Translations under genes and position numbers: made by a program | Notes under the pieces: generated by a model | The model's database searches: none | What the model was told of the DNA's origin: nothing | Seen by the model: the letters and a program-made list of their open reading frames with translations, nothing else | Source of the DNA: Rhizophagus irregularis | Taxonomy: Eukaryota | DNA length: 64,000 nucleotides | Direction: 5' to 3' | Assembly: GCF_026210795.1 (NCBI RefSeq) | Contig: NC_089434.1 | Span: 5,270,001-5,334,000, forward strand | Part shown: piece after piece, positions 1-64,000 of the stretch | How the letters are laid out: each line of letters begins with the position of its first letter | How positions within the stretch are numbered: position 1 is the stretch's first letter

Positions 1-1069
1 TAATACAAGAATGTCAAAATGTCAAATGAAAACATTTAAACTGGATGTCATAACTGAATGGATTCCAATATAATAATTTTGGAAATATTAAATTCATAAC
101 AAAAGGCGCTTCTTGATTTACTTTATTTATTCTTAGGATTAATAAAGAGATAAATGCATCACTACTAATTTTACAAATGGGAACATTTTATTTCTTTAAA
201 TAATAAAATATATACAGTATGTATAAATTCTTTCCTTTAAATAATTTTACCTAAATCTTATTAGAGAAATTTCTGAAGAAGTAGAACATGAACATGAGGA
301 AGTGAATGACGACGAACGACTTGAGGAGGAGAGCTACGAAGAGGGAGAGGAAGAAAAGGGGGTGAAATACTAGGGGAGGCGAGCTACGAAGGGGAAAGGG
401 TTGGATCTTTTTTTTTTTACAAAAAGGAGGACAGACAACTAATTCTATAATGCATGGTTCTAACTATATAACATATTTTTAGAATTATTGATAAGTTTGT
501 CACTTGGATCATACTAGAATCAAGTAAACCTGCTAAGATATCGAAATTATGCCTTTTTTTTGTACATTTTTATTTAGTGATAGGATAGGCCGAGATGTTA
601 TTTCATTAAGAGAGATCATATCGATCTTATAATTTTAATTTGTAATAAAAGTATCGATAAAGTTTTTTCAGGAATCAAAAGGAAATAACGTGATGCGAAG
701 GATTATTGGGGATAAACAAAATTTATTTTCACAGACAATGTCATATATAGTATGGATCATTATTATTATTAACTGGAATAATTATTATCATTATTCCAGA
801 GATCAAATAATGATAATTTAAATTTTGAGCCGGATCAGACCAGGCTCATAGAATAGTATGAAAAGAGGGACGTTTTGCAACTGGAAGAATTATTATGAAT
901 GGGATAATTATTATCATTATTCGATGGGGTAGTTGCAGCGATCGAATAATGATATTTAGTACGAAAAATTTTATTTAGAAAAGTGAAAATTTGATAACGA
1001 ATAAAAATTTAATTTTGTGTGCATTATATGTTGTTTTTTTCTTGCGTCTTTCGACTTTCTTCGGTTCTA

Positions 1070-2280
1070 TTTATAATGTAAAAAATCTATTATAATAATT
1101 GCCTGTATGCCATATTTAGTTTTCTTTTAATTTCTAATTTAATGAAATAAACTTGAGAATAAAAACAATATTCCGAATTGCACATAACAGGATATTTCTG
1201 TGACTACACAAAATTTAAAAAATTCTCTATTTATTCTCTTTAAACGAATTTGTCTCCCGGGTATGGCAATAATTGACCCTGATTAACTCTAATCATTCCA
1301 TAAATTGAAAGTTCAGCCGATATTTCTTGTAAAAAAAAGGATAAATAAAAATAAAATTAGTAATAATAATTACAATCACTTATTTCTTTCAATTAAATAT
1401 TGTTGTTTTCATCTTCAAAAAAAAAAAAATTTAATCAGTTAGTTATTTATTACACGAAATTAACATGATAGTATTACTATTTTAATTGGAGTTGTAAACG
1501 GAGATCCAATTTGGAATACTTTATACGTTCAAAATTTTATTTGTGCTGGAAAAGATTAAATAAGTACAAAAAACAAAAGAATTTATTGATTTAGGAAGAG
1601 CTTATAGATTAAATTAGTAAAAAAAAAACACGGGCCAATTTATTAATCGTATTATTTAAATTATCCAACTCCGGCAATACTATTTTAATATATTTATCCC
1701 GCCTGAAATTCTTCTTTCAATTTGAGCGTTCCATTCTCTCTCATTCAGGGAATATAGCGATTCGATAATTAATCGATCTTTGTGCGATATATAGTGCATA
1801 ATAATGTTTCGGGAATTTGTTTACCCGTTCTTATTATGGAATATCATTGACAAGATAACATCATTTGTATTAATTATTATTCAGAAAACAATGAACAAAA
1901 AATATAAGGAAATTAATTAATCCCTTAAAACAGTAGACAGCCGTTGAAATATATATGCAATAGGGCCTTTCTTTCGAAGCTAAATCTCGTTTGTTCAAAT
2001 CGTATTATCTTTGTAAAACATTGAAAATTTTTACTTTAATTGTTTATATTTAGTTTATAAAAGTATAAATTTATTTAAAAATACTAATAACTAAAAATGT
2101 CCATTGTCTCAATTGTAATTTTTGAGTTTCATTTTGAATACCAAATATATTGGTGACTAAGGTCAATCTTTTCCCTGGAATTTTAAAATTTTCATCTTCC
2201 TGAATTTAGTTTCTTTTATTCCTTTAAGTAAAAGTTCTTTTAATTAAGAAAAATGGACTTATATCGTTCTAACTATAAAG
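1070..2280. repeat. Dispersed ~1.2 kb duplicated segment, copy 1 (paralog at ~41930-43790); probably a decayed minus-strand gene
   Basis: Collinear shared blocks in direct orientation: ATAATTGCCTGTATG, CTTGAGAATAAAAACAAT, GATCCAATTTGGAATACTTTATA, TTTATTGATTTAGGAAGAG, TTCGGGAATTTGTTTACCCGT, TCTTTCGAAGCTAAAT, ATATATTGGTGACT, GTTTCTTTTATTCCTTTAA. Boundaries approximate. Confidence 0.85.
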
Positions 2281-2544
2281 ATTTCCCATTCTTAAAACGA
2301 AAGTCCCTTTTGTGAGGAGAAAAGTAGGCGGCCTAGCATTATTTAATTCACATATCAAAAACGCGTCAAAATGGGGGGGAGGAGAAAAGTAGGTTGCATA
2401 AGAACAAATATCTGCCAATATATTTGATTATAAAAATAAGATTTAGAGATTATAAAATTAAAAGAATTAACAAAATTTTTAGAAATGTGATTTAATATAA
2501 AAGATAAGAAAAATTCATTAATAAAGGAAAGAGTACTACAAATG

Positions 2545-3180
2545 CCGCCCGTTATAATGACATGTCCGGTACCAAAAATTTTTGTCATTATAACGAGATG
2601 TTATTATAACAATTTATAAATTATACTATGTAATTTATTATTTTTATAAACGCAATACGCAATTATTAATTACATAAATGTTAAGAATTAATTATTAAAA
2701 AATTTATCCAAACTTGCTGATACTACTTTATCATATTGTAAGTTTTTTTGTAATTTTTTTAAACTACTCATTAATTTGTCATCAATTTCAAATTTTTTAT
2801 CCTGAACTTTATTAATTTCTCACATGATTCTAAAGCTTCAATAGTCTTAATTTCTATTTCACTTTCAATTTCATTATTATTATTATCATCAGGTTCATAG
2901 CAAACAGCAGCAACAATTTCTTCTATATCTGGCATTGCATCAACTTCCAAGTTCATCACATTGAATGAATTCACTAGCATTTAGTATCTCTCCATCATTA
3001 TTTCTTGGTATTTGTCTTATTAACTGTTCCAATTTCTCAAAAGCTCCATCATTTATTTCACTACCAGTTTTTTGCCAAGAATGAATAATAGTATTTTTAC
3101 TAACATTATTCCATGCTTTTGAAATGGTTAAAGGTTGTGATTTTTCAATTCGATTTTGGCATAATAATTTTTGATAATGA
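2545..3180 (-). mobile_element. pogo/Tigger (DDE_1, CENP-B-like) transposase C-terminal remnant with terminal-repeat-like end
   Basis: Minus-strand fragments translate to ISKAWNNVSKNTIIHSWQKTG and EIKTIEALESCEKLIKF, typical of DDE_1 C-termini. CCCGTTATAATGAC...TTATAACGAG motifs near 2548-2600 resemble pogo termini. Confidence 0.55.
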
Positions 3181-3375
3181 CACTAAAAATAAAGTTTAAT
3201 AAATTATTAATTATATAAAATTTAAAGTAATAATTGTCCGGGCGAAGGATAATGTATATTTACGCACTTTGAAAAAAAAGTCACATAATGGTTTATCCAC
3301 TCACGATTATTTGATTGGTTTATTTTTGATCAGATTATCGCTATCTTTTTCTGTAAAAAAAATAATCAGTAAATG

Positions 3376-5150
3376 CTATAAAAAAAAACTGCCAAAACAA
3401 TAAACCTCTACTCCTATACAAAATTTGATTCGTTCGAGTCTTTCAAAGCTGAAGGGACTAAAGAGATCCTTTAAAGCACGCACCCGAGATACTGCTACAA
3501 AAAAAGGACATGCAGCAAACTCTTTCGTTCCAAGATCTATTTTAGCTTTTGGTAAGGCGAGTCCCTGACTTTTGTGCACAGTGATGGCCCAAGCAAGGCA
3601 AATTGGAAGTTGCCATCGTGAGCACACACGTCGGATTGGCACGATCGGGACAACTTCAGTCCCGTAATAGTTGGCCCCTTCGTAGTTATTGAAGCTAATA
3701 AAACTACTGTTGGAAGGTATGTGATCCTTGGTCATTAAAAATTATGTTCCAAACAGTTCTCATTGAGCCGTTAACTAACCCCAGCTGCTGTCTACAGATT
3801 TGCCGTTAACATGATACGTTGATACGTGCTAACAGTGAATCTTTTTGCCGTATCAAAATCGGCGTTTTTTGCCTCCCTGCCGCCAGAATGCACAGCGAGT
3901 ATCTTAGCTACTGGACGATTCAAGGATCTCCATTCTTGGTAGTATAAATATAGTATCTGAGATTCGGTTGCGTTCTTCTCTGGACTGTTTATATTCAAGT
4001 ATTTCCTAGTCTTCTATAGTGGATTCTCCATCGCGCATCCTTGAGAGAATCTCCCTAAATTTCTGTTCTGCGGAATCTCCAAATTGCCGCTGAATTGCTT
4101 CGAGCTTGTATACTTCCCGAAATTGTTTGTAAGCTGCGAAACCATCATTGGACAATGCATCTCCTTGAATGCCATCATTCATGGGAAGATCGAGCACGGG
4201 TGGAAGCTGACCAAAGTCCCCAAACAAAATAATCGATCGTCCACCAAAAGGTTCGTTGTTGTGCTCTGGAAAAGCTTGACGCAGTCCCGATCATATTTTT
4301 TTCGTCTATAATGATATATTTCACCCCTTCTAACCTTTGCTGTAATCGTTTTTAATCGTCCCCCATTTATGTCTAGGTTATTGTTACTATTACATATTGG
4401 TTTAGATAGTGCGGAGTTGACTGTCCTCCCTCTGATATTGAAGGCTGCAACTCCCATTGGTGCAAGTACAAGTAGTGGAGTCTTAGTCTCGTTGCCTGCC
4501 ATTTCGTGAAGCATGTTTCGGATCGCCATGATGAGGTATGATTTCCCTGTTCACGCTGTTCCCATGTAGTGGTTCGGTCTGGGCTTGTAAGCATGTTGTG
4601 ATAATGCAATTTTATTCTCCATTCAGGCTATCATAATTCGCAATGTCCACACACCGATTTTCATTTCCTTCGTCCCGCTCATCTCCAGTTGCCTGTTGCA
4701 AAAAATTATTAGCATCTGCGAGATCCGAATCATCATAATGTTGTTTGCCATCATTAAGCCAATCATGGTTTCGATCCATATCGCAGGCTCCCAGGTTAGA
4801 TGAACTCTCTATGGTTGTATTTGGTCCCATCTCCGCGAATTAGTATGTATTCGTCCTGATCGTCTTTTTTTTCCATTAGTTCTTCCTCCTCAGAAATTTC
4901 TTCTTCATTATCTACAGCAAGTCACTCGGGTCTTTGTTAATCTCTTCGATGAAACGATCATACAGTGTTGACCATCCGATATCGCCATTTCAGTCTGCTT
5001 GTTCGATATTTCTGTGCCGAACGTGAAAGAGGACCTTTACTCGGTCTCGACGTATGGGTGACGGACTCGAACTATATTTCTTTTTTGCATTTCTTCCAAT
5101 GACCGTTAACAAATTTGTGGTTAGACTCAAAGAGTGTGAAACTTGATATA
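3376..5150 (-). pseudogene. PIF1-family SF1B DNA helicase (Helitron-like helicase half), multiply frameshifted
   Basis: Ordered motifs across the ORF fragments: VLAPMGVAAFNIRGRTVNSAL, FGDFGQLPPV, RIMLTANL, QLPICLAWAITVHKSQGL, VAVSRVR. No HUH Rep domain is visible. Confidence 0.85.
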
Positions 5151-6139
5151 ATAACAAACATATATACGTGTTAATTAGGGTGAATAAAGACGATCGATTT
5201 GGAACCCATTAGTAAATATAGTTATCTTAATATCAACGAACCTGATCCACTAGCAACAACCATCCCGAAGCTTATACCTATAAATCATTATACTCACCGA
5301 TTTGATCACTTTTACCAACAATCAAACTAAGTGTTGACACAACCAGAAGCTAAAAAAAAGAATAGGTTATCAGCTAGTGAAAGTGATTCGCTGGTAAGAG
5401 TAGAAATTATTACGCGCAACCATGATCTTTTGAAGGTCATGAAGGTAAAGTACCTTGAACATATGAATAAAATACCTTAAACGTTACATTTATATTAAAT
5501 GATACATAACATATTAATTAGGATTTATCTTAGGTGTTGGTAATTTAATGGATATCTCGCTATTGTAAGTTAAAATTATACTGAATGAGTTGATTGAATT
5601 TCAAATTAACTGCGATTTCTATTGCTGTTAAGTGACACTTATTAATAAGTACTGCGCGTTGCGAACGTAATGACAAATAATTTTTATGGAGATGGTCTTT
5701 TTAAATGAGGTTTGAGATCATAATGGCTTATTATTAAAAAAGAATTGTTTTATGAATAGAGATTATCTATTTCTATGTTGATTACAAACATTAAAAAACA
5801 TTTTTTTATTATGTAATTAATAGGAATTATTACAACACTGCTTAAATGGATCTATAGATAGATATTACTACTAATTTAGATTTATTAGGAAAGTGTTGAC
5901 CAAGACTTGATCCTGAAGATAGATATTAAGAAGATGGCACTGCCGCAATTTACTGACATAAAAAAGAGCAGTAGGTATAATAACTGATAGCTTGTATTAG
6001 TATATATATAGTATTATGGTTCAACTTATAATATCACACTTAGAACATTAAAACAAAAGAGAGGAATAATTCTTTATTTATTTTATAATGTATTTGATGT
6101 TAATGATATTAACGTAAAATAACGGAATGAGAGGTTATA

Positions 6140-6670
6140 GATTCAGGGCTAATCCATTAGATCGAAAGGTAATTGTTCATCTAAACATTGGTAATTCAGT
6201 CACCGGTACATCTTTAATGACATGTGATGGTGAAGGACTTTTCGGTCTTGGTGGCTTAGGTTTCGTTATGGCCGGTGAATATGTACTTTTGGGATTCCGA
6301 AACTCCTATTTTCAAGGATTTTTAAAAGAGAATTTAAAATTTAATCAAGAGACGATGTAACGATGTTTTATGCGTAAATTCTCAGAAGAACAATTACCTT
6401 TCGATTTAATGGATTATATATTTACCAGACTTTTTTTTTAAAGGAAAAAATCGCGATTGTTAACTTCAAAATCACGATGTTGATTTTTGAAACGTATTAT
6501 CATCTGATACCTTAGCATCGAATCTGGTTGGATTTTCTAAAATTGTTGCATACTGAGATCTAAAGGAATAAATGGTGATTTTGGGGAATTTTCTTTATTA
6601 CGAGAGTTATTGGCCCGCGATTCAGTATGAAATTTGAAAGGCTTTGGCACTGTAGGTACGAACGCACGTT
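6140..6670 (-). pseudogene. TPX2-like microtubule-associated protein gene fragment
   Basis: Minus strand reads PTVPKPFKFHTESRA...SPKSPFIPL and NPLNRKVI; a plus-strand copy reads FRANPLDRKV. These resemble TPX2 FK(A)RP and 'T.P.PF.F.T..RA' repeats. Contains stops and frameshifts. Confidence 0.5.
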
Positions 6671-9267
6671 TCTAATAGATGAGATATATTATTATTAATA
6701 TGATAACCCACTTCAAATTTATAATAATTACTTGTCTATATCTAATAAAATAAAACATACGCGTGCGATCTTTTATAATCTTTGTTGACTTTGCTCTAAA
6801 CCGATTTTTGGTAACAAAAACTGAAAACAAAACTATGGCAACTAATTTTAATAACGACAAACATGAAGTGGTCATAAGTTTGAATATATAGAATGTAATG
6901 TTAGTCGGGTCATGTGGGTAGCGCGAAGTACTCAATTGCCACAAACTAAAATTATTTAGTTAAAAAGAGTGTTGGAATAAAATACCACGCGTATGTTTAT
7001 ACTGTAGCATGTTTAAAAATCCACTTATTGGTTTAATTTCACGTGACGTGATGATCAACATTCACTTTGTGAAGAGAGTAAACTTTAAAAATATTAATTA
7101 AAATTTTAATAATACAATACTTATGTTTTTAAATATTACCCAAGATTCTTTTTGTAATTCAAAATCGGTCTTAACTTTTGATTTATAACTATTAGTTTCT
7201 TCAAATTTGCAACTATCTTTATTCATTTCTTTTTTAATATCTGATTTTATTTGAATTTCTTCTAAATGCAATCTCTGATTATATGATTTTATTAGATTTA
7301 TTTAAGCATTTATAATAATATTTACACTTTAAACCTAATACCTGAAAACATTCTTCATAATATGTATGTCTATATATCAAAACTTCATCCTTCTTATTTG
7401 TTGAATTTCTGCAAAAGTTTTTATCACAAACCTTATTTTATTTAAAGGTATAGAAGAATGGTATTCAAGAGATAAAGTACTTAAAGAAAAACTTGTAAGA
7501 ATGGATGTAAAATAATAATAAGATTTTTTGTTTCTTTTTCCCTTCATTTTTTTCTACTTTTTTGTTATTTTTTATCTTATCAAAAAAGTTTAATAAAAAA
7601 AGAGCAGTTTTTTTAATTATTTTATTTAAATTTTTTTTTTTATATAAATAATCTCTTTTTAGTACAAATGATGTAATAAATAAATTTTTATTAATAATAA
7701 ATAAAATATTATATTTAAGGAATTTACTTTAAAAAACTTTTGCTATAGTATATCTTTATAAAATAAAGATTGTAAAAATTTTTAATAATATACTTATTAA
7801 ATATATTTAATTCATAATTTGCAAATAAAGTAGAAAACCCTATATCAAAAATTGGGTAATTATATAATAACGTAAATTCTGATATTATAGCAAACCAAAA
7901 TACTAATTGTTAAATATAATATAAAAATTAAGTTTATTTATTATTGCTATCAAGTTATGTTATTTGACTTACTTTTTGTTAAAAGTCTGGTAAATTTTTT
8001 GAGATTTAAGTATTATAAATAATTTATTTATAGACTTAAAAGTAAAAAATACTTTATTTTTAATGTTATAAATAATGGATTTTTACTTTTAAACTCACAG
8101 AAAAGTCATTTCTAATTATTGAAAATTTTACTGAACTTCTAGTAAAAAGTTAGCTAAATGGTATAATTTTATATTAATGGTTTTAACTTTTACATTATAT
8201 ATTTTAATTTGTTACATTTTCAGATTTTACATTATTATATATTACTATATATAACTTAACCCTAGTTTTTAATAATTAGATTTTTTACTTTTCACGCAAA
8301 TTACGAATTAAATTATTTTTTAAGATTTTGATGATGAAATAATTGATTGCTTACTAATAATACATATCAGACAAAAAAGAAAAAAAAAAATTTTATTATA
8401 ATTATCAATTATATCTTTAAAGCTTTTTTATCATATACTATAAAAGAAATATTGTATTACTATATTTATTAAATTTATTATTTCAAAAAAAAACTGTATA
8501 TCAGATATCTAGAGTTATTACAGTTTAATTTCAATATAATGAACCCATGATATAATGAATTCTCAACTTACTGAACTTTTTTTAAAAAACTAGTTTTATA
8601 GTATTTAAAAATATTTTGATATACTAATATCATACTGATAAACTTTATATAATGTATACTGAACTTTATTATTAGTTTACCACTTATTATAAAACATAAT
8701 AAAAAATTTTTTGATATACCAAATTTAGTCACATAATTTGCCAATTTCATCTAAAATTAATTAATTTTGGTCAGAATTAGAACTACCTAATTTTTTGCCT
8801 AAATTAATTAATGCCAAAACATCTTACACTGGTCAAATGATGAAGAATCGGTGTATTAAGAGCCAGTTAAGAATCGGGACCAATCAGGTTTCGGTTCTTA
8901 ACCGGCTCTTATTTTTTTTATCATTAAATAATCAGTATCCCGATAGGCCTATTGATTCTATTATATAAGAAGCCGATAGATTCTAAACGTATATCAAATT
9001 TGATCGGCCGATAATAAGTAACAAATTGATTACCTTCCGGATTTCCCGATGACTAATAAATAAACACCCGATCTGTCATGATCTGTCATTAATTTATAAA
9101 TAAGCATCGGTAAAACATCACACGTCCGATAATAATACTGATAGAACATTGATATTAGACGTGAGAAATTTAAAGGTTTAATAATAATTATTATATATTT
9201 ATTTATTTGTATATTTATAATATTCATAATATAAAACATGATTGATATTACAGTATTATTATAAATT

Positions 9268-12200
9268 TTAAATATGAAACTTTCTATTGATCGGTATTAC
9301 TGACACATATTTCCGGGTTTCTTTTCGTCCTATTGAAAAAGAACCTTCAACAAACCGACCCAGTATACTATGTACAGGATAATACAATCCCTGCTAAGAT
9401 CATAAAATTCTTTTTTCCATAGTTCTATATTGCACAAATTTTCATCGCCATTAATTGTGCAATGAAATCTAGTCTTGTGATTTTCTGCCGGAAGGTACCA
9501 CTTTACAAATGCTAGGGAATGATTTACAGAACCTTCCGGAAAATGTATAATATGTTCAAAATAAAATTGAACAATACCGGGATAAGTATCTTTAGTATTA
9601 TCATGGAGAAATTGGGATAATATTTTGGCCGATGTGACGTGCCTTTTAGAATACATTGACCCAAAAACTTCGGATCCAATTTTTAGTCGTCCATAAGTGT
9701 TCACTTTTGGTAATACCGGTATAGCAGAAGGAGCAGCATGGATATCTGATAGTGCTGCGAAATCTTTTCCATAGGCATTGCGGTAATATTCAACCAACAA
9801 ATCTAATACTTCTTTTGAAAGGTTGGTGTCTATCCTTTTAGGATTAAGAAAAGTACCTGGAAAAGGTTCCGAACCTCGTTCCGGCCATTTCTTCCACGTT
9901 TCTAGACATTGATAAAAATTCCCGGTAATCTATTCCATTAATTTCATCATGAATTACAAGACTGCCGGTAGTTTCTTTCGGTGTAATTAGTGTGATACAA
10001 GTCGATAAATGTTGATGGTCTTGGGCGCATGAAGAAAACTGATCAAGAAGAGAGTTGAATTGAATGGTTTTTAATAATTCTGGTTCGATTCTTCTATTAC
10101 TGCTATGATACGATCCTATAAATATAGACTATTTAATAAATTGATTTAATTATATTGATAAGTTCGGAAATCTGGAATTACCTAATAGACCGTTCATGCG
10201 TTCGTAACTGAAACACCAGAACGCGTATAATGGTCCATAGTCTAACGCACAATGGCAAATATGTAAGCATAAATGTAAATTCGGCGTAATTTTTTCTGCG
10301 CCGTAATTTTCTTCAATGAAAGCTTTGCCACTTAGAAGATTTTTATGAGCTTCTTCTAACCCATTCGTTGTTATAGATCTGCATACAAGAATATTGCATG
10401 CACGGACAAAATTGGCGAGTATCAATTTATCCGATTCTTGAAGCAGATCCCATGTTATGGAAGTGGCATAAATTAAGATAAAAGTCTTCCATTGATCACG
10501 GAAGAACAACTTTGAAAAGCCTTCTACCTGTAGCAATTTTGTAGGGAATTCTACCGATATCTGCTGGAACTTTTATTGCATTTGCCCTTTTTTGCATTGT
10601 TTCTAAATCTTTTTGTGTCAATCGGCCCTCCTCGATCCACAGTCTGGTCACGATCCACTTAGCAATACCCAAGAACAAACAATGCATTGGATCCACTGTG
10701 AGAAATCGCACTGAATCAAAGTACGGAAGTCGATACATTTCTGACCACCGTACTAAAGTATTATGGACGTGACTATTTCTAGCATCTTTAGTATTGCAAT
10801 TCAACCATTCTCGCGCATCCCTTCGAACCTGGTTGATATCTCTTTCGACAAACCATTCATCAATATCATCAAATCCGCCAAAATTCGGTTGATTTCGATC
10901 ATCATATTGAGCCTTTTTTAAGCATCTATGACAAGCCACTCGCGCAGAGATATGACCGCAGAGTTTTCTCGCGGCTGGAATATCACATGAGCAGCATATT
11001 ACTGCGGCTCGAATAGATTTTCCGGTAGAGCTTTCGTATGTTTTCGATAGTTCAATCCCATTCCATAACTCGATTAATTGATCGATGATGGGAGCTATAT
11101 AATGGTTTAGTTGATGTAAACTAGGCTCATTTGGCCCCGGAATTAAAGCCATTGTCAAAATATTTGATGGCTTGAATCTTTCATTTCGAGGCAGGTTACA
11201 TATTACACCATATAGAGCTCCTATACTATAAGTTGAATTATCGAATGGTTGGAACCAGTCGATATTTAACATGATGCCTAAGTGGCGGTCTGAGACATCT
11301 TTCCGGAAAAATGGTATATTTTGACGATGATCCTGAAAGGTTTTCCAGATCTTTCCGTCATAAATATCATTCAAAAATTGAGAATCGTTACGGTCCGCCC
11401 ATTTTCTACATAATTTCTCAAATCCTTTTCGATTATACATTAATTGTAATTGGTGTTTTAAACTAACAGTAGGGAACGTTAAAGAAGGTCGATAGATTGT
11501 TCCGTTAGTAACCGGAACTTTCTTAGCAAGTGTAGCATTGCACTTTTTTCTTTGATTTGCCATCGGATGATCCGGAAAATCTACATAGGTACAATGAATT
11601 GTGGCTGGAACTTGGTAAGGGTCGTTAGTTGATACTTCTGTTACATTATACAATTTGCAACACTTTTCACACGATGCGAATTTGACAATATGAGCACAGA
11701 CGCCAAGTTTTTTACGTGCCATATACAAAGATGTAGGAAAAGAATTGTACGTGTTTGCATCCAAAAGAACCAAAAGATATCTAAAAAATTTGACTAAAGA
11801 ATCGGTAGTGACATCGGATAACTTATATCTCTCTTGATATAATAAGATCCATAAAACAATCCAATGAAAGTCTTCAGTAAAATCAATGAAGGAGGCTTCT
11901 GGATCATCACCGTATGTATTTTCCGGTGCGTCAAACCAGCCGGATGAAGATTCATTTGGTATTTCTTCGATAGGATCAAAGTCATTATCAACTTGATCGT
12001 TTTCTTCATCATCAGCATCACTAGTATCATCATCTGAAATACTTTGTTCAATAACAACAATAGGGTATGATACATTCTTGGAATTTCCACTACCGATATG
12101 TTTTCGTTTATCTTTCGATTTGGCTTTTGATGATTTCGATTTTTTGGGAAGAAACGAATAATTTTCCTCATCAACAATAGGTTCATGATGACCATCATCT

Positions 12201-12478
12201 GAATTATGTGATTCTATTTCCATTGGATCATTCAAGAGGTCTACCGATGTATCTTGGTTTAGGTCATCAGATGAAACTTGATTTAAATCTATAATTTCTT
12301 CAATAACTCCTCTTGGTCTAATATCCCTTTTTAAACTATGACTATTTTTTGTACGTGGATCAACCATGTTACCTTTACATTTATTGCAATGACACGGAAC
12401 TTTATTTGATGTTTTCTGTTTAAAATTATAGGATTTCTTTACAAAGACAGCTTTTGTTCTTCGGTATTTTCTCGTCAT
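9268..12478 (-). CDS. CACTA/EnSpm Tnp2-family (Transposase_21-like) DDE transposase; 2 exons (12478-10182, 10115-9268) with several small frameshifts
   Basis: N-terminal CHCNKC..H; GIMLNIDWFQPF..S.G, NLPRNERF, CDIPAARKLCG, CHRC, DPMHCLFLG, YGPLYAFWCFSYERMNG; C-terminus VIPINRKFHI*. GT-AG intron at 10181-10116. Confidence 0.88.
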
Positions 12479-12638
12479 TGTAAATAATAATATAAAAAAA
12501 TTTTATTAAAAATGAATTTTCGGTTCTTCGATGAACGGATATATTAGTATGATTGATAATTGACATTGTTGACCATATTAGGTTACTATCAATTTATTGT
12601 ATTTATTGTATTTAAATCAATATAAGTTCCTTTATTTG

Positions 12639-12780
12639 AATCAAAAAAAAGCTTATACTTCAATAGACTATTTCGTTATTTTCAATAGACTTATCGGCAT
12701 GAAAAAAAAGGAAAAAAAAATTCAATCAAAAAAAGCTTATTTAATAGACTATTTCGTTACTTTCGACAGACCTATCGGTC
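12639..12780. repeat. Imperfect direct repeat (2 copies) in the bidirectional promoter of the CACTA element
   Basis: AATCAAAAAAA(A)GCTTAT...AATAGACTATTTCGTTA..TTC.A.AGAC.TATCGG occurs at ~12639 and ~12724. Confidence 0.7.
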
Positions 12781-13039
12781 CTCATACGACAAAAAAAAAT
12801 ATATATATAAAGACCCCTTTCTTCCCACGAACTGATTTTTTTTCTCTGCCATATCATTATACTTTGATCTAAATCATTAAAAAAAAATCGTAATCATTAC
12901 ATTTAATCTAATTATAGGAAAAAAAAAATATTATTAATAATCATAATATTTTAATTGTGGAAATAAATAAAGGTATAAAAGAACGTCTTTTACCTTATTG
13001 TATTGTTTTTTTTTTATCCTTTAACAAATTTTGGTAAAA

Positions 13040-14651
13040 ATGCGTGGAAGAAGACCTTTCAAAATTAAGAAAATAAGCTTAAGACGCTTATCTACAACAA
13101 ATTTAACCTCTTACAACCATCATCAAACAAACTCAATGTCACCACATCGTCATCACCGTTATCGTTCAAGAAGGAACAAGTCTAGACGTTCTTCTTATTC
13201 TAATTATTCAGATAGTCGTTCACCAAGTCAACAAAGAGGACGTTCGACTACAAGACATAATAGGACTAATTATTCAGATAGTCGTTCACCAAGTCAACAA
13301 GGAGGGTGTTCAACTACAAGATATAATAGGAATGATGGTATGGTTATAATATAATAATTATGTTTTTTATTTTACATATTTTGAATATAATGTCATGATT
13401 TCAATTTACAGATATCGAAGCCCTAAGCAGAGCTATCACTGCACTTACGGAAGAAGTTCGGACCCTCAAGAAATCTCAAACAAGGAACGACCTACAAGCT
13501 GAATGGCCATCAACCCCTCAGACAACACCAGTTCCAAGGAGTAGACAAAATACATCACTCACGCCAGAACCAGAAACTGGATATCGTCGACGTGCTCGGG
13601 TTTTGCTTGAAGATATGGACGAAGATCAATATAAGTTGTTCCATGTGAGTATCAAGTAACTATTGGTTATTCAGCAAAATTTTTTAATCGATATTTTTTT
13701 ATAAAATTAAGGATGAGGTCGTGCAGATACTTAGCGGTCTCGATGATTCATTGCAATTGGATCATACCAAAAAATGGGTAGAAATTGCACCACACGTTTC
13801 AAAACACATCATGAAGGAGATCGCTAGAGTCTTGACCGGAAGGTTTCAATACAAAGATATAGAATTGAAATGGGTCTTACAGAATCTACACCGCCATCGT
13901 AGAGAAAGCTGGATGGTTAGCCTTGATCCGGATAAGACTAGATTTGAAAAGAAGAGAAAAGGAACGAATTCTCGAAGAAAAGATGTAAGTACTGAAGACA
14001 TCCGAAATATGAAATTAAAATCCTTGATCTTGTTCCTTTCTATCCTAATCACTAATATCTGATTGCAATAGAAAAAAGAGCGACGTCAGAAAGGCATCGA
14101 GCATATGTTCAATATTAATGATGCCTCGCTTAAAGAATTTCAACCGTCATCATTATCTTGGGAAGAATTCAAGGAAGACTGTGAAACCATATTTAATGAA
14201 GGAGGATTCCACAGTGATGAAGTTTCTGAAACTGATGAAGAGCTCACCAAAAAAGAAATCGAAGATCATGTTCGTCCTAAGCACAAGGGGGAACCAAAAC
14301 TTAGAGGATAAACATGTTCTTCATGTTTACGACAAGCCCCTGGAGGTCACGTCGTGTAAGTATCAAATAAAACAATTGTATAGTTATTGTATACATTTGC
14401 TTATTATCTCTTTTTCATTTTTATAGGGACGTAAATTACTTCGCTTGGCTGACCGAGTTGGTGAGAAAATAAGTCATGTAAAACTTTCACGACATCGTTG
14501 GTATGATGATAAAACGTGGATCGACGAGTCAAAACCGCCTGAAGGTGCCCCTGATTGGTCGATATCACAGTCGTACGGATCCGACGTACAACCACAAGAT
14601 GAGATCGATAATATCGATAATATTAATGATGAACCTAACGAACTTCGATGA
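13040..14651 (+). CDS. Second (accessory, TnpA-analogous) gene of the CACTA element, ~5 exons, Arg/Ser-rich N-terminus
   Basis: Predicted exons 13040(or 13136)-13337, 13412-13645, 13712-13984, 14072-~14355 and 14427-14651 joined by GT-AG introns. Contains a 22-aa duplication (NYSDSRSPSQQ.G.STTR.NR) and apparent frameshift(s) in exon 4. Lies inside the TIRs. Confidence 0.7.
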
Positions 14652-15663
14652 ACAGGTTTAATTAATGCATTAATGCAATGTTAGATTTAAAAGAGCACGT
14701 ATATTAATAATAATTTGTAGTTTATATTTTTATTACGCAAGAATGATTTGTAGTTTATTTCTATATAACAACGATTAAATATAGCAAGCAAATGTATTAC
14801 TGTAAAATTGATTAGTATATTGCTATATAATATATTGCAACGAATAGTAATAAATTGATTAAAACAATTTGAAATATCGTGATTTCAATTACTGCCCGGC
14901 GTGTATTGTATCGTTTAACGATACTTTATGATAACCCAAATAAATACTTAAATATTATATAAATATAAGTAAAATATCAGAAATCCGATATTAACATAAT
15001 ATTTATCCGATTTGCACCTTATAGTTTATTAAAACTTCAAAAGATTCAGTTATTAATTTGGTAAATATTGGGCGTTTATTTGTAAAATAACAGAAACCCG
15101 ATTCTTCACCAATAGAAATCCAATACTTATGAAGTATTTATGCCCGGTTGTATCCAGAAATGCAACAAGAACCTGAGCCCAATCGGGAATAAGTATCGGG
15201 ATTGTATAATATATATATCTGTGAAGAATTAGTGAAGAATCGGGTACCTGAATTTTCTCTGATATGTTGTCATTCGACCAGTGTTATTCTGGCTGAAATT
15301 GGAATATTAATCACATAATTTTCTTATATACTGAACTTTTTCTGAAAAAACTTAAGGGTTTGGTATATAAAAAAATTTTTCTTTACTAAATTCTACTATA
15401 TACTAAACTTTCACCCTCAAACTATGGGTTTGGTATATTGAAATTTGACTGTAAAATAAAGTTATTAAGTAAAACAAAAAATATTTTATTTTTGTATTGC
15501 CAAACTTTTCTACTATAACATTTTTTATAAGTTTCCATTTTATTTTACAGTGACTTACAAAAGTAACTGACTATGTATTATTTAAATTATTAATTATTTG
15601 AATTTTAAAACAATTTAAATCCAATTAAAACAAAAAATTTAAAATATAAATAATATATAATAT

Positions 15664-16066
15664 TAGAGTTACAATCTGGATGATTAACAGATCGTCACAT
15701 TTTAATAATTATATGCGCAATCAATCAAATAAAGGAATAATTTTTTTTGAGATATTTTGTAAGTATATTTTAATATAAACTTAAATATCTCCTTCAGAAA
15801 TAAAAAAAAAGAGATAAATTAGAAAATTCATCAAAAATCAGAAATATTCATCTGTATAGATAATAAAATTTAATCTGTCTGAATTATATTTCATTTTTAA
15901 TATTTAGTCAATAGAATAATTCATTTTTTTGGGTCGTCCTATAATGTTAGATGTAAACCTTAATAGCCAATACATAATTTAGAAAATGTAGGCATTGTTT
16001 TTCAAAAATAGATGAGAAATATTTGAACAATTTGTTCATCCATTAATCATCCAGATCGTAATACTA
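15664..16066. mobile_element. Non-autonomous hAT-type MITE, 403 bp
   Basis: TIRs TAGAGTTACAATCTGGATGATTAA / TTAATCATCCAGATCGTAATACTA; perfect 8-bp TSD TATAATAT at 15656-15663 and 16067-16074. Confidence 0.8.
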
Positions 16067-16336
16067 TATAATATGATCTATTAAAAATATAAATTTTAAT
16101 AATTAGTTTTTTTTAATTATATAATATTTTAAGCAAAAAAATCTGGTCAGTTTCTTTTATCACCTTTTAATATTTTTAAAAAATCAAAATTTTCATAAAA
16201 TTATATTATGATTTTATAAAAAAAAATGTAAAATTAATAATTAAATAGCTTAAATTATTAATTAAAACAAAAAAATTCAATATTCTTTAGAATAAATTAA
16301 TTTATTCTTTTAATGAATATATTTAAAATTATTATA

Positions 16337-17663
16337 CACTGGCCTACAAAAAGTATTCAGATTTTTTTTTTATTTATAAAATTTATATGTAAAATTTATA
16401 ATTTTATGTACATATAAAAAATTTTTTCGTACTTATTAATTGACAAATAAATTTTATTATATTAAAATATAAAATATAAAGTTATTATACGAAAAATATT
16501 ATAGCTAAAAAATTAATATTTAATATGGCCACCTTTGGCCTTAATTACTGCTTTAACCCGATTAGGCATACTTAAAATTAGGTTATGGCATGTTTCAATA
16601 GTGATTTTTCGCCATTCCTCTTGTACTGCCCAATTAACTTCTGTTTAGACTTAAACAAAGGCTTTCTTTTACGAACCTGATAATCCAAATAGTTCCACAG
16701 GTTTTCGATCGGGTTTAGATCAGGGCTCTGTGCCACCCAGTCTAAAATCGGAATACTATGCGTTCTCATCCACCAAACACTGTAAGTTGAAGTATGACAA
16801 AATGCTCCATCTTGTTGAAAAATGGAGTTAGGTAATTGTCAACCCATGGGATAAAATGGTTAGCCAGAATATTAACGTATTCATCAGAATCCATATTTCC
16901 CTCCACTACAACCAAAGGACCAACTCCATGCCAACCAAAACACCTCCAAAACATTACTGATCCTCCCCCAAACTTAACTGTAGGTTGAATACAATCTTTA
17001 TTGTATGTTTCTCCAGGACTTCTCCATACTCTTGCTCGACCATCTGATTGAAAAAGAGCAAATCTTGACTCATCTGACCATACCACTTGTTTCCACTCCT
17101 CTATCCAATTTTTTTTCTTTACACCATCTCAAACGGTCAGTTCGATGTTTTGCAGTCAAATGAAGTTTTTTTTGGACAGTATAACTTCCAAGACCTTCAC
17201 TATGAAGGTAACTTCTGACTGTATTATGGTGTAAAGTTGCGTCAAGACTGGTATTTAGCCTGTTTGTCACATCACCTAGAGGAGAAAACCGGTCAGTTCA
17301 GATGATACATTTTAAAGCTCGGGTATCACGTTCAGTGAGAACTTTTGGTCTTCCAGAACGTTTCTTAGGTTCTGTAGAACCTGTTTCTTTATACTTTTTT
17401 ATAATATCATTTACAGTACTGGTCGGAATACCAAACTGAGTAGAAATAACTCTTTGCCTGATACCACTAAGATATGCGCCAATAATTCGTTCCCAGTGGG
17501 TCTTTGAAACTTCTTTTCCACGCATTTAAAACTAGAAGAGGAGTGAAAAATAAATATTTTGTTATCTCCTTTATTTATATGTGCGATAGGGAGAAATCGC
17601 CGATTGTAACACAGATGCGCAAAATCACGTGATGAAAATCCGAATACTTTTTGTAGGCCAGTG
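16337..17663 (-). mobile_element. Tc1 (DD34E) DNA transposon, full length 1327 bp
   Basis: 29-bp TIRs CACTGGCCTACAAAAAGTATTC(A/G)GATTTT with 1 mismatch; TA TSD at 16335-16336 and 17664-17665. Confidence 0.95.
16513..17525 (-). pseudogene. Tc1 transposase, disrupted
   Basis: HTH plus RSGRPK linker, VWSDESRF, FQQDGA..H, SPDLNPIENLW with 34 residues between the second D and the E. In-frame TGA at ~17298 and several 1-bp frameshifts. Confidence 0.92.
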
Positions 17664-19035
17664 TATAATATATAGATTTACAATTTTTTTATAGTTTTTT
17701 TTTTAAATAACATTACATCAAATAATTTTATAATTCTTCTAGTTAAAAGGAATTTTCTGAAAAAAAAAAAGCCAACAGACTCTAATGATCTTCATTTTGT
17801 CATATAATGTAAATCAATTTTTATATATATTAATTATGTCGATCACTTTGATCACATAACTTTGTTAAGATTTTCCATTTTTAAAAAATCTTGGCGTGAG
17901 ACCTTATGCACTTAATGTACTATAAGAAACCTTATACTACGACTATTTTTGACTGCTCTACAATTTTCTTAATATATCAAAAAGGATTTAGAATGTCATT
18001 TTTTACTTTTATTTGTAACATATTATAGGGGTACGACATAACGCAGGTGCGTTAAAAAGCAAAACCCTATTATTTAATCTATTTGATTTCTAAAATAATA
18101 TGACTTCTTGTATAATTCTATTGCTTTCTCATGAAATAGATAAACATGTATTGAAAGAATACAGCAGATTACAAAGTATTATTAAAATTTAATTATTCAT
18201 CTTTAGATCATACTTAGAAAATATGAAAAATGGAAATGAATTTTTTCTTCTAAATTGTGTGTACCCAATTTTTCTCTAATTCTAACATATCATATGCTTT
18301 CATCGTTCAAGTTGGGAAGTAACTCATGTACACATTTTGAATGTTTCAAATGACTGATATTATTCTATTTGATTGAACGTATCAAAATTAGATTTTCATT
18401 ATTTAGAGAGTTACTTATATAAGAAGTTTATAACCATAAATGTTACCATGACGATCTCTATATTTAACCTTTTATGCCATTGAACTAGTGAGACGTTTCA
18501 TTGTTTGTTGGCGTATGCATGCAGCTATCGGTTGTGCCCACTTTTTAAAAGTATTACTATCATTTTCCTGATAATCTCATTCTGTTGCATATTTTTCTTT
18601 TTTTATAGAACGATTGAACTTCTTCTGAATTAATATTTGCACTAGAATTGGTATTTACAAAATTTGAAACTGAGCTGTAAAACTTAAATCTAATTTTTCA
18701 ACTCGGTATAAAAAATTTTACACGTATAAATTGAAGATAACGTGTGAATTTTTACATGATAAATTGGTTACATAAATAATGCTTGATTTTAAACCCTGCA
18801 CAAAATTTTTTTATTGTTGAACATATACATCTGCATTATGCATATCAAGTACAAACTTTATTAATTTTACTGTTTTTGTCCAAAAAATAAGTTCTTTTAT
18901 CGTTAAATGCATATTTTATTATGCTTGATATAAATGGTAATATTTAAATTCGTCATTTTTTTTTTTATAAAGGGCGCAACAAAAAAAAAAAAAAAAAATC
19001 GTAAATTTTTATAAATAAAAATTTATTCTCGTAAT

Positions 19036-22000
19036 ATGAGTAGCGAAAAAATTGAAACTCAGAATAATGATACTACATCAATAGAAATTTTAGATGATAA
19101 GGATGATATAAGAGAACTTAAGGGTAATATGCAAGAACTTGAGGATGAAATTGAAAACCACGAGAAATCAATTTACCGTATTTTAAAAGAAATTCCGGAG
19201 AAAGATGATCTTTGGAATGAAATTGAATACCACAAGAAATCAATTTACCGTATTTTCGTTCCTCAATATATGAATGATACTAGTTCAAATGATGATTATG
19301 TTGTTACTTATAGTTATGACCATGATTCATTCCTTGGATGGCCAATTAACATTGATGAAAAGAATAAACTGAATGAACTGCAACCTGATGTTTATGTTAA
19401 ACTTGTCCCACTCAACAATCTCTTACCATATTTAGACGATTTTGTACTATTAAGTAAAAAAATCATGTCACTTTATTTATATCGTAAACATTGTAAGTAT
19501 TTTATTTTTGATTCAAAAAATAAGTAAATTAATTTTATGATTTAATTAATAATAATTTATGTTGCAATTTTTAGGGCTTATTGATTTTAATAATGATCGT
19601 ACTGGTGATACCGGATTTCTTGAACTAGAAAATACTGTTAATTGTGTAGATTCAGATAATGGACATGATGGACGTGACACTATTGGATTTCTTCCTAATG
19701 GAGATTTAATTCAAGTATCGCTAATTAATAAAAAAATTTACAAGTACTGTTTAGAAAATAAACCAAAAAATAAAGGTTCTTGGAAATGTTCTCAAATTTA
19801 TGATCTAAAAATTCCCAAAAGTTTACGTGGTCAATATACTACCTTACGTAGTTCTATATGTCAAGAAAAGTTATTTCTAATTGTTAATGATCATAAAACA
19901 TTAATAATTCAAATTGATTTATCGAATATGACTTTTGAAAGACAATACATTTCAGAGGGATTCATACTTGATGTTTTTCTATGTAACTCAGATGGGGCTT
20001 CTTTTTATCGTAAACCAATAATAATGAATAAAAATCAAACGTTATTTGCGATAGCTGATGATTATACTTACATATTTTCAATGGAAAATGGAATGTTGAT
20101 TTTAAAATATAATTGTTAGTATTAATACATATACTATATTATTTTAATATTTTTTAATTTTTATATATTCTAATTATAATTTATTTTCGTAGATGGTGAA
20201 GAGAATTCTCCAGTTGAATTTATATCTTTGGAAGATAATTCCGAAAGATTAGTCATTAATCAACATTTCTCACTCGAACATAAACTTTTAGATCCTTATC
20301 AACCTTATTATGAAATTGATATTTCCCAAGATTTTAATAAAAAAAGTGTGATAACTAAATCAAACAAAAAAATTTGCATTGACAAAAATGGTAACGTTTG
20401 TATTAAAAATGGGTTAGAATTGAAACAATTAACAAACAAGAACATCTATAGGAATAGTATTTACTATACTTTATTTACTTTTAAGGTTATACAAAATATG
20501 CTTGACGATATCATCAAACAAGTGGAGATTAAAAAGGTTGCATCATCTAAAGAGTTTGTGTTAAAACATAACTTTAAAATTAATAATGAAGGTCTTTGTC
20601 AACTTTATCTTCGTAATAATTTTAATTCTGTTACTGATAATGTAATACCGAATATTGATTATTATAATGATGAGATTACACTTAGAAAATCAACTGGTAA
20701 AGAAATAAAGTATATTAAAGTTCCTCATATACTTTCATATGAACTATTAAACGACCAGAATTTGGTATTAATTAATATGAGAGGAATTGATATTTATTCA
20801 ATAAATGAGTTTGGGCTTAAACATCAATATTTTTGGCATAATGATGAATGGGATCGTATTTATAAAAAATTCATTAAAGATCATGGAAATAAATTTAATG
20901 CAAGTTTTATTGATAAATATTACAAGCCACTTTTTATAAATGTTTATAATAGTGAATTTAATGATTCAAAATATTTAATACCATTATCAAGATTAAACTG
21001 TAATGATGCGAAGGAAATAATCGAAGATTTTATAAATGATACAGTAGCATTATCAAGATTTGGATTAGAAATGTTGAAAATGGCAATTAGTGACAAAATT
21101 GATTATCAACTGATAAAACAATTAGCTACAGGTATTATAGATAATGAAATGGCAATTTCAAAATTTGGAACAGAAATTTTAAATATAGCATTTAAAGAAA
21201 ATTATCACGATGTTGTTTATCAAACCATTGATAAAATTATCAAATCAACTCAAGATTATTCCGAAACTTACATGACTTTTATTAGTTTATTCTTAAAAAA
21301 TTTATGTGAATATTACCCTGATTCCATAGTCAAATACATTTTAAGTACTTCTATTATATTATCTCCTTATTGCAATAAAATTAAAAATTCAAAAAATACA
21401 TCACTTTATTCATATTCAAAAAATATTTACGTTAAGGAATCAAATATGGATAATAATTATTTTAAGATTATATTATCATTTTTAAAAGAATTATGGATAC
21501 GGGAAGAAACACAAACAGTTAGTTTTATAGTTCCTTTTCCTCGTATTTGTGAATATAACGATAATCCTTGGAATAAATTTATATATGAACCGAAATCTAT
21601 TCTCTTTTGTAATATAGATGGTGATCATCTTTATAATTGGTGGAATTTTGCCGCAATTGTTGATTATAAGTGGAAAACTTTTGGATGGATTTATTATTAT
21701 TTGAATTGGTTCTTTTATACAATTTTTTACATTTGTTATTCATTAGCTTCTGCATTAGATCAAAATTCTATCCCTGATTCTTATTTTAAATTACTTTTTA
21801 TAATTTCCATTGTACTTGGTTCAATATTTTTAATTTTTGAAATTCGTCAATTTTTATGGAACACAAAACTTTATGTTAATGATGTATGGAATTTATTTGG
21901 TAAGTAATACTAATATTTATTTTAATTGCTTTATATTAAGAAAAATATATGATATATATATATATATATAACCTGATTTAATTTTTACTAATAGATATAG

Positions 22001-24018
22001 GGTCATATCTTTTACCAATTATAACCGCAATTTTATGGTTTATTAATAAAAGCCTACCTTCTTGGCTTACAGCAATATCTATTATATTAATAAGTTTTAA
22101 ATTTTTATTATTTTTCAGAGTAATTAAATCATTTGGAATTTATTTTGCCATAATAATTGGTGTTGCAAAAAAAGTTTTTCCATTCTTGATGCTCTTATTT
22201 TTTATTATACTTGGTTATGCTCAAGCATTTTTCATTATTCTAAAATCAACCAATGAAAATGATGATAATGATCCACAAAACCTAGCAACTAAATACGATT
22301 TTATTAATTCGGATGGAACTATTAATAATACAACAAAATTAATTCAAGAAACTGATTCAAATACGAATTTATTTAATTGGTTTCCAACTTCTCTTTTAGC
22401 CGTGTATAAAATCCTTACCGGTAATAATTTACTTTATTTATAAACCATTTTTTTTTTAAAAAAAAAAAAATACTAAATAATTTCTAATACAATTAATTAT
22501 AGGTGATTCTGGGTCTTTAGCATCATGGACTTATCGTGATCATCACACAATGACAGTTTTATTAGTTACCTTTACATTTTTCACAGTAATTTATCTTTTG
22601 AATTTATTTATTGGATTGCTCAATATAGCTATTGAAAAATATAATAAAGAAGAAGAATTTTTACTTCAAAAAGCAAAGGTAAATTTTTTTTTTGTTTCAG
22701 TCATATCTGGTAATTATATTAAATCTTTTCGTTAACTAACATTTATTTTATTTTATTTTTTTTTTTAAGATTATTATGGAAATTGAATTATTTTATATGT
22801 TTCCATGTTGGAGAAGCGATAAAAAATGGTTTCCAGATTGGATGTAAATGTTAATTTATTTATATTATAATTTCTCAGTTTTTGTATATATATTTTTATT
22901 AATATATTTTATTTAAATATTTTAGTTATTATGATGTACCTGTTACAAAAGTTCGTAAATTAATTAATGCAATTAATAATGATAAAGCTGTATTTGATTA
23001 TCCACCATTTATCAGTAAGAAATTGGAAGAGTTGGTAGTACTTACTAATGATAATAAAAAACAAAATAACGAAGAACATGATGATGAAGGAAACAAAAAT
23101 AATAAACTAGTGGAACAAAAAGAACCTACAAAAGAAGAGCTTATACAACAAAATAATCTACTTAAAAAACAAATAACTGATATTAACGATCTTGTTACTG
23201 AAGTTCGTAAATTAATTAATGCAATTGATAATAATAAAAAGCAAAGTAATGAAAAACATGTTAATAAAGAAAAACAATATAATAAACCAGAGAAGCAAAT
23301 AGAACAAACAAATGAAGACCTTACACAACAAAATAATGTACCTAATCAACAAACAGATGACCTCGATCCTTTTAGTACAGATGAATTCAATCCTTTTAAT
23401 TTAATTAAAAAGATTGAGGGTAAACAGTCTCTTCCTCCAACTATCATCGATAGTGTGAAAAAGTTAGCAGTAGAAGAACAAAATAAAAGATTATCAGAGA
23501 AGCAAATAGAACAAACAAATGAAGACCTTATACAACAAAATAATAAAGACCTTACACAACAAAATAATGTACCTAATCAACAAACAGATGACTTTGATCC
23601 TTTTAGTACAGATGAATTCAATCCTTTTAATTTAATTAAAAAGATTGAGGGTCAACAGTCTCTTCCTCCAACTATCATCGATAGTTTGAAAAAGTTAGCA
23701 GTAGAAGAACAAAATAAAAGATTATCAGAGAAGCAAATAGAACAAACAAAAGAAGACCTTACACAACAAAATAATGAAGATCTTATACAACAAAATAATG
23801 AAGACCTTATACAACAAAATAATGAAGACCTTATACAACAAAATAATGTACCTAATCAACAAACAGATGACTTCGATCCTTTTAGTACAGATGAATTCAA
23901 TCCTTTTAATTTAACTAAAAAGATTGAGAGTGAACAGTCTCTTTTTCCAACTATCATCGATAGTGTGAAAAAGTTAGCAATAGAAGAACAAAATAAAAGA
24001 TTGAAGGAGAAAAAGTAA
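19036..24018 (+). CDS. TRP-like cation channel, 7 exons, ~1490 aa, intact reading frame
   Basis: Exons 19036-19492, 19575-20114, 20193-21899, 21995-22420, 22503-22678, 22770-22843 and 22926-24018 splice in frame (4473 nt). Motifs AIVDYKWKTF, FEIRQF, VWNLFD, FLLFFR..FG.Y, FFTVIYLLNLFIGLLNIAI and QKAKIIMEIE match the 6TM Ion_trans/TRP-box region. Confidence 0.9.
23288..24000 (+). repeat. Coding tandem repeat: three 207-bp (69-aa) units containing 1, 2 and 4 nested 24-bp units
   Basis: Units start at 23288, 23495 and 23726. Each contains TDD(L/F)DPFSTDEFNPFNL; the nested unit is (N)EDL(I/T)QQN. Confidence 0.92.
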
Positions 24019-24849
24019 AGTATTAAGGAATTAAAAACAATAGTATTAATGATTAAATTGATAAAAAAATTACTGTTTCTTCAAAGGATTTTATTTAATT
24101 AACATGCCAATTAAAAATAAAGATAAAAAACAAAAATTACAAGACTCTTAATTTATCTCTGTAAGCATCATGTAAATGATTATTGATTTTTTTGACATTT
24201 TAGTTACATCGCTACAATGATAATTTTTAGATATTTATAAAAAAATTTAAGACATATTGTACTAAAGTATACAAAATAATAATACTATATAACTAAAATA
24301 ATATATATTAGTATTTTTATGTATATTATTTTATGCTGTAATTATACGATACAATGCAAGCCCTATGAAAAATTTTCATTGAAATTTATCCAATATATAA
24401 TTAACACAAATTTATATAATATTCATTTTCAAATTTAGCCCATTTGGAACATTTTTTACATGTATAAAGTTGTACAAAAATTAAACAGTTTGTACATCAG
24501 GAAATTTAAAGATCGATAAAATTATATAAATTTATAACTTTTATATAAAGTTAAATAATTTTTTATATAAAATTTATATATTTATAAAAATATATAAATA
24601 ATAATATTTTTTAATATAAAAGTTACTTATTTTTTTACGTAAAATTGCATATTTATAAATCTATATATAGATTATAATAATTCATAATTTTATTTTAAAG
24701 AATAAGTAGAAAATTACATAATTTTACATAAAAATGTATGTATAAAATTTTGTAAAAATGAGTATAATTTTTAAAATTTTTACACAATATTTTGCATATT
24801 TTTAGCTACTAGTTATTAATTTATAAAATTATGAACAATATGTACAGTT

Positions 24850-26200
24850 CTATCAATACTTCAATTGGTACAATATAAAATTCATTTACAAAAAGTCAGG
24901 AAATTTTTTTTCTATCATATTTACAGGAAAAATTACTCAATTGTATGGATCATCAGTTCCCGTTCCAAAGATCTGCTCCTTCATAATCGTGTTACCAAAA
25001 CATGTTTTAAATTCTCATACAAAAAATACAGATTTTTTTTAGCCTTTATGTTCCATATGAATATAGACATACAAACAATACTCTTTGTAGTCTCCCTAGC
25101 TCCATCATTATATTCCGCAATAATGTAGATCAATCTAGAAAAGGTTACAAAAATACAGTATGTTAAATACCATTCCAACGATTCATCATCTGAATATAAA
25201 CCAATCAAACCTCACTGACCAAAAAATGCAGTTATCAACATATACAAAAAATGGAGTAATAACGAAATTAAACAGGTTTACAGCCACCAACAGGATATTA
25301 CTTACACAACTTCTTATCATCATTATCAGTTTCCAAAATCACATCGATCGGTATCAAGCAACATACTTATGTTAAGGTTTTCAGCTCTTGGTCTATCAAT
25401 AAAGCACTACGAAAACTTTATGTAACAAATCACTGATGTTTACACGTTCAATTCTTACCTACACAATCAACCAATTCAAAAGATCTTTGACATTTTTCTT
25501 TAAAAACCCAACAATTCAACCGAAGACGTCACAAGTGAGCGGAAAACCAAACTTCACTCATACTGCATCAAAAGCGCCAATCACATTTTACCATGTGGCA
25601 ACTGGCAACATCACTCTTAATAAGATCCGTTCAAATAGACGGGTAAAATCCTAAATGGTAATTAGTGTTATTCATGTCGTGACATTTCAGACACGAAACA
25701 TTTGGTAAATTATATAGTTCGGGTAGTATTTAACATTATCTCTGAACACAAACCTATACTCAAACAGCTGATCTTGGAACACACAGAATACTATGACATA
25801 TTTCTTAGATGATGATTTAGCAATGCTTCCTCTCTTCGTACCTAACATTGATGAGAAACACGAATTTATTTGCTCATATACCAATTTATTCCCAGTGCTT
25901 ACTAATCTACTCTATTGATATCTATACAAACACGCACTGGTGCAGCGTGTCATTTTATTATTCCTATACAACATTATGCCCGCCTTGATAATATGGAAAG
26001 ATTACATTGACAAACTCAAGCAATGGGAACGACAACATGGTATTACCATTCGTTGCAAGAAGCTCTATTACAAAAAATGACGTCATCGCCTTCTAATGAC
26101 ACTGTAATGCCAGAATTTACCTAGTGAATTATTAAGTGTAGGGTTTATTTTTTTAATTTTGTTTACTGCGTCCACAATGATGTTAACGAAATTTATTAAG
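24850..26200 (+). mobile_element. Decayed non-LTR retrotransposon (LINE) ORF2 C-terminal remnant
   Basis: Fragments TSERKTKLHSYCIKSANHILPCG and IWKDYIDKLKQWERQHGITIRCKK resemble the post-RNase H region of fungal LINE ORF2s. Many stops. Confidence 0.5.
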
Positions 26201-26229
26201 ATGATATTTTAATCGTTTATTGTTTGTGT

Positions 26230-26660
26230 ATTTGTTTATTTATTTTTTTTATCGGTAAACGCATTTTTTATTTCTGTAAGTGTAGAAGAACAAGTTCCAT
26301 GTTAAATACAATAAAATACATTGAAATTTAGTCAATGCTAAACGTATTCCTAAATCTCTCCATACTGAAATCTCCGTATAATAAAATGAAGTAAAGACTA
26401 ATGAGCTGAAGAAAAAACAAAACAATAAATTATACAAGAGAAATAAAAAATCTACGAGACTACAGATTCACGATCGCTAAAAAACCCAAAGATATCTATA
26501 GCCCCCAAACCACTACAACTAACTATGAATGAACCAGGCTAAATCGCATCTTACACACTATAAGAACAACACATCATCCCTCTCCAGAATCTCCTTTGAT
26601 GCCCAGAACCTTCACACCTCAAGGCATTGAAGACAACATGTACTCTGTTTAGTAATTCAC
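26230..26660 (-). mobile_element. Possible 5'-truncated LINE 3' end with A-rich tail
   Basis: On the minus strand, a G/T-rich segment and T-rich UTR end in AAAAAAAATAAATAAAC at ~26250-26232. No TSD found. Confidence 0.3.
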
Positions 26661-27772
26661 CTGCCCAAAAAAAAAATTGTTATTATGGTCATGTCAATTT
26701 TATTTGTAATGTGCTGCAACCGTTGATCTTATGATGCAATTTCCTAAACATATAATTGGTTCTCAGAAAGTCAAAGAAATTTCTATTGCGCCACATGCTG
26801 CGCCGCAAGACAGAAAAAAATTTGAAGGACCTTTAGAAAAGAGCACTCACAAGTCTTAAGCCTGAAGTAGAGGTATTAGACTCCTGACCCGTCCGCAGAA
26901 TGTTATCAATCATCATGCAAAATACGGTTGTTCCTAAAAATTGTTAGGCCCAAACCGTTTTGTTGTAATATGCCTCCCAGGTTGCGAACATGACTCAAGT
27001 CCCCTTTTGGACTTCGTACTTCTTGTCCTTGCTTGAAACTCGTCTTGAACGTCCGTAAAAGAGAGAATATTCAGTTGGTGACGTTTATCTGGCTCCAAAA
27101 AACATTTTAATATAACAACTCTTCTGTTTTTTGTTTCATCTTTTTCCTAAAAATTTGTGGACAAGATGATCGTTGGAAAGAGTCACATTCTGATCTGTCT
27201 TTGTTTATTTATTTATTATTTATTAGGAGAGGTAATAGGAGGTAAATTGATTGACGTAATTATTACAAAGGAAAGTGATTGTGATAAAGGAATTGTAGAT
27301 TAGATAATACAATGAACTTCGGAATTGTTTAATGATGATCATTGTGATGATAATGACATCGGAATTTAAGAAGTTAAGAATTCACAATGAAAAGTTAATT
27401 TTGGATTTATGAATTTTATAAGGAATTTACAAGTGGTCCAGTTGAGAATATTTTTTAGGACAAAAATTGTTGTTTAGATAACAATGTAGATATTAACTGT
27501 TAATGACGTAAAATATTTAAGAGTCTGACGGATAATTTAATGGATGATCTGCAACACACTAAATTATCCGGAAACTAATTATTAAACTTTTAAAGCTTAA
27601 TTTAGACTTTAGTGTAACTTTATAGACTTTAAATACGACCATTATTAAACTGATCGCGTTTATATTTTCTTTTTTTTATTTCATAAAAGTTTTATTGCTT
27701 TTTATTACTTTTATATTAATATTTTTCAATAAAATTTTTTAATTTATATCATAACATATAATAAATTTTTAC

Positions 27773-29439
27773 ATGGCTAGTCGAAATCGAGGTCGAGGCA
27801 GAGGTAGAGGCCAAAGTCGGAATAAAAATTCCAATAAAGGTCGTAGTAAAAGTAAAAATACTGATTTAATAGAGGTAGTAGATAAAACTATAAATGATGA
27901 GACTTTGAATGATAAACGTAAAAGGTCAATAGCATCAAGTTCAGATGATAGTAGTGATGATGAGAAAAACCAAAAAGAAACATCATCACAATTACCACTT
28001 TTAGAGAGAAGTAATACTGGACCTTTTCATTTGTCACTTTCTACTCCTACTTTACAAAAAAATACATTAATTTCCACTCCAACATCAACTTCTATCCCAA
28101 AGTCACTTTTTTCATCAATTCAATGTAAAAATACTACTAAAAATAACCTTAATTCATTACGTTCTAATGATAAGTTTGAAGAGAATGATGGTAACCAAAC
28201 TGATGACTCCAACAAATCTTCTCACGTTTCTGCAAATGAACATGATTCAACCTTATTACAAAGTATTTTTATTTACAACTCTTTATTTTTTTTTATATTT
28301 ATGTATATGTATTATAATAGAAAATTAATTTTTTAGCATCAGATTCTCGCATATTAACGAAAATTCTTGAAGTTGTGATGCAGAACCAAAAAGATCTTAA
28401 ATTTCTATCAACCAAGGTAATGGGATTAGAAAGTGATAACAAAAATTTCCATAATGAATTAAGTGAGATTAAAGATGCTATTGGGTCAAGTGATGAAAGT
28501 TTAAAAGCAGTATCATCAAACAAAAGCAAAAACTGACTAATTGGATTGACGTAAGTAATACTAAATGATTTTCATAACGCATATTACGTTTTCTCATTAA
28601 TAAACATTTTATTTGTTAGGTTTATATTTCATATATTGCTGAAGACTTGATATTAGATTACAAATATCCAACAAAAGAACAAGTTAAAGAGGCTTCTTTG
28701 CGTATATTAACAAAATTTCAATCCGAAAAAATAAAACTAATAATGGCATCTAACGAGTGGGATTTATTATTTGAGAATGGTATACTTTCAGCAGTAAGTT
28801 ATTTATTTATAAGTTAAGTTGATTAATATTATACATTATAATTACTACTATATACTGTATATTGTTTTATTAATAGGTAATTACTACTAAGCTAACTTCA
28901 TTACGTGGTGGAATTGTTTCAAAAATTAAACAAAAGATGTTTGAAGTGTTTGGCCATTCACTTGAACATATTGATTCTGATGCAAGTTCTAGGGCCATTA
29001 CTTCTTGGAAAGAATCAGACAATACTAAATGGTGTTTTGAAAACTTGGGTACAATAATGCCAGACGAGTCAAATACCACGTATATGGATGAAATTATTAA
29101 AAGAAGTTTTCAAACAAAAACAGCAACTAAAAATGACCGTCTATTTGCTATTGCAGTCGTATGCTATATTCTGGATGAAAATTCAAGATGGAATCAAAAT
29201 AGAAAAGAAGTCCATTTTAAGACTAATGAATTAACTTCAGGTATCTTATTTAATATTTTAATAAATATTGTATTTTGAATTCGCGCTTAATTATTAACTT
29301 ATTTCATTATTGTTATATTATCATAGAATGGTACTATGCAGAAAGATTAGGTATAAGACTTCAATTATTTTATCCATCTCGTTGCGTAGAAAATTATTAT
29401 ATAAGAACATATAGAGAAATATATAGTAGTGCTAGTTAA
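27773..29439 (+). CDS. Hypothetical protein, 5 exons, RG-rich basic N-terminus; resembles transposon accessory genes; one 1-bp frameshift
   Basis: Exons 27773-28262, 28337-28550, 28620-28793, 28877-29240 and 29327-29439 with GT-AG introns. Adding one A to an A-run near 28522 restores the frame (SSNKKQKLTNWID). Confidence 0.65.
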
Positions 29440-30736
29440 ATTTGTATTTTTAAATAAAATTATTTGCGATTTTATATATTTTTAAAGAAATTTTTAAATA
29501 AAATTATTTGCGATATTATATATTTTTAAATAAAAATATTTATAATTGAAAGTGTAATTTTACGTATTTTAAAATGAAATTTTAAATAAAATTATTTGCG
29601 ATTTTATATATTTTTAAATAAAAATATTTATAATTGAAAGTGTAATCTTACGTATTTTAAAATGAAATTTTTAGTGATTAAAAGTGTAATTTTGTGTATT
29701 TTGAAGTAAAATATTTATAATTAAAAGTGTAAATTTATGTTATTTTAATATATATAAATATATACAATATTCTTAAATTTTGCACAATATTTTACATAAA
29801 TTTATATTGTTCATGGTCCTTATGGACTATAAAGATTTTTATGTATGGCTATATAAAATAATATATATTTATTATATAAAAAAAAATTCCCGATGTACTA
29901 GTTTCAGTTATAATGTCTTCATAAATAATTCTAATTTTTCTCCAGTAGGATCACCTAATATGCTTATATCACTTTACGTCTTTACCGATCACTTTTTTCA
30001 TAAAAAAGTATATTGCAAAGTAAATGTTTAAACTATCATATTATTCTATACTTTAAATCATAAATTTTAATATAGTTTTTTAATTTTTTATATGATAAAT
30101 TGTTAATATGTGATAATTTGAAGGTTTAGACAAAAATTTGATATTAGAGCCAAATATGCAAAACCAGAATTCAAAACTTTGTACAGACACTCTTTATATA
30201 ATATGTAATTTATAACAAAAATAATTCAATGTTCCAGTCCATAATTCAGATTTTTTACTTATAAAGAAACTGATAAATTTTAATAATAAATAATACCAAT
30301 GTCATAAAATTCAATAGATAAATACCATTATTAAAAGATATAAAAACCTTTAGTTGAAGATGAAAATAATAAAAACTTTAAAAACTTTGATGAAAATAAT
30401 AATGATAAAAGTATTGAAAATATTTTAGAAAGCAGTATAGATAATCAGTTTGAAATATTATATCAAATATCGTTAGATACTTAGATTATAATAGTATTAT
30501 AATATAATTTAATAAATTTTATTTTATTAGGTTTATAGAAGAATTACAAAATATACTAGTCTATAATTTATACAAATAAATATTGATCTAATCAACTTTT
30601 ATTTGAATTTAAATACTGAGCACAAGATTGAATAAATGATTGACAAATGATCGGTAAATGATCAGTAAAATTATAATAAAATAGCCTTTAAATTTATCTT
30701 TGATTTTCTCAATTTAGCTTTACATATTATTGTATA

Positions 30737-30950
30737 CTCCTACTAGAAATCCATTATCATCTTATTAAAAAATTATTATCTGAAAATGGTTTACTTATAT
30801 TAAGCCATGGTTTAGGCTTATATATGCACTATTAAATTATTAAATGTTAATAAATACAAGTTAAATTTTATTAAAGAAGAACTTGCTGAATGTGGTATCA
30901 AGAAATCTGGATTTTGTGTTGTTAATAATGAAACTAATTTATCAGAAAAT
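30737..30950 (+). pseudogene. Isolated N-terminal fragment of an XPF/ERCC4/Rad1 repair endonuclease gene
   Basis: Reads LLEIHYHLIKKLLSENGLLILSHGLGL, then after a frameshift/deletion LLNVNKYKLNFIKEELAECGIKKSGFCVVNNET. This matches the XPF start pattern LLE....ELL..DGL.V.ARGLG...LVLN...V.NE as recalled, not searched. Confidence 0.65.
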
Positions 30951-30969
30951 TTTTTAAGATGCAGAACTG

Positions 30970-31210
30970 TGGAGATCTGTAAAATTAGCAGATTTCCACA
31001 TTTTTTATATGAATTTATGTGAAAGTCTATGATTTTGCAGATCTACACTTTTTAATTTTTACAAAATTTTGCAATAATCTGCGATTTTGCAGATTTCTGC
31101 TTTTTTTTATGTGAATTTATGTAAAAGTCTGCGATTTTGCAGATTTCTGCTTTTTTTTTATGTAAATTTTTGCAGAAATCTGCGATTTTGCAGATTTTTG
31201 CTTTTTTTTT
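30970..31210. repeat. ~50-bp tandem repeat (~5 copies) with palindromic core; probably a transposon subterminal array
   Basis: TCTGCGATTTTGCAGATTT at 31078, 31128 and 31179; degenerate copies at ~30977 and ~31027. Confidence 0.8.
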
Positions 31211-31294
31211 CATATTATAGGTTCAGAAAGTGATTCATCTCCAATAAATGGATAATCACGTAAAAATGCACTTTTCATAGTTACATTAGAGTAA

Positions 31295-31664
31295 TTGGAC
31301 GAAATTCAAGAATTAATTAATAAACTTAATATTGAAAATCCTTTTATAGCAAAAGAATACATTCAATATGATAATTCTGAAATTATAACAGATATAATAT
31401 CTAATGAAGAGATTTTAAAGGTGGTTCTTTCCAATAATGATAATAATCAGAAAAAAGGAAGTAGAAAATTCAGATCCTATTACTCATAATAAAGCTATCG
31501 ATTATTATGATAAAGTAATTCTCTATTTAAAACAACAAAAAAAAATTTTCAGTTCAAAAAATGAGAAACTGAAATATGTTAAAAAGCTAAAAAAAGAAGC
31601 TTTAAAACAATGTTTTTTTTCTGCAAGGCAAACTGATCTTAATAGTTTTATAAATGTAATTTGA
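31295..31664 (+). pseudogene. Tigger/CENP-B-like transposase C-terminal remnant
   Basis: EIQELINKLNIENPF.A.EYI.YD....D..SNEEIL, ITHNKAI...DKVILYL and RQTDLNSFI, split by a frameshift. Confidence 0.6.
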
Positions 31665-31737
31665 TTTATTTAAGAAGGTTTTTACATTATTGTGACATAT
31701 AATATTTCTATAATATAATAAATTGTAATGCAAATAT

Positions 31738-31996
31738 ATCCAGTGATCAGAAAAAAATGAAATATAGCTCATTGGAATCGTCTTAACGAGACGAATCTAA
31801 TGGTAGTAAAATCACATTTTTAGGATTAATAGTTAATAAAAAATTAAATAAAATATAAATGATACATTTTTATTTTTATATTTTACTTAATTTCTCATCA
31901 TGTATTAATTCTAGAAATGCGATTTTACTACCATTAGATTTGTCTCGTTAAGACGATTACAATAAGCTATATTTTATTTTTTTCTGATTACTGGAT
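31738..31996. repeat. Long inverted repeat (~90-bp arms); fold-back or transposon-derived
   Basis: ATCCAGTGATCAGAAAAAAATGAAATATAGCTCATTGGAATCGTCTTAACGAGACGAATCTAATGGTAGTAAAATC... is mirrored by ...GATTTTACTACCATTAGATTTGTCTCGTTAAGACGATTACAATAAGCTATATTTTATTTTTTCTGATTACTGGAT. Confidence 0.85.
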
Positions 31997-32939
31997 CAAA
32001 AGTTAGCAAACTGCCTGATTTAAGGTTACCTGTCTAAACCTCTCCAAAATTCTATAATTAGTTTCTCCAAGATTTTACTATAGTTTTATTATAGTTTTGG
32101 CAAGGTTTTGGCAGTTTTGGCATTTATAATAAGTTTCGTCAGGTTTCACTTTTCTCCAAAGTTTCACCAATTTTTTAATAAGATTTTCATATAGTTTCGG
32201 TAAAGTTTCACCATTTCAGCATTTTGCCAACTTGCCAAAACCCCTAGTTTCTCCAGCAACCTTAGTCTGATTGGTGATTGATTGATGCCTGATTTTTCAC
32301 TTTTTAACCTGTGAATTTAATTTGACTTTTTAAATAATTTATTATAGATATATAATGGATAATTCGTTATATGATATACTGAATATTCATTATATTATAC
32401 CAAATAATTTGTTATAATATTAATGATTTTTTTTTATAGTGAAGGCCTGATTGGCCAAACTACTGACTTCATTATATTGAGAGCTGATTTTATTATTTTT
32501 AAAAAATTTGGTGCACATCAAAATTTTTTGTACACATATGATATCACAAAAATGTGCACACTTACTTTTTATTCAGATTTTACATATTGCTGTATGGTCA
32601 CATGGTGCAGTGGCATGGCCCCACCCAGATATATAAGTCTTTATATTATAAGCATATTTATATTAGTCCAAGTTACTAATAAGCTTATTAAAAAAAAATC
32701 TATTATATAGAATTTTTATAACCACCCCAATTTTTTTTGGTCCTAAAAGGTGTGATTATATAAGAGTCAAGTGGTTGACTGAATACCATATTTGATATTT
32801 CCCAATGTTTCCAGTTTATTAAATTAGAATTTTATACTACTCATCTACTCCTTATTCTTTAACATATTTCAAAGCATATTTTACCACTACCCATTTTTTT
32901 TTGATTATTTATATTTCTGGTTAGTACTCTTCATGCTAA

Positions 32940-33185
32940 AAGAGTAAAAGTTAGGAACCGTTATTTCACTCTAGTCTATTTACATTATAGTATTCCATTT
33001 CAAGTATAAAGATATTATTGATAAGCTTCCAGAAAGCCTGGTTAAAAGAGCATATCAAAGCCTTTTGAATCACTCTAAAAATCCTATTCCGTTAGAAATG
33101 ATTTCTGGGAATTCTGATTGAATTGTATAAGTTTATGAGAATTGTTAAACTGATAGGAAATGCAAAAATATGGCCCAGGAAAAAT
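32940..33185 (+). pseudogene. Remnant of a hypothetical gene
   Basis: Open stretch KYKDIIDKLPESLVKRAYQSLLNHSKNPIPLEMISGNSD* followed by DRKCKNMAQEK; interrupted. Confidence 0.35.
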
Positions 33186-33237
33186 TGTGTCCCCGGAATG
33201 TAATGTATTCCCAGTATGAGGTTCCTTAATGGGGATT

Positions 33238-33522
33238 CCTTAATGTACAGTGGGGGTGTATGATATTAATGTACGAACTGGCCGGAGTTAACGTTAACGC
33301 TATCACGTGCAAGTGCATAACTCCTAAACTCGGGCCAGTTTGTACGTTAATATTGTACACCCCTACTGTACGTTAAGGACGCCCTCCTTAATGTACATTG
33401 AGAGTAACGTACAAACTGGCCGGAATTAACGTTAACGCTATCACGTGCAAGTGCATAACTCCTAAATTCAGGCCAGTTTGTACGTTAAAATTGTACATCC
33501 CCACTGTACGTTAAGGACGCCC
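33238..33522. repeat. Tandem pair of ~140-bp hairpin units, each with a CACGTG-containing spacer
   Basis: Unit 1 (33238-33378) has ~46-bp inverted arms CCTTAATGTACAGTGGGGGTGTA...AACTGGCC / GGCCAGTT...TACACCCCTACTGTACGTTAAGG. Unit 2 (33386-33516) has a deleted left arm. The spacer TTAACGTTAACGCTATCACGTGCAAGTGCATAACTCCTAAA is identical in both. Confidence 0.88.
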
Positions 33523-33746
33523 TTCCCAGCATTATGTATTGCAAGAAAACAATCGTCGGGTTATGCGAGATGTAAATCAAGAAGTAACACAACGAACTCA
33601 GATGGTTCTTATCGGCACATGATCGAATTATCAAGTTGAGCATACTGTATAGTCGCGTTACTGCTTTTTTATTTTTTATATTTTCTACCCGAACCAATAT
33701 AAAGAAAACTGAATAAAACCACCATATGCCTGTTAATCTCGACAAA

Positions 33747-36517
33747 ATGGTAAGTTTTCAATAAAGTTAAGGTTACATTAGGAAGTTTTATTGTCTTTTA
33801 TCTTTTCTGTTACAGTTTAAAGGATGGGAAAATGATTTGGTTCCCGAAGATTTCTCCCTTCTCTCCATCCTAAAATTCCGCAAGACAAAAGATGATTTCT
33901 CGTTCAATAAGAAGGTCGAGCATACTCTTGTATCAAAGTTCGTTTCATACGTTGCAGAAAATGCAGATGAAAATTGGAAAGAGGCGGCCTTCATCCTCAA
34001 AAGAGCGCTAAGCGTTAGTATATTTAAGATCTTTATTGACACAAAGCGGTGAGGGAATAGAAATGAAGTTGGACGCTGTCAAAACAACCGCCTAAGTAAC
34101 CTTACAACGCGTTAGGTTAGCTATGGAGACTAGTTATGAACTTCCTCCGGTGGGCTTCATTTAAATCTGCGTGAAGGCCAGAGACAACTCGTCTCGGTGT
34201 CAAGAACAACTCGTTCATTCGCAGTTCCTAAATGTCTCACCTTTAATTGTATTGAAACAAGTTATAATAGATTTTAATTTATTTCTGCTTTTTAAGTGTC
34301 AGACTCAATGGGAATCTACTAATTCTTTCTGGAGCAACGTTGAGCTCGAGAAAGTTGAGAAAGACGAACAGTTATTGAATAGGAAAATGGATCAAGCCGA
34401 GGTATTTTAACTTGAATATCGGTGCATATGAACTATACTAACAGTATCTTACTATTTGCAGATACAATTTGGTTTGGATCAAACTTTAGCCGGAAATGAG
34501 GCTCAAGTTATCTTGAACCAGATAAAGTTGGGTATTTTATCGGATAGGAAGAATTCCAAGAGAAAAGCTACCAATGATGATACAGGTAAGGACGATACAG
34601 ATGCATTAACATCACCCATAGAAAAGGTAACAGCCACTCTTCAAAGGAATTCTATTAGTGTTTTCGCAATAGTTTATATTTTTACATTAAATTTTTGCAT
34701 TTTTGTAGGATGAGATCGATAGTTTTTTTCAAAGCGCCACTAAACAAAGTGCGATTATGAAACGACTGAAATTGGATGAAAAGAACATTCTCAACGAGGA
34801 AGGCGAGGTATGGTATTCACATTGTTTAATTATCGACATTAATAGCTTCAAACTCAGGGATTTATATAAGCTTATATTTACTCGCCTAATACTTTTTTAT
34901 GGACAGCTTATTAGTTATTTACACTCACAAAAAGTATTAAATGAAGGAATTGAATTGGAAACACATAAAAAGGTAAAAGCTTATGTGTTTTTCTATATTT
35001 AGGCGAAAAAAGTTACGAGAGTTGCTTCAAAAGAAAATACTAGGAAATCAAAAAATGCTTCGGAGACAAGTACTCGGAATAATAATTCTTCTGAGCAGTC
35101 TTCCTCTTCTGATTTAGGGCCCGAGGGTGACGAAGAAATAAAGCTTGATTTTACAAGCATTGAAAAAGAATTGTTACGGGAACAATCAAATGAGGTACAT
35201 GTCAAGATTCCGGTGCTTTTATTCTGCATATCTCAACAGTTTACATCCGTTTTTAGTGGGAAGTCGGTACCATAAATGTATCGCAAAGATTTAGAAAATA
35301 TCAAATAGAAATCCTCGAGAAAGCGAAGACTGATGGAATAAAATGGTGTGATTTTCATGAAGTGTTGTAAGTATTTTTGGTCATGTAATGATTATATTGG
35401 ATAATGTGTCATGCTAACGATTTCTATTTATGCTTGATAGGGCATTGTCTTCCGTAATTGTCTTAAATTCGCCTTGCCCCTACCCTGATCATATTTTCAC
35501 CATTCGGGAATGGCGGACGATTACACGTGAGAATCCCTATGTTATAACTGAACCGGTACTGCCATCGGATGTATGTTTCTCTTTACGGAATTCTTTGGCC
35601 GAATTCATGGAAGGCAAGGCCCCTTTTTTTATCCTTGGGAGATTCCGAAATCGGGCGGGTGGTCTCACGAATATTTAATGACATGTAAGTTTTTATCCCA
35701 TAACATATCTAAAACTGAGATCGGATCTGCCTTAACTTTTTATTTCATATATAACAGATGTAGCAGTGTTCCTAAAGTTGCTCCAGCAAAAACTTCAGAG
35801 GACGAGCACTGCTTTAAGTTGCTACATCCAATCATCCGTCCATTGTTTTTCACCGATTCACGCGAAGAATACGTTATTCGACTGAATCGTACTACTAGCG
35901 GTTCGACGACAAGGCCTGATTTTTCGTGCCTGGTTAACGATATTCCTATCTTGAATTCAGAGATAAAGCCATCCGGATTCACACCTCTCCAAGGACAAAA
36001 GGACAAGTTGAAGGTACAGTTGAGAGCGCGAAAGTCAATCAATCAATTATTAAGAACGAAAGGTGGACCAGACGAAACGGTTTTGCTAACAAATCAAGGT
36101 ATGTTTGCTTGTGATCGGTAAAACTTGATTCAACTTCAATTAAATATATTAACAATGCCTTCAGGAGATTTGGTAGAATCACATATAATGGATCTAAGGT
36201 ACGATGGACTTTATCGTTCATGGCCGTTTTTAACTACACGATTAACCAAGGATAAAACGACCATTCCTTTAATGGAGTCGAATATCCGCCACATTAAAGC
36301 ATTAGAGGTACATATATACTACATATTTCATTTTCAAGTTTGCAATGAAACAGCTAACAACATATTTTGTTTATATTCTGATTGGTAGGAACGCATCTGC
36401 AAAATTGCTGAGGATTACAATTCCCGAGGTTGCCAAAGTGAAACAACTCTACCACAAATACGATATATGAGAGACTTACCAAATAGTCCGCAAATAAAAA
36501 AGATACTTAATAGTTGA
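33747..36517 (+). CDS. Multi-exon protein with a C-terminal PD-(D/E)xK restriction-endonuclease-like domain
   Basis: ATG-only first coding exon (33747-33749, then GTAAGT); exon 2 from 33816 reads FKGWENDLVPEDF; many short GT-AG introns. Core SEDEHCFKLLHPIIRPLF...RPDFSC...ILNSEIKP...MDLRYDGLYR; last exon ends MRDLPNSPQIKKILNS*. Internal exon joins were not all resolved and there is a possible frameshift near 35630. Confidence 0.72.
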
Positions 36518-37836
36518 TTGAGTGTGGGTTAGGCTAATGGAATAATCGGTTTATTTTTAGTATTTTAATATGTAATCTTTATGCATGATCACTATGTAAT
36601 AATTATAAATAGTAAAATACTTTACCGCTTTTTGCGTTTTAAATAAATCATTGTAGTGCGTATATGATTGTGACATAATCCAGTCTCCTAGTTTATTGTT
36701 TTCGCATCATCCCAATATCTGTTATAACCTATATGCATATCTTATATAACAAAAAATTTACAGTCCATTATGAAAAATAATGCAAGTGTAACGACTATGA
36801 AGCATTTAAGGTTTCAAGTTTATTCAATGAGACCCAATTCTCGATGATGCTTAGGAATAACTACATATGGGTCTTCGTAATACTAAACATACTTTAGTGC
36901 AATCCAGTTCTCTTCGCACAGTTCTTTTTTGAGTTGATCTCGCCATGTGCCCATGTCATTACTACGTTTGGAATGACTCATACTTTGTGATCATATCTTT
37001 GATTTCTATCAAAGGGTATTTTATAATTTGTAAGATTTTTTTCATTGAAAAATGAAATAAAAGAATATAGCTGATCGATAATGGACCATGGGAACTATAT
37101 TATTAATAATAATAATATTATGAGAAAGCTGAAAAAGAAAGAATTAGGTGATACTGATGTTGTTTCAGGACTAGTGATATTGTCCATTGTCCAGTTCTTT
37201 AATACCTCCAATCTTTTAGACTCACTAAATACTTTTGAAATCTACTCAGCTAAATGAGTATTAGTCTCTTGAAAAAGGATTTCTTTCTCTAATAATACAT
37301 CTTTCATCTGCATTAAATCATTAATCCTTTTTTTTATCCATCAATTCCATTTATGTTAAGGTTAAATCATCTCTCATCCGCATTAATTCATCCTTTTTCT
37401 TAATTTTTCTTCCTTCAGATCTAAGTCAATATTCTTTAGCTTAACATTTTGCCTTGTCTAATTCTCATTTAAGGGAATCCATTTCTGATAAGTCTTTTTG
37501 TATTAAAAGATACTTTATTTCCAACTCTTTTATTTCTGATTGGGAAAGCTTATATCTTTTCCAATTTTATAATGATTTCACTTTTAGCTTTTGCAAGAAA
37601 ATATCTTTACATAAGTAAATACTAATCAATTAAGTACCTACCCAATTGGCAATTGGTACCTTTTTTTAATCAATTACCTGATTTATTTAGTAATTAGAAA
37701 TTTGGTTGGATATAAATTATATTTAAAATATATTTAATTTTTTTTTTTTAGATTACTATCATTTCTAATCTTAAACTTGGATTTGAATTACCCTGTAAAA
37801 AATCTGATCCGTATTTTATCTTTCCGTGTTTTTTCT

Positions 37837-38005
37837 GTAAATGTATCATTTTCATGGAATTAATAGCCTTAAATCATGGAAATTTTCATATTGCTAACAC
37901 GGATATCCGTGAATGTATCATTTTCATGAAATTAATAGCTTTAAATCATGGAAATTTTCATCTCGCTAACACGGATATCTGTGAATGTATCATTTTCACG
38001 GAATT
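37837..38005. repeat. 72-bp tandem repeat, ~2.3 copies
   Basis: ATGTATCATTTTCA recurs at 37841, 37913 and 37985. Confidence 0.9.
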
Positions 38006-38359
38006 TTTACGGAAGACACAGAGAAATAATGGAAATATTCAGATAAAAATTTTTTATAGGATTAGTAAGTTTTAAAAAAACTTTTTTGAATATTTTTTTT
38101 ATATTTATATTTTATATTTAATTTTTTTTATTTATTTTATAGGTATTAGCATTAATTTTTGAATTTGAATTTAAATTATTTAGATTGATAATAATAAATT
38201 TTAAAAATTTCATTTCAAATCACTTTTTTAATATTTAAAAAATATTTATTTATTTTTTTCATTTTGTAAATACTATTGGTTTTGATTTTAATTTGGATTT
38301 GAATTAGTTTGAAACTTTTTTTACTAGATCTTAAAAAGTCTAATATTGTTTGTTTTAAT

Positions 38360-38560
38360 TCAGTAGCTTCAAGAAGGTGTGAACGTCCTTTAAATTAATA
38401 TTTGAGTAAAAGTAAAAACTGCAAGTAAAAATATAAAGCAAAAAATGACTACTGATTTGGAGTTAAAATGTATTTCAGAAAATAATAATAATGGAAATAA
38501 TGAGAAATAAAGGAAATGTAAAAGGTGCCAGAATTTAGGTCATAATTTATATAATTGTAA
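38360..38560 (+). mobile_element. Possible Mutator-like transposase C-terminal zinc-knuckle remnant
   Basis: RKCKRCQNLGHNLYNC (CxxCxxxGHNxxxC) preceded by a decayed RR.RP motif. Confidence 0.4.
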
Positions 38561-39099
38561 AAGTAAGATTTTTAGTGAAAAAATTAATATTATAATTAAA
38601 TAGAATTTTAGTTCAATTGTAATTTATTAATAAAAAATAAAATTTTACTGCAATACTGCGATTACTGCAATATAATTATATGATTTATTTATACCAGTAA
38701 AATTACTAATTAGAAATTTTTATATTTGAAAATACTATATTAAATATAATTTTAAATCAAGTATTTTACTGAAATAATTTATTTAGCAAATTTTATCATT
38801 ATTTTATTTAAAAAACTTTTATAAATAAATTGTAAATTATATAATTAGAAAAATTTTATATATTTGAAAAAAATATATATTAAATATAGTTTTATCTAAT
38901 TTGCAAATTTATTTAAAATGTTAAATATACCCAAGTAATATTAAAAAATTAGCATAACAATTACCTTTTTTGAAAATTCATATTTGTAAAATTTCTTATA
39001 AAAAAAAGATTGGTTATTCCATAGGACTGATAATATTATTCAATAACTATATTATACTTAAGATTATACCTAATTTTAAATATTTTATAATTAATAATG

Positions 39100-39247
39100 C
39101 AGTCAACTCTTTTTAAATGCATTCTTTTTAAATGCATGCATTATATATATATTTATTTTCTAAATGCACCCTCACCTCATATTTTTTCAAATTTTCATTA
39201 TAATTCCAAGGAATTCCAAGGGGGGTGCATTTAGAGAAAGTTGACTG
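39100..39247. mobile_element. pogo/Tigger-type MITE, 148 bp
   Basis: TIRs CAGTCAACTCTTTTTAAATGCA / TGCATTTAGAGAAAGTTGACTG; right flank TA, left flank TG (decayed TA). Confidence 0.65.
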
Positions 39248-41929
39248 TATTTTAATTTTATCCTTTTTGTTATGGTTTTTAATATTAACATAATTCTAAT
39301 AGGCATAATAAATAAAAATACATAATTCAAATAAATTCTAATAATACTGTACTTATTAAATTTTTCTTTAAATTCTTATATTTACTTTTATCAAAGTTCT
39401 TATATTTAATTATATTTATTTATTATATTTATTAAGAATTTTATTTTACCTATATTTTCCGTGAATTCAAATCTTATTTGGATAGATAGCCGAATATCCA
39501 GATATTACCTGCATATCCGCATTATCTGACAGACATCAACGGATACTAATAACAGATAGACACGCTAACCAAATTTTAAGGATGATTTGCATGATACAAT
39601 CACACGAATTATTGTATAATAACAGATTATCAGAAGTACAAACCATTTTATCCCTAACTGTTCTATAACTGTTCTATACGACAACGCGTTCTTTCACCTT
39701 TAATACATTATTGGATCACCCAAAGAAGCTTTAATTATTATTATTTGGTAATTAAATTTATACTAATTAATTCACTCTTGTATCACCAGTATGACTTATT
39801 ATTATTATATAAGCATTAATTAAAAATTGGATATCCTGAATGTACTAGATATTCATCGGATAATGTAAATATCCGGATTGAAAGATAAACTCAAAATCGA
39901 CACTTAATTTATACTTTTTCTTCAATCTGATTAAATTGAACTGACTGATCTCACATGAAAATTAATCGCTACATGTCTCAGCCATATCTCCGTATGATAA
40001 AAAACCAATTTCACATTTTATACATTTTATTTATAATAAAACGTGTTTTTTCATTATCAAAATGGTTTTTCGCGTCGAGGTTTTTCTTTTAAATATGACC
40101 ACTTTCACCCATGAATCTTTTTCTTTTTAAAAAAAAAAAATTTTTTTTTTTAAGATGTTTAACTCTAATCCTAATCCTAAATTTGATACTATCAAGATGT
40201 TAAATTCTACTTCAATAAACAGTTTCTATAACATCTACAACATTGGCTTATCGACTATTAACAACGTAATGCTGAAGTATAGAACCGGCCATTCAGGTAG
40301 TAATTAATTAGAGTCTTTCTATCATATTCTTACCCTCATCATAACATTATTCATTTTTCTAGATTGGTATGGCCGGGTGACCACCAGAAATAGATAACTT
40401 AGCTCGGGAATATTGTACAGTACGTGTAAGTTTTCTTATTTTATTTTTTATCGTTATCTGTTATTATTAATTTCAAGATTATCTTTACTTATATAAGTAA
40501 TTTTATTTAACGTAGTGTTTTTAAAAATTCATGTGCACACCTCCACATATTTCCGCATATCTCGCACATAATTTTTTATAGTAGCCGTAGTGGAAAATAT
40601 TCAAATAATATTATAAATTTAGAATTGGAATTAAAAATTCTAACGTGCAGTTATTTATCATTTGTGGAGTTTTATTTTTATACAATTATATTCAGTTATA
40701 ATAATATATTATTATTTTCTATATGAAAAATTCTTTATAATAAGAAGCAATTCAAGGAATTAATTTTACATATAATACAATAAACATCATATTTTACTGT
40801 TATAGATTTATATATTTATGAAGTATAAACTATAAAATGCTAGTTTTGAAATTATCTTAAAAAAAAAACGTAATAAAAAAAACGTAAATCACTAAAATCA
40901 GTTTAATAAAATATAGAATACTTGTTCACGTTCTTGATTTCTGATACGTAATTTCTTTTTGATCGATTTCAAATATAAAACATAGAGACACTATCTTTCA
41001 TTTTATCGATGAGTAATTATCTAGAGCTCTCGCTTTGATTGATAATAATGATAACAATAATTTATGATATTCTAGATAATTATCAACAATTTTTTTGATT
41101 CGTTCGTTATATTATTGTGTAAATCTGATTAGTTTCCCTGATATAGATTTTGCCGTGTGGCAGAGTGGCATAAAAATGATTCAAAAAACAGAGAAAACCG
41201 GTGAATTTATTTTCGTACATCATACTTGGCTCTCCTAATGATATTTCTTGATCTGTATCAACCTCATTTACATTTATAAATAATCTTGGCCAAAATTATC
41301 AAGAGATTATTGTCCAAAATTAAGAATTATCTAAACTCCAAAAAAAAATTTCGGTAACGTGACTTGACGAATTTTATTGGTCAGATTTATCTTGTACAGC
41401 ATTTTATATCAGAAAAATTAAGTGAAGGAACATTTATCTTAAAAAGTTCTAGTAAATGAATACTGTTATTACTGTAAGTGCATATTATTATAACAATCAA
41501 AAATAATATAGCACATAGATACTTTGCATGTAGTTCTTAATGAAAAAATATGCAAAGAAATTAGTTTGGGTTCGGCCCTTTGGCGCTATTTCCAACAATT
41601 GATCGTGCTTGCTGATTAAATGTCGCATATTGTGATGGGGTGATGAGGAATTATTATTGTCAACATTGAAAAACAATAAGTTTCTTGGGAAATGAACCAG
41701 ATTAGATTCAGGATCCCAGAATCCCGGTTCATATACAGTAGTACAAAAAATTGGAATGTTTATTAATGTGGCATTGTGGCTGTGTGGCAATGACATTTAT
41801 TACGTAATATCTTAGGGGTAAAAGAATATGATGTATTATATGCGGGGTTAAGACTTATAACAAATGGATAAATGTCACTGCCCTAAGGTCGCGGTAATTC
41901 ATTTTATTTTTATTGCACTTTTCTTCTAA

Positions 41930-43790
41930 TTTGTGATGTAGAAAATATAATTGCCTGTATGGCATATTTAGTTTGCTTTTCCTTACAAGCTTGAGAATAA
42001 AAACAATAATTCGAATGCACATAAGAAGATATTTCTGTGGCTACCACAAAATCTAAAAAATTTCTCTGAGTTCTGCTACCCCATGCAAATTACTTAATAA
42101 AATAAAATTACTAGATTACGGGAAATTACCGAACAAAATCGGACAATTTTTCCGGGTAATTATAATCACTCAATAATCACAACGTACACAACAATTCTGT
42201 CACCCGAGTGTACTCAAAACAATTAATTGTTACACGAACGATCACTAATAAACTTTAGTAAATCGATTGATATTTCTTTGTAATAAAAAAATAAAATTAA
42301 TAATCATAATTACAATTACTTATTTTTCTTTTAACTTAGATATTGTTTGTATTAAATAAATCTGTCTCCATAAAACGCTTTGAACGTTACATGTTACTAT
42401 TTATTTAATTGGTTCTGGAGTCATAAACGATCCAATTTGGAATACTTTATATGTTTAAATTTATTTGTACTGAAAGAAAACATTACAAATTCTGTAAATA
42501 ACAAAAAACAAAAGAGTTTATTGATTTAGGAAGAGTTTCAGTAAAAAAAACACGAATCAACGTTTCGAAATCGAATTAAAGAATCCATTAACTGTTAATG
42601 AATCGTATTATTTAGATTATCACATGTTAATTTTTAAAAAGTTTATTACAATTATTATAATTAAACCATTCCTAATTGCTGTAATACATCTATCTGAAAT
42701 CCTTTGTTTGAAATTTTATGTGTGCTGAAAGAAAACATTACAAATTCTGTAAATAACAAAAAACAAGGGTTTATTGATTTAGAAAGGATTTCAGTAAAAA
42801 AAAAACAACACGAATCAACGTTTCGAAATCGGATTAAAGAATCCATTAACTGTTAATGAATCGTATTATTTAGATTATCACATGCTAATTTTTAAAAAGT
42901 TTATTACAATTATTATAATTAAACCATTCCTAATTGCTGTAATACATCTATCTGAAATCCTTTGTTTGAAATTTTATGTGTGCTGAAAGAAAACATTACA
43001 AATTCTGTAAATAACAAAAAACAAAAGAGTTTATTGATTTAGGAAGGATTTCAGTAAAAAAAACACGAATCAACGTTTCGAAATCGGATTAAAGAATCCA
43101 TTAACTGTTAATGAATCGTATTATTTAGATTATCCATGCTAATTTTTAAAAGTTTATTACAATAATTATATTAAACCATTCCTGATCGCTGTGAAGAATC
43201 ACTATATTTGTATAATACATATGATTCGGGAATTTGTTTACCCGTCCCTATTACGGCATTTCTTTGATAATCCATATTAATTGGTACGCGTACATCATTA
43301 TTTGTACTATAATCAAAAAACTGGAGTCGGAGAACAATGAGCAAACAAATAAGGAAATTAATTAATCCTTAGAATAGTAGACAGCCAGCCCTTAATTCTT
43401 GTTTTATACATGGTCTTTCTTTCGAAGCTAAATTTCGTTTAAAATATCAAAACATTGAATCATTATTATTTATATTTAATTTATAAAAGTACAAAATCTT
43501 GTACAAACAAATATAAAATATTTATTCTATTTAATTCTATTTCGAAATATCACTTTACAATCAGTTCCAATAATTAAGTATTTTCCTTCAAAAAATGTCC
43601 ATTGACCCAATTGTAATTTTGAGGAGTACCGAATATATTGGTGACTCAGGGTCAACTCAGATAATTTAGGGTTCAGCCTGAATGTTAAATTTTTATCTTC
43701 CTTATCATTTCTAAATTGAGTTTCTTTTATTCCTTTAAACAAAGTTCTTTTAATAAAGAAAAATAGACCGTTCGTTCTAATTATAAGAAG
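41930..43790. repeat. Dispersed duplicated segment, copy 2 (paralog of ~1070-2280)
   Basis: Same collinear blocks as copy 1, expanded by an internal triplication. Confidence 0.85.
42460..43185. repeat. Near-identical ~257-bp tandem triplication
   Basis: CTGAAAGAAAACATTACAAATTCTGTAAATAAC starts at 42470, 42725 and 42983. Confidence 0.93.
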
Positions 43791-44871
43791 AGATCCATAA
43801 ATATTTATAAATATATAATAATAAATTTAATACGGTTGATTCATTAATCGTTTACTTTATTCCGAATTTATTTTACTATTAAATTATATAGTCATATCGG
43901 CGGATATGTTCGTTTGCATGTGATAATTTAATAGTGTTTGATTCCCCATTACTATGTATGCAATGAGTCATATCGGCCCATACGTATACTGTGTTGTAAT
44001 GCAAAGAGAAAACAAACTCATTGGATCTGGGGCAAAATCTTGAGGAGAAAAATTGTGTTTCATAATAATAATAATAATAACGTTAGGATGTCTTTAGAAC
44101 GTGAATCGAAACCATATCGTGACCAAGTTGAGATTTTTTCATAGATCTTATATGATTTCACATCATTACGAATAAAGTTGAACCAGGTCTTACAAAAATG
44201 GTTATCAAAATTAACGTTATTGTAAATGCATAATTAAGTTATAGTAAATGTAAGTAAATTAATTTATTTTATTATTCTAACCTCATTATTAAGTACTTTG
44301 ATTTCTTCTCAATTTTGTTATACTTTATCTCTGGCCTGATTTAATTTCAAATTTTGGCAAATTAAGTAATTGGCCCATTTTGAAATGATTTGATACCTTG
44401 AATTGATGTTATATATTTACCATTACTGATTGTTTTCCTATTGGCTAGCTTTCTTCTTATATCATTCTATATATATGATAAAAATTTTTTTTTGACAATG
44501 TTTTTTTCAAACTTTGTTTAAAAATATCTGTTAGAGAGCCAGAATTTTTATCTGTTCTTCAAATAAACTTTAAAAAGACATAATGTAAATAAAGTTTATG
44601 ATAAAAAACTACTATATAAAATTAGTAAGTTGTAAACTTTTAAGTTAAAATTGTGAATTCTTTAAATACTAGTTTAACTTTAGATTTTGTAAAACTTTTT
44701 AATGACTTAATAATAGTTTAATTAGTAAAGTAATTTATATTAAAAAATTATTGACCATTATTTATTCAAATAAAATTTAACCTATAAAATACAAAATATT
44801 TTATATTTGTAAAATAATAATTATTTTAAGAGGTTAAATAAATTAATTTTAATAAACCAAAATTATACTTA

Positions 44872-46097
44872 CAGTGCTGGTAAAAAGTAATCAAAATTGC
44901 AAAAAATGTAATAAATAAGAAACCAATGATTAAAATTGCTTCAAATTTTACAGATTTATTGCCAAATAGGTTAACATTAAGTGTATAAAATTCAGCTTTT
45001 TCTTGTCTTACAATAATTTTTTTTCCAAAGAAACCATTAAAAATTTAAGTAAAGTAAAAATTTAATAAAGATTTAATATTGCTTTTAATTATTAACAATC
45101 AACATATATAATTATAATAAAAAATTATAAACATAAAAATATACTTTTAAAAAAAATTTGGTTGTTATTTAATTAGTTAGTTTTTCTATAAATTAATATT
45201 AATATTATTAATAATCATTAAAATAAAATAAATTTTAGATATATTACATTTGTTTTAATTGACATTTTTCCAAATATTTTAAATATTATTAAACTACTAT
45301 ATATTATGAGCTATAGTACCTTCCTATATATAGTACCTCTCTTGAAAAATTTCATAAAATTATATGGGTATTTTACATTTATCTCGTAATCTAGTGATCA
45401 GATTTGAACTATCTTTTTTTGTCAAAATAAAAAATGATCATTCAAATTGAACTGGTAGATTGTGAGATATTTGCAAAAAATGGAATTTTTAAGTTTTATT
45501 TAGTACTTAGTCAAACCTCCAATTTTTGCAAAATACCCAGGATACTATAGCCTATAATATATGGTAATATTAAAAAACTTTATTATAATCCTTTATTTAA
45601 TTTTGAATTTAATTTATTTTATTAAAATTAAAGGTTAGAACTAAGTTGTGATTAATATAATAAAGAAACTTTGATTTCTTAATAAAATTAGTTTAATATA
45701 AAATTTAATATATAACTATTTAACCTTTAATAAATTGCAATTAAATGTTATATTAAAATTTTCAGATTTTTTATAGATTAAATATACTATTACAATTTAT
45801 TTTTTAAATTAAAAAATCAATTGTAGACAAAGAAATAAAATAAAAGGCTGACAATTTATAAATATATAGTAGTAATATTATATATATTGCCCAAATTATT
45901 TTGGCACTTTACATAGTAAATTACATATAAACTGAATGAATTATAGTATTTTAAATTATAATTATAACATCCTAAAATAATTTTGGCAGCATATATAAGT
46001 AATATTTAGTAAGAATTTACAAAATTTGAAGAAATTTTAATTATTAATTTTTTATTTATCATATTTTTTGCAATTCCAATTATTTTTTGCTAGTATG
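44872..46097. mobile_element. Old non-autonomous Tc1/mariner-type element with long decayed TIRs
   Basis: TA-CAGTGCTGGTAAAAAGTAATCAAAATTGCAAAAAATG...AAAATTGCTTCAAATTTT aligns over ~85 bp with the reverse complement of 46014-46097, which is followed by TA. Confidence 0.65.
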
Positions 46098-46849
46098 TAT
46101 GTGTTTGGCATTTACAAAATATATCAATATACCAAATTATCATTATATATGGGTTATCAGTGAATCATAATGCAGGCCAAACCCAACTTTTGCCAGCATT
46201 ATACAAACTCCAGATAGCTAATTAAATCTTATGTCATGTGATTTGGATAGAACCTTTATGTTAACTCTGGCTAAATTTATAGTGTTGGCCTGAATTAATA
46301 TCAGTGTAACCTAAAGTATCAGTACGATACAATTTATTATATAAAGGGGTAAAGAAAAATGTTACAACTTACAATCCGCTACATAATGCTATATAATTTA
46401 AGATCCAATCCAAATAGAAGTTGAAAAGAAATAGGAATCTGAATCCGAATCTTACTCTAAGAACTAAGAAATATTGAATATACGTTGCAAGTGTTTGGAT
46501 CTTAACTCTAGAGAACATATAAAATAAAAATAATATAAAATCCTTTTAATAAAATTCGTAAAAGGTATTCGTAAAACGATAATATGTTTTATCATTCAAC
46601 GATATATGCTTGCATAAAGGAATACGCAGTTTAGTAGTAGCATTCGCACCTTATATTTCTTGCTGCGCAAATATAAGATGTACAGTATTATGTAATATTA
46701 CGTAAGGTTCCAGGGCGCTTTTCCACAGCCCATTTTTATGCATTATCAACTAACAAATCAGTAACAAGATAATCTACATAAAAATTTGCATATAATCACG
46801 CTCAGTTGTTTTATTTTACAATAAAAAAATGCAAGTTAATACTAGCAAT

Positions 46850-47570
46850 TTAAACAAACGTGAATTTAAAAGAATTGGCTCCAGAAACATGGCAAAAGTT
46901 TGCCGTCTAAAGAAAGTTGTTGAAGAGGTAATTATTATACAAGTGAATTTTATTTTAACGTATATCAAATTTTTAAAACAACTCCATTCATGTTTTAGAA
47001 GATTGAAGTAAATTCTGGTAAAAATAATATTCATTTTTACGGCAATATAAGAGGTATAATGAATGCTTTAAATATTTTTGAAATATATATATATATAAAA
47101 TATAATTACCTTTTGTGAGACCTAAAATAATTTTTTCAAAATTTCGGTAGAATACGCTGATTGCGGTGCTCTTAGTGCCGAACTTATCTGGAAAGATAAA
47201 ATCAATATGGCAATTCAATTATTTCATGTTGTATTGTCCATACATAATGAAGGAATTGCGCATCATGATTTGGTAAATTTTACATTCTTATTTTTCTTAT
47301 TTTGTATTGTTATTATATTATAATTTTAATATTTGTTATTTATTGCATCTGATAACAGCGTTTCAATATTATGATGTTAATTCAAAAAAATATTAAATTA
47401 GCAAATCTTGGTTTGCATCTCAATAAGTATGCATTGGTGTACTATTATGGGAAATATCTAGTGGACATTCCCCGTTTCATCCTGAACCAAGAAATGCATT
47501 TACTTGGAGAATTGTAGAGACAACTGTTCCTAATATACCTAAAGATTATGTAAAAATTTATACTGGTAAA
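46850..47570 (+). pseudogene. Decayed tyrosine-kinase-like (TKL) protein kinase
   Basis: DKINMAIQL....SIHNEGIAHHDL|intron, IKLANLGL (decayed DFG), LLWEISSGHSP and PNIPKDYVKIYT|intron appear in kinase subdomain order. Confidence 0.75.
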
Positions 47571-50500
47571 TATAATATAATCTTATTCTCTAATTATTTA
47601 AATTATAAATATGCTTACACACACACATATATTTATATTTATTTATTTTTATATATATCTCTCTTCTTGTCATCATTTATGAACAGAATCCACAAATTCT
47701 TGTTATACTGCAAAGGACAATGTTGATGAAAGGAGATATCTCGCGAACGATTCTATACCTGAACTACAACCTGGGAGAAATGTCAATTGAAATTCACTCA
47801 CAATGCGGGCTCTGAGCATGTCCAATATCCATGAAGCGTTATAGTTGATTAGTTGATCTTACAAGGATGAAATGAAGTGGAAAATTTTATAACCCAATAC
47901 AATATCGTTTTTATGTATGAAAGGGATCTATAGGTGTATGCGGGACAAGTCGCTCAACAAATTAAGTAAATTAGAAACTTAATAATGAATTTACTCTTTT
48001 ATTTTTTATTTTTAAATAAAAATCTTTAATTAAAAAATTTAAAATTTTTGAATATTTGATCACATGAAAGTACGTGTCTTACAATTTATAAAATTCTACA
48101 TGTGGCAGTGCGTATCTTGCCATACGGATAAATGTTGATGATTGTCTTTTTCGCTTACGGATATGTTAATTTTAATTATCAGCAACTATAATCTAAAAGT
48201 TTCATTGCATCATTTAAGGAAGATTCCAAGGGTAAGTCTTTAATTTGGTTTTTAATTAATTCATTTTTATTTTTTTTTTTAACTTGGAGGTTTCATATTA
48301 AACATTAATACCTTAAATTTATTTTTTTGCTCAGAAGTCGATAAATTTTTATTGCAAGGGGTTTGGAATTTTTTGTTCTAAAATGACCAGACATCATAAA
48401 AAGAAATGATTTTTGTGTCAAATGTGATGATATTCAAGGGGGGAGGGGGATATATATATATATCAAGATTAGGGAAGCCATTATGAGCATGAAGGGATGG
48501 TGCGCACTGCATGGTTTAAGATAGGTGGTATCCGCCCAACTGCATCTAACATTCCTCAGGATAAAGGGTATAATAAATCATTAGATAAATTATGGAAGAC
48601 ACTGATAGTTTCAATATTAGTGATTACGTAGATATTATTTCTTCTCCAGAATATCAAAAAAAAAAATTTTTTTTTCTTTTAATCATAATTAATAAACGCG
48701 AATTTTATTAGTATATTCAAGGGAACAGGTTAAAGATCAGTTATGCAAATGTGATTAATATTATTGTTAAAATATCAAAATAAAGAATTTCACCCATTAA
48801 GAGATTATTCCATGTTCATTTACCATTCTCATTGATGAAAGTATTAATCAAGTACATTTTAAATAATAAATATAGATATCGATCTAATTTTAAAAAAATT
48901 TTCTGTCCCTATCTATGATACAGCATTAAATATTGCAATATGGATTATAATATTTTATTAATGGAAACATCTTAATTAGACTATTAATAATATAGAATAA
49001 AAAAATTATATGATAAATAAAAAAATAATTAATACATATAACTGTGGTGTTGAACACCAATGGTGTGATTTATAATTTTTGTAATTAATTAATTAATAAT
49101 ATTTTATTGTTATATATGATTAGAATAAATTATTATTCGCTTATCTCTCACCTCATTTTGATGTTTTTTTATTGTAAGAAGAAATCCGAAAGCTTTAGTG
49201 CTGACGAACTCGTGGTAAAGGTTTAATATTCTTTTTTTTAAAAAAATTTATACTTCAATAATTTTTTTTTTGTACTTGTAATCCTCAACCTCTTCATTGA
49301 TCGAAAATTGTGTACAATATCCTATATAACGCGCTTAAATATACAAATATATTGATAGACATCCTACATGAAGAAATATTCCAATTTTAAAATGTAATTC
49401 GAAATCATCAAGAAAAGAGCAATCTACTCAAGAGCTAGAATTCCTTACTTTTTCGCGCAAAAACCCGAAGGAATCTGATTTCCAAAATTGTCTATAATTT
49501 TTTTTAAAAAAATAAATAAATTAATTAATTAATTCTTGTCAAAAATTCTTACCAAAAAAGTTTCGAGGTTACTTTTCTAAAAATCAACTGCTAAAATAGA
49601 TTTGCAAGTTTAAAGTCCTTTACATACTATGTTTTTTTTTGTCACTATTCGATCCACAACATCATCATTTTCTATTATTAGACTTAGGAACGAGGTGATA
49701 CGTGGAGTAGAGTTACAATAACCAAATATTAGCGAACCCCACAAAGCGATCGATCCATCTCGCACAACGGTTCCCCAAATCCCTCGACATTGTGATCCAC
49801 ATCCTCGTATATTCTGGGATAATTTAGATGTGAGCAGTGTGTCGTTCAGACGTTATTGAAACCCATACTAGGATAGCAACCTTAAACCATCACCACCATC
49901 TTCTGATCCTTTCTTCAATTAATTTTTTTTTAATTCTCTCGTTGGTTGTGGTGTAAATTGTAATTAAAAAAAAAAAAGTGTGAAAGGATTATGGCGATAA
50001 GTTGATATATTTTATAAGTTGAATAAATTAAAGTTTTTAAAAACGTGGAGAATACTAAGGCAAATGTTTTTATTTCGAAAGATATAGTTTTTATTTTTAG
50101 AGAATAAAAATTTGAAATTTGATTTTGATGAAAGTTCAAACATGCCAAAAATGAGTATATATTGTTTGTTGGGTAATTATTTTAAATAAAATTATAATAA
50201 TTCAGTTTAATGACGAATGTAACATAAACACACAACAGACTTTTGAGAGACATCTCGTTTTGCAACAGATTTCTGAAAGACATCTTGTTTTGCCCCCCAG
50301 GAAATCACTAGCAGAGTTATAGAATCACCACTATGGTCTTTAGAACTCGAACTTCTATTAATGAATATCTACAATAAAAAAAATAAATAAATTATTATTA
50401 AAACGATTCAATTTGATGATATAACAAAAAAAATATTATTACTAAATAACATCACAAACAGAACTATAGAATTACCATTATATTCAGCATCAACCTTAAA

Positions 50501-52222
50501 GGTTACCCGCTGAGACCCATATGCGAAAATAAAAATTTAAGATATACAGATTTCAGTTATATTATACCAGATTCCATATTTTTTTTTAATTTTTTTTTTT
50601 CAAAATATTATTGTTTAACAAAGTCTTTTCCCGCTGATTTTACCAAGTCCCATTTCTTGTGCTAGATGTGCTAGATATTGGATGACTACTTTAAGATTTC
50701 CACCGTTTACCCACGCTTGATCGGATGTAAAAATGAATCATTTTCAAAACTCATTTGATAAATTAAAATCAAAATTTTGTTCTATCCAAGTTTCGGGAAG
50801 AAATCATATTGTAACAGCACCCTTTAACAGAAATAAAAGTGCTACCTTTTTTTAATTAATCGGTCAACAGACAGATTCCCATCAGTTTCAAGTTGATTGT
50901 TAATCGCTCATCGGATATACCGGCTCAATTATACAAGCCAAACCCCTTTCAGTCTAATAGATCCAACATCGACAGAGACAATGCCCTCGAAATCAGTTTC
51001 TCTTAACGATACAGAACAAAGAACTAAATTCAATTTTTATGTAAAAAGCTGGCCTCCACAAAGGTCTACTAGAAACCCTACTTGCTAATCTTTCGGCATT
51101 ATAACCTTCGGATGCAAGTTTGATAGGTCCCATAACAAGAAAAATTAATGGTTCCATATAGAAATAGTCAACGCCAAACCAGTCAGCGTTTGGTATTCAT
51201 AGTTTACGGAAGTTAATTAATTATCTCACGTCCTAAAAAGGCTATCATATGACTTAATGACGAAAGTCGAACCCTTTCATATAGTGCAGAAGCTGGCTGA
51301 CAAACGACGTAACTAACACTAATATTTTAAGAGTTTCGGCGCCTGTTTTTCCAACCTTTTGAAAAAAATCTGAAGATCTCGGCAAGTCATATGAATTTAA
51401 TTGATAGGTCAGGTGAGATCGACACTCTAACAGACGGTCGGGGCTTGAAAGATATATCTGCGAGTTTAATAGTATCCTTTAGACTTTAGTATAGAATTTC
51501 CTTTCCCCAGTTGTATCTTTTTCTTTGTTTTCCAGTTTTGTGAATAAAATAATAATCTACGCTTAAATCAAAATCATTTAATAAAACAACTTGATAATAA
51601 AAGATTTTGAGGGACTAAAACAAGAAGATGCAGCAAGTTCTAAAGAACAAGATCCTATGAGGCTGTGACTTTGAATTAAACTCTTTCTCGTTTTTTTTAT
51701 ATTCTATGTTCGAAAGGTGATAATTACATAAAATTTCAGATAACCGGGAAAACGTTAATTTTTCATGTTAAAGAATCTGACAAAGATTGTACGATAAAAC
51801 GTTTCTATTTTTACTAATTAATTAAGACTATTTGAGACGATATACACTAAACAATCATTTCCATATTATATATGATAATATGATTGAATTCACTAATCAT
51901 ATCAACATATGATGACGCCAAAAGCTTATTATGTAAACGCAGTGCTATTTACGGTTGGATTAGTTGTTATTGTTTCCAAATATATGCTAGAGATTTTTTT
52001 GAAGAATGTCAATTATGTTTCAAACTTTCAATATCGGAGTTCTATTCCTATCTCCATCTTCATATTTACCAAATTAAGAGATAAAAAATTTCACACGAGC
52101 TCATATACTGCAATATAATTGGATTTCACTAAAAAGAGGATGAGCGGAACATAAGCATTTACCATGGGCCCCTTTTTCACAAAAAAAGGCTTATCATCAT
52201 TACGGTGATTTACTGTATATGC

Positions 52223-53035
52223 TATATAAACAGGTTAGGGCTTATTCACTCAAAATAATTTTGAACTTCTAGCAAAAAAAATATTTTAACATTAAATTAA
52301 TGCACATTATAAATTCTTCTAATCTTTCAACAACTCCTCTTCTTTCACAAGTAAGAAAAAGGATGAGATAGTTATGCTGATTATAACAAATTTAAATTTT
52401 GACTAACGTATTTTTATTTCTTAGATACATTTCAAACAAATTATACAAGTAAACTAGGTACAGTAATCGTTAATCTTATTCTGAATAGTCATCAATTTCA
52501 AAATTTCAAGTTTATTTTGAACTCATTCCTTTTATTAATTTTTTTAATCTAAAGTCATGCTCAAGAAGAAGGAGACATCAATCTGGCTGCCTCGATATAC
52601 AGTAGCCAGATTGATGAGCGGCATAAATAATATAATAACAATTATTACTCTACGTAATAATTGTTATTATATTAGTTATGCCGAAAGTGCAAATATCAAG
52701 GAGAAATAGATTCGGTATTTGATTGTTTACTTAAACTGACTTAAACTGATCCACAACTTATTTAGACTTATTTTATTTATTTCTCTTTTTAAGTTGCCTT
52801 AACAATGCTATAAAAATTGGAGAGGCAAGCTTCTCCGAGGTATATACGGCGTACGCGCCTGAATTTACTTCCACACTTATATACTTCGGAGAAGTTATTT
52901 ACGGCATACGGGCCTAATTTTACTTGTATACTTATTTTCAACACTTTTAACTTTTTATTTCTTTTATTATTACTATTGTATTATTTATTACCTTTGTATT
53001 ATTTATTAACTCAAATTGATATTGGAAAATAAAAT
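52223..53035 (+). ncRNA. Candidate spliced multi-hairpin non-coding RNA gene, copy A
   Basis: TATATAAACAGGTT at 52223. Introns 52351-52424 (GTAAG...GACTAAC...TAG) and 52458-52554. Hairpins at 52576-52616, 52619-52683 and 52828-52896. AATAAA at 53028. No expression evidence. Confidence 0.55.
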
Positions 53036-53509
53036 CTATAAATTCACTTTTTTTTTTTAATAAAAATTTTTTTTTATACATTATTTTTGGTTATACGAGT
53101 ATTAGTCAATACTGAATGCTGGTTAGTGGTTAGTGATACTATATGAATAATTAACGAAATAATCAGATTACCGGCCAAAGTTATTATTACAAATAACAAT
53201 TTTTACTTTTTTTAAAATGAAATAATTAAGTCACTCCGGAGACCGGACAATACACTATGAAGATTTTGTAGTCACATGTACTGTACATTCCCGTGATATT
53301 AAACCAATAAAATTGAAAATAATTTTTTGCTTCGGAACAAAATTATTCATGGATAATAATAATCGATTACTCCATTATATACTGAATTTCATTGTAATAT
53401 TTATTTTGCAACTACAGATCACTAATAACTCTGATTTTTATTATAATAAACGATTCACATTTTTTTCACGTAATATTTAACAAATAAAATGAATAAAATT
53501 CTTTATTAT

Positions 53510-53800
53510 AATATAGTGAACACAAATGTTTTACAATATTGATGTTTTAATAAAATAGATACAATATAGTGAATACAAATGTTTTAATAAAATAGATACA
53601 ATATAGTGAATACAAATGATTTAATAGAATAGATACAATATAATGAATACAAATGATTTAATAGAATAGATACAATATAGTGAATACAAATGTTTTAATA
53701 GAATAGATACAATATAGTGAATACAAATGATTTAATAGAATAGATACAATATAGTGAATACAAATGTTTTAATAGAATAGATACAATATAGTGAATATAA
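53510..53800. repeat. 37-bp minisatellite, ~7 copies
   Basis: TAGATAC recurs at 53556, 53593, 53630, 53667, 53704, 53741 and 53778; unit AATATAGTGAATACAAATG(T/A)TTTAATA(G/A)AATAGATAC. Confidence 0.95.
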
Positions 53801-53869
53801 ACACTAAAAACCATAATAACCATAATAACTGATTTTGATCATTAACAATATTTTAAATGATAATTTAAA

Positions 53870-54660
53870 TAATAAATTATAACTAATGAGCATCATTAGT
53901 TATAATTAAAGAAGTAATTATCATTCAAATTTGAAAACCGCCCATTATAAGTTCGGTTCGACACTTCGACCAAAAATGAACAATACTTGAATCCATTCTT
54001 TCGTAAGGAATGGAATTCAAGAATTTCTGTAAGACAGTTATACACTCCGTCTTTCAAAAAATTGTGATACACACCAGTGGTGATAATTGATCACAAGGTA
54101 CTATGAGCCGGGTTCTCTGTAAGACAGTTCTACACTCTGTCTTTCAGAAAATTGGGATCCACACCAGTAGTGATAATGGATCACGTACTTCTACGAGCCA
54201 GTTTCGCTCATTCCGTCTCTCAGGACGAGTAGTGATAATAGATCATGAGGTTATAGTTCCGCATGAGTTGGTAATGTTTTTTTCTAAAATTTTCCCATAC
54301 GGTATGCTGTATAATATTTTAAATTTTAATTAAAAAAAACTTGAAATGATCCAATATGAAATTCGAAAAGTGATTATTCAATTCAAAACAAGAATAGTGA
54401 TCACTTTACCTCTATTAATTTTTGTAATTAATATTTTAGGGTTTCAACCTGTATTCAAGATAAAAAATACGTTAGTCAAAAAAACAAAATTAGTTATAAT
54501 CAGCAAAAATTGTGTATTTTCTCACCATGTTTTTCAAGAAAAACTGGTGAAGGCGAATTTTACGGAAATATTAAAGGAATTCGTGTGATTTAAATGGAAA
54601 AATGAATTTTTTTTTTTTAATTTTCGAATCTTTCAATTAAGCCCCAAACCTGTTTATATG
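53870..54660 (-). ncRNA. Candidate spliced multi-hairpin non-coding RNA gene, copy B
   Basis: CATATAAACAGGTT on the minus strand from 54660. Introns 54525-54449 (GTGAG...GACTAAC...CAG) and 54409-54307. The last exon has a 90-bp duplicated two-hairpin unit plus hairpins at ~53987-54021 and 53875-53907. Confidence 0.55.
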
Positions 54661-55519
54661 ACATATAAATCAGCAAAATAATAAGCCATTTTATAATATT
54701 TCATTGTGAAAAAGGATGGCTCATGTAATGCTTATGTTTGCTTATCCGCGTCTAAGGGAAATTCAATTATATTGTAGTAAATGAGCTCGTGTGAAGTTTT
54801 TTATCTCTCAATTTGTAAATATAGAGGTAGTAATGGAAATTCTGATATTAACTTGAAAGAAATAAATCATTGAGGCTGCAGGACGTATATTGGCGAATAA
54901 AAGAAAGTTCAAGATAATCAAAGACGGGTTCAAAAACAATAAACAACAATAGCCATAAATAGTAGTACATTGACGCATCAACTGTTAATTTAGCCACCAC
55001 AAATTGGTGCGATTATTTGTTTATTTGTTAGTCGATCAGATACATAAGTGATAAACTAACAATAACGCTAATCGCTGTACTATATCCCGTTTTGTTTAAT
55101 CATATAGAACAAAACTCTGGCCAATTATATTAATGCCAAACGGAATTATGATCACATCACTAAACTATTTCTAGCAATTTTAATTTAGGTACAGCACAAA
55201 AAACAAGCGATTCTTAAAAATAAATAAAGGTGATTTAGATTTATTTCATCTTTTTATTCTCTAACAATGTCTTCCATTTTATCTATTTTATCTGACACTA
55301 ATTCACTAAATTCAAGCTATCTTTCTATTAATCTCTTTTTTTGTTTCAACATAGTAAAAATAAATTAAAAGATTTGTCTGTTACGCCATGTTATGGCTAT
55401 GCCATTTATTACGTAATATCCATTCATTATAATTAATAAAGTATAATTTTAAAAAAGCCAATGTATAACATTAATAAACAAATAAAACAACATTTAAAGC
55501 TTAGTAATGATCTTATCAT

Positions 55520-56420
55520 ACGAGAAATAATATTTGATCTAATCGTATAATATGGTTCCATCTAAAAATTAATCCAACTTGGTGTGCAAATGTCCTGTAT
55601 TTTCTTATTCCCAAATCCATCTAATTAAATTTTAAATAATATTAAACTTTAACATTACTTCCTTTTATCCATGGTTTAACCAAGTAATAAAATTAAAAAG
55701 GCCTGTTGTGCGGCCTTAAATAATTGCTCCTTTCTTAGATGATTTAAAATTTTAAATCTAATCATTGAGTTTCCTTAAAATCTTGTAACGACAATACCTA
55801 AAAAAAAAGATGATAAACCCGATTCCTATCTTCAATAATAAATGCTGAAAAAATATAGCATGTAAAATTTAATTCTTACCAAAGAGGTTTTTTTGTGATT
55901 TCTTTTTTATTTTAACTTTAGGATTTTTATACCTAGTCCTGTCCTTCTATAATAATCTTTCTGATCTATCATTATCTTCCGATCTTTTTTTCCGTTCTTA
56001 TTGATTTTGGCGCTATATAATTACAAATAAAAGTTTCTGTATAGCTAAAGTTGGACGAGGAATTCATAGTCAGAAAAGGATATAATATAATGATTTAACT
56101 TGATGATGAACAAGAAAATTTTAATAATAAACCTTATAACGATCTTATAATCCTTCTTTTAAAGCAAGAATAGCACCTATTAAAAAACAAATAAATAAAA
56201 TAAATAAATAAATAAATTTTAATAGAAAATTCTTACTATAAAAAATGCACAATATGAACAATTTACGCGTTTTATAAATTCTTCTAACGCTTCAATTAAA
56301 ACAATAACACAATAACTTCATATTTACCTCTAATTTCGAAGAAAAAAGCAATACTTTCTTATTCGAATATTCTTGAACAACTGTACCAGTTAAAGTCAAG
56401 CAAGGTTCTGACATGTTCTA
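55520..56420 (-). pseudogene. Heavily decayed multi-exon gene, possibly a UvrD/FBH1-like helicase
   Basis: Remnant minus-strand splice sites and fragments FIIEDRNRVY and GAII.GRTTGLF loosely resemble SF1A helicase motifs. Confidence 0.25.
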
Positions 56421-57575
56421 CAAAACAATCATCCTCTTCATGAAAGTAATGTATTTATTAATGAACAGCTTTTATGAGAGTAATAAAACTATTTCCTAAA
56501 ATCTTATTGTAGAGGGAATTAATGATCATATGCTTGTCCTGGGAATAAAATTGGTTTTCTCTCTTATCAAGAAAATAGAGTATGTTGCTAGAACATTCAG
56601 TGAGTAAAGACATGATTTTTTTTAAAAAAATAGGAAGAAAAATGTACAAAATTTGAGTTGACAGTTGACGCACGAGTCGTGATTGTTGATATCAAAGGTT
56701 GTGGCGTAAGAGACTAAGAGAACATGCCCATAGTTAGAATTTCGATGATGATGTGCTGTATGGCATATTCAACAATAATTAAAACTATATAATTCGATCA
56801 TAACTTAAACTTCAAATCCTGTTTCCATAGAACATAATATTAGGACACATAATATTAAGTACATTAAAAAAAACTTGAAGAAAAAAAAGATCTAACACAA
56901 CTTCTCTTACATTATTATTATCAAAATATGTATGAAATTTTGAGCCTGTTGTTATGATCGATAACACTAAAAACTCTTCCAACCAATCTTCTGGTGGGAG
57001 ACGACAACCAAAGAAAGCCAAGGTTACGACAGAACCTTATACGCTTCAAAAACCAGTTCAACCGTCTACGGCTAACTTGACGAAAGTATTGTTAAAGACT
57101 TATTTTGTTTTTAATCTGCAGTGGTGAATTTTTATAAAATTGGACAATTGATTATTAATATCGATGAAAACAGCTTGGTGAAATGATAAAATAATTAAAC
57201 TGTACGGTATAATTACAAGATTTAATTTTCGTCTTCACGGCCAATTCTCAATAAGACGTTCTTTGTCTTCTCGTATCTCGATATATAAATGCCTTCTATA
57301 TGTTACTGATGTTAATTTAATTTTTTACAAGATAATAAGGGTTGGATTGGTAAATACTCGAATATCATTGTTGGTTGTTGATTCAACATATCTAATACCA
57401 CAAAAAGAAAAGGCCATTAAGGAACCTTAATGTTAATACATAGATTGCAAGAAATTTACAAGAAAATATAAAAAGTATACGAAAATAGCCACTAACGTGT
57501 TGAATTATTAAACAAAAGTGATTTTTTTTTCAGCAATTGTTAAGAAGGAAGGACTACATCAAAAGATAAAAGTGC

Positions 57576-57669
57576 TTAGCCTTAGGAGAAATTTACCGCC
57601 CATTTTAAGCTGCAATCCCAAACAACTTGACTCTTAGAAAGCGTATCGTAGAGCACAATGATCAACCGG
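57576..57669 (-). rRNA. Orphan ~95-bp fragment of nuclear LSU (25-28S) rDNA, near D1; non-functional
   Basis: Minus strand reads GATACGCTTTCTAAGAGTCAAGTTGTTTGGGATTGCAGCTTAAAATGGGCGGTAAATTTCTCCTAAGGCTAA, matching the conserved fungal LSU segment GAGTCGAGTTGTTTGGGA.TGCAGCTC.AAATGGG.GGTAAATT.C..CTAA.GCTAA. Flanks are not rDNA. Confidence 0.88.
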
Positions 57670-58319
57670 AGCATAATTAACACCTAGAGTTATCCAGCTA
57701 AACGAGACTCAATGATACTCAAAGGTTTTTCTAACCAAAAATACTAAGAGAATGAGCTCGAAATGGTACATTAATTGAAAGCGACAATAAAAAAAAAAAG
57801 ATATAATGATTACTATACCTTTAAACCAAATATGTTTTCATAATTTTGCATTTTTTTTTTTATCTTCCAATACAAAAAGTTGTATTATTTTAGACAGAAA
57901 ATTCAATTAAGTAGATCTCCCACAGTTTTCCTACTTTTATAATAATATATTTCTACACACATAATGTATTTCTACATACAAACGTTCTGATTAGAGTCTT
58001 ATAATCATAATAAATAAACATTATTTATACTAGTCGAAATTATTAGAAGTATTTAGGTACAGCTACTTTACCAGAAGAACTTACGGCAAATATTAAAATC
58101 GTAATTGATAAAAAAGTTGTACGACCAAGTTCGCCCAAATTAGAAACTTGTTTGGAATTCATCTACAGGCAATCTCATCGATCTTTGATAAACCGGATTT
58201 GGCACTATTTCGGATTTTTCTTCTGGAACCAAAATCTATACTATATTAAAAAAATCTTGATCATATTATTTCGACAATCATTTAGACATTTTTTTTTTCT
58301 CCGTTTAAACTACTTTAGC

Positions 58320-59600
58320 ATGAGAAAAAACATAAAAAGAAATCTAAATTAACTCAAAAGAAAGAACTTTGTGAAAAAGCGACACAATATGGAATTTTTA
58401 CTAGTATAGTTTCTGATATTTTAAAAAGATCAGAACATTGGCTTTCCATTGATACTACCTTACCAAATGCAAATAATTTTCGAGTATTTATCCAGAAGTA
58501 ACGAGCATTTGGGTTGATCAGAAAATTTCAGGAAATTTAACTATTAATGGACCCATTATCCAACAGAGTGTGCTAATTTACTTGACATCAATAACTTTTC
58601 AGCATTTGCATGATGATTATATAACTTTAAACAGAGAAATAATTTACATACATTTAAATTTAGAGGAGAATCTGGCTGGTTTCCAATTGATGAATTTCTA
58701 CGAACGAGAACTGAATTACAAGAAATTTTTCGACTATGAGTTTAGAGACATTTGGAATTGTGATGAAACTGCGTTTAGGATCATGTAAAACAATAGCACA
58801 TGATCCTTTACTTTGTAAAAAACGTCCTAAAGAACGTGTTAGCATTCTGGCAACTTGTAATACTTCTGGTTAAAGGGATTGAAAAAAAATCTCTTTCTGT
58901 CTGATACTATTAGAATTCAAAAGCTTGGATGTTTCCACCTAATATAATATCACTTCTTCAACCATTAGATTAAAGTATTATTTATAGGTTAAAAACACAA
59001 TATCAAAAATTGCTATGTAATTAAGGCTATGATCCTTATGAAGAAGGTGATCCAATTCCACCTCCAATTGGAAAATAGTATATAAAAAAAACGATTTTTA
59101 ACAGTTGGCTAAAATTGGAATCCTTCCCAATAATAACATTCCCCGGAAAGACTTTTTTCCGCGATATTAAAATTTTCAAATACTTATAAGACATTTAGAT
59201 TGTCGTATATTATTATCATATATGAGCGACATATGTATGTGCGAAAATCCCTGTCATCTCGGTAGAAACTTCACTTCGTGAATTAAAAAATCTTAAAAGA
59301 ATTAAATTTCATAGTCGTCTGGAGAAAAAACTTTGGATAATAAATGTCATGGAAGATTCTAAATGTTCTTCAAATAATTCTGACTGTGAAGAAGATATTA
59401 GACATGAATTACAATTATTGATTGATATTGATTGATGAGTTAGAGTTCACAGATCCTTTATCTGTAAATGACTATGAAATTTCTACAATAGTTGCATCAG
59501 ATAACATTGAAAATGTAATCAAATATCGATATATTCAACAAAAAGAAATGAAAAATTTAATAATTAAATTGAAAAAAGGATCTTTTTAATAATATAAACA
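58320..59600 (+). pseudogene. Decayed pogo/Tigger (CENP-B HTH + DDE_1) transposase
   Basis: QKKELCEK, QYGI.TS.VSDILK, DIWNCDETAF, KRPKERVSILATCNTSG, NSKAWM and PPNITSLLQPLD, in order, with many indels. Confidence 0.85.
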
Positions 59601-59819
59601 GAATAAAGCAAAGTGAATTAACCATATTAGTTTTATTTTTTATAAAAAAAAATGAATATAAATTGAATATGTACGAAAGTTTTATTTTCTTATAAAAAAA
59701 AAATGAATAATTGAATATGTATGATACAAGGTTTATTTTTTATAAAAAAAAATGAATAATTGAATATGTTACAAAGTTCTAATATCATCTATTCTAATCT
59801 AAATCTAAAATCTAATAAA

Positions 59820-60744
59820 ATCTAATAAAAATATTTAAAATTATAATAATATCAATCATTCTGTATCGTAAAGCAAACTATTTTATTTTCTACGAGAATA
59901 TCATTTTGTTTTTCCCTACGGTACAAAATGAATGAATTTGGTGGGCGAGCAGTTCTTTGCTCGTCTCACCTACCTCCACTGTTCAGTACCGTAAAGCAAA
60001 ATTCTAAATAAATAAATCTAAATAACCTTTTGTTTTGCTTTACGGTACCAAATCAAGGCCGAATGGTTTTTTACCTGTTTTACTAGAGTTTATTGGTAGG
60101 TATTGTTTGAAACCGTTTCTTGAACCGGTTCAAACATATCATAAGGAAATCTAGATAGATATCCTTATATTGTGAAGTTTGATATATATCATATGACATA
60201 TAATCATCACATGATATATATTCATAATATGAAATTCCATATTGGATCATCATTAAAAATAAGTTGTTCTGACAAAGGATTTGCATAAAAGCAAAAGGAA
60301 TTGTCGATCAGCGAATTTTTTGCAGAACTTTTGATGTCAAATGATGATGGAATTTCAACTGTAAAATAATTAAAAAAAAAAATTAGCATAAATTGAAATT
60401 TGAAAATGATTAATTCATAACAGGTTTAATGATTAAATATATACCTATATAATAATTCTATAATAATTTCGTTAATACTTAATGTATATTACAATTTTAT
60501 TTTTAAACCTGTTATCAAAAAATTTAAAAAATACGTTAGTTAAAAATCAAAATTAGTTATAACTTATAATGATAAATATAATTTTATCCATTTTCTTACC
60601 AGGAAGAACTTGTAAAAAAAGTATATGAAAAAGATTAGAAAAATGTGTATAATGTGTAATAAGTTTGATATAAAATTATAGATAGGTTTTATTTTAGTAT
60701 AGGTTTTTTTAATGACAGTAGATAAAACCCAACCTGTTTATATA
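59820..60744 (-). ncRNA. Candidate spliced multi-hairpin non-coding RNA gene, copy C
   Basis: TATATAAACAGGTT on the minus strand from 60744. Introns 60599-60509 (GTAAG...AACTAAC...CAG) and 60444-60359. The last exon is an almost continuous run of hairpins from 60357 to 59856. Confidence 0.6.
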
Positions 60745-61097
60745 ACAAATGAATTGACTGCGATAAACTATTTTTAGAATCTCTTTGTGAAAGGGGGGAC
60801 TTATATCCGGTATAATCTTTTTATCTTTTTAGAAAACAAGCTTGTGTGAAGCTAAATATGGAAATAGGATTAGGATAAACCTGGAGAAATGACTGTAGAA
60901 CTTTAACATTGATGAATAAAAAAAAAGTAAAAAATCGGCGTCTCTATTTTTTTCAAAAAAAAATTTCTTTAAAATTCCAAGTAAATTTACTAGAGCGAGA
61001 TATGGTCGCATGTAAAGAAATTATACTCATCTTTAAACTTGATTGAATTCCAACTCAAGTTATAGAAATTGAAGTTATCTTTGATTACATGTGATAT

Positions 61098-61392
61098 CAC
61101 TGGTCAAAAACCAATATATCGGGTAGCAGATATGTATCAGATATGTACCCGATATGTGTAGTATTAATGCAGAAAATCGGGTACCTGATATGTGTAAGAT
61201 ATATGTAAATATATATATCATATACATATCGGGTACCGATATGTATATGATATGTAAATGATATGTAGACGATATATATATTTACACATATCTTATACAT
61301 ATCGGGTACCCGATTTTCTGCATTAATACTACACATATTGGGTACATATCTGATACATATCTGCTACCCGATATATTGGTTTTTGACCAGTG
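61098..61392. mobile_element. Fold-back MITE with CACTG termini (CACTA superfamily), 295 bp
   Basis: Near-perfect inverted arms of >100 bp starting CACTGGTCAAAAACCAATATATCGGGTAGCAG; 3-bp TSD TAT at 61095-61097 and 61393-61395. Confidence 0.93.
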
Positions 61393-61549
61393 TATCGTTT
61401 GCAATAATAATTATTTGATACAATTAATATAAATAATAAGTACCTCATCAGTCTAACGACATATTTTTAGAAACAACTTTTAGTTGTAGTCACGTGATTA
61501 TGATTATCTATCAATATAATAAATATGGAAATGATAATACCAAAGTGTC

Positions 61550-62037
61550 AGGGGTCGTGGCTGACCTAGTGCACTGGCATGGTGTACCCCTCCTATGATT
61601 GTCTAAGACAGGAATGGAGGACGCAGGTTCGATCTGTCCAGCCAACGGATGCTCTATGAATTATACTGCGTGGGCCTATACCATAGGCCTAGAAGGTGTA
61701 GATCGTAGCCCTAGTGGTGGGAAAGTGCATAGATCATGGTATCACACTGACTTCGGTCACAATCGTGGTATCAACCAATGGTAGACTACCTCAGAAGTCG
61801 ACACCCAGGGGGAGTAATCCTATCCTGGGCTACCAATCTGTTCTTTGGTTTCTTTGGGATTGGTGTTGCAATTGGGACCCACCCTTGTTTCGTTTTTTGT
61901 ACCAGAGTGACGCCGTCCTCGGACGGTTTGATTATAGCATAGTATTAGATAGCGTTTGACTTTTGTTTTATCTTTTGTTTTTGTCTATCTTTCTGTAATC
62001 TAGTTCACGTGGATTTAAAAATAAAAATAAAAATAAA
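61550..62037 (+). mobile_element. tRNA-derived SINE-like retroposon, ~488 bp
   Basis: Perfect 16-bp TSD ATAATACCAAAGTGTC at 61534-61549 and 62038-62053. A-box-like TGGCTGACCTAG at ~61558 and B-box GGTTCGATC at 61626. GC-rich body, T-rich 3' region and a (TAAAAA)n tail. Confidence 0.85.
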
Positions 62038-62444
62038 ATAATACCAAAGTGTCGGTATCATATATCACATTTAGCAAAATGTATTACAAAATATGATTAA
62101 TACCAAATCTTATTTTTTGATGAATTTTCCAGGAAATCTAGAAAAATCTTTTAAAATTTAGTTCTTTTACTATCGTCACTAAATTATGCTAAAATTTTTT
62201 GTCTAAACATTAAAAAATTAAGATGACGAAAACACGATATAATGATTTTAGATGGGAAGGAATAGTACTTTATGGAATATTATTAGAACGGGACTTATCT
62301 ACCCACTTTCAGTATCTTGGAACAATTAGTCTAACACATTTGGCATTAACATCTAAACCCATGATCATGAGGATGTTAAACAAATATAATAAAACGAATT
62401 TTAAACGAATATAAGGATTCCTCAATTCCTTGGATTGTCCCAAC

Positions 62445-63719
62445 TAGAGTTTAGAACCGGTTCTATTTTCGAAAACCGAATTTAAAACGGGCGCAACCGG
62501 TTCAATCCGTTTCAAACCGATTTTGCAAAACCTGAATAACCGATTCGTATATATTTGATGATTCTGGCCAGAATTAAATGTGATCGGCATAAATCCTGCC
62601 AAGTTATAATTCCAGCCGGAATTACATCCCTTGTGTAACACAGTTCGAAATTTTGTGGGACACAAATATCTATAATAAAATTTTGTGTAACATAACTTAC
62701 CCAGTGGCTAAACTATTTAGCCGTAGTCACGTGATTTAAATTTCGTAATTCGGGCCAGCACTATAAAGTTTCAAATATAAATTTTATAATTATTTCTTAT
62801 TATTTTATATTACGTCAATTTTAAACTTATAATCAACTTAGGAAAAATATTTGAACAATTAAATATATTAGAAATCTGTTCATTTCATTTATTATTATTT
62901 TTTTGACACTCATTTTATTCGATAAATTATCAATTTAACTAAACCATTTGAATTAAAATTTTTATTCAAAAATCTGGTGATTATTTAGAGAATTTCGAAT
63001 ATGGATTTGGTTATAATAGTCTATTATTAAATCAATAATTTCTTTAATTAATTAATTGTAAAATATTGTAAAAATATCAATTTTTTTTGATTTTTATGAA
63101 TTTGAAAATCAAACTTGAAAATCTTAATCATCTTTCTACATGTTGTTATAAAAAAAATTGAAAGAAAAAAAAATTAAAAATAAATTTGGGGGAAAGAAAA
63201 AGGATAAAGAAAGGAATTGGTTCAAAAAAAAGGGAAATTTCCAAAAAAAAAAGGAATCTGAAAAAAAATAAGTACCGAAAAAAATTCTGAAAAAAAAGGA
63301 CAATAATTCAAAAAAAAAAATATATTTTTCAGTTTGAGAAAAAAAATTAAACCTAAACGGGAAAAGAATGAGAAAAAACAAATTTTTTGGTTTGAAAAAA
63401 AACTAAACTGAAAGAAGAAAGGAAGAAAATTTTTTTTTCAGTTTAAAAAAAAAACGAAAAATTTAAAATTATTAATCAAAAAAAAAAATTCTAAAATTTC
63501 ATTAACTGAAATTGTATTAGTTGATTGGGAATAAATAGATCAGGTGGAGGTATGTCATCATTCACAAAAATTAAAAATCGGTTTTGATCGGTTTGATTAA
63601 TCGGTTTAAACCGGTTTGAATATAACCGGTTAACTGAATCGTAAACCGGTTAAATTTCGAATTGGTTAAACCCGGTTATAAATCCGATAACCGATTCTGG
63701 TTCTAACTTCTAACCTCTA
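62445..63719. mobile_element. Non-autonomous hAT element, 1275 bp
   Basis: TIR TAGAG(T/G)TTAGAA; perfect 8-bp TSD GTCCCAAC at 62437-62444 and 63720-63727; clustered AACCGG/AACCGA subterminal motifs at both ends; no transposase. Confidence 0.9.
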
Positions 63720-64000
63720 GTCCCAACTTCAAGGAAAATCTGGATCAGGGGATTCCCGCATATAATGAGTTACACATATAATGAGTTGCAGAAGTTTTGC
63801 CAAAGGAAGCATTGTGACCTTGTCCATACCGATCTTTGAATAAAATATTACAATGGGCGAGTGCGTGAATGGGGAGAAGACGAAGAGAGTAAAGGCCACA
63901 AATGCTTTTATAATATTTTCTTCTAGATACGGTGAAACAATCCAGAATACGTGAAATTAACAAATAATAAATGAATTGAGATTTTTTACGCCTTTTTTTT

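Follow-up and report, generated by a model that had tools for sequence, protein, structure and literature searches.

Three paralogous, likely non-coding loci of Rhizophagus irregularis coincide with published root-upregulated small-RNA loci

Silvestri et al. 2019 (PMC6399891) catalogued the small-RNA loci of R. irregularis and defined a cluster 2, a 22-24-nt enriched class that is up in mycorrhizal roots. About 63% of its 819 loci are intergenic and of unexplained source; they are up in colonised roots, and cross-kingdom candidates have been drawn from the class (PMC6399891). The fungus has 21 putative RNA-dependent RNA polymerases (RdRPs) and 40 AGO-like genes, together with AGO-loaded, 2′-O-methylated ∼24-nt small RNAs. 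It also has a miRNA-like cluster on scaffold_28 (loci 338-345), whose loci measure 102-226 nt and gather 2,778-74,526 reads (PMC6399891, PMC9757828). In Mucor circinelloides, class II ex-siRNAs of 23-24 nt need RdRP-1 and Dcl-2 and also depend on Ago-1 (PMC3720535). Here we describe three cassettes, A, B and C, in a 64-kb stretch of R. irregularis DNA (the window) and compare them with these systems.

Promoter-like blocks and introns common to the three cassettes

Judged by their sequences, A, B and C are duplicated (paralogous) loci with promoter-like and intron parts in common. The promoter-like parts are:

52090..52101, plus strand: upstream conserved block TTCACACGAGCT of A, putative promoter element (motif match)
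52171..52182, plus strand: second conserved block CCTTTTTCACAA of A (motif match)
52224..52236, plus strand: TATA-like block ATATAAACAGGTT of A, putative start region (pattern search)
54704..54795, minus strand: upstream blocks of B, at 54784-54795 and 54704-54715 (motif match)
54647..54659, minus strand: TATA-like block of B (pattern search)
60785..60850, minus strand: upstream blocks of C, at 60839-60850 and 60785-60794 (motif match)
60731..60743, minus strand: TATA-like block of C (pattern search)

With up to one mismatch allowed for it, ATATAAACAGGTT was found at three sites in the 64 kb (52224 on the plus strand, 54659 and 60743 on the minus strand) against 0.41 expected, with 0 of 100 shuffles reaching three, and TTCACACRAGCT also had three sites in the 64-kb window (0.33 expected; 2/100 shuffles reach three); these chance figures are too favourable because these patterns and that of the branch point were derived from A, B and C themselves. 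Alignment of the promoter regions gave z-scores against shuffles of 39.6 (AB), 6.0 (AC) and 10.0 (BC), and a motif search placed the upstream motifs of all three loci where a previous sequence-only reading had put them. Profile searches of the 64-kb window returned no fourth family member. RNA depth upstream of the TATA-like block of A was 0 in that bin in three of four runs, and Pol II probably initiates at this block.

The introns and the exon between them in A are as follows:

52351..52424, plus strand: A intron 1, predicted, 74 nt, with the conserved TTATAAC...GACTAACGTATTTTT (alignment and branch-point block)
52425..52457, plus strand: A exon 2, 33 nt, not conserved (alignment)
52458..52554, plus strand: A intron 2, 97 nt, GT-AG, confirmed (RNA reads and contig)
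52715..52793, plus strand: A intron 3, 79 nt, GT-AG, missed by the sequence-only reading (X4 contig, one X22 read)
54307..54409, minus strand: B intron 2, predicted, 103 nt (alignment; 3′ part RNA-covered)
54449..54525, minus strand: B intron 1, predicted, 77 nt (alignment and branch-point block)
60359..60444, minus strand: C intron 2, predicted, 86 nt (alignment)
60509..60599, minus strand: C intron 1, predicted, 91 nt (alignment and branch-point block)

The branch points are near consensus, and exact matches to the branch-point block occur in the 64-kb window only at 52401 (plus), 54477 and 60541 (minus). Alignment against shuffles gave z-scores (AB, AC, BC) of 10.2, 10.1 and 9.2 for intron 1, 4.2, 7.7 and 5.1 for intron 2, 2.6, 3.8 and -0.2 for exon 1, and 0.0, 0.1 and 0.1 for exon 2, that is, no conservation of the latter. 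Control alignments with six unrelated introns had a mean z of 0.13 and a maximum of 5.3 (n=36), so that intron 1 lies clearly above the control and intron 2 only partly; with this proviso, both introns are common to the three loci, as had been proposed.

Splicing of A intron 2 was supported by two reads in X21, one in X22 and the X4 contig (depth 27.3). Introns 2 and 3 are the two A junctions seen in all, and intron 3 sits within what had been taken as the last exon of A. The cassettes had been described as twice spliced: this stood for A intron 2, but the other five of the six predicted junctions (A intron 1, both in B and both in C) were not seen among the RNA-seq junctions, at low depth, and A has a third intron. 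At B, the contig runs to 54347 and depth at 54331 is 5 (X21) and 3 (X24); given this RNA over its 3′ part, the predicted intron 2 either stays in the transcript or is removed at other splice sites.

The last exons of A, B and C all have RNA reads, though at low depth. Contigs were obtained for the exon 4 segment 52816-53045 of A (0 differences), for 53768-54347 of B (X4, depth 25.2) and for 59744-59985 of C (its own contig, depth 5.6, one difference). Other places in the genome transcribe relatives of the A segment 52797-52936 (variant reads, loose ends at 52797 and 52936), and such copies contribute part of the read depth over the C last exon. Spliced A is present in a poly(A) library. The RNA libraries are unstranded, and B and C are oriented by homology to A. 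The cassette RNAs are short and likely non-coding, spliced in A and predicted to be so in B and C.

Structure and coding potential of the last exons

The 3′ regions contain the following features:

52555..52714, plus strand: A exon 3, with hairpins 52576-52616 and 52619-52683 (29/30 pairs) (folding)
52794..53045, plus strand: A exon 4, with a hairpin at about 52828-52896 (RNA contig and folding)
53768..54306, minus strand: B last exon with stem-loops, among them a 90-nt unit that is duplicated (54026-54199) (folding, repeats, contig)
59550..60358, minus strand: C last exon, 3′ end approximate, stem-loop string 59850-60358 (folding, contig)
53542..53801, no strand: 37-nt tandem repeat, seven copies, between the convergent 3′ ends of A and B (repeat search)

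As the sequence-only reading had noticed, the cassettes cease to align after the second acceptor (last-exon z 4.4 for AB, 0.7 for AC and -0.3 for BC, the AB signal being an AT-rich low-complexity tail), and their last exons are rich in hairpins. The 3′ regions fold far better than shuffles in all three (z -12.1 in A, -5.3 in B, -9.2 in C). Tiles of 150 nt with z<-3 made up 4/10 inside the last exons versus 40/416 outside (p=0.013), and at z<-4 the figures were 2/10 versus 22/416 (p=0.10). Hairpins are common in the genome at large and not confined to the cassettes. Most stems are shorter than 20 bp. An asymmetry between strands had also been claimed; the G-U excess does run in that direction but is weak, with G-U:A-C ratios of 4:1 in a strand-symmetric count (p=0.19) and of 11:5 in a gapped count of 16 hairpins (p=0.105; 10:1 excluding hairpin C1), the 16 being biased by their choice from the sense fold. 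The opposite strand folds nearly as well, the sense strand being better in 4/8 segments by z-score and in 6/8 by raw energy.

A 50-codon ORF (52557-52709) takes up nearly the whole of A exon 3, and a database search found no homologue of it; the 67-codon ORF of C had none among 1.84 billion representatives. Pfam gave no match for any frame scanned, whether one of six short ORFs of the cassettes or an overlapping one, none of 33 Rfam matches was at the gathering score, tRNAs are absent from the window, and metagenome scans yielded no homologue. Comparison of A, B and C revealed neither a structure nor an ORF common to all three, in agreement with the earlier statement on ORFs.

These data bear on whether the cassettes encode structured lncRNAs that act intact, as protein scaffolds or decoys, or micro-peptides, the antisense small RNAs described below serving only to regulate them. 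The conserved promoter-like blocks, which imply regulated expression, the ORF filling A exon 3 and the spliced A in a poly(A) library would fit; nevertheless, we hold this improbable given the lack of a common structure or ORF, the two ORFs without homologues, the comparable folding of the opposite strand and the third stem of A, whose main stem shows no compensatory pattern (3/4 variants from related transcripts elsewhere in the genome, unphased, break a pair). As far as their sequences tell, the last exons are unrelated structured ends on conserved promoter-like and intron parts. Most likely, their hairpins are fold-back cargo, either captured or formed on the spot, which may serve as an RNAi entry point, and not miRNA precursors.

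Small-RNA loci over the cassettes and their probable source

Published small-RNA loci lie over each cassette:

52242..53010, minus strand: locus 1289, over A, 632 reads, peak 25 nt, root-upregulated, miRNA: No
53633..54847, both strands: locus 1288, over B, 1,066 reads, peak 23 nt, root-upregulated, miRNA: No
59576..60608, plus strand: locus 1286, over C, 953 reads, peak 23-24 nt, root-upregulated, miRNA: No
60331..60349, plus strand: top small RNA of locus 1286, 19 nt, 5′ U (exact unique match, antisense to the C last exon)

Five published small-RNA sequences match the window and anchor it to scaffold_153; four, from Locus_1290, fall at 47165-47520 (read by eye). From these anchors, the scaffold position equals K minus the window position, with K 318,091-318,813. 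At the best offset, 318,360, published loci cover 2,665 of the 2,825 nt of A, B and C; offsets leaving each cassette at least half covered number 770/40,000, all within the anchor range, and the opposite scaffold orientation never covers all three. A, B and C thereby fall in the 22-24-nt enriched cluster 2 list at matching coordinates, with approximate locus ends and an offset that may be out by a few hundred nt; the pad of 200 blurs exon versus intron placement. The loci are therefore already catalogued, anonymously, in table rows that give no source transcript; we found no prior description of the cassette family in the literature.

The small-RNA evidence consists of the published locus tables, with strand called at 80% of reads, and one sequence from C. 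At least 80% of the reads of locus 1289 are antisense to the shown direction of A, and at least 80% of those of locus 1286 to the predicted direction of C; locus 1288 has both strands, without antisense bias. The loci are 769-1215 nt wide, spread over sizes of 21-25 nt, and annotated 'Intergene'. The sequence-only reading had seen in A, B and C polycistronic microRNA-like precursors, the hairpins of which Dicer would cut into guide/star pairs. Strong folds, spliced, transcribed and non-coding RNAs, the slight sense-strand G-U excess (4:1, 11:5) and a real miRNA-like cluster in this fungus are in its favour, and single precise stacks may exist inside the broad loci, since ShortStack joined islands up to 200 nt apart. 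We nonetheless consider it very improbable: the loci are broad, size-spread and 'miRNA: No'; at A and C at least 80% of reads lie opposite to the sense strand that carries the hairpins; the most abundant small RNA of C is antisense, and when its own strand is folded only 10-12 of the 19 bases are paired; most stems fall short of 20 bp; 3/4 stem variants in related copies disrupt the A stem; and no family reached the Rfam gathering score. None of the ten published miRNA-like loci of R. irregularis lies on scaffold_153, and a search of the window with three mature sequences of the scaffold_28 cluster gave 0 matches at up to three mismatches. What survives of the proposal is a paralogous, transcribed family, spliced at least in A, that gives rise to small RNAs, not a miRNA-type output.

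Since most A and C reads run against the direction of the transcript, shown for A and predicted for C, they point to an RNA-copying siRNA pathway. Our preferred reading, with a probability of roughly 0.6, is that the cassette RNAs are copied by RdRP into siRNAs that silence their own loci and related transcripts during root colonisation. A, B and C would be transcribed at low level from the putative common promoter, their RNAs copied by RdRP and cut into siRNAs, and these would silence the loci of origin and related transcripts in the root-colonising stage; RdRP, Dicer and Argonaute are presumed to take part, and silencing may act in cis or in trans. Against this stand the double-stranded B locus without antisense bias, the orientation of B and C by homology in unstranded libraries, the 19-nt length of the top C small RNA, below the 23-24-nt peak of locus 1286, and the chance that antisense reads come from a transcript of the opposite strand or, in the case of A, from transcription of the convergent B running past its end. 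Small RNAs also arise from neighbours that have none of the shared parts, among them a separate unit:

55221..58042, minus strand: M, multi-intron transcript with no ORF over about 50 codons and without the shared parts (RNA)

Locus 1287 (112 reads) covers M, which holds a decayed LSU rRNA piece at 57578-57758. Seven small-RNA loci (1285-1291) occupy 21 kb of scaffold_153, and M, a kinase-like remnant under locus 1290 and locus 1291 all yield small RNAs without the shared parts. These parts are thus not required for small-RNA output, and any dedicated role of theirs is hypothetical. Pseudogene, transposase-like and rRNA remnants lie near the cassettes. Elsewhere in the window, the ORF 20180-21904 shares 100% identity with R. 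irregularis RirG_076060, whose cluster includes GLOIN_2v1842993, and the ORF at 35552 has GLOIN_2v1637672 (83%) as its best named match.

Such surroundings would suit detached promoters and 5′-UTR introns of a coding gene family or transposon, left beside repeat debris, with functionless RNAs caught by region-wide RNAi. Besides the seven loci in 21 kb and the nearby remnants, the abundant small RNAs from young regions reported by Manley et al., the related copies of the 3′ segments elsewhere and the hairpins common in the window agree with this idea. It is rather unlikely in our view, as the intron interiors are alignable (intron 1 z 9-10) and the exon between them is not (z about 0), which suggests selection on the copies or on a recent source, and as each of the three copies has a densely structured end (p=0.013 at z<-3, only 0.10 at z<-4). 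Extending the siRNA reading, a modular family of siRNA factories, in which the conserved promoter and both introns act as a splicing-coupled RdRP licence in root-colonising mycelium, 3′ cargo is freely swapped and Argonautes are thereby directed to related fungal transcripts and possibly host mRNAs, is doubtful.

Three cluster 2 loci now have a concrete source, paralogous and likely non-coding genes, with antisense reads at A and C, and public reads that already exist make the question of biogenesis testable. Should the conserved introns route RNA to RdRP, siRNA production in this fungus, with its 21 RdRPs and 40 Argonautes, would have a portable signal; should they not, the cassettes still warn against taking every hairpin-rich non-coding RNA of this genome for a miRNA precursor.

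Comparison with known small-RNA systems

Plant TAS loci produce Pol II non-coding RNAs that RdRP turns into siRNAs acting in trans. The cassettes differ from them in the spread of sizes over 21-25 nt, and a search at up to three mismatches found no trigger site for three abundant fungal miRNA-like RNAs of the ten published. Within R. irregularis, A, B and C coincide with the intergenic, root-upregulated cluster 2 loci 1289, 1288 and 1286, which PMC6399891 lists as table rows, with no common promoter or introns, splicing, hairpins or antisense relation to an unannotated transcript. Like the cassettes, the scaffold_28 loci are clustered, intergenic and hairpin-forming; unlike them, they are short and single-stranded, show guide/star pairs and gather reads by the thousands or tens of thousands.

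Cryptococcus SCANR (PMC6643885) and the S. pombe dg ncRNA intron (PMC5322907) link intron-bearing RNAs and inefficient splicing to RdRP. The cassettes resemble these cases in that intron interiors are their most conserved transcribed part and B intron 2 is partly RNA-covered, but their branch points are near consensus rather than weak, and neighbours without these introns give small RNAs. Mucor class II ex-siRNAs (PMC3720535) come from a related fungal lineage and are endogenous siRNAs of 23-24 nt made from spliced transcripts, as those of A, B and C would be. The cassette loci peak at 25, 23 and 24 nt and are antisense or on both strands; however, the Mucor siRNAs derive from exons of protein-coding genes, whereas no protein-coding template was found for A, B and C, whose templates look non-coding and paralogous.

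Shared and diverged segments of the three cassettes

Three blocks, namely the TATA-like 13-mer, the 12-mer upstream and the block at the branch point, occurred in exactly three places each, those that a sequence-only reading had assigned to cassette A (plus strand, from 52223), cassette B (minus strand, from 54660) and cassette C (minus strand, from 60744), and profiles built from these blocks found no fourth family copy in the window. We gauged conservation segment by segment, comparing pairwise alignments with shuffled sequence. The promoter region was alignable in all three pairs (z 6-40), as was intron 1 (z 9-10), while the alignment of intron 2 was weaker (z 4.2-7.7); in control alignments of unrelated introns the maximum z was 5.3 and the mean 0.13 (n=36). 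Exon 2, located between both introns, could not be aligned (z about 0), and neither could the last exons, as had been claimed, with the exception of an AT-rich tail common to A and B. This pattern of alignable promoter and introns versus unalignable exon 2 and last exons is unusual. The intron-1 acceptors of B (54446-54455, minus strand) and C (60505-60514, minus strand) read ACAGGTT, as does the end of the TATA-like block, and thus this block may alternatively be read as a splice acceptor; RNA reads over 51900-61000 contained no exon upstream of it. Metagenome scans returned 0 loci for the intron-1 pattern and 94 loci, with 0 homologues, for the promoter pattern. L039, the sole BLAST match among these 94, did not align and was rejected as a homologue; the ORF downstream of its promoter-pattern match is presumably a giant-virus major capsid gene.

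Spliced models of A, B and C yielded only short, unrelated ORFs, in agreement with the proposed lack of a shared ORF. A 50-codon ORF in A had 0 candidate homologues, a 67-codon ORF in C had 0 matches among 1.84 billion representatives and Pfam gave 0 matches on the cassette frames. With neither homologue nor Pfam match, a micro-peptide reading was rejected.

Transcription, splicing and folding

Four of 24 listed runs supplied the RNA evidence for the region 51900-61000. Two are poly(A) RNA-seq read sets and a third is a probable RNA read set; the fourth is a contig set, guessed to be RNA, in which spliced contigs are present. RNA reads lay on all three last exons at low depth; in the promoter bins, depth was at or near zero for A and B and 0.1-0.6 for C in the three read sets. 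The cassettes had been predicted to be spliced twice: at a listing threshold of three reads or one contig, intron 2 of A (52458-52554, GT-AG, plus strand) appeared in three runs, whereas the other five of the six junctions were unlisted. A third intron of A (52715-52793), which had not been predicted, was present in two runs, and at B a contig extended 40 nt inside predicted intron 2. The RNA libraries were unstranded, so B and C were oriented by their homology with A. A good deal of the depth on 52797-52936 (A) and on parts of C came from reads with several differences, with foreign flanks at A; these variant reads represent related transcripts that originate elsewhere in the genome or in another isolate. 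The segment 52797-52936, part of exon 4 of A, contains an internal 55-nt repeat and has at least two related transcribed versions elsewhere, whose abundance in the poly(A) reads is similar to or greater than that of A itself. Minor-spliceosome introns were rejected on the basis of donors (GTAAGA/GTGAGA) unlike the U12-type consensus used for comparison, and a snoRNA-host or mirtron idea was rejected because folding of the introns did not surpass that of shuffled sequence (z -1.6 to +1.6).

The strong folding ascribed to the 3′ regions was borne out against shuffles (z -12.1 for A, -5.3 for B and -9.2 for C). As the window is rich in other strong folds, enrichment in the last exons was modest: 4 of 10 tiles inside exons versus 40 of 416 outside had z<-3 (p=0.013), and 2 of 10 versus 22 of 416 had z<-4 (p=0.10). 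Very strong folds at 30901-33450 (150-nt tiles; z -13 at 31051, -20 at 31801 and -11 at 33301) are probably transposon-type inverted repeats. The G-U asymmetry claimed for the sense strand proved weak, with a G-U:A-C ratio of 4:1 in a strand-symmetric count (p=0.19) and, when the count was biased to the sense strand, of 11:5 (p=0.105; 10:1 without one poorly aligned hairpin), and fold z was better on the sense strand in four of eight segments. Three of four variants (unphased) from related transcripts break a pair in the main stem of A. Rfam returned miRNA models only, all sub-threshold and mostly on the inverted repeat at 61.1-61.4 kb.

Small-RNA loci over the cassettes and their neighbours

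For the JGI assembly, Silvestri et al. 2019 listed 2,131 small-RNA loci, of which 19 are on scaffold_153 (PMC6399891). This scaffold was reached via a protein ID close to GLOIN_2v1637672 (POG68423), the best named match of the ORF at 35552; the ion-channel-like ORF 20180-21904 is 100% identical to R. irregularis RirG_076060, whose cluster includes GLOIN_2v1842993 (POG68425). Four Locus_1290 small RNAs (sequences from PMC6399891) match 47165-47520 by eye, two per strand, and the small RNA with the highest abundance in Cluster_1286 (PMC11982788 Table S1) has an exact, single match at 60331-60349 on the plus strand. That table holds one of six queried loci (1286), being restricted to small RNAs for which a plant target is predicted. 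Both anchors place the window on the scaffold in inverted orientation (scaffold = K - window), with K at 317,927-318,813 from the former and the lower bound lifted to 318,091 by the latter. The best independent offset for published loci on A, B and C was 318,360, covering 2,665 of 2,825 nt, and the offsets that covered each cassette by at least half (770 of 40,000) were all inside the anchor range. A same-orientation mapping was rejected, as it never covered A, B and C all by at least half and would also place the ion-channel gene beneath a locus listed as intergenic. From the anchors and the independent offset, loci were assigned to the cassettes and to M, a separate minus-strand transcript between B and C.

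Published small-RNA loci and assigned features (locus data from the tables of PMC6399891)
Locus 1289: A; 769 nt; 632 reads; peak 25 nt; '+' on scaffold, window minus
Locus 1288: B; 1,215 nt; 1,066 reads; peak 23 nt; both strands
Locus 1287: M; 112 reads
Locus 1286: C; 1,033 nt; 953 reads; peak 23-24 nt; '-' on scaffold, window plus

The tables place all four in cluster 2, as intergenic loci that are upregulated in mycorrhizal roots and carry the label 'miRNA: No' (PMC6399891). A strand label requires 80% of the reads of a locus (PMC6399891); locus 1289 reads are antisense to A, and those of locus 1286 are antisense to the predicted direction of C, in agreement with the sequenced C small RNA. 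Reads are placed at the level of loci, which were merged across 200 nt (PMC6399891).

The cassettes had been read as polycistronic microRNA-like precursors, which the loci over them argue against, being broad, 21-25 nt, antisense or two-stranded and not called as miRNA. In contrast, seven miRNA-like loci on scaffold_28 span 102-226 nt with 2,778-74,526 reads (PMC6399891). Identity of A, B and C with published miRNA-like loci was rejected, since those map to other scaffolds in the tables of PMC6399891 and PMC9757828. Three published miRNA-like sequences tested had 0 matches in the window, and none of six cross-kingdom RisRNAs given in PMC13106029 was traced to it (three searched, three by eye only). 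Beginning with U, the small RNA of C spans nucleotides 10-28 of the C last exon; with 10-12 of its 19 bases paired in the own-strand fold, it forms no miRNA duplex on either strand.

Neighbouring features in the window
9330-12502 and 3376-4550, minus: Transposase_21 (CACTA-type) ORF, 668 codons, and PIF1-like helicase fragments
19015-24018, plus: ion-transport (TRP-like) gene; C-terminal exon repetitive, Q/N-rich
About 40300-41200, plus: GT-AG intron-like stretches beneath locus 1291
46829-47750, plus: broken protein-kinase-like remnant beneath locus 1290
55221-58042, minus: M, with six introns plus one alternative and no ORF above about 50 codons
58477-58873, plus: frameshifted transposase-like stretch between M and C
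61098-61392: inverted repeat just upstream of C; 133-nt arms, 95% complementary

We take the motifs in 46829-47750 to be those of a protein kinase (0 Pfam matches on two short frames) and those in 58477-58873 to be those of a pogo/Tigger DDE transposase (no significant Pfam match). The TRP-like gene belongs to a large Glomeromycotina family. M contains a decayed LSU rRNA fragment (57578-57758), within which one splice acceptor falls. The inverted repeat is a candidate for locus 1285 or for adjoining it, depending on the offset; this locus (322 nt; 1,313 reads of 18-20 nt) is up in extraradical mycelium (PMC6399891). Locus 1290 has 6,639 reads on both strands, with Medicago mRNA targets predicted for four of its small RNAs, and locus 1291 has 2,590 reads (PMC6399891), which would likewise be antisense to the plus-strand intron-like stretches.

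Origin of the small RNAs

RdRP copying is the simplest account of broad, 21-25 nt, antisense or two-stranded reads over spliced RNA. The A, B and C RNAs would be copied by an RdRP and the products diced and then loaded on Argonaute; since related copies of the 3′ segments are transcribed, the resulting siRNAs would be able to act in trans. Drawn at the locus level, and with the direction of B and C taken by homology, we give this account a probability of roughly 0.6. In R. irregularis there are 21 putative RdRPs along with 40 AGO-like genes (PMC6399891), as well as methylated, AGO-loaded ~24-nt RNAs (10.1101/2021.03.30.436303). It is possible that the antisense small RNAs derive instead from antisense or read-through transcription.

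Under RdRP copying, the shared promoter-like blocks and introns could further be conceived as a chassis dedicated to siRNA production, carrying exchangeable 3′ cargo. Intron interiors are kept better than exons, as would be expected of sequences with a signal in them, and in Cryptococcus (PMC6643885) and S. pombe (PMC5322907) RNAi draws on introns. However, seven small-RNA loci lie within 21 kb, including those on M and the kinase-like remnant, which lack the shared parts, and young genomic regions in R. irregularis give abundant small RNAs (PMC10234402). We consider such a modular siRNA factory improbable.

The A, B and C loci are already in print as anonymous rows of a table (PMC6399891). 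The literature covered, mostly outside subscription papers, offered no account for R. irregularis of spliced non-coding paralogues whose promoter and introns are conserved, and no description of antisense bias at such loci. Class II ex-siRNAs of Mucor are 23-24 nt long and dependent on RdRP-1/Dcl-2 (PMC3720535), and at a Gigaspora locus, 98% antisense orientation relative to an endogenised viral gene was interpreted as silencing (PMC7082362). We rate A, B and C as a variant of endogenous siRNA source loci.

Follow-up and report, generated by a model that had tools for sequence, protein, structure and literature searches.

Twin paralogous hairpins in the last exon of an apparently unannotated spliced RNA of Rhizophagus irregularis

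Two hairpins of the size of miRNA precursors lie one behind the other on the minus strand of a 64,000-nucleotide stretch of Rhizophagus irregularis DNA (the whole of which is referred to here as the window), and the question they raise is whether they are a source of small RNAs or structure of another kind. The original prediction took them for a miRNA family with a conserved guide arm and named a tiny transposon as the main alternative. The analysis described here confirms the twin hairpins and places them in a spliced RNA that appears to be unannotated; by the features tested, the locus belongs neither to the scaffold_28 milRNA cluster of this fungus nor to an Rfam family, nor is it a TA-bounded MITE. 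With its paralogous, guide-sized hairpins this spliced RNA makes a concrete small-RNA candidate in R. irregularis, and the sections below weigh what it may do.

The hairpins and their duplication

Hairpin 1 (59982-60052, minus strand) has a 20-bp stem, in which we count 18 Watson-Crick and 2 G-U pairs, closed by a loop of 31 nt. Past a one-base bulge the stem is predicted to extend at its base to 60058/59977, adding 5 positions (3 Watson-Crick pairs, 1 G-U pair and 1 mismatch). Hairpin 2 (59856-59931, minus strand) has an imperfect stem of about 23 bp with 3 G-U pairs, 2 mismatches and 1 bulge; its first 22 positions comprise 17 Watson-Crick pairs, 3 G-U pairs, 1 C-A and 1 A-G, after which the bulge follows. 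A small GC-rich hairpin (59940-59970, minus strand) sits between the two. The pair counts agree with the original prediction for both stems, and the separating hairpin is present as described. Hairpin 1 folds with -25.3 kcal/mol (z -6.4), and its extended form reaches -29.7 kcal/mol on the minus strand versus -23.6 kcal/mol on the plus strand. Hairpin 2 folds with -19.6 kcal/mol (z -4.8), the two strands being roughly equal, and for the GC-rich hairpin the plus strand is somewhat favored (z -4.1, versus -3.0 on the minus strand). The 197 nt that span both hairpins give -64 kcal/mol (z = -8.3), and none of 200 shuffles was equally stable.

Fold-backs as such are not rare within the window. It holds 22 perfect inverted repeats of at least 12 bp with loops of at most 60 nt, while three shuffles gave 4, 1 and 4. 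Four of the 22 reach at least 16 bp, hairpin 1 among them, and more than 12 of the 80-nt tiles elsewhere in the window fold as well as or better than it does. Other strong hairpins, several of them more stable than hairpins 1 and 2, lie at 52576-52674, 52828-52896, 33333-33421, 31121-31200 and 8857-8911. A large fold-back at 61098-61392, with 133-nt arms that are 95% complementary, a spacer of 29 nt and 11-nt subrepeats, is a stronger candidate for a hairpin RNA or a fold-back element than the twin hairpins.

Hairpins 1 and 2 are duplicates set 123-124 nt apart. Their alignment scores 43 and the best of the other 1,514 tiles in the window 39, a lead that is modest but upholds the claim that they are paralogous. 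The 3' arms are identical at 17 of 19 positions, including the first 11 nt, again as claimed, and the 5' arms at 15 of 19, a difference that is not significant (Fisher p=0.66). The homology does not stop at the 5' arm but reaches the loop (29 of 36 nt alike over this stretch), and when the loop halves are compared the 5' half retains 10 of 16 positions and the 3' half, which alone has diverged, 5 of 16. Thus the proposal that 5' arms and loops are divergent holds for the 3' half of the loop and is not borne out for the 5' arms and the 5' half. The larger claim built upon it, that a conserved guide beside a drifting star arm and loop marks a miRNA family, is not supported, since the arms are not statistically distinguishable and the homology enters the loop. 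No further copy of the hairpin was found elsewhere in the window; partial arm matches near 51000 and 43990 were considered as extra copies and rejected, as neither forms a hairpin.

Five stem pairs vary between the copies, 1 being compensatory, 2 having changed to G-U and 2 being broken in hairpin 2 relative to hairpin 1, and the changes that weaken hairpin 2 lie mostly on the 5' arm (4 versus 2). Six of 7 transitions favor the transcribed strand, a G-U bias that is not significant (p=0.125). The stem structure thus gives no strong sign of selection.

Two readings of the locus draw on these changes. Inert structure, in which a repeat-derived lncRNA carries hairpins that are decaying fold-back remnants and yields no small RNA of consequence, is doubtful but deserves serious weight: the broken pairs of hairpin 2 are in its favor, whereas the compensatory pair, the near-perfect stem of hairpin 1 and the greater stability of the extended form on the transcribed strand (by 6 kcal/mol) speak against it. 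A bona fide milRNA family, in which a spliced two-hairpin precursor would be cut precisely by a Dicer-like enzyme into one U-starting guide per hairpin with fungal or plant mRNAs as targets, seems to us rather unlikely. The likeness of the 3' arms and the bias of the weakening changes towards the 5' arm are what this reading would lead one to expect, but the asymmetry of the arms does not reach significance.

The spliced host RNA

The RNA that carries the hairpins is transcribed from the minus strand and spliced, and its last exon holds both of them. When 24 public runs were checked with 31 sampled words of 59780-60130, 19 contained all 31 words, one metatranscriptome run contained 42% of them and runs X21-X24, which were set aside, contained next to none. 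The 20 word-positive runs come from 10 studies, one of which is flagged as a possible source, and most of their RNA labels are guessed. Contigs of four runs (X1, X9, X18 and X20) were aligned to 57900-61050, and difference-free contigs cover 59772-60277 in X1, 59728-60360 in X9, 59673-60358 in X18 and 59967-60183 in X20, a run recorded as RNA whose contig covers hairpin 1 only. Both hairpins are intact in assembled contigs, a point that favors inert structure.

On the minus strand the contigs and their splice ends define the observed part of exon 1 (60600-60620, from an X18 contig, the true 5' end possibly lying beyond it), intron 1 (60509-60599; 91 nt, GT...AG), exon 2 (60445-60508; 64 nt), intron 2 (60359-60444; 86 nt, GT...AG) and a last exon (59673-60358, from difference-free contigs, with an approximate 3' end) that holds all three hairpins. 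Intron 2 is skipped in contigs of X1 and X18, two of the four runs, while intron 1 is skipped in one X18 contig only, with 23 letters on the short side. X18 is labeled DNA with a question mark, yet its contigs skip both introns. Read on the minus strand, both gaps begin with GT and end with AG, which makes this the transcribed strand, as had been proposed. All three hairpins are predicted to fold within the spliced-transcript model, most pair probabilities being at least 0.9. Two canonical introns and a presence across many studies are more than inert structure would lead one to expect.

The RNA appears to run out in a 49-nt tandem repeat (59629-59778, minus strand, 3.1 copies) with AATAAA at 59737, 59686 and 59637, inside which three contigs end (at 59772, 59728 and 59673). 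Since contigs cannot show true ends or levels, we put this repeat forward as the likely polyadenylation zone. Full-text searches with the arm strings and topic searches found no description of the locus, which subscription papers or supplements may list by coordinates; the arm strings matched unrelated papers only, as judged from the listing, and the accessible portions of PMC7082362, PMC11075540 and PMC9860192 hold nothing on it.

The modeled transcript's first AUG opens its longest and only sizeable open reading frame, of 67 codons (60083-60286, minus strand), which is probably not a gene. This frame admits a further explanation, a small-peptide mRNA in which the frame is translated and the hairpins, which lie outside it and 30-230 nt past its stop, would serve the stability or transport of the mRNA from its 3' UTR. 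We regard this as very unlikely. The use of the first AUG, the position of the hairpins and the fact that just 7 of 500 shuffles reach 67 codons agree with it, but a comparison with 5.8 billion proteins (36-118 aa only) and with 1.84 billion representatives brought up no relative, and the product belongs to no Pfam family. In addition, a similar piece of another transcript (matching 60206-60260) appears, from its loose ends and by eye, to be without 20 nt inside the frame and to diverge before the AUG, and the first AUG is that of the modeled transcript, whose true 5' end may lie further upstream. The spliced RNA, which holds no recognizable coding gene, is therefore read as non-coding, and the small peptide is kept as a minor alternative.

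Comparison with RNA families gave no match at the Rfam gathering score. Seven weak Rfam matches (E 0.7-4.9, including mir-154, MIR7696 and mir-553) fall 25-64 bits below threshold and were dismissed as chance, and no tRNA was found. An H/ACA snoRNA was rejected, the RNA being by eye without an ANANNA hinge, an ACA tail and a pocket, and so was a Helitron-type end at the GC-rich hairpin, after which by eye no CTRR follows. All 15 loci returned by a metagenome scan for hairpin 1 were unrelated (terminator-like or palindromic, 35-60% GC, with no BLAST match to 57500-62000), and all 11 loci of a viral scan were chance matches, none of which pairs the arm into a similar hairpin.

Recurring pieces and the transposon context

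Pieces of the RNA recur in other contigs of the same runs (24 of 48 pieces are listed). Among the matches listed, the stretches of the RNA that are matched at 84-91% are 59881-59949 (3 runs), 59917-59964 (2 runs), 60009-60053 (1 run), 60021/60030-60072 (2 runs), 60206-60260 (3 runs) and 60574-60662 (3 runs, part in X20), which amount to four to five pieces set between unrelated flanks. The look-alikes of the hairpin region cover a 5' arm, at 84-90%, and none of those listed reaches a 3' arm, which at 20 nt may be too short to align; this counts against a milRNA family with that reservation. With the exception of 60009-60053, those listed over the hairpins run 25-41 nt past the outer TA before passing into unrelated sequence. 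In 3 of 4 runs the look-alike of 59881-59949 carries the letters of hairpin 1 at 59913 and 59916, with which the 3' arm of hairpin 2 would form better pairs, and the weak pairs of hairpin 2 at these positions therefore look derived. In the loose end of the same look-alike we recognize, by eye, a 9-nt complement of the loop's 5' half, which suggests a longer ancestral stem.

The start of the hairpin RNA likewise appears to share its sequence with another transcript: 60574-60662 matches contigs of 1.7-2.0 kb from X1, X9 and X18 (part in X20) at about 90%, across the first splice donor. Overall the RNA gives the impression of having been put together from segments that other transcripts also contain. 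This agrees with a repeat origin, and it offers natural candidate targets.

About 300 nt beyond hairpin 2, with the 49-nt tandem repeat in between, lies a broken transposase relic of the pogo/Tigger type (plus strand, approximate limits 58300-59560). Its DDE_1 domain (PF03184) is recognized at about 58908-59045 with E=1.4e-4 and 21.9 bits, against a cut-off of 22; further motifs spotted by eye we take to be those of pogo/Tigger. Contigs of the four aligned runs leave 57900-59595, and with it the relic, bare, which was not counted as evidence. Both hairpins contain TA-CCGTA ... TACG(G/A)-TA, and CCGTA begins Tc2-type repeats. With the adjoining relic, this raises the alternative that a tiny TA-flanked, CCGTA-ended Tc2/pogo MITE inserted twice, independently and by chance, within one transcript. 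However, pairing continues outside the TA at 8 of 8 positions in one hairpin and 5 of 5 in the other (about 7e-4 and 1e-2 by chance), and the two copies share their flanks outside the TA with each other and with the look-alikes, those listed for 59881-59949, 59917-59964 and 60021/60030-60072 running on for 25-41 nt. Nor does the far end of the relic offer a matching terminal repeat (best 13/20, null 13-15) or the window a further copy. The MITE alternative raised in the original prediction is not borne out as stated, given the pairing and the look-alikes that pass the TA; two separate TA-bounded insertions are unlikely, and the coincidence as a whole strikes us as barely credible. The hairpins may instead originate from some larger fold-back element. 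A target-site duplication of 4-10 nt was not found beyond chance-level 4-mers, and no element boundary identifies a parent repeat; a repeat origin is nevertheless supported, since fold-backs are common, the pogo relic is 300 nt off and pieces of the RNA recur at 84-91%.

Elsewhere in the window, a 668-codon open frame (10496-12502, minus strand) matches Transposase_21 (tnp2) with E=5.8e-18 and is followed by further long frames (9330-10572, minus strand), which together look like a fairly intact CACTA-type element. We presume that 3376-4550 (minus strand) is a fragment of a PIF1-type helicase and that 16766-17128 (minus strand), which has no Pfam match, is a fragment of a Tc1-type transposase. 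An ion-transport channel gene (19015-24018, plus strand), which we take to be TRP-like, belongs to an expanded Rhizophagus family and has a repetitive C-terminal exon; a channel-protein ORF of 575 residues in the window shares 100% identity with RirG_076060 of R. irregularis, 99-100% with two more proteins of this species and 83% with a protein of R. clarus, which places the window in R. irregularis, a mycorrhizal fungus.

Small-RNA evidence and related systems

The locus has several of the features by which milRNAs are recognized. Its hairpins provide a guide-sized duplex with few mismatches, the precursor is single-stranded and comes from the hairpin strand (two minus-strand GT-AG introns, contigs covering the hairpins), and the hairpins are neither a known structural RNA nor coding. 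That the strand is right and the host RNA spliced and apparently non-coding is in favor of a milRNA family, and so are the resemblance of the duplex geometry to published precursors and the occurrence of clustered paralogues in R. irregularis (7 loci in 8.3 kb, in the part of PMC6399891 available). The rule of PMC9757828 also excludes loci that overlap a TE, a point on which the look-alike pieces in other transcripts bear.

The arms are absent from the published lists searched. They match none of the 10 ShortStack milRNA loci described for R. irregularis in the available sections of PMC6399891 (precursors in supplement 8 of PMC9757828), and neither the core of the 3' arm nor either 5' arm core occurs among the fungal sequences bound to Lotus AGO1 that fill five FASTA files in the accessible supplements of PMC13106029 (7,176 rows, about 3,588 sequences). 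Known milRNA loci 338 and 340 do occur in those supplements, which is a point for inert structure. The string GGTACCG occurs at 4 places in file 6 of the same paper, and the 2 inspected are both unrelated. No match to the arms was obtained in the target table of PMC11982788 or, in either direction, in the target tables of the accessible part of PMC6399891. As a side observation on these sources, RisRNA23 in supplement 7 of PMC13106029 is the first 21 nt of the mature milRNA of Locus_340 in Table 1 of PMC6399891, as those parts of the two papers give them.

Each list searched had been filtered, for binding to plant AGO1, for predicted targets or by ShortStack, and none represents the fungal small-RNA pool, so that the absence argues against an abundant or exported guide and not against low-level processing in the fungus; to that extent it also weakens the case for inert structure. 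Small-RNA sequences are given neither in the available supplements of PMC8647823 nor in the 2,131-locus table of PMC6399891, and blanks there are uninformative. Presence in published lists serves as a proxy for the defining read pattern (a precise, replicated guide and star of 20-24 nt with 2-nt overhangs), and as the arms are absent from them, the locus cannot be filed as a milRNA.

The reading that we prefer, tentatively and as possible rather than probable, is that of a spliced lncRNA derived from repeats, in which the tandem hairpins would be young and likely weak Dicer substrates and their small RNAs would silence look-alike fungal transcripts. It builds on direct observations: the hairpins and their duplicate nature, both GT-AG introns, the contigs over both hairpins and the look-alike contigs. 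The locus would be transcribed by Pol II and polyadenylated in the 49-nt repeats, and its hairpins would be a tandem duplicate left by a fold-back repeat. A Dicer-like enzyme would cut the stems of 20-25 bp into RNAs of 21-24 nt, at a low level or imprecisely; these might then be taken up by a fungal Argonaute and silence the look-alike transcripts by pairing with them. Since a hairpin yields both orientations, one arm would match the look-alike transcripts whichever strand of them is read. A stem of 20 bp is short for Dicer, which counts against this account, as do the absence of either arm from the lists searched, the non-significant G-U bias and the missing boundary of a parent repeat. In its favor, published milRNA precursors similarly appear to have a basal duplex of 20-25 bp under a long loop. 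It is also the default route, because in R. irregularis most small-RNA loci are found within TEs or close to them: 49% come from TEs, and TEs together with unannotated TE-near regions account for most (available part of PMC8647823).

A more specific possibility, that of an unannotated milRNA family with a spliced, polyadenylated two-hairpin precursor that arose by recent inverted duplication and whose guides silence related fungal transcripts of the same runs, is in our judgment unlikely. If precise guides are made, the locus adds a milRNA family with possible fungal targets and would present milRNA birth in progress in an early-diverging fungus, together with an exon-intron map of the precursor, of a kind that we did not find described in literature searches. 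If they are not, it is an ordinary repeat-derived lncRNA, as expected in the R. irregularis genome.

The nearest published parallel is the milRNA cluster on scaffold_28 (Locus_338-345) of Silvestri et al. (2019), which in the accessible part of PMC6399891 consists, in the same species, of clustered paralogous hairpins on one strand, with a long loop above a basal duplex of about 20-25 bp. The precursors of that cluster measure 90-113 nt from duplex to duplex, whereas the twin hairpins measure about 70-76 nt, and it has abundant reads, while none are known for the twin-hairpin locus. The cluster also shares a loop motif (7 of 7 rows, by eye) and related 5p mature arms; the twin hairpins lack this motif by eye, have no sequence match to the cluster, and their arm motifs are absent from the available files of the paper. 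The scaffold_28 family keeps its loop motif while its mature arms differ, and a conserved arm with a drifting loop is therefore not the known pattern of this fungus.

Young plant MIRNA genes arise from inverted duplications or MITEs. The twin hairpins resemble them in the fold-back, in a similarity to other transcripts that extends beyond a guide-sized stretch and in the signs of a longer ancestral stem, and differ in that the analysis turned up no small RNA, parent element or target gene for them.

Like the TE-linked and unannotated loci among the 3,067 small-RNA loci of Dallaire et al. (2021; PMC8647823, in part), the twin-hairpin locus is unannotated, expressed and beside a TE relic, and unannotated expressed regions near TEs are, in the same part of that paper, the commonest source of small RNAs in R. 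irregularis. The TE-derived lncRNAs of Blumeria hordei, a repeat-rich biotroph (PMC10648671, in part), are similarly long non-coding RNAs beside and antisense to a TE; their number in that fungus fits inert structure, but the twin-hairpin RNA has hairpins of its own and seems to stop short of the transposase relic. The cross-kingdom small RNAs Rir2216 (PMC11982788) and RisRNA8, RisRNA11, RisRNA15 and RisRNA23 (PMC13106029) come from the same species, and several are intergenic; in the accessible parts of these papers R. irregularis small RNAs are reported to silence host genes and promote colonization. In contrast, the twin hairpins have no sequence match in the supplements available, and nothing at them points to a plant target. 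If the twin-hairpin locus works, it would do so like a fungal hairpin-RNA or proto-milRNA locus.
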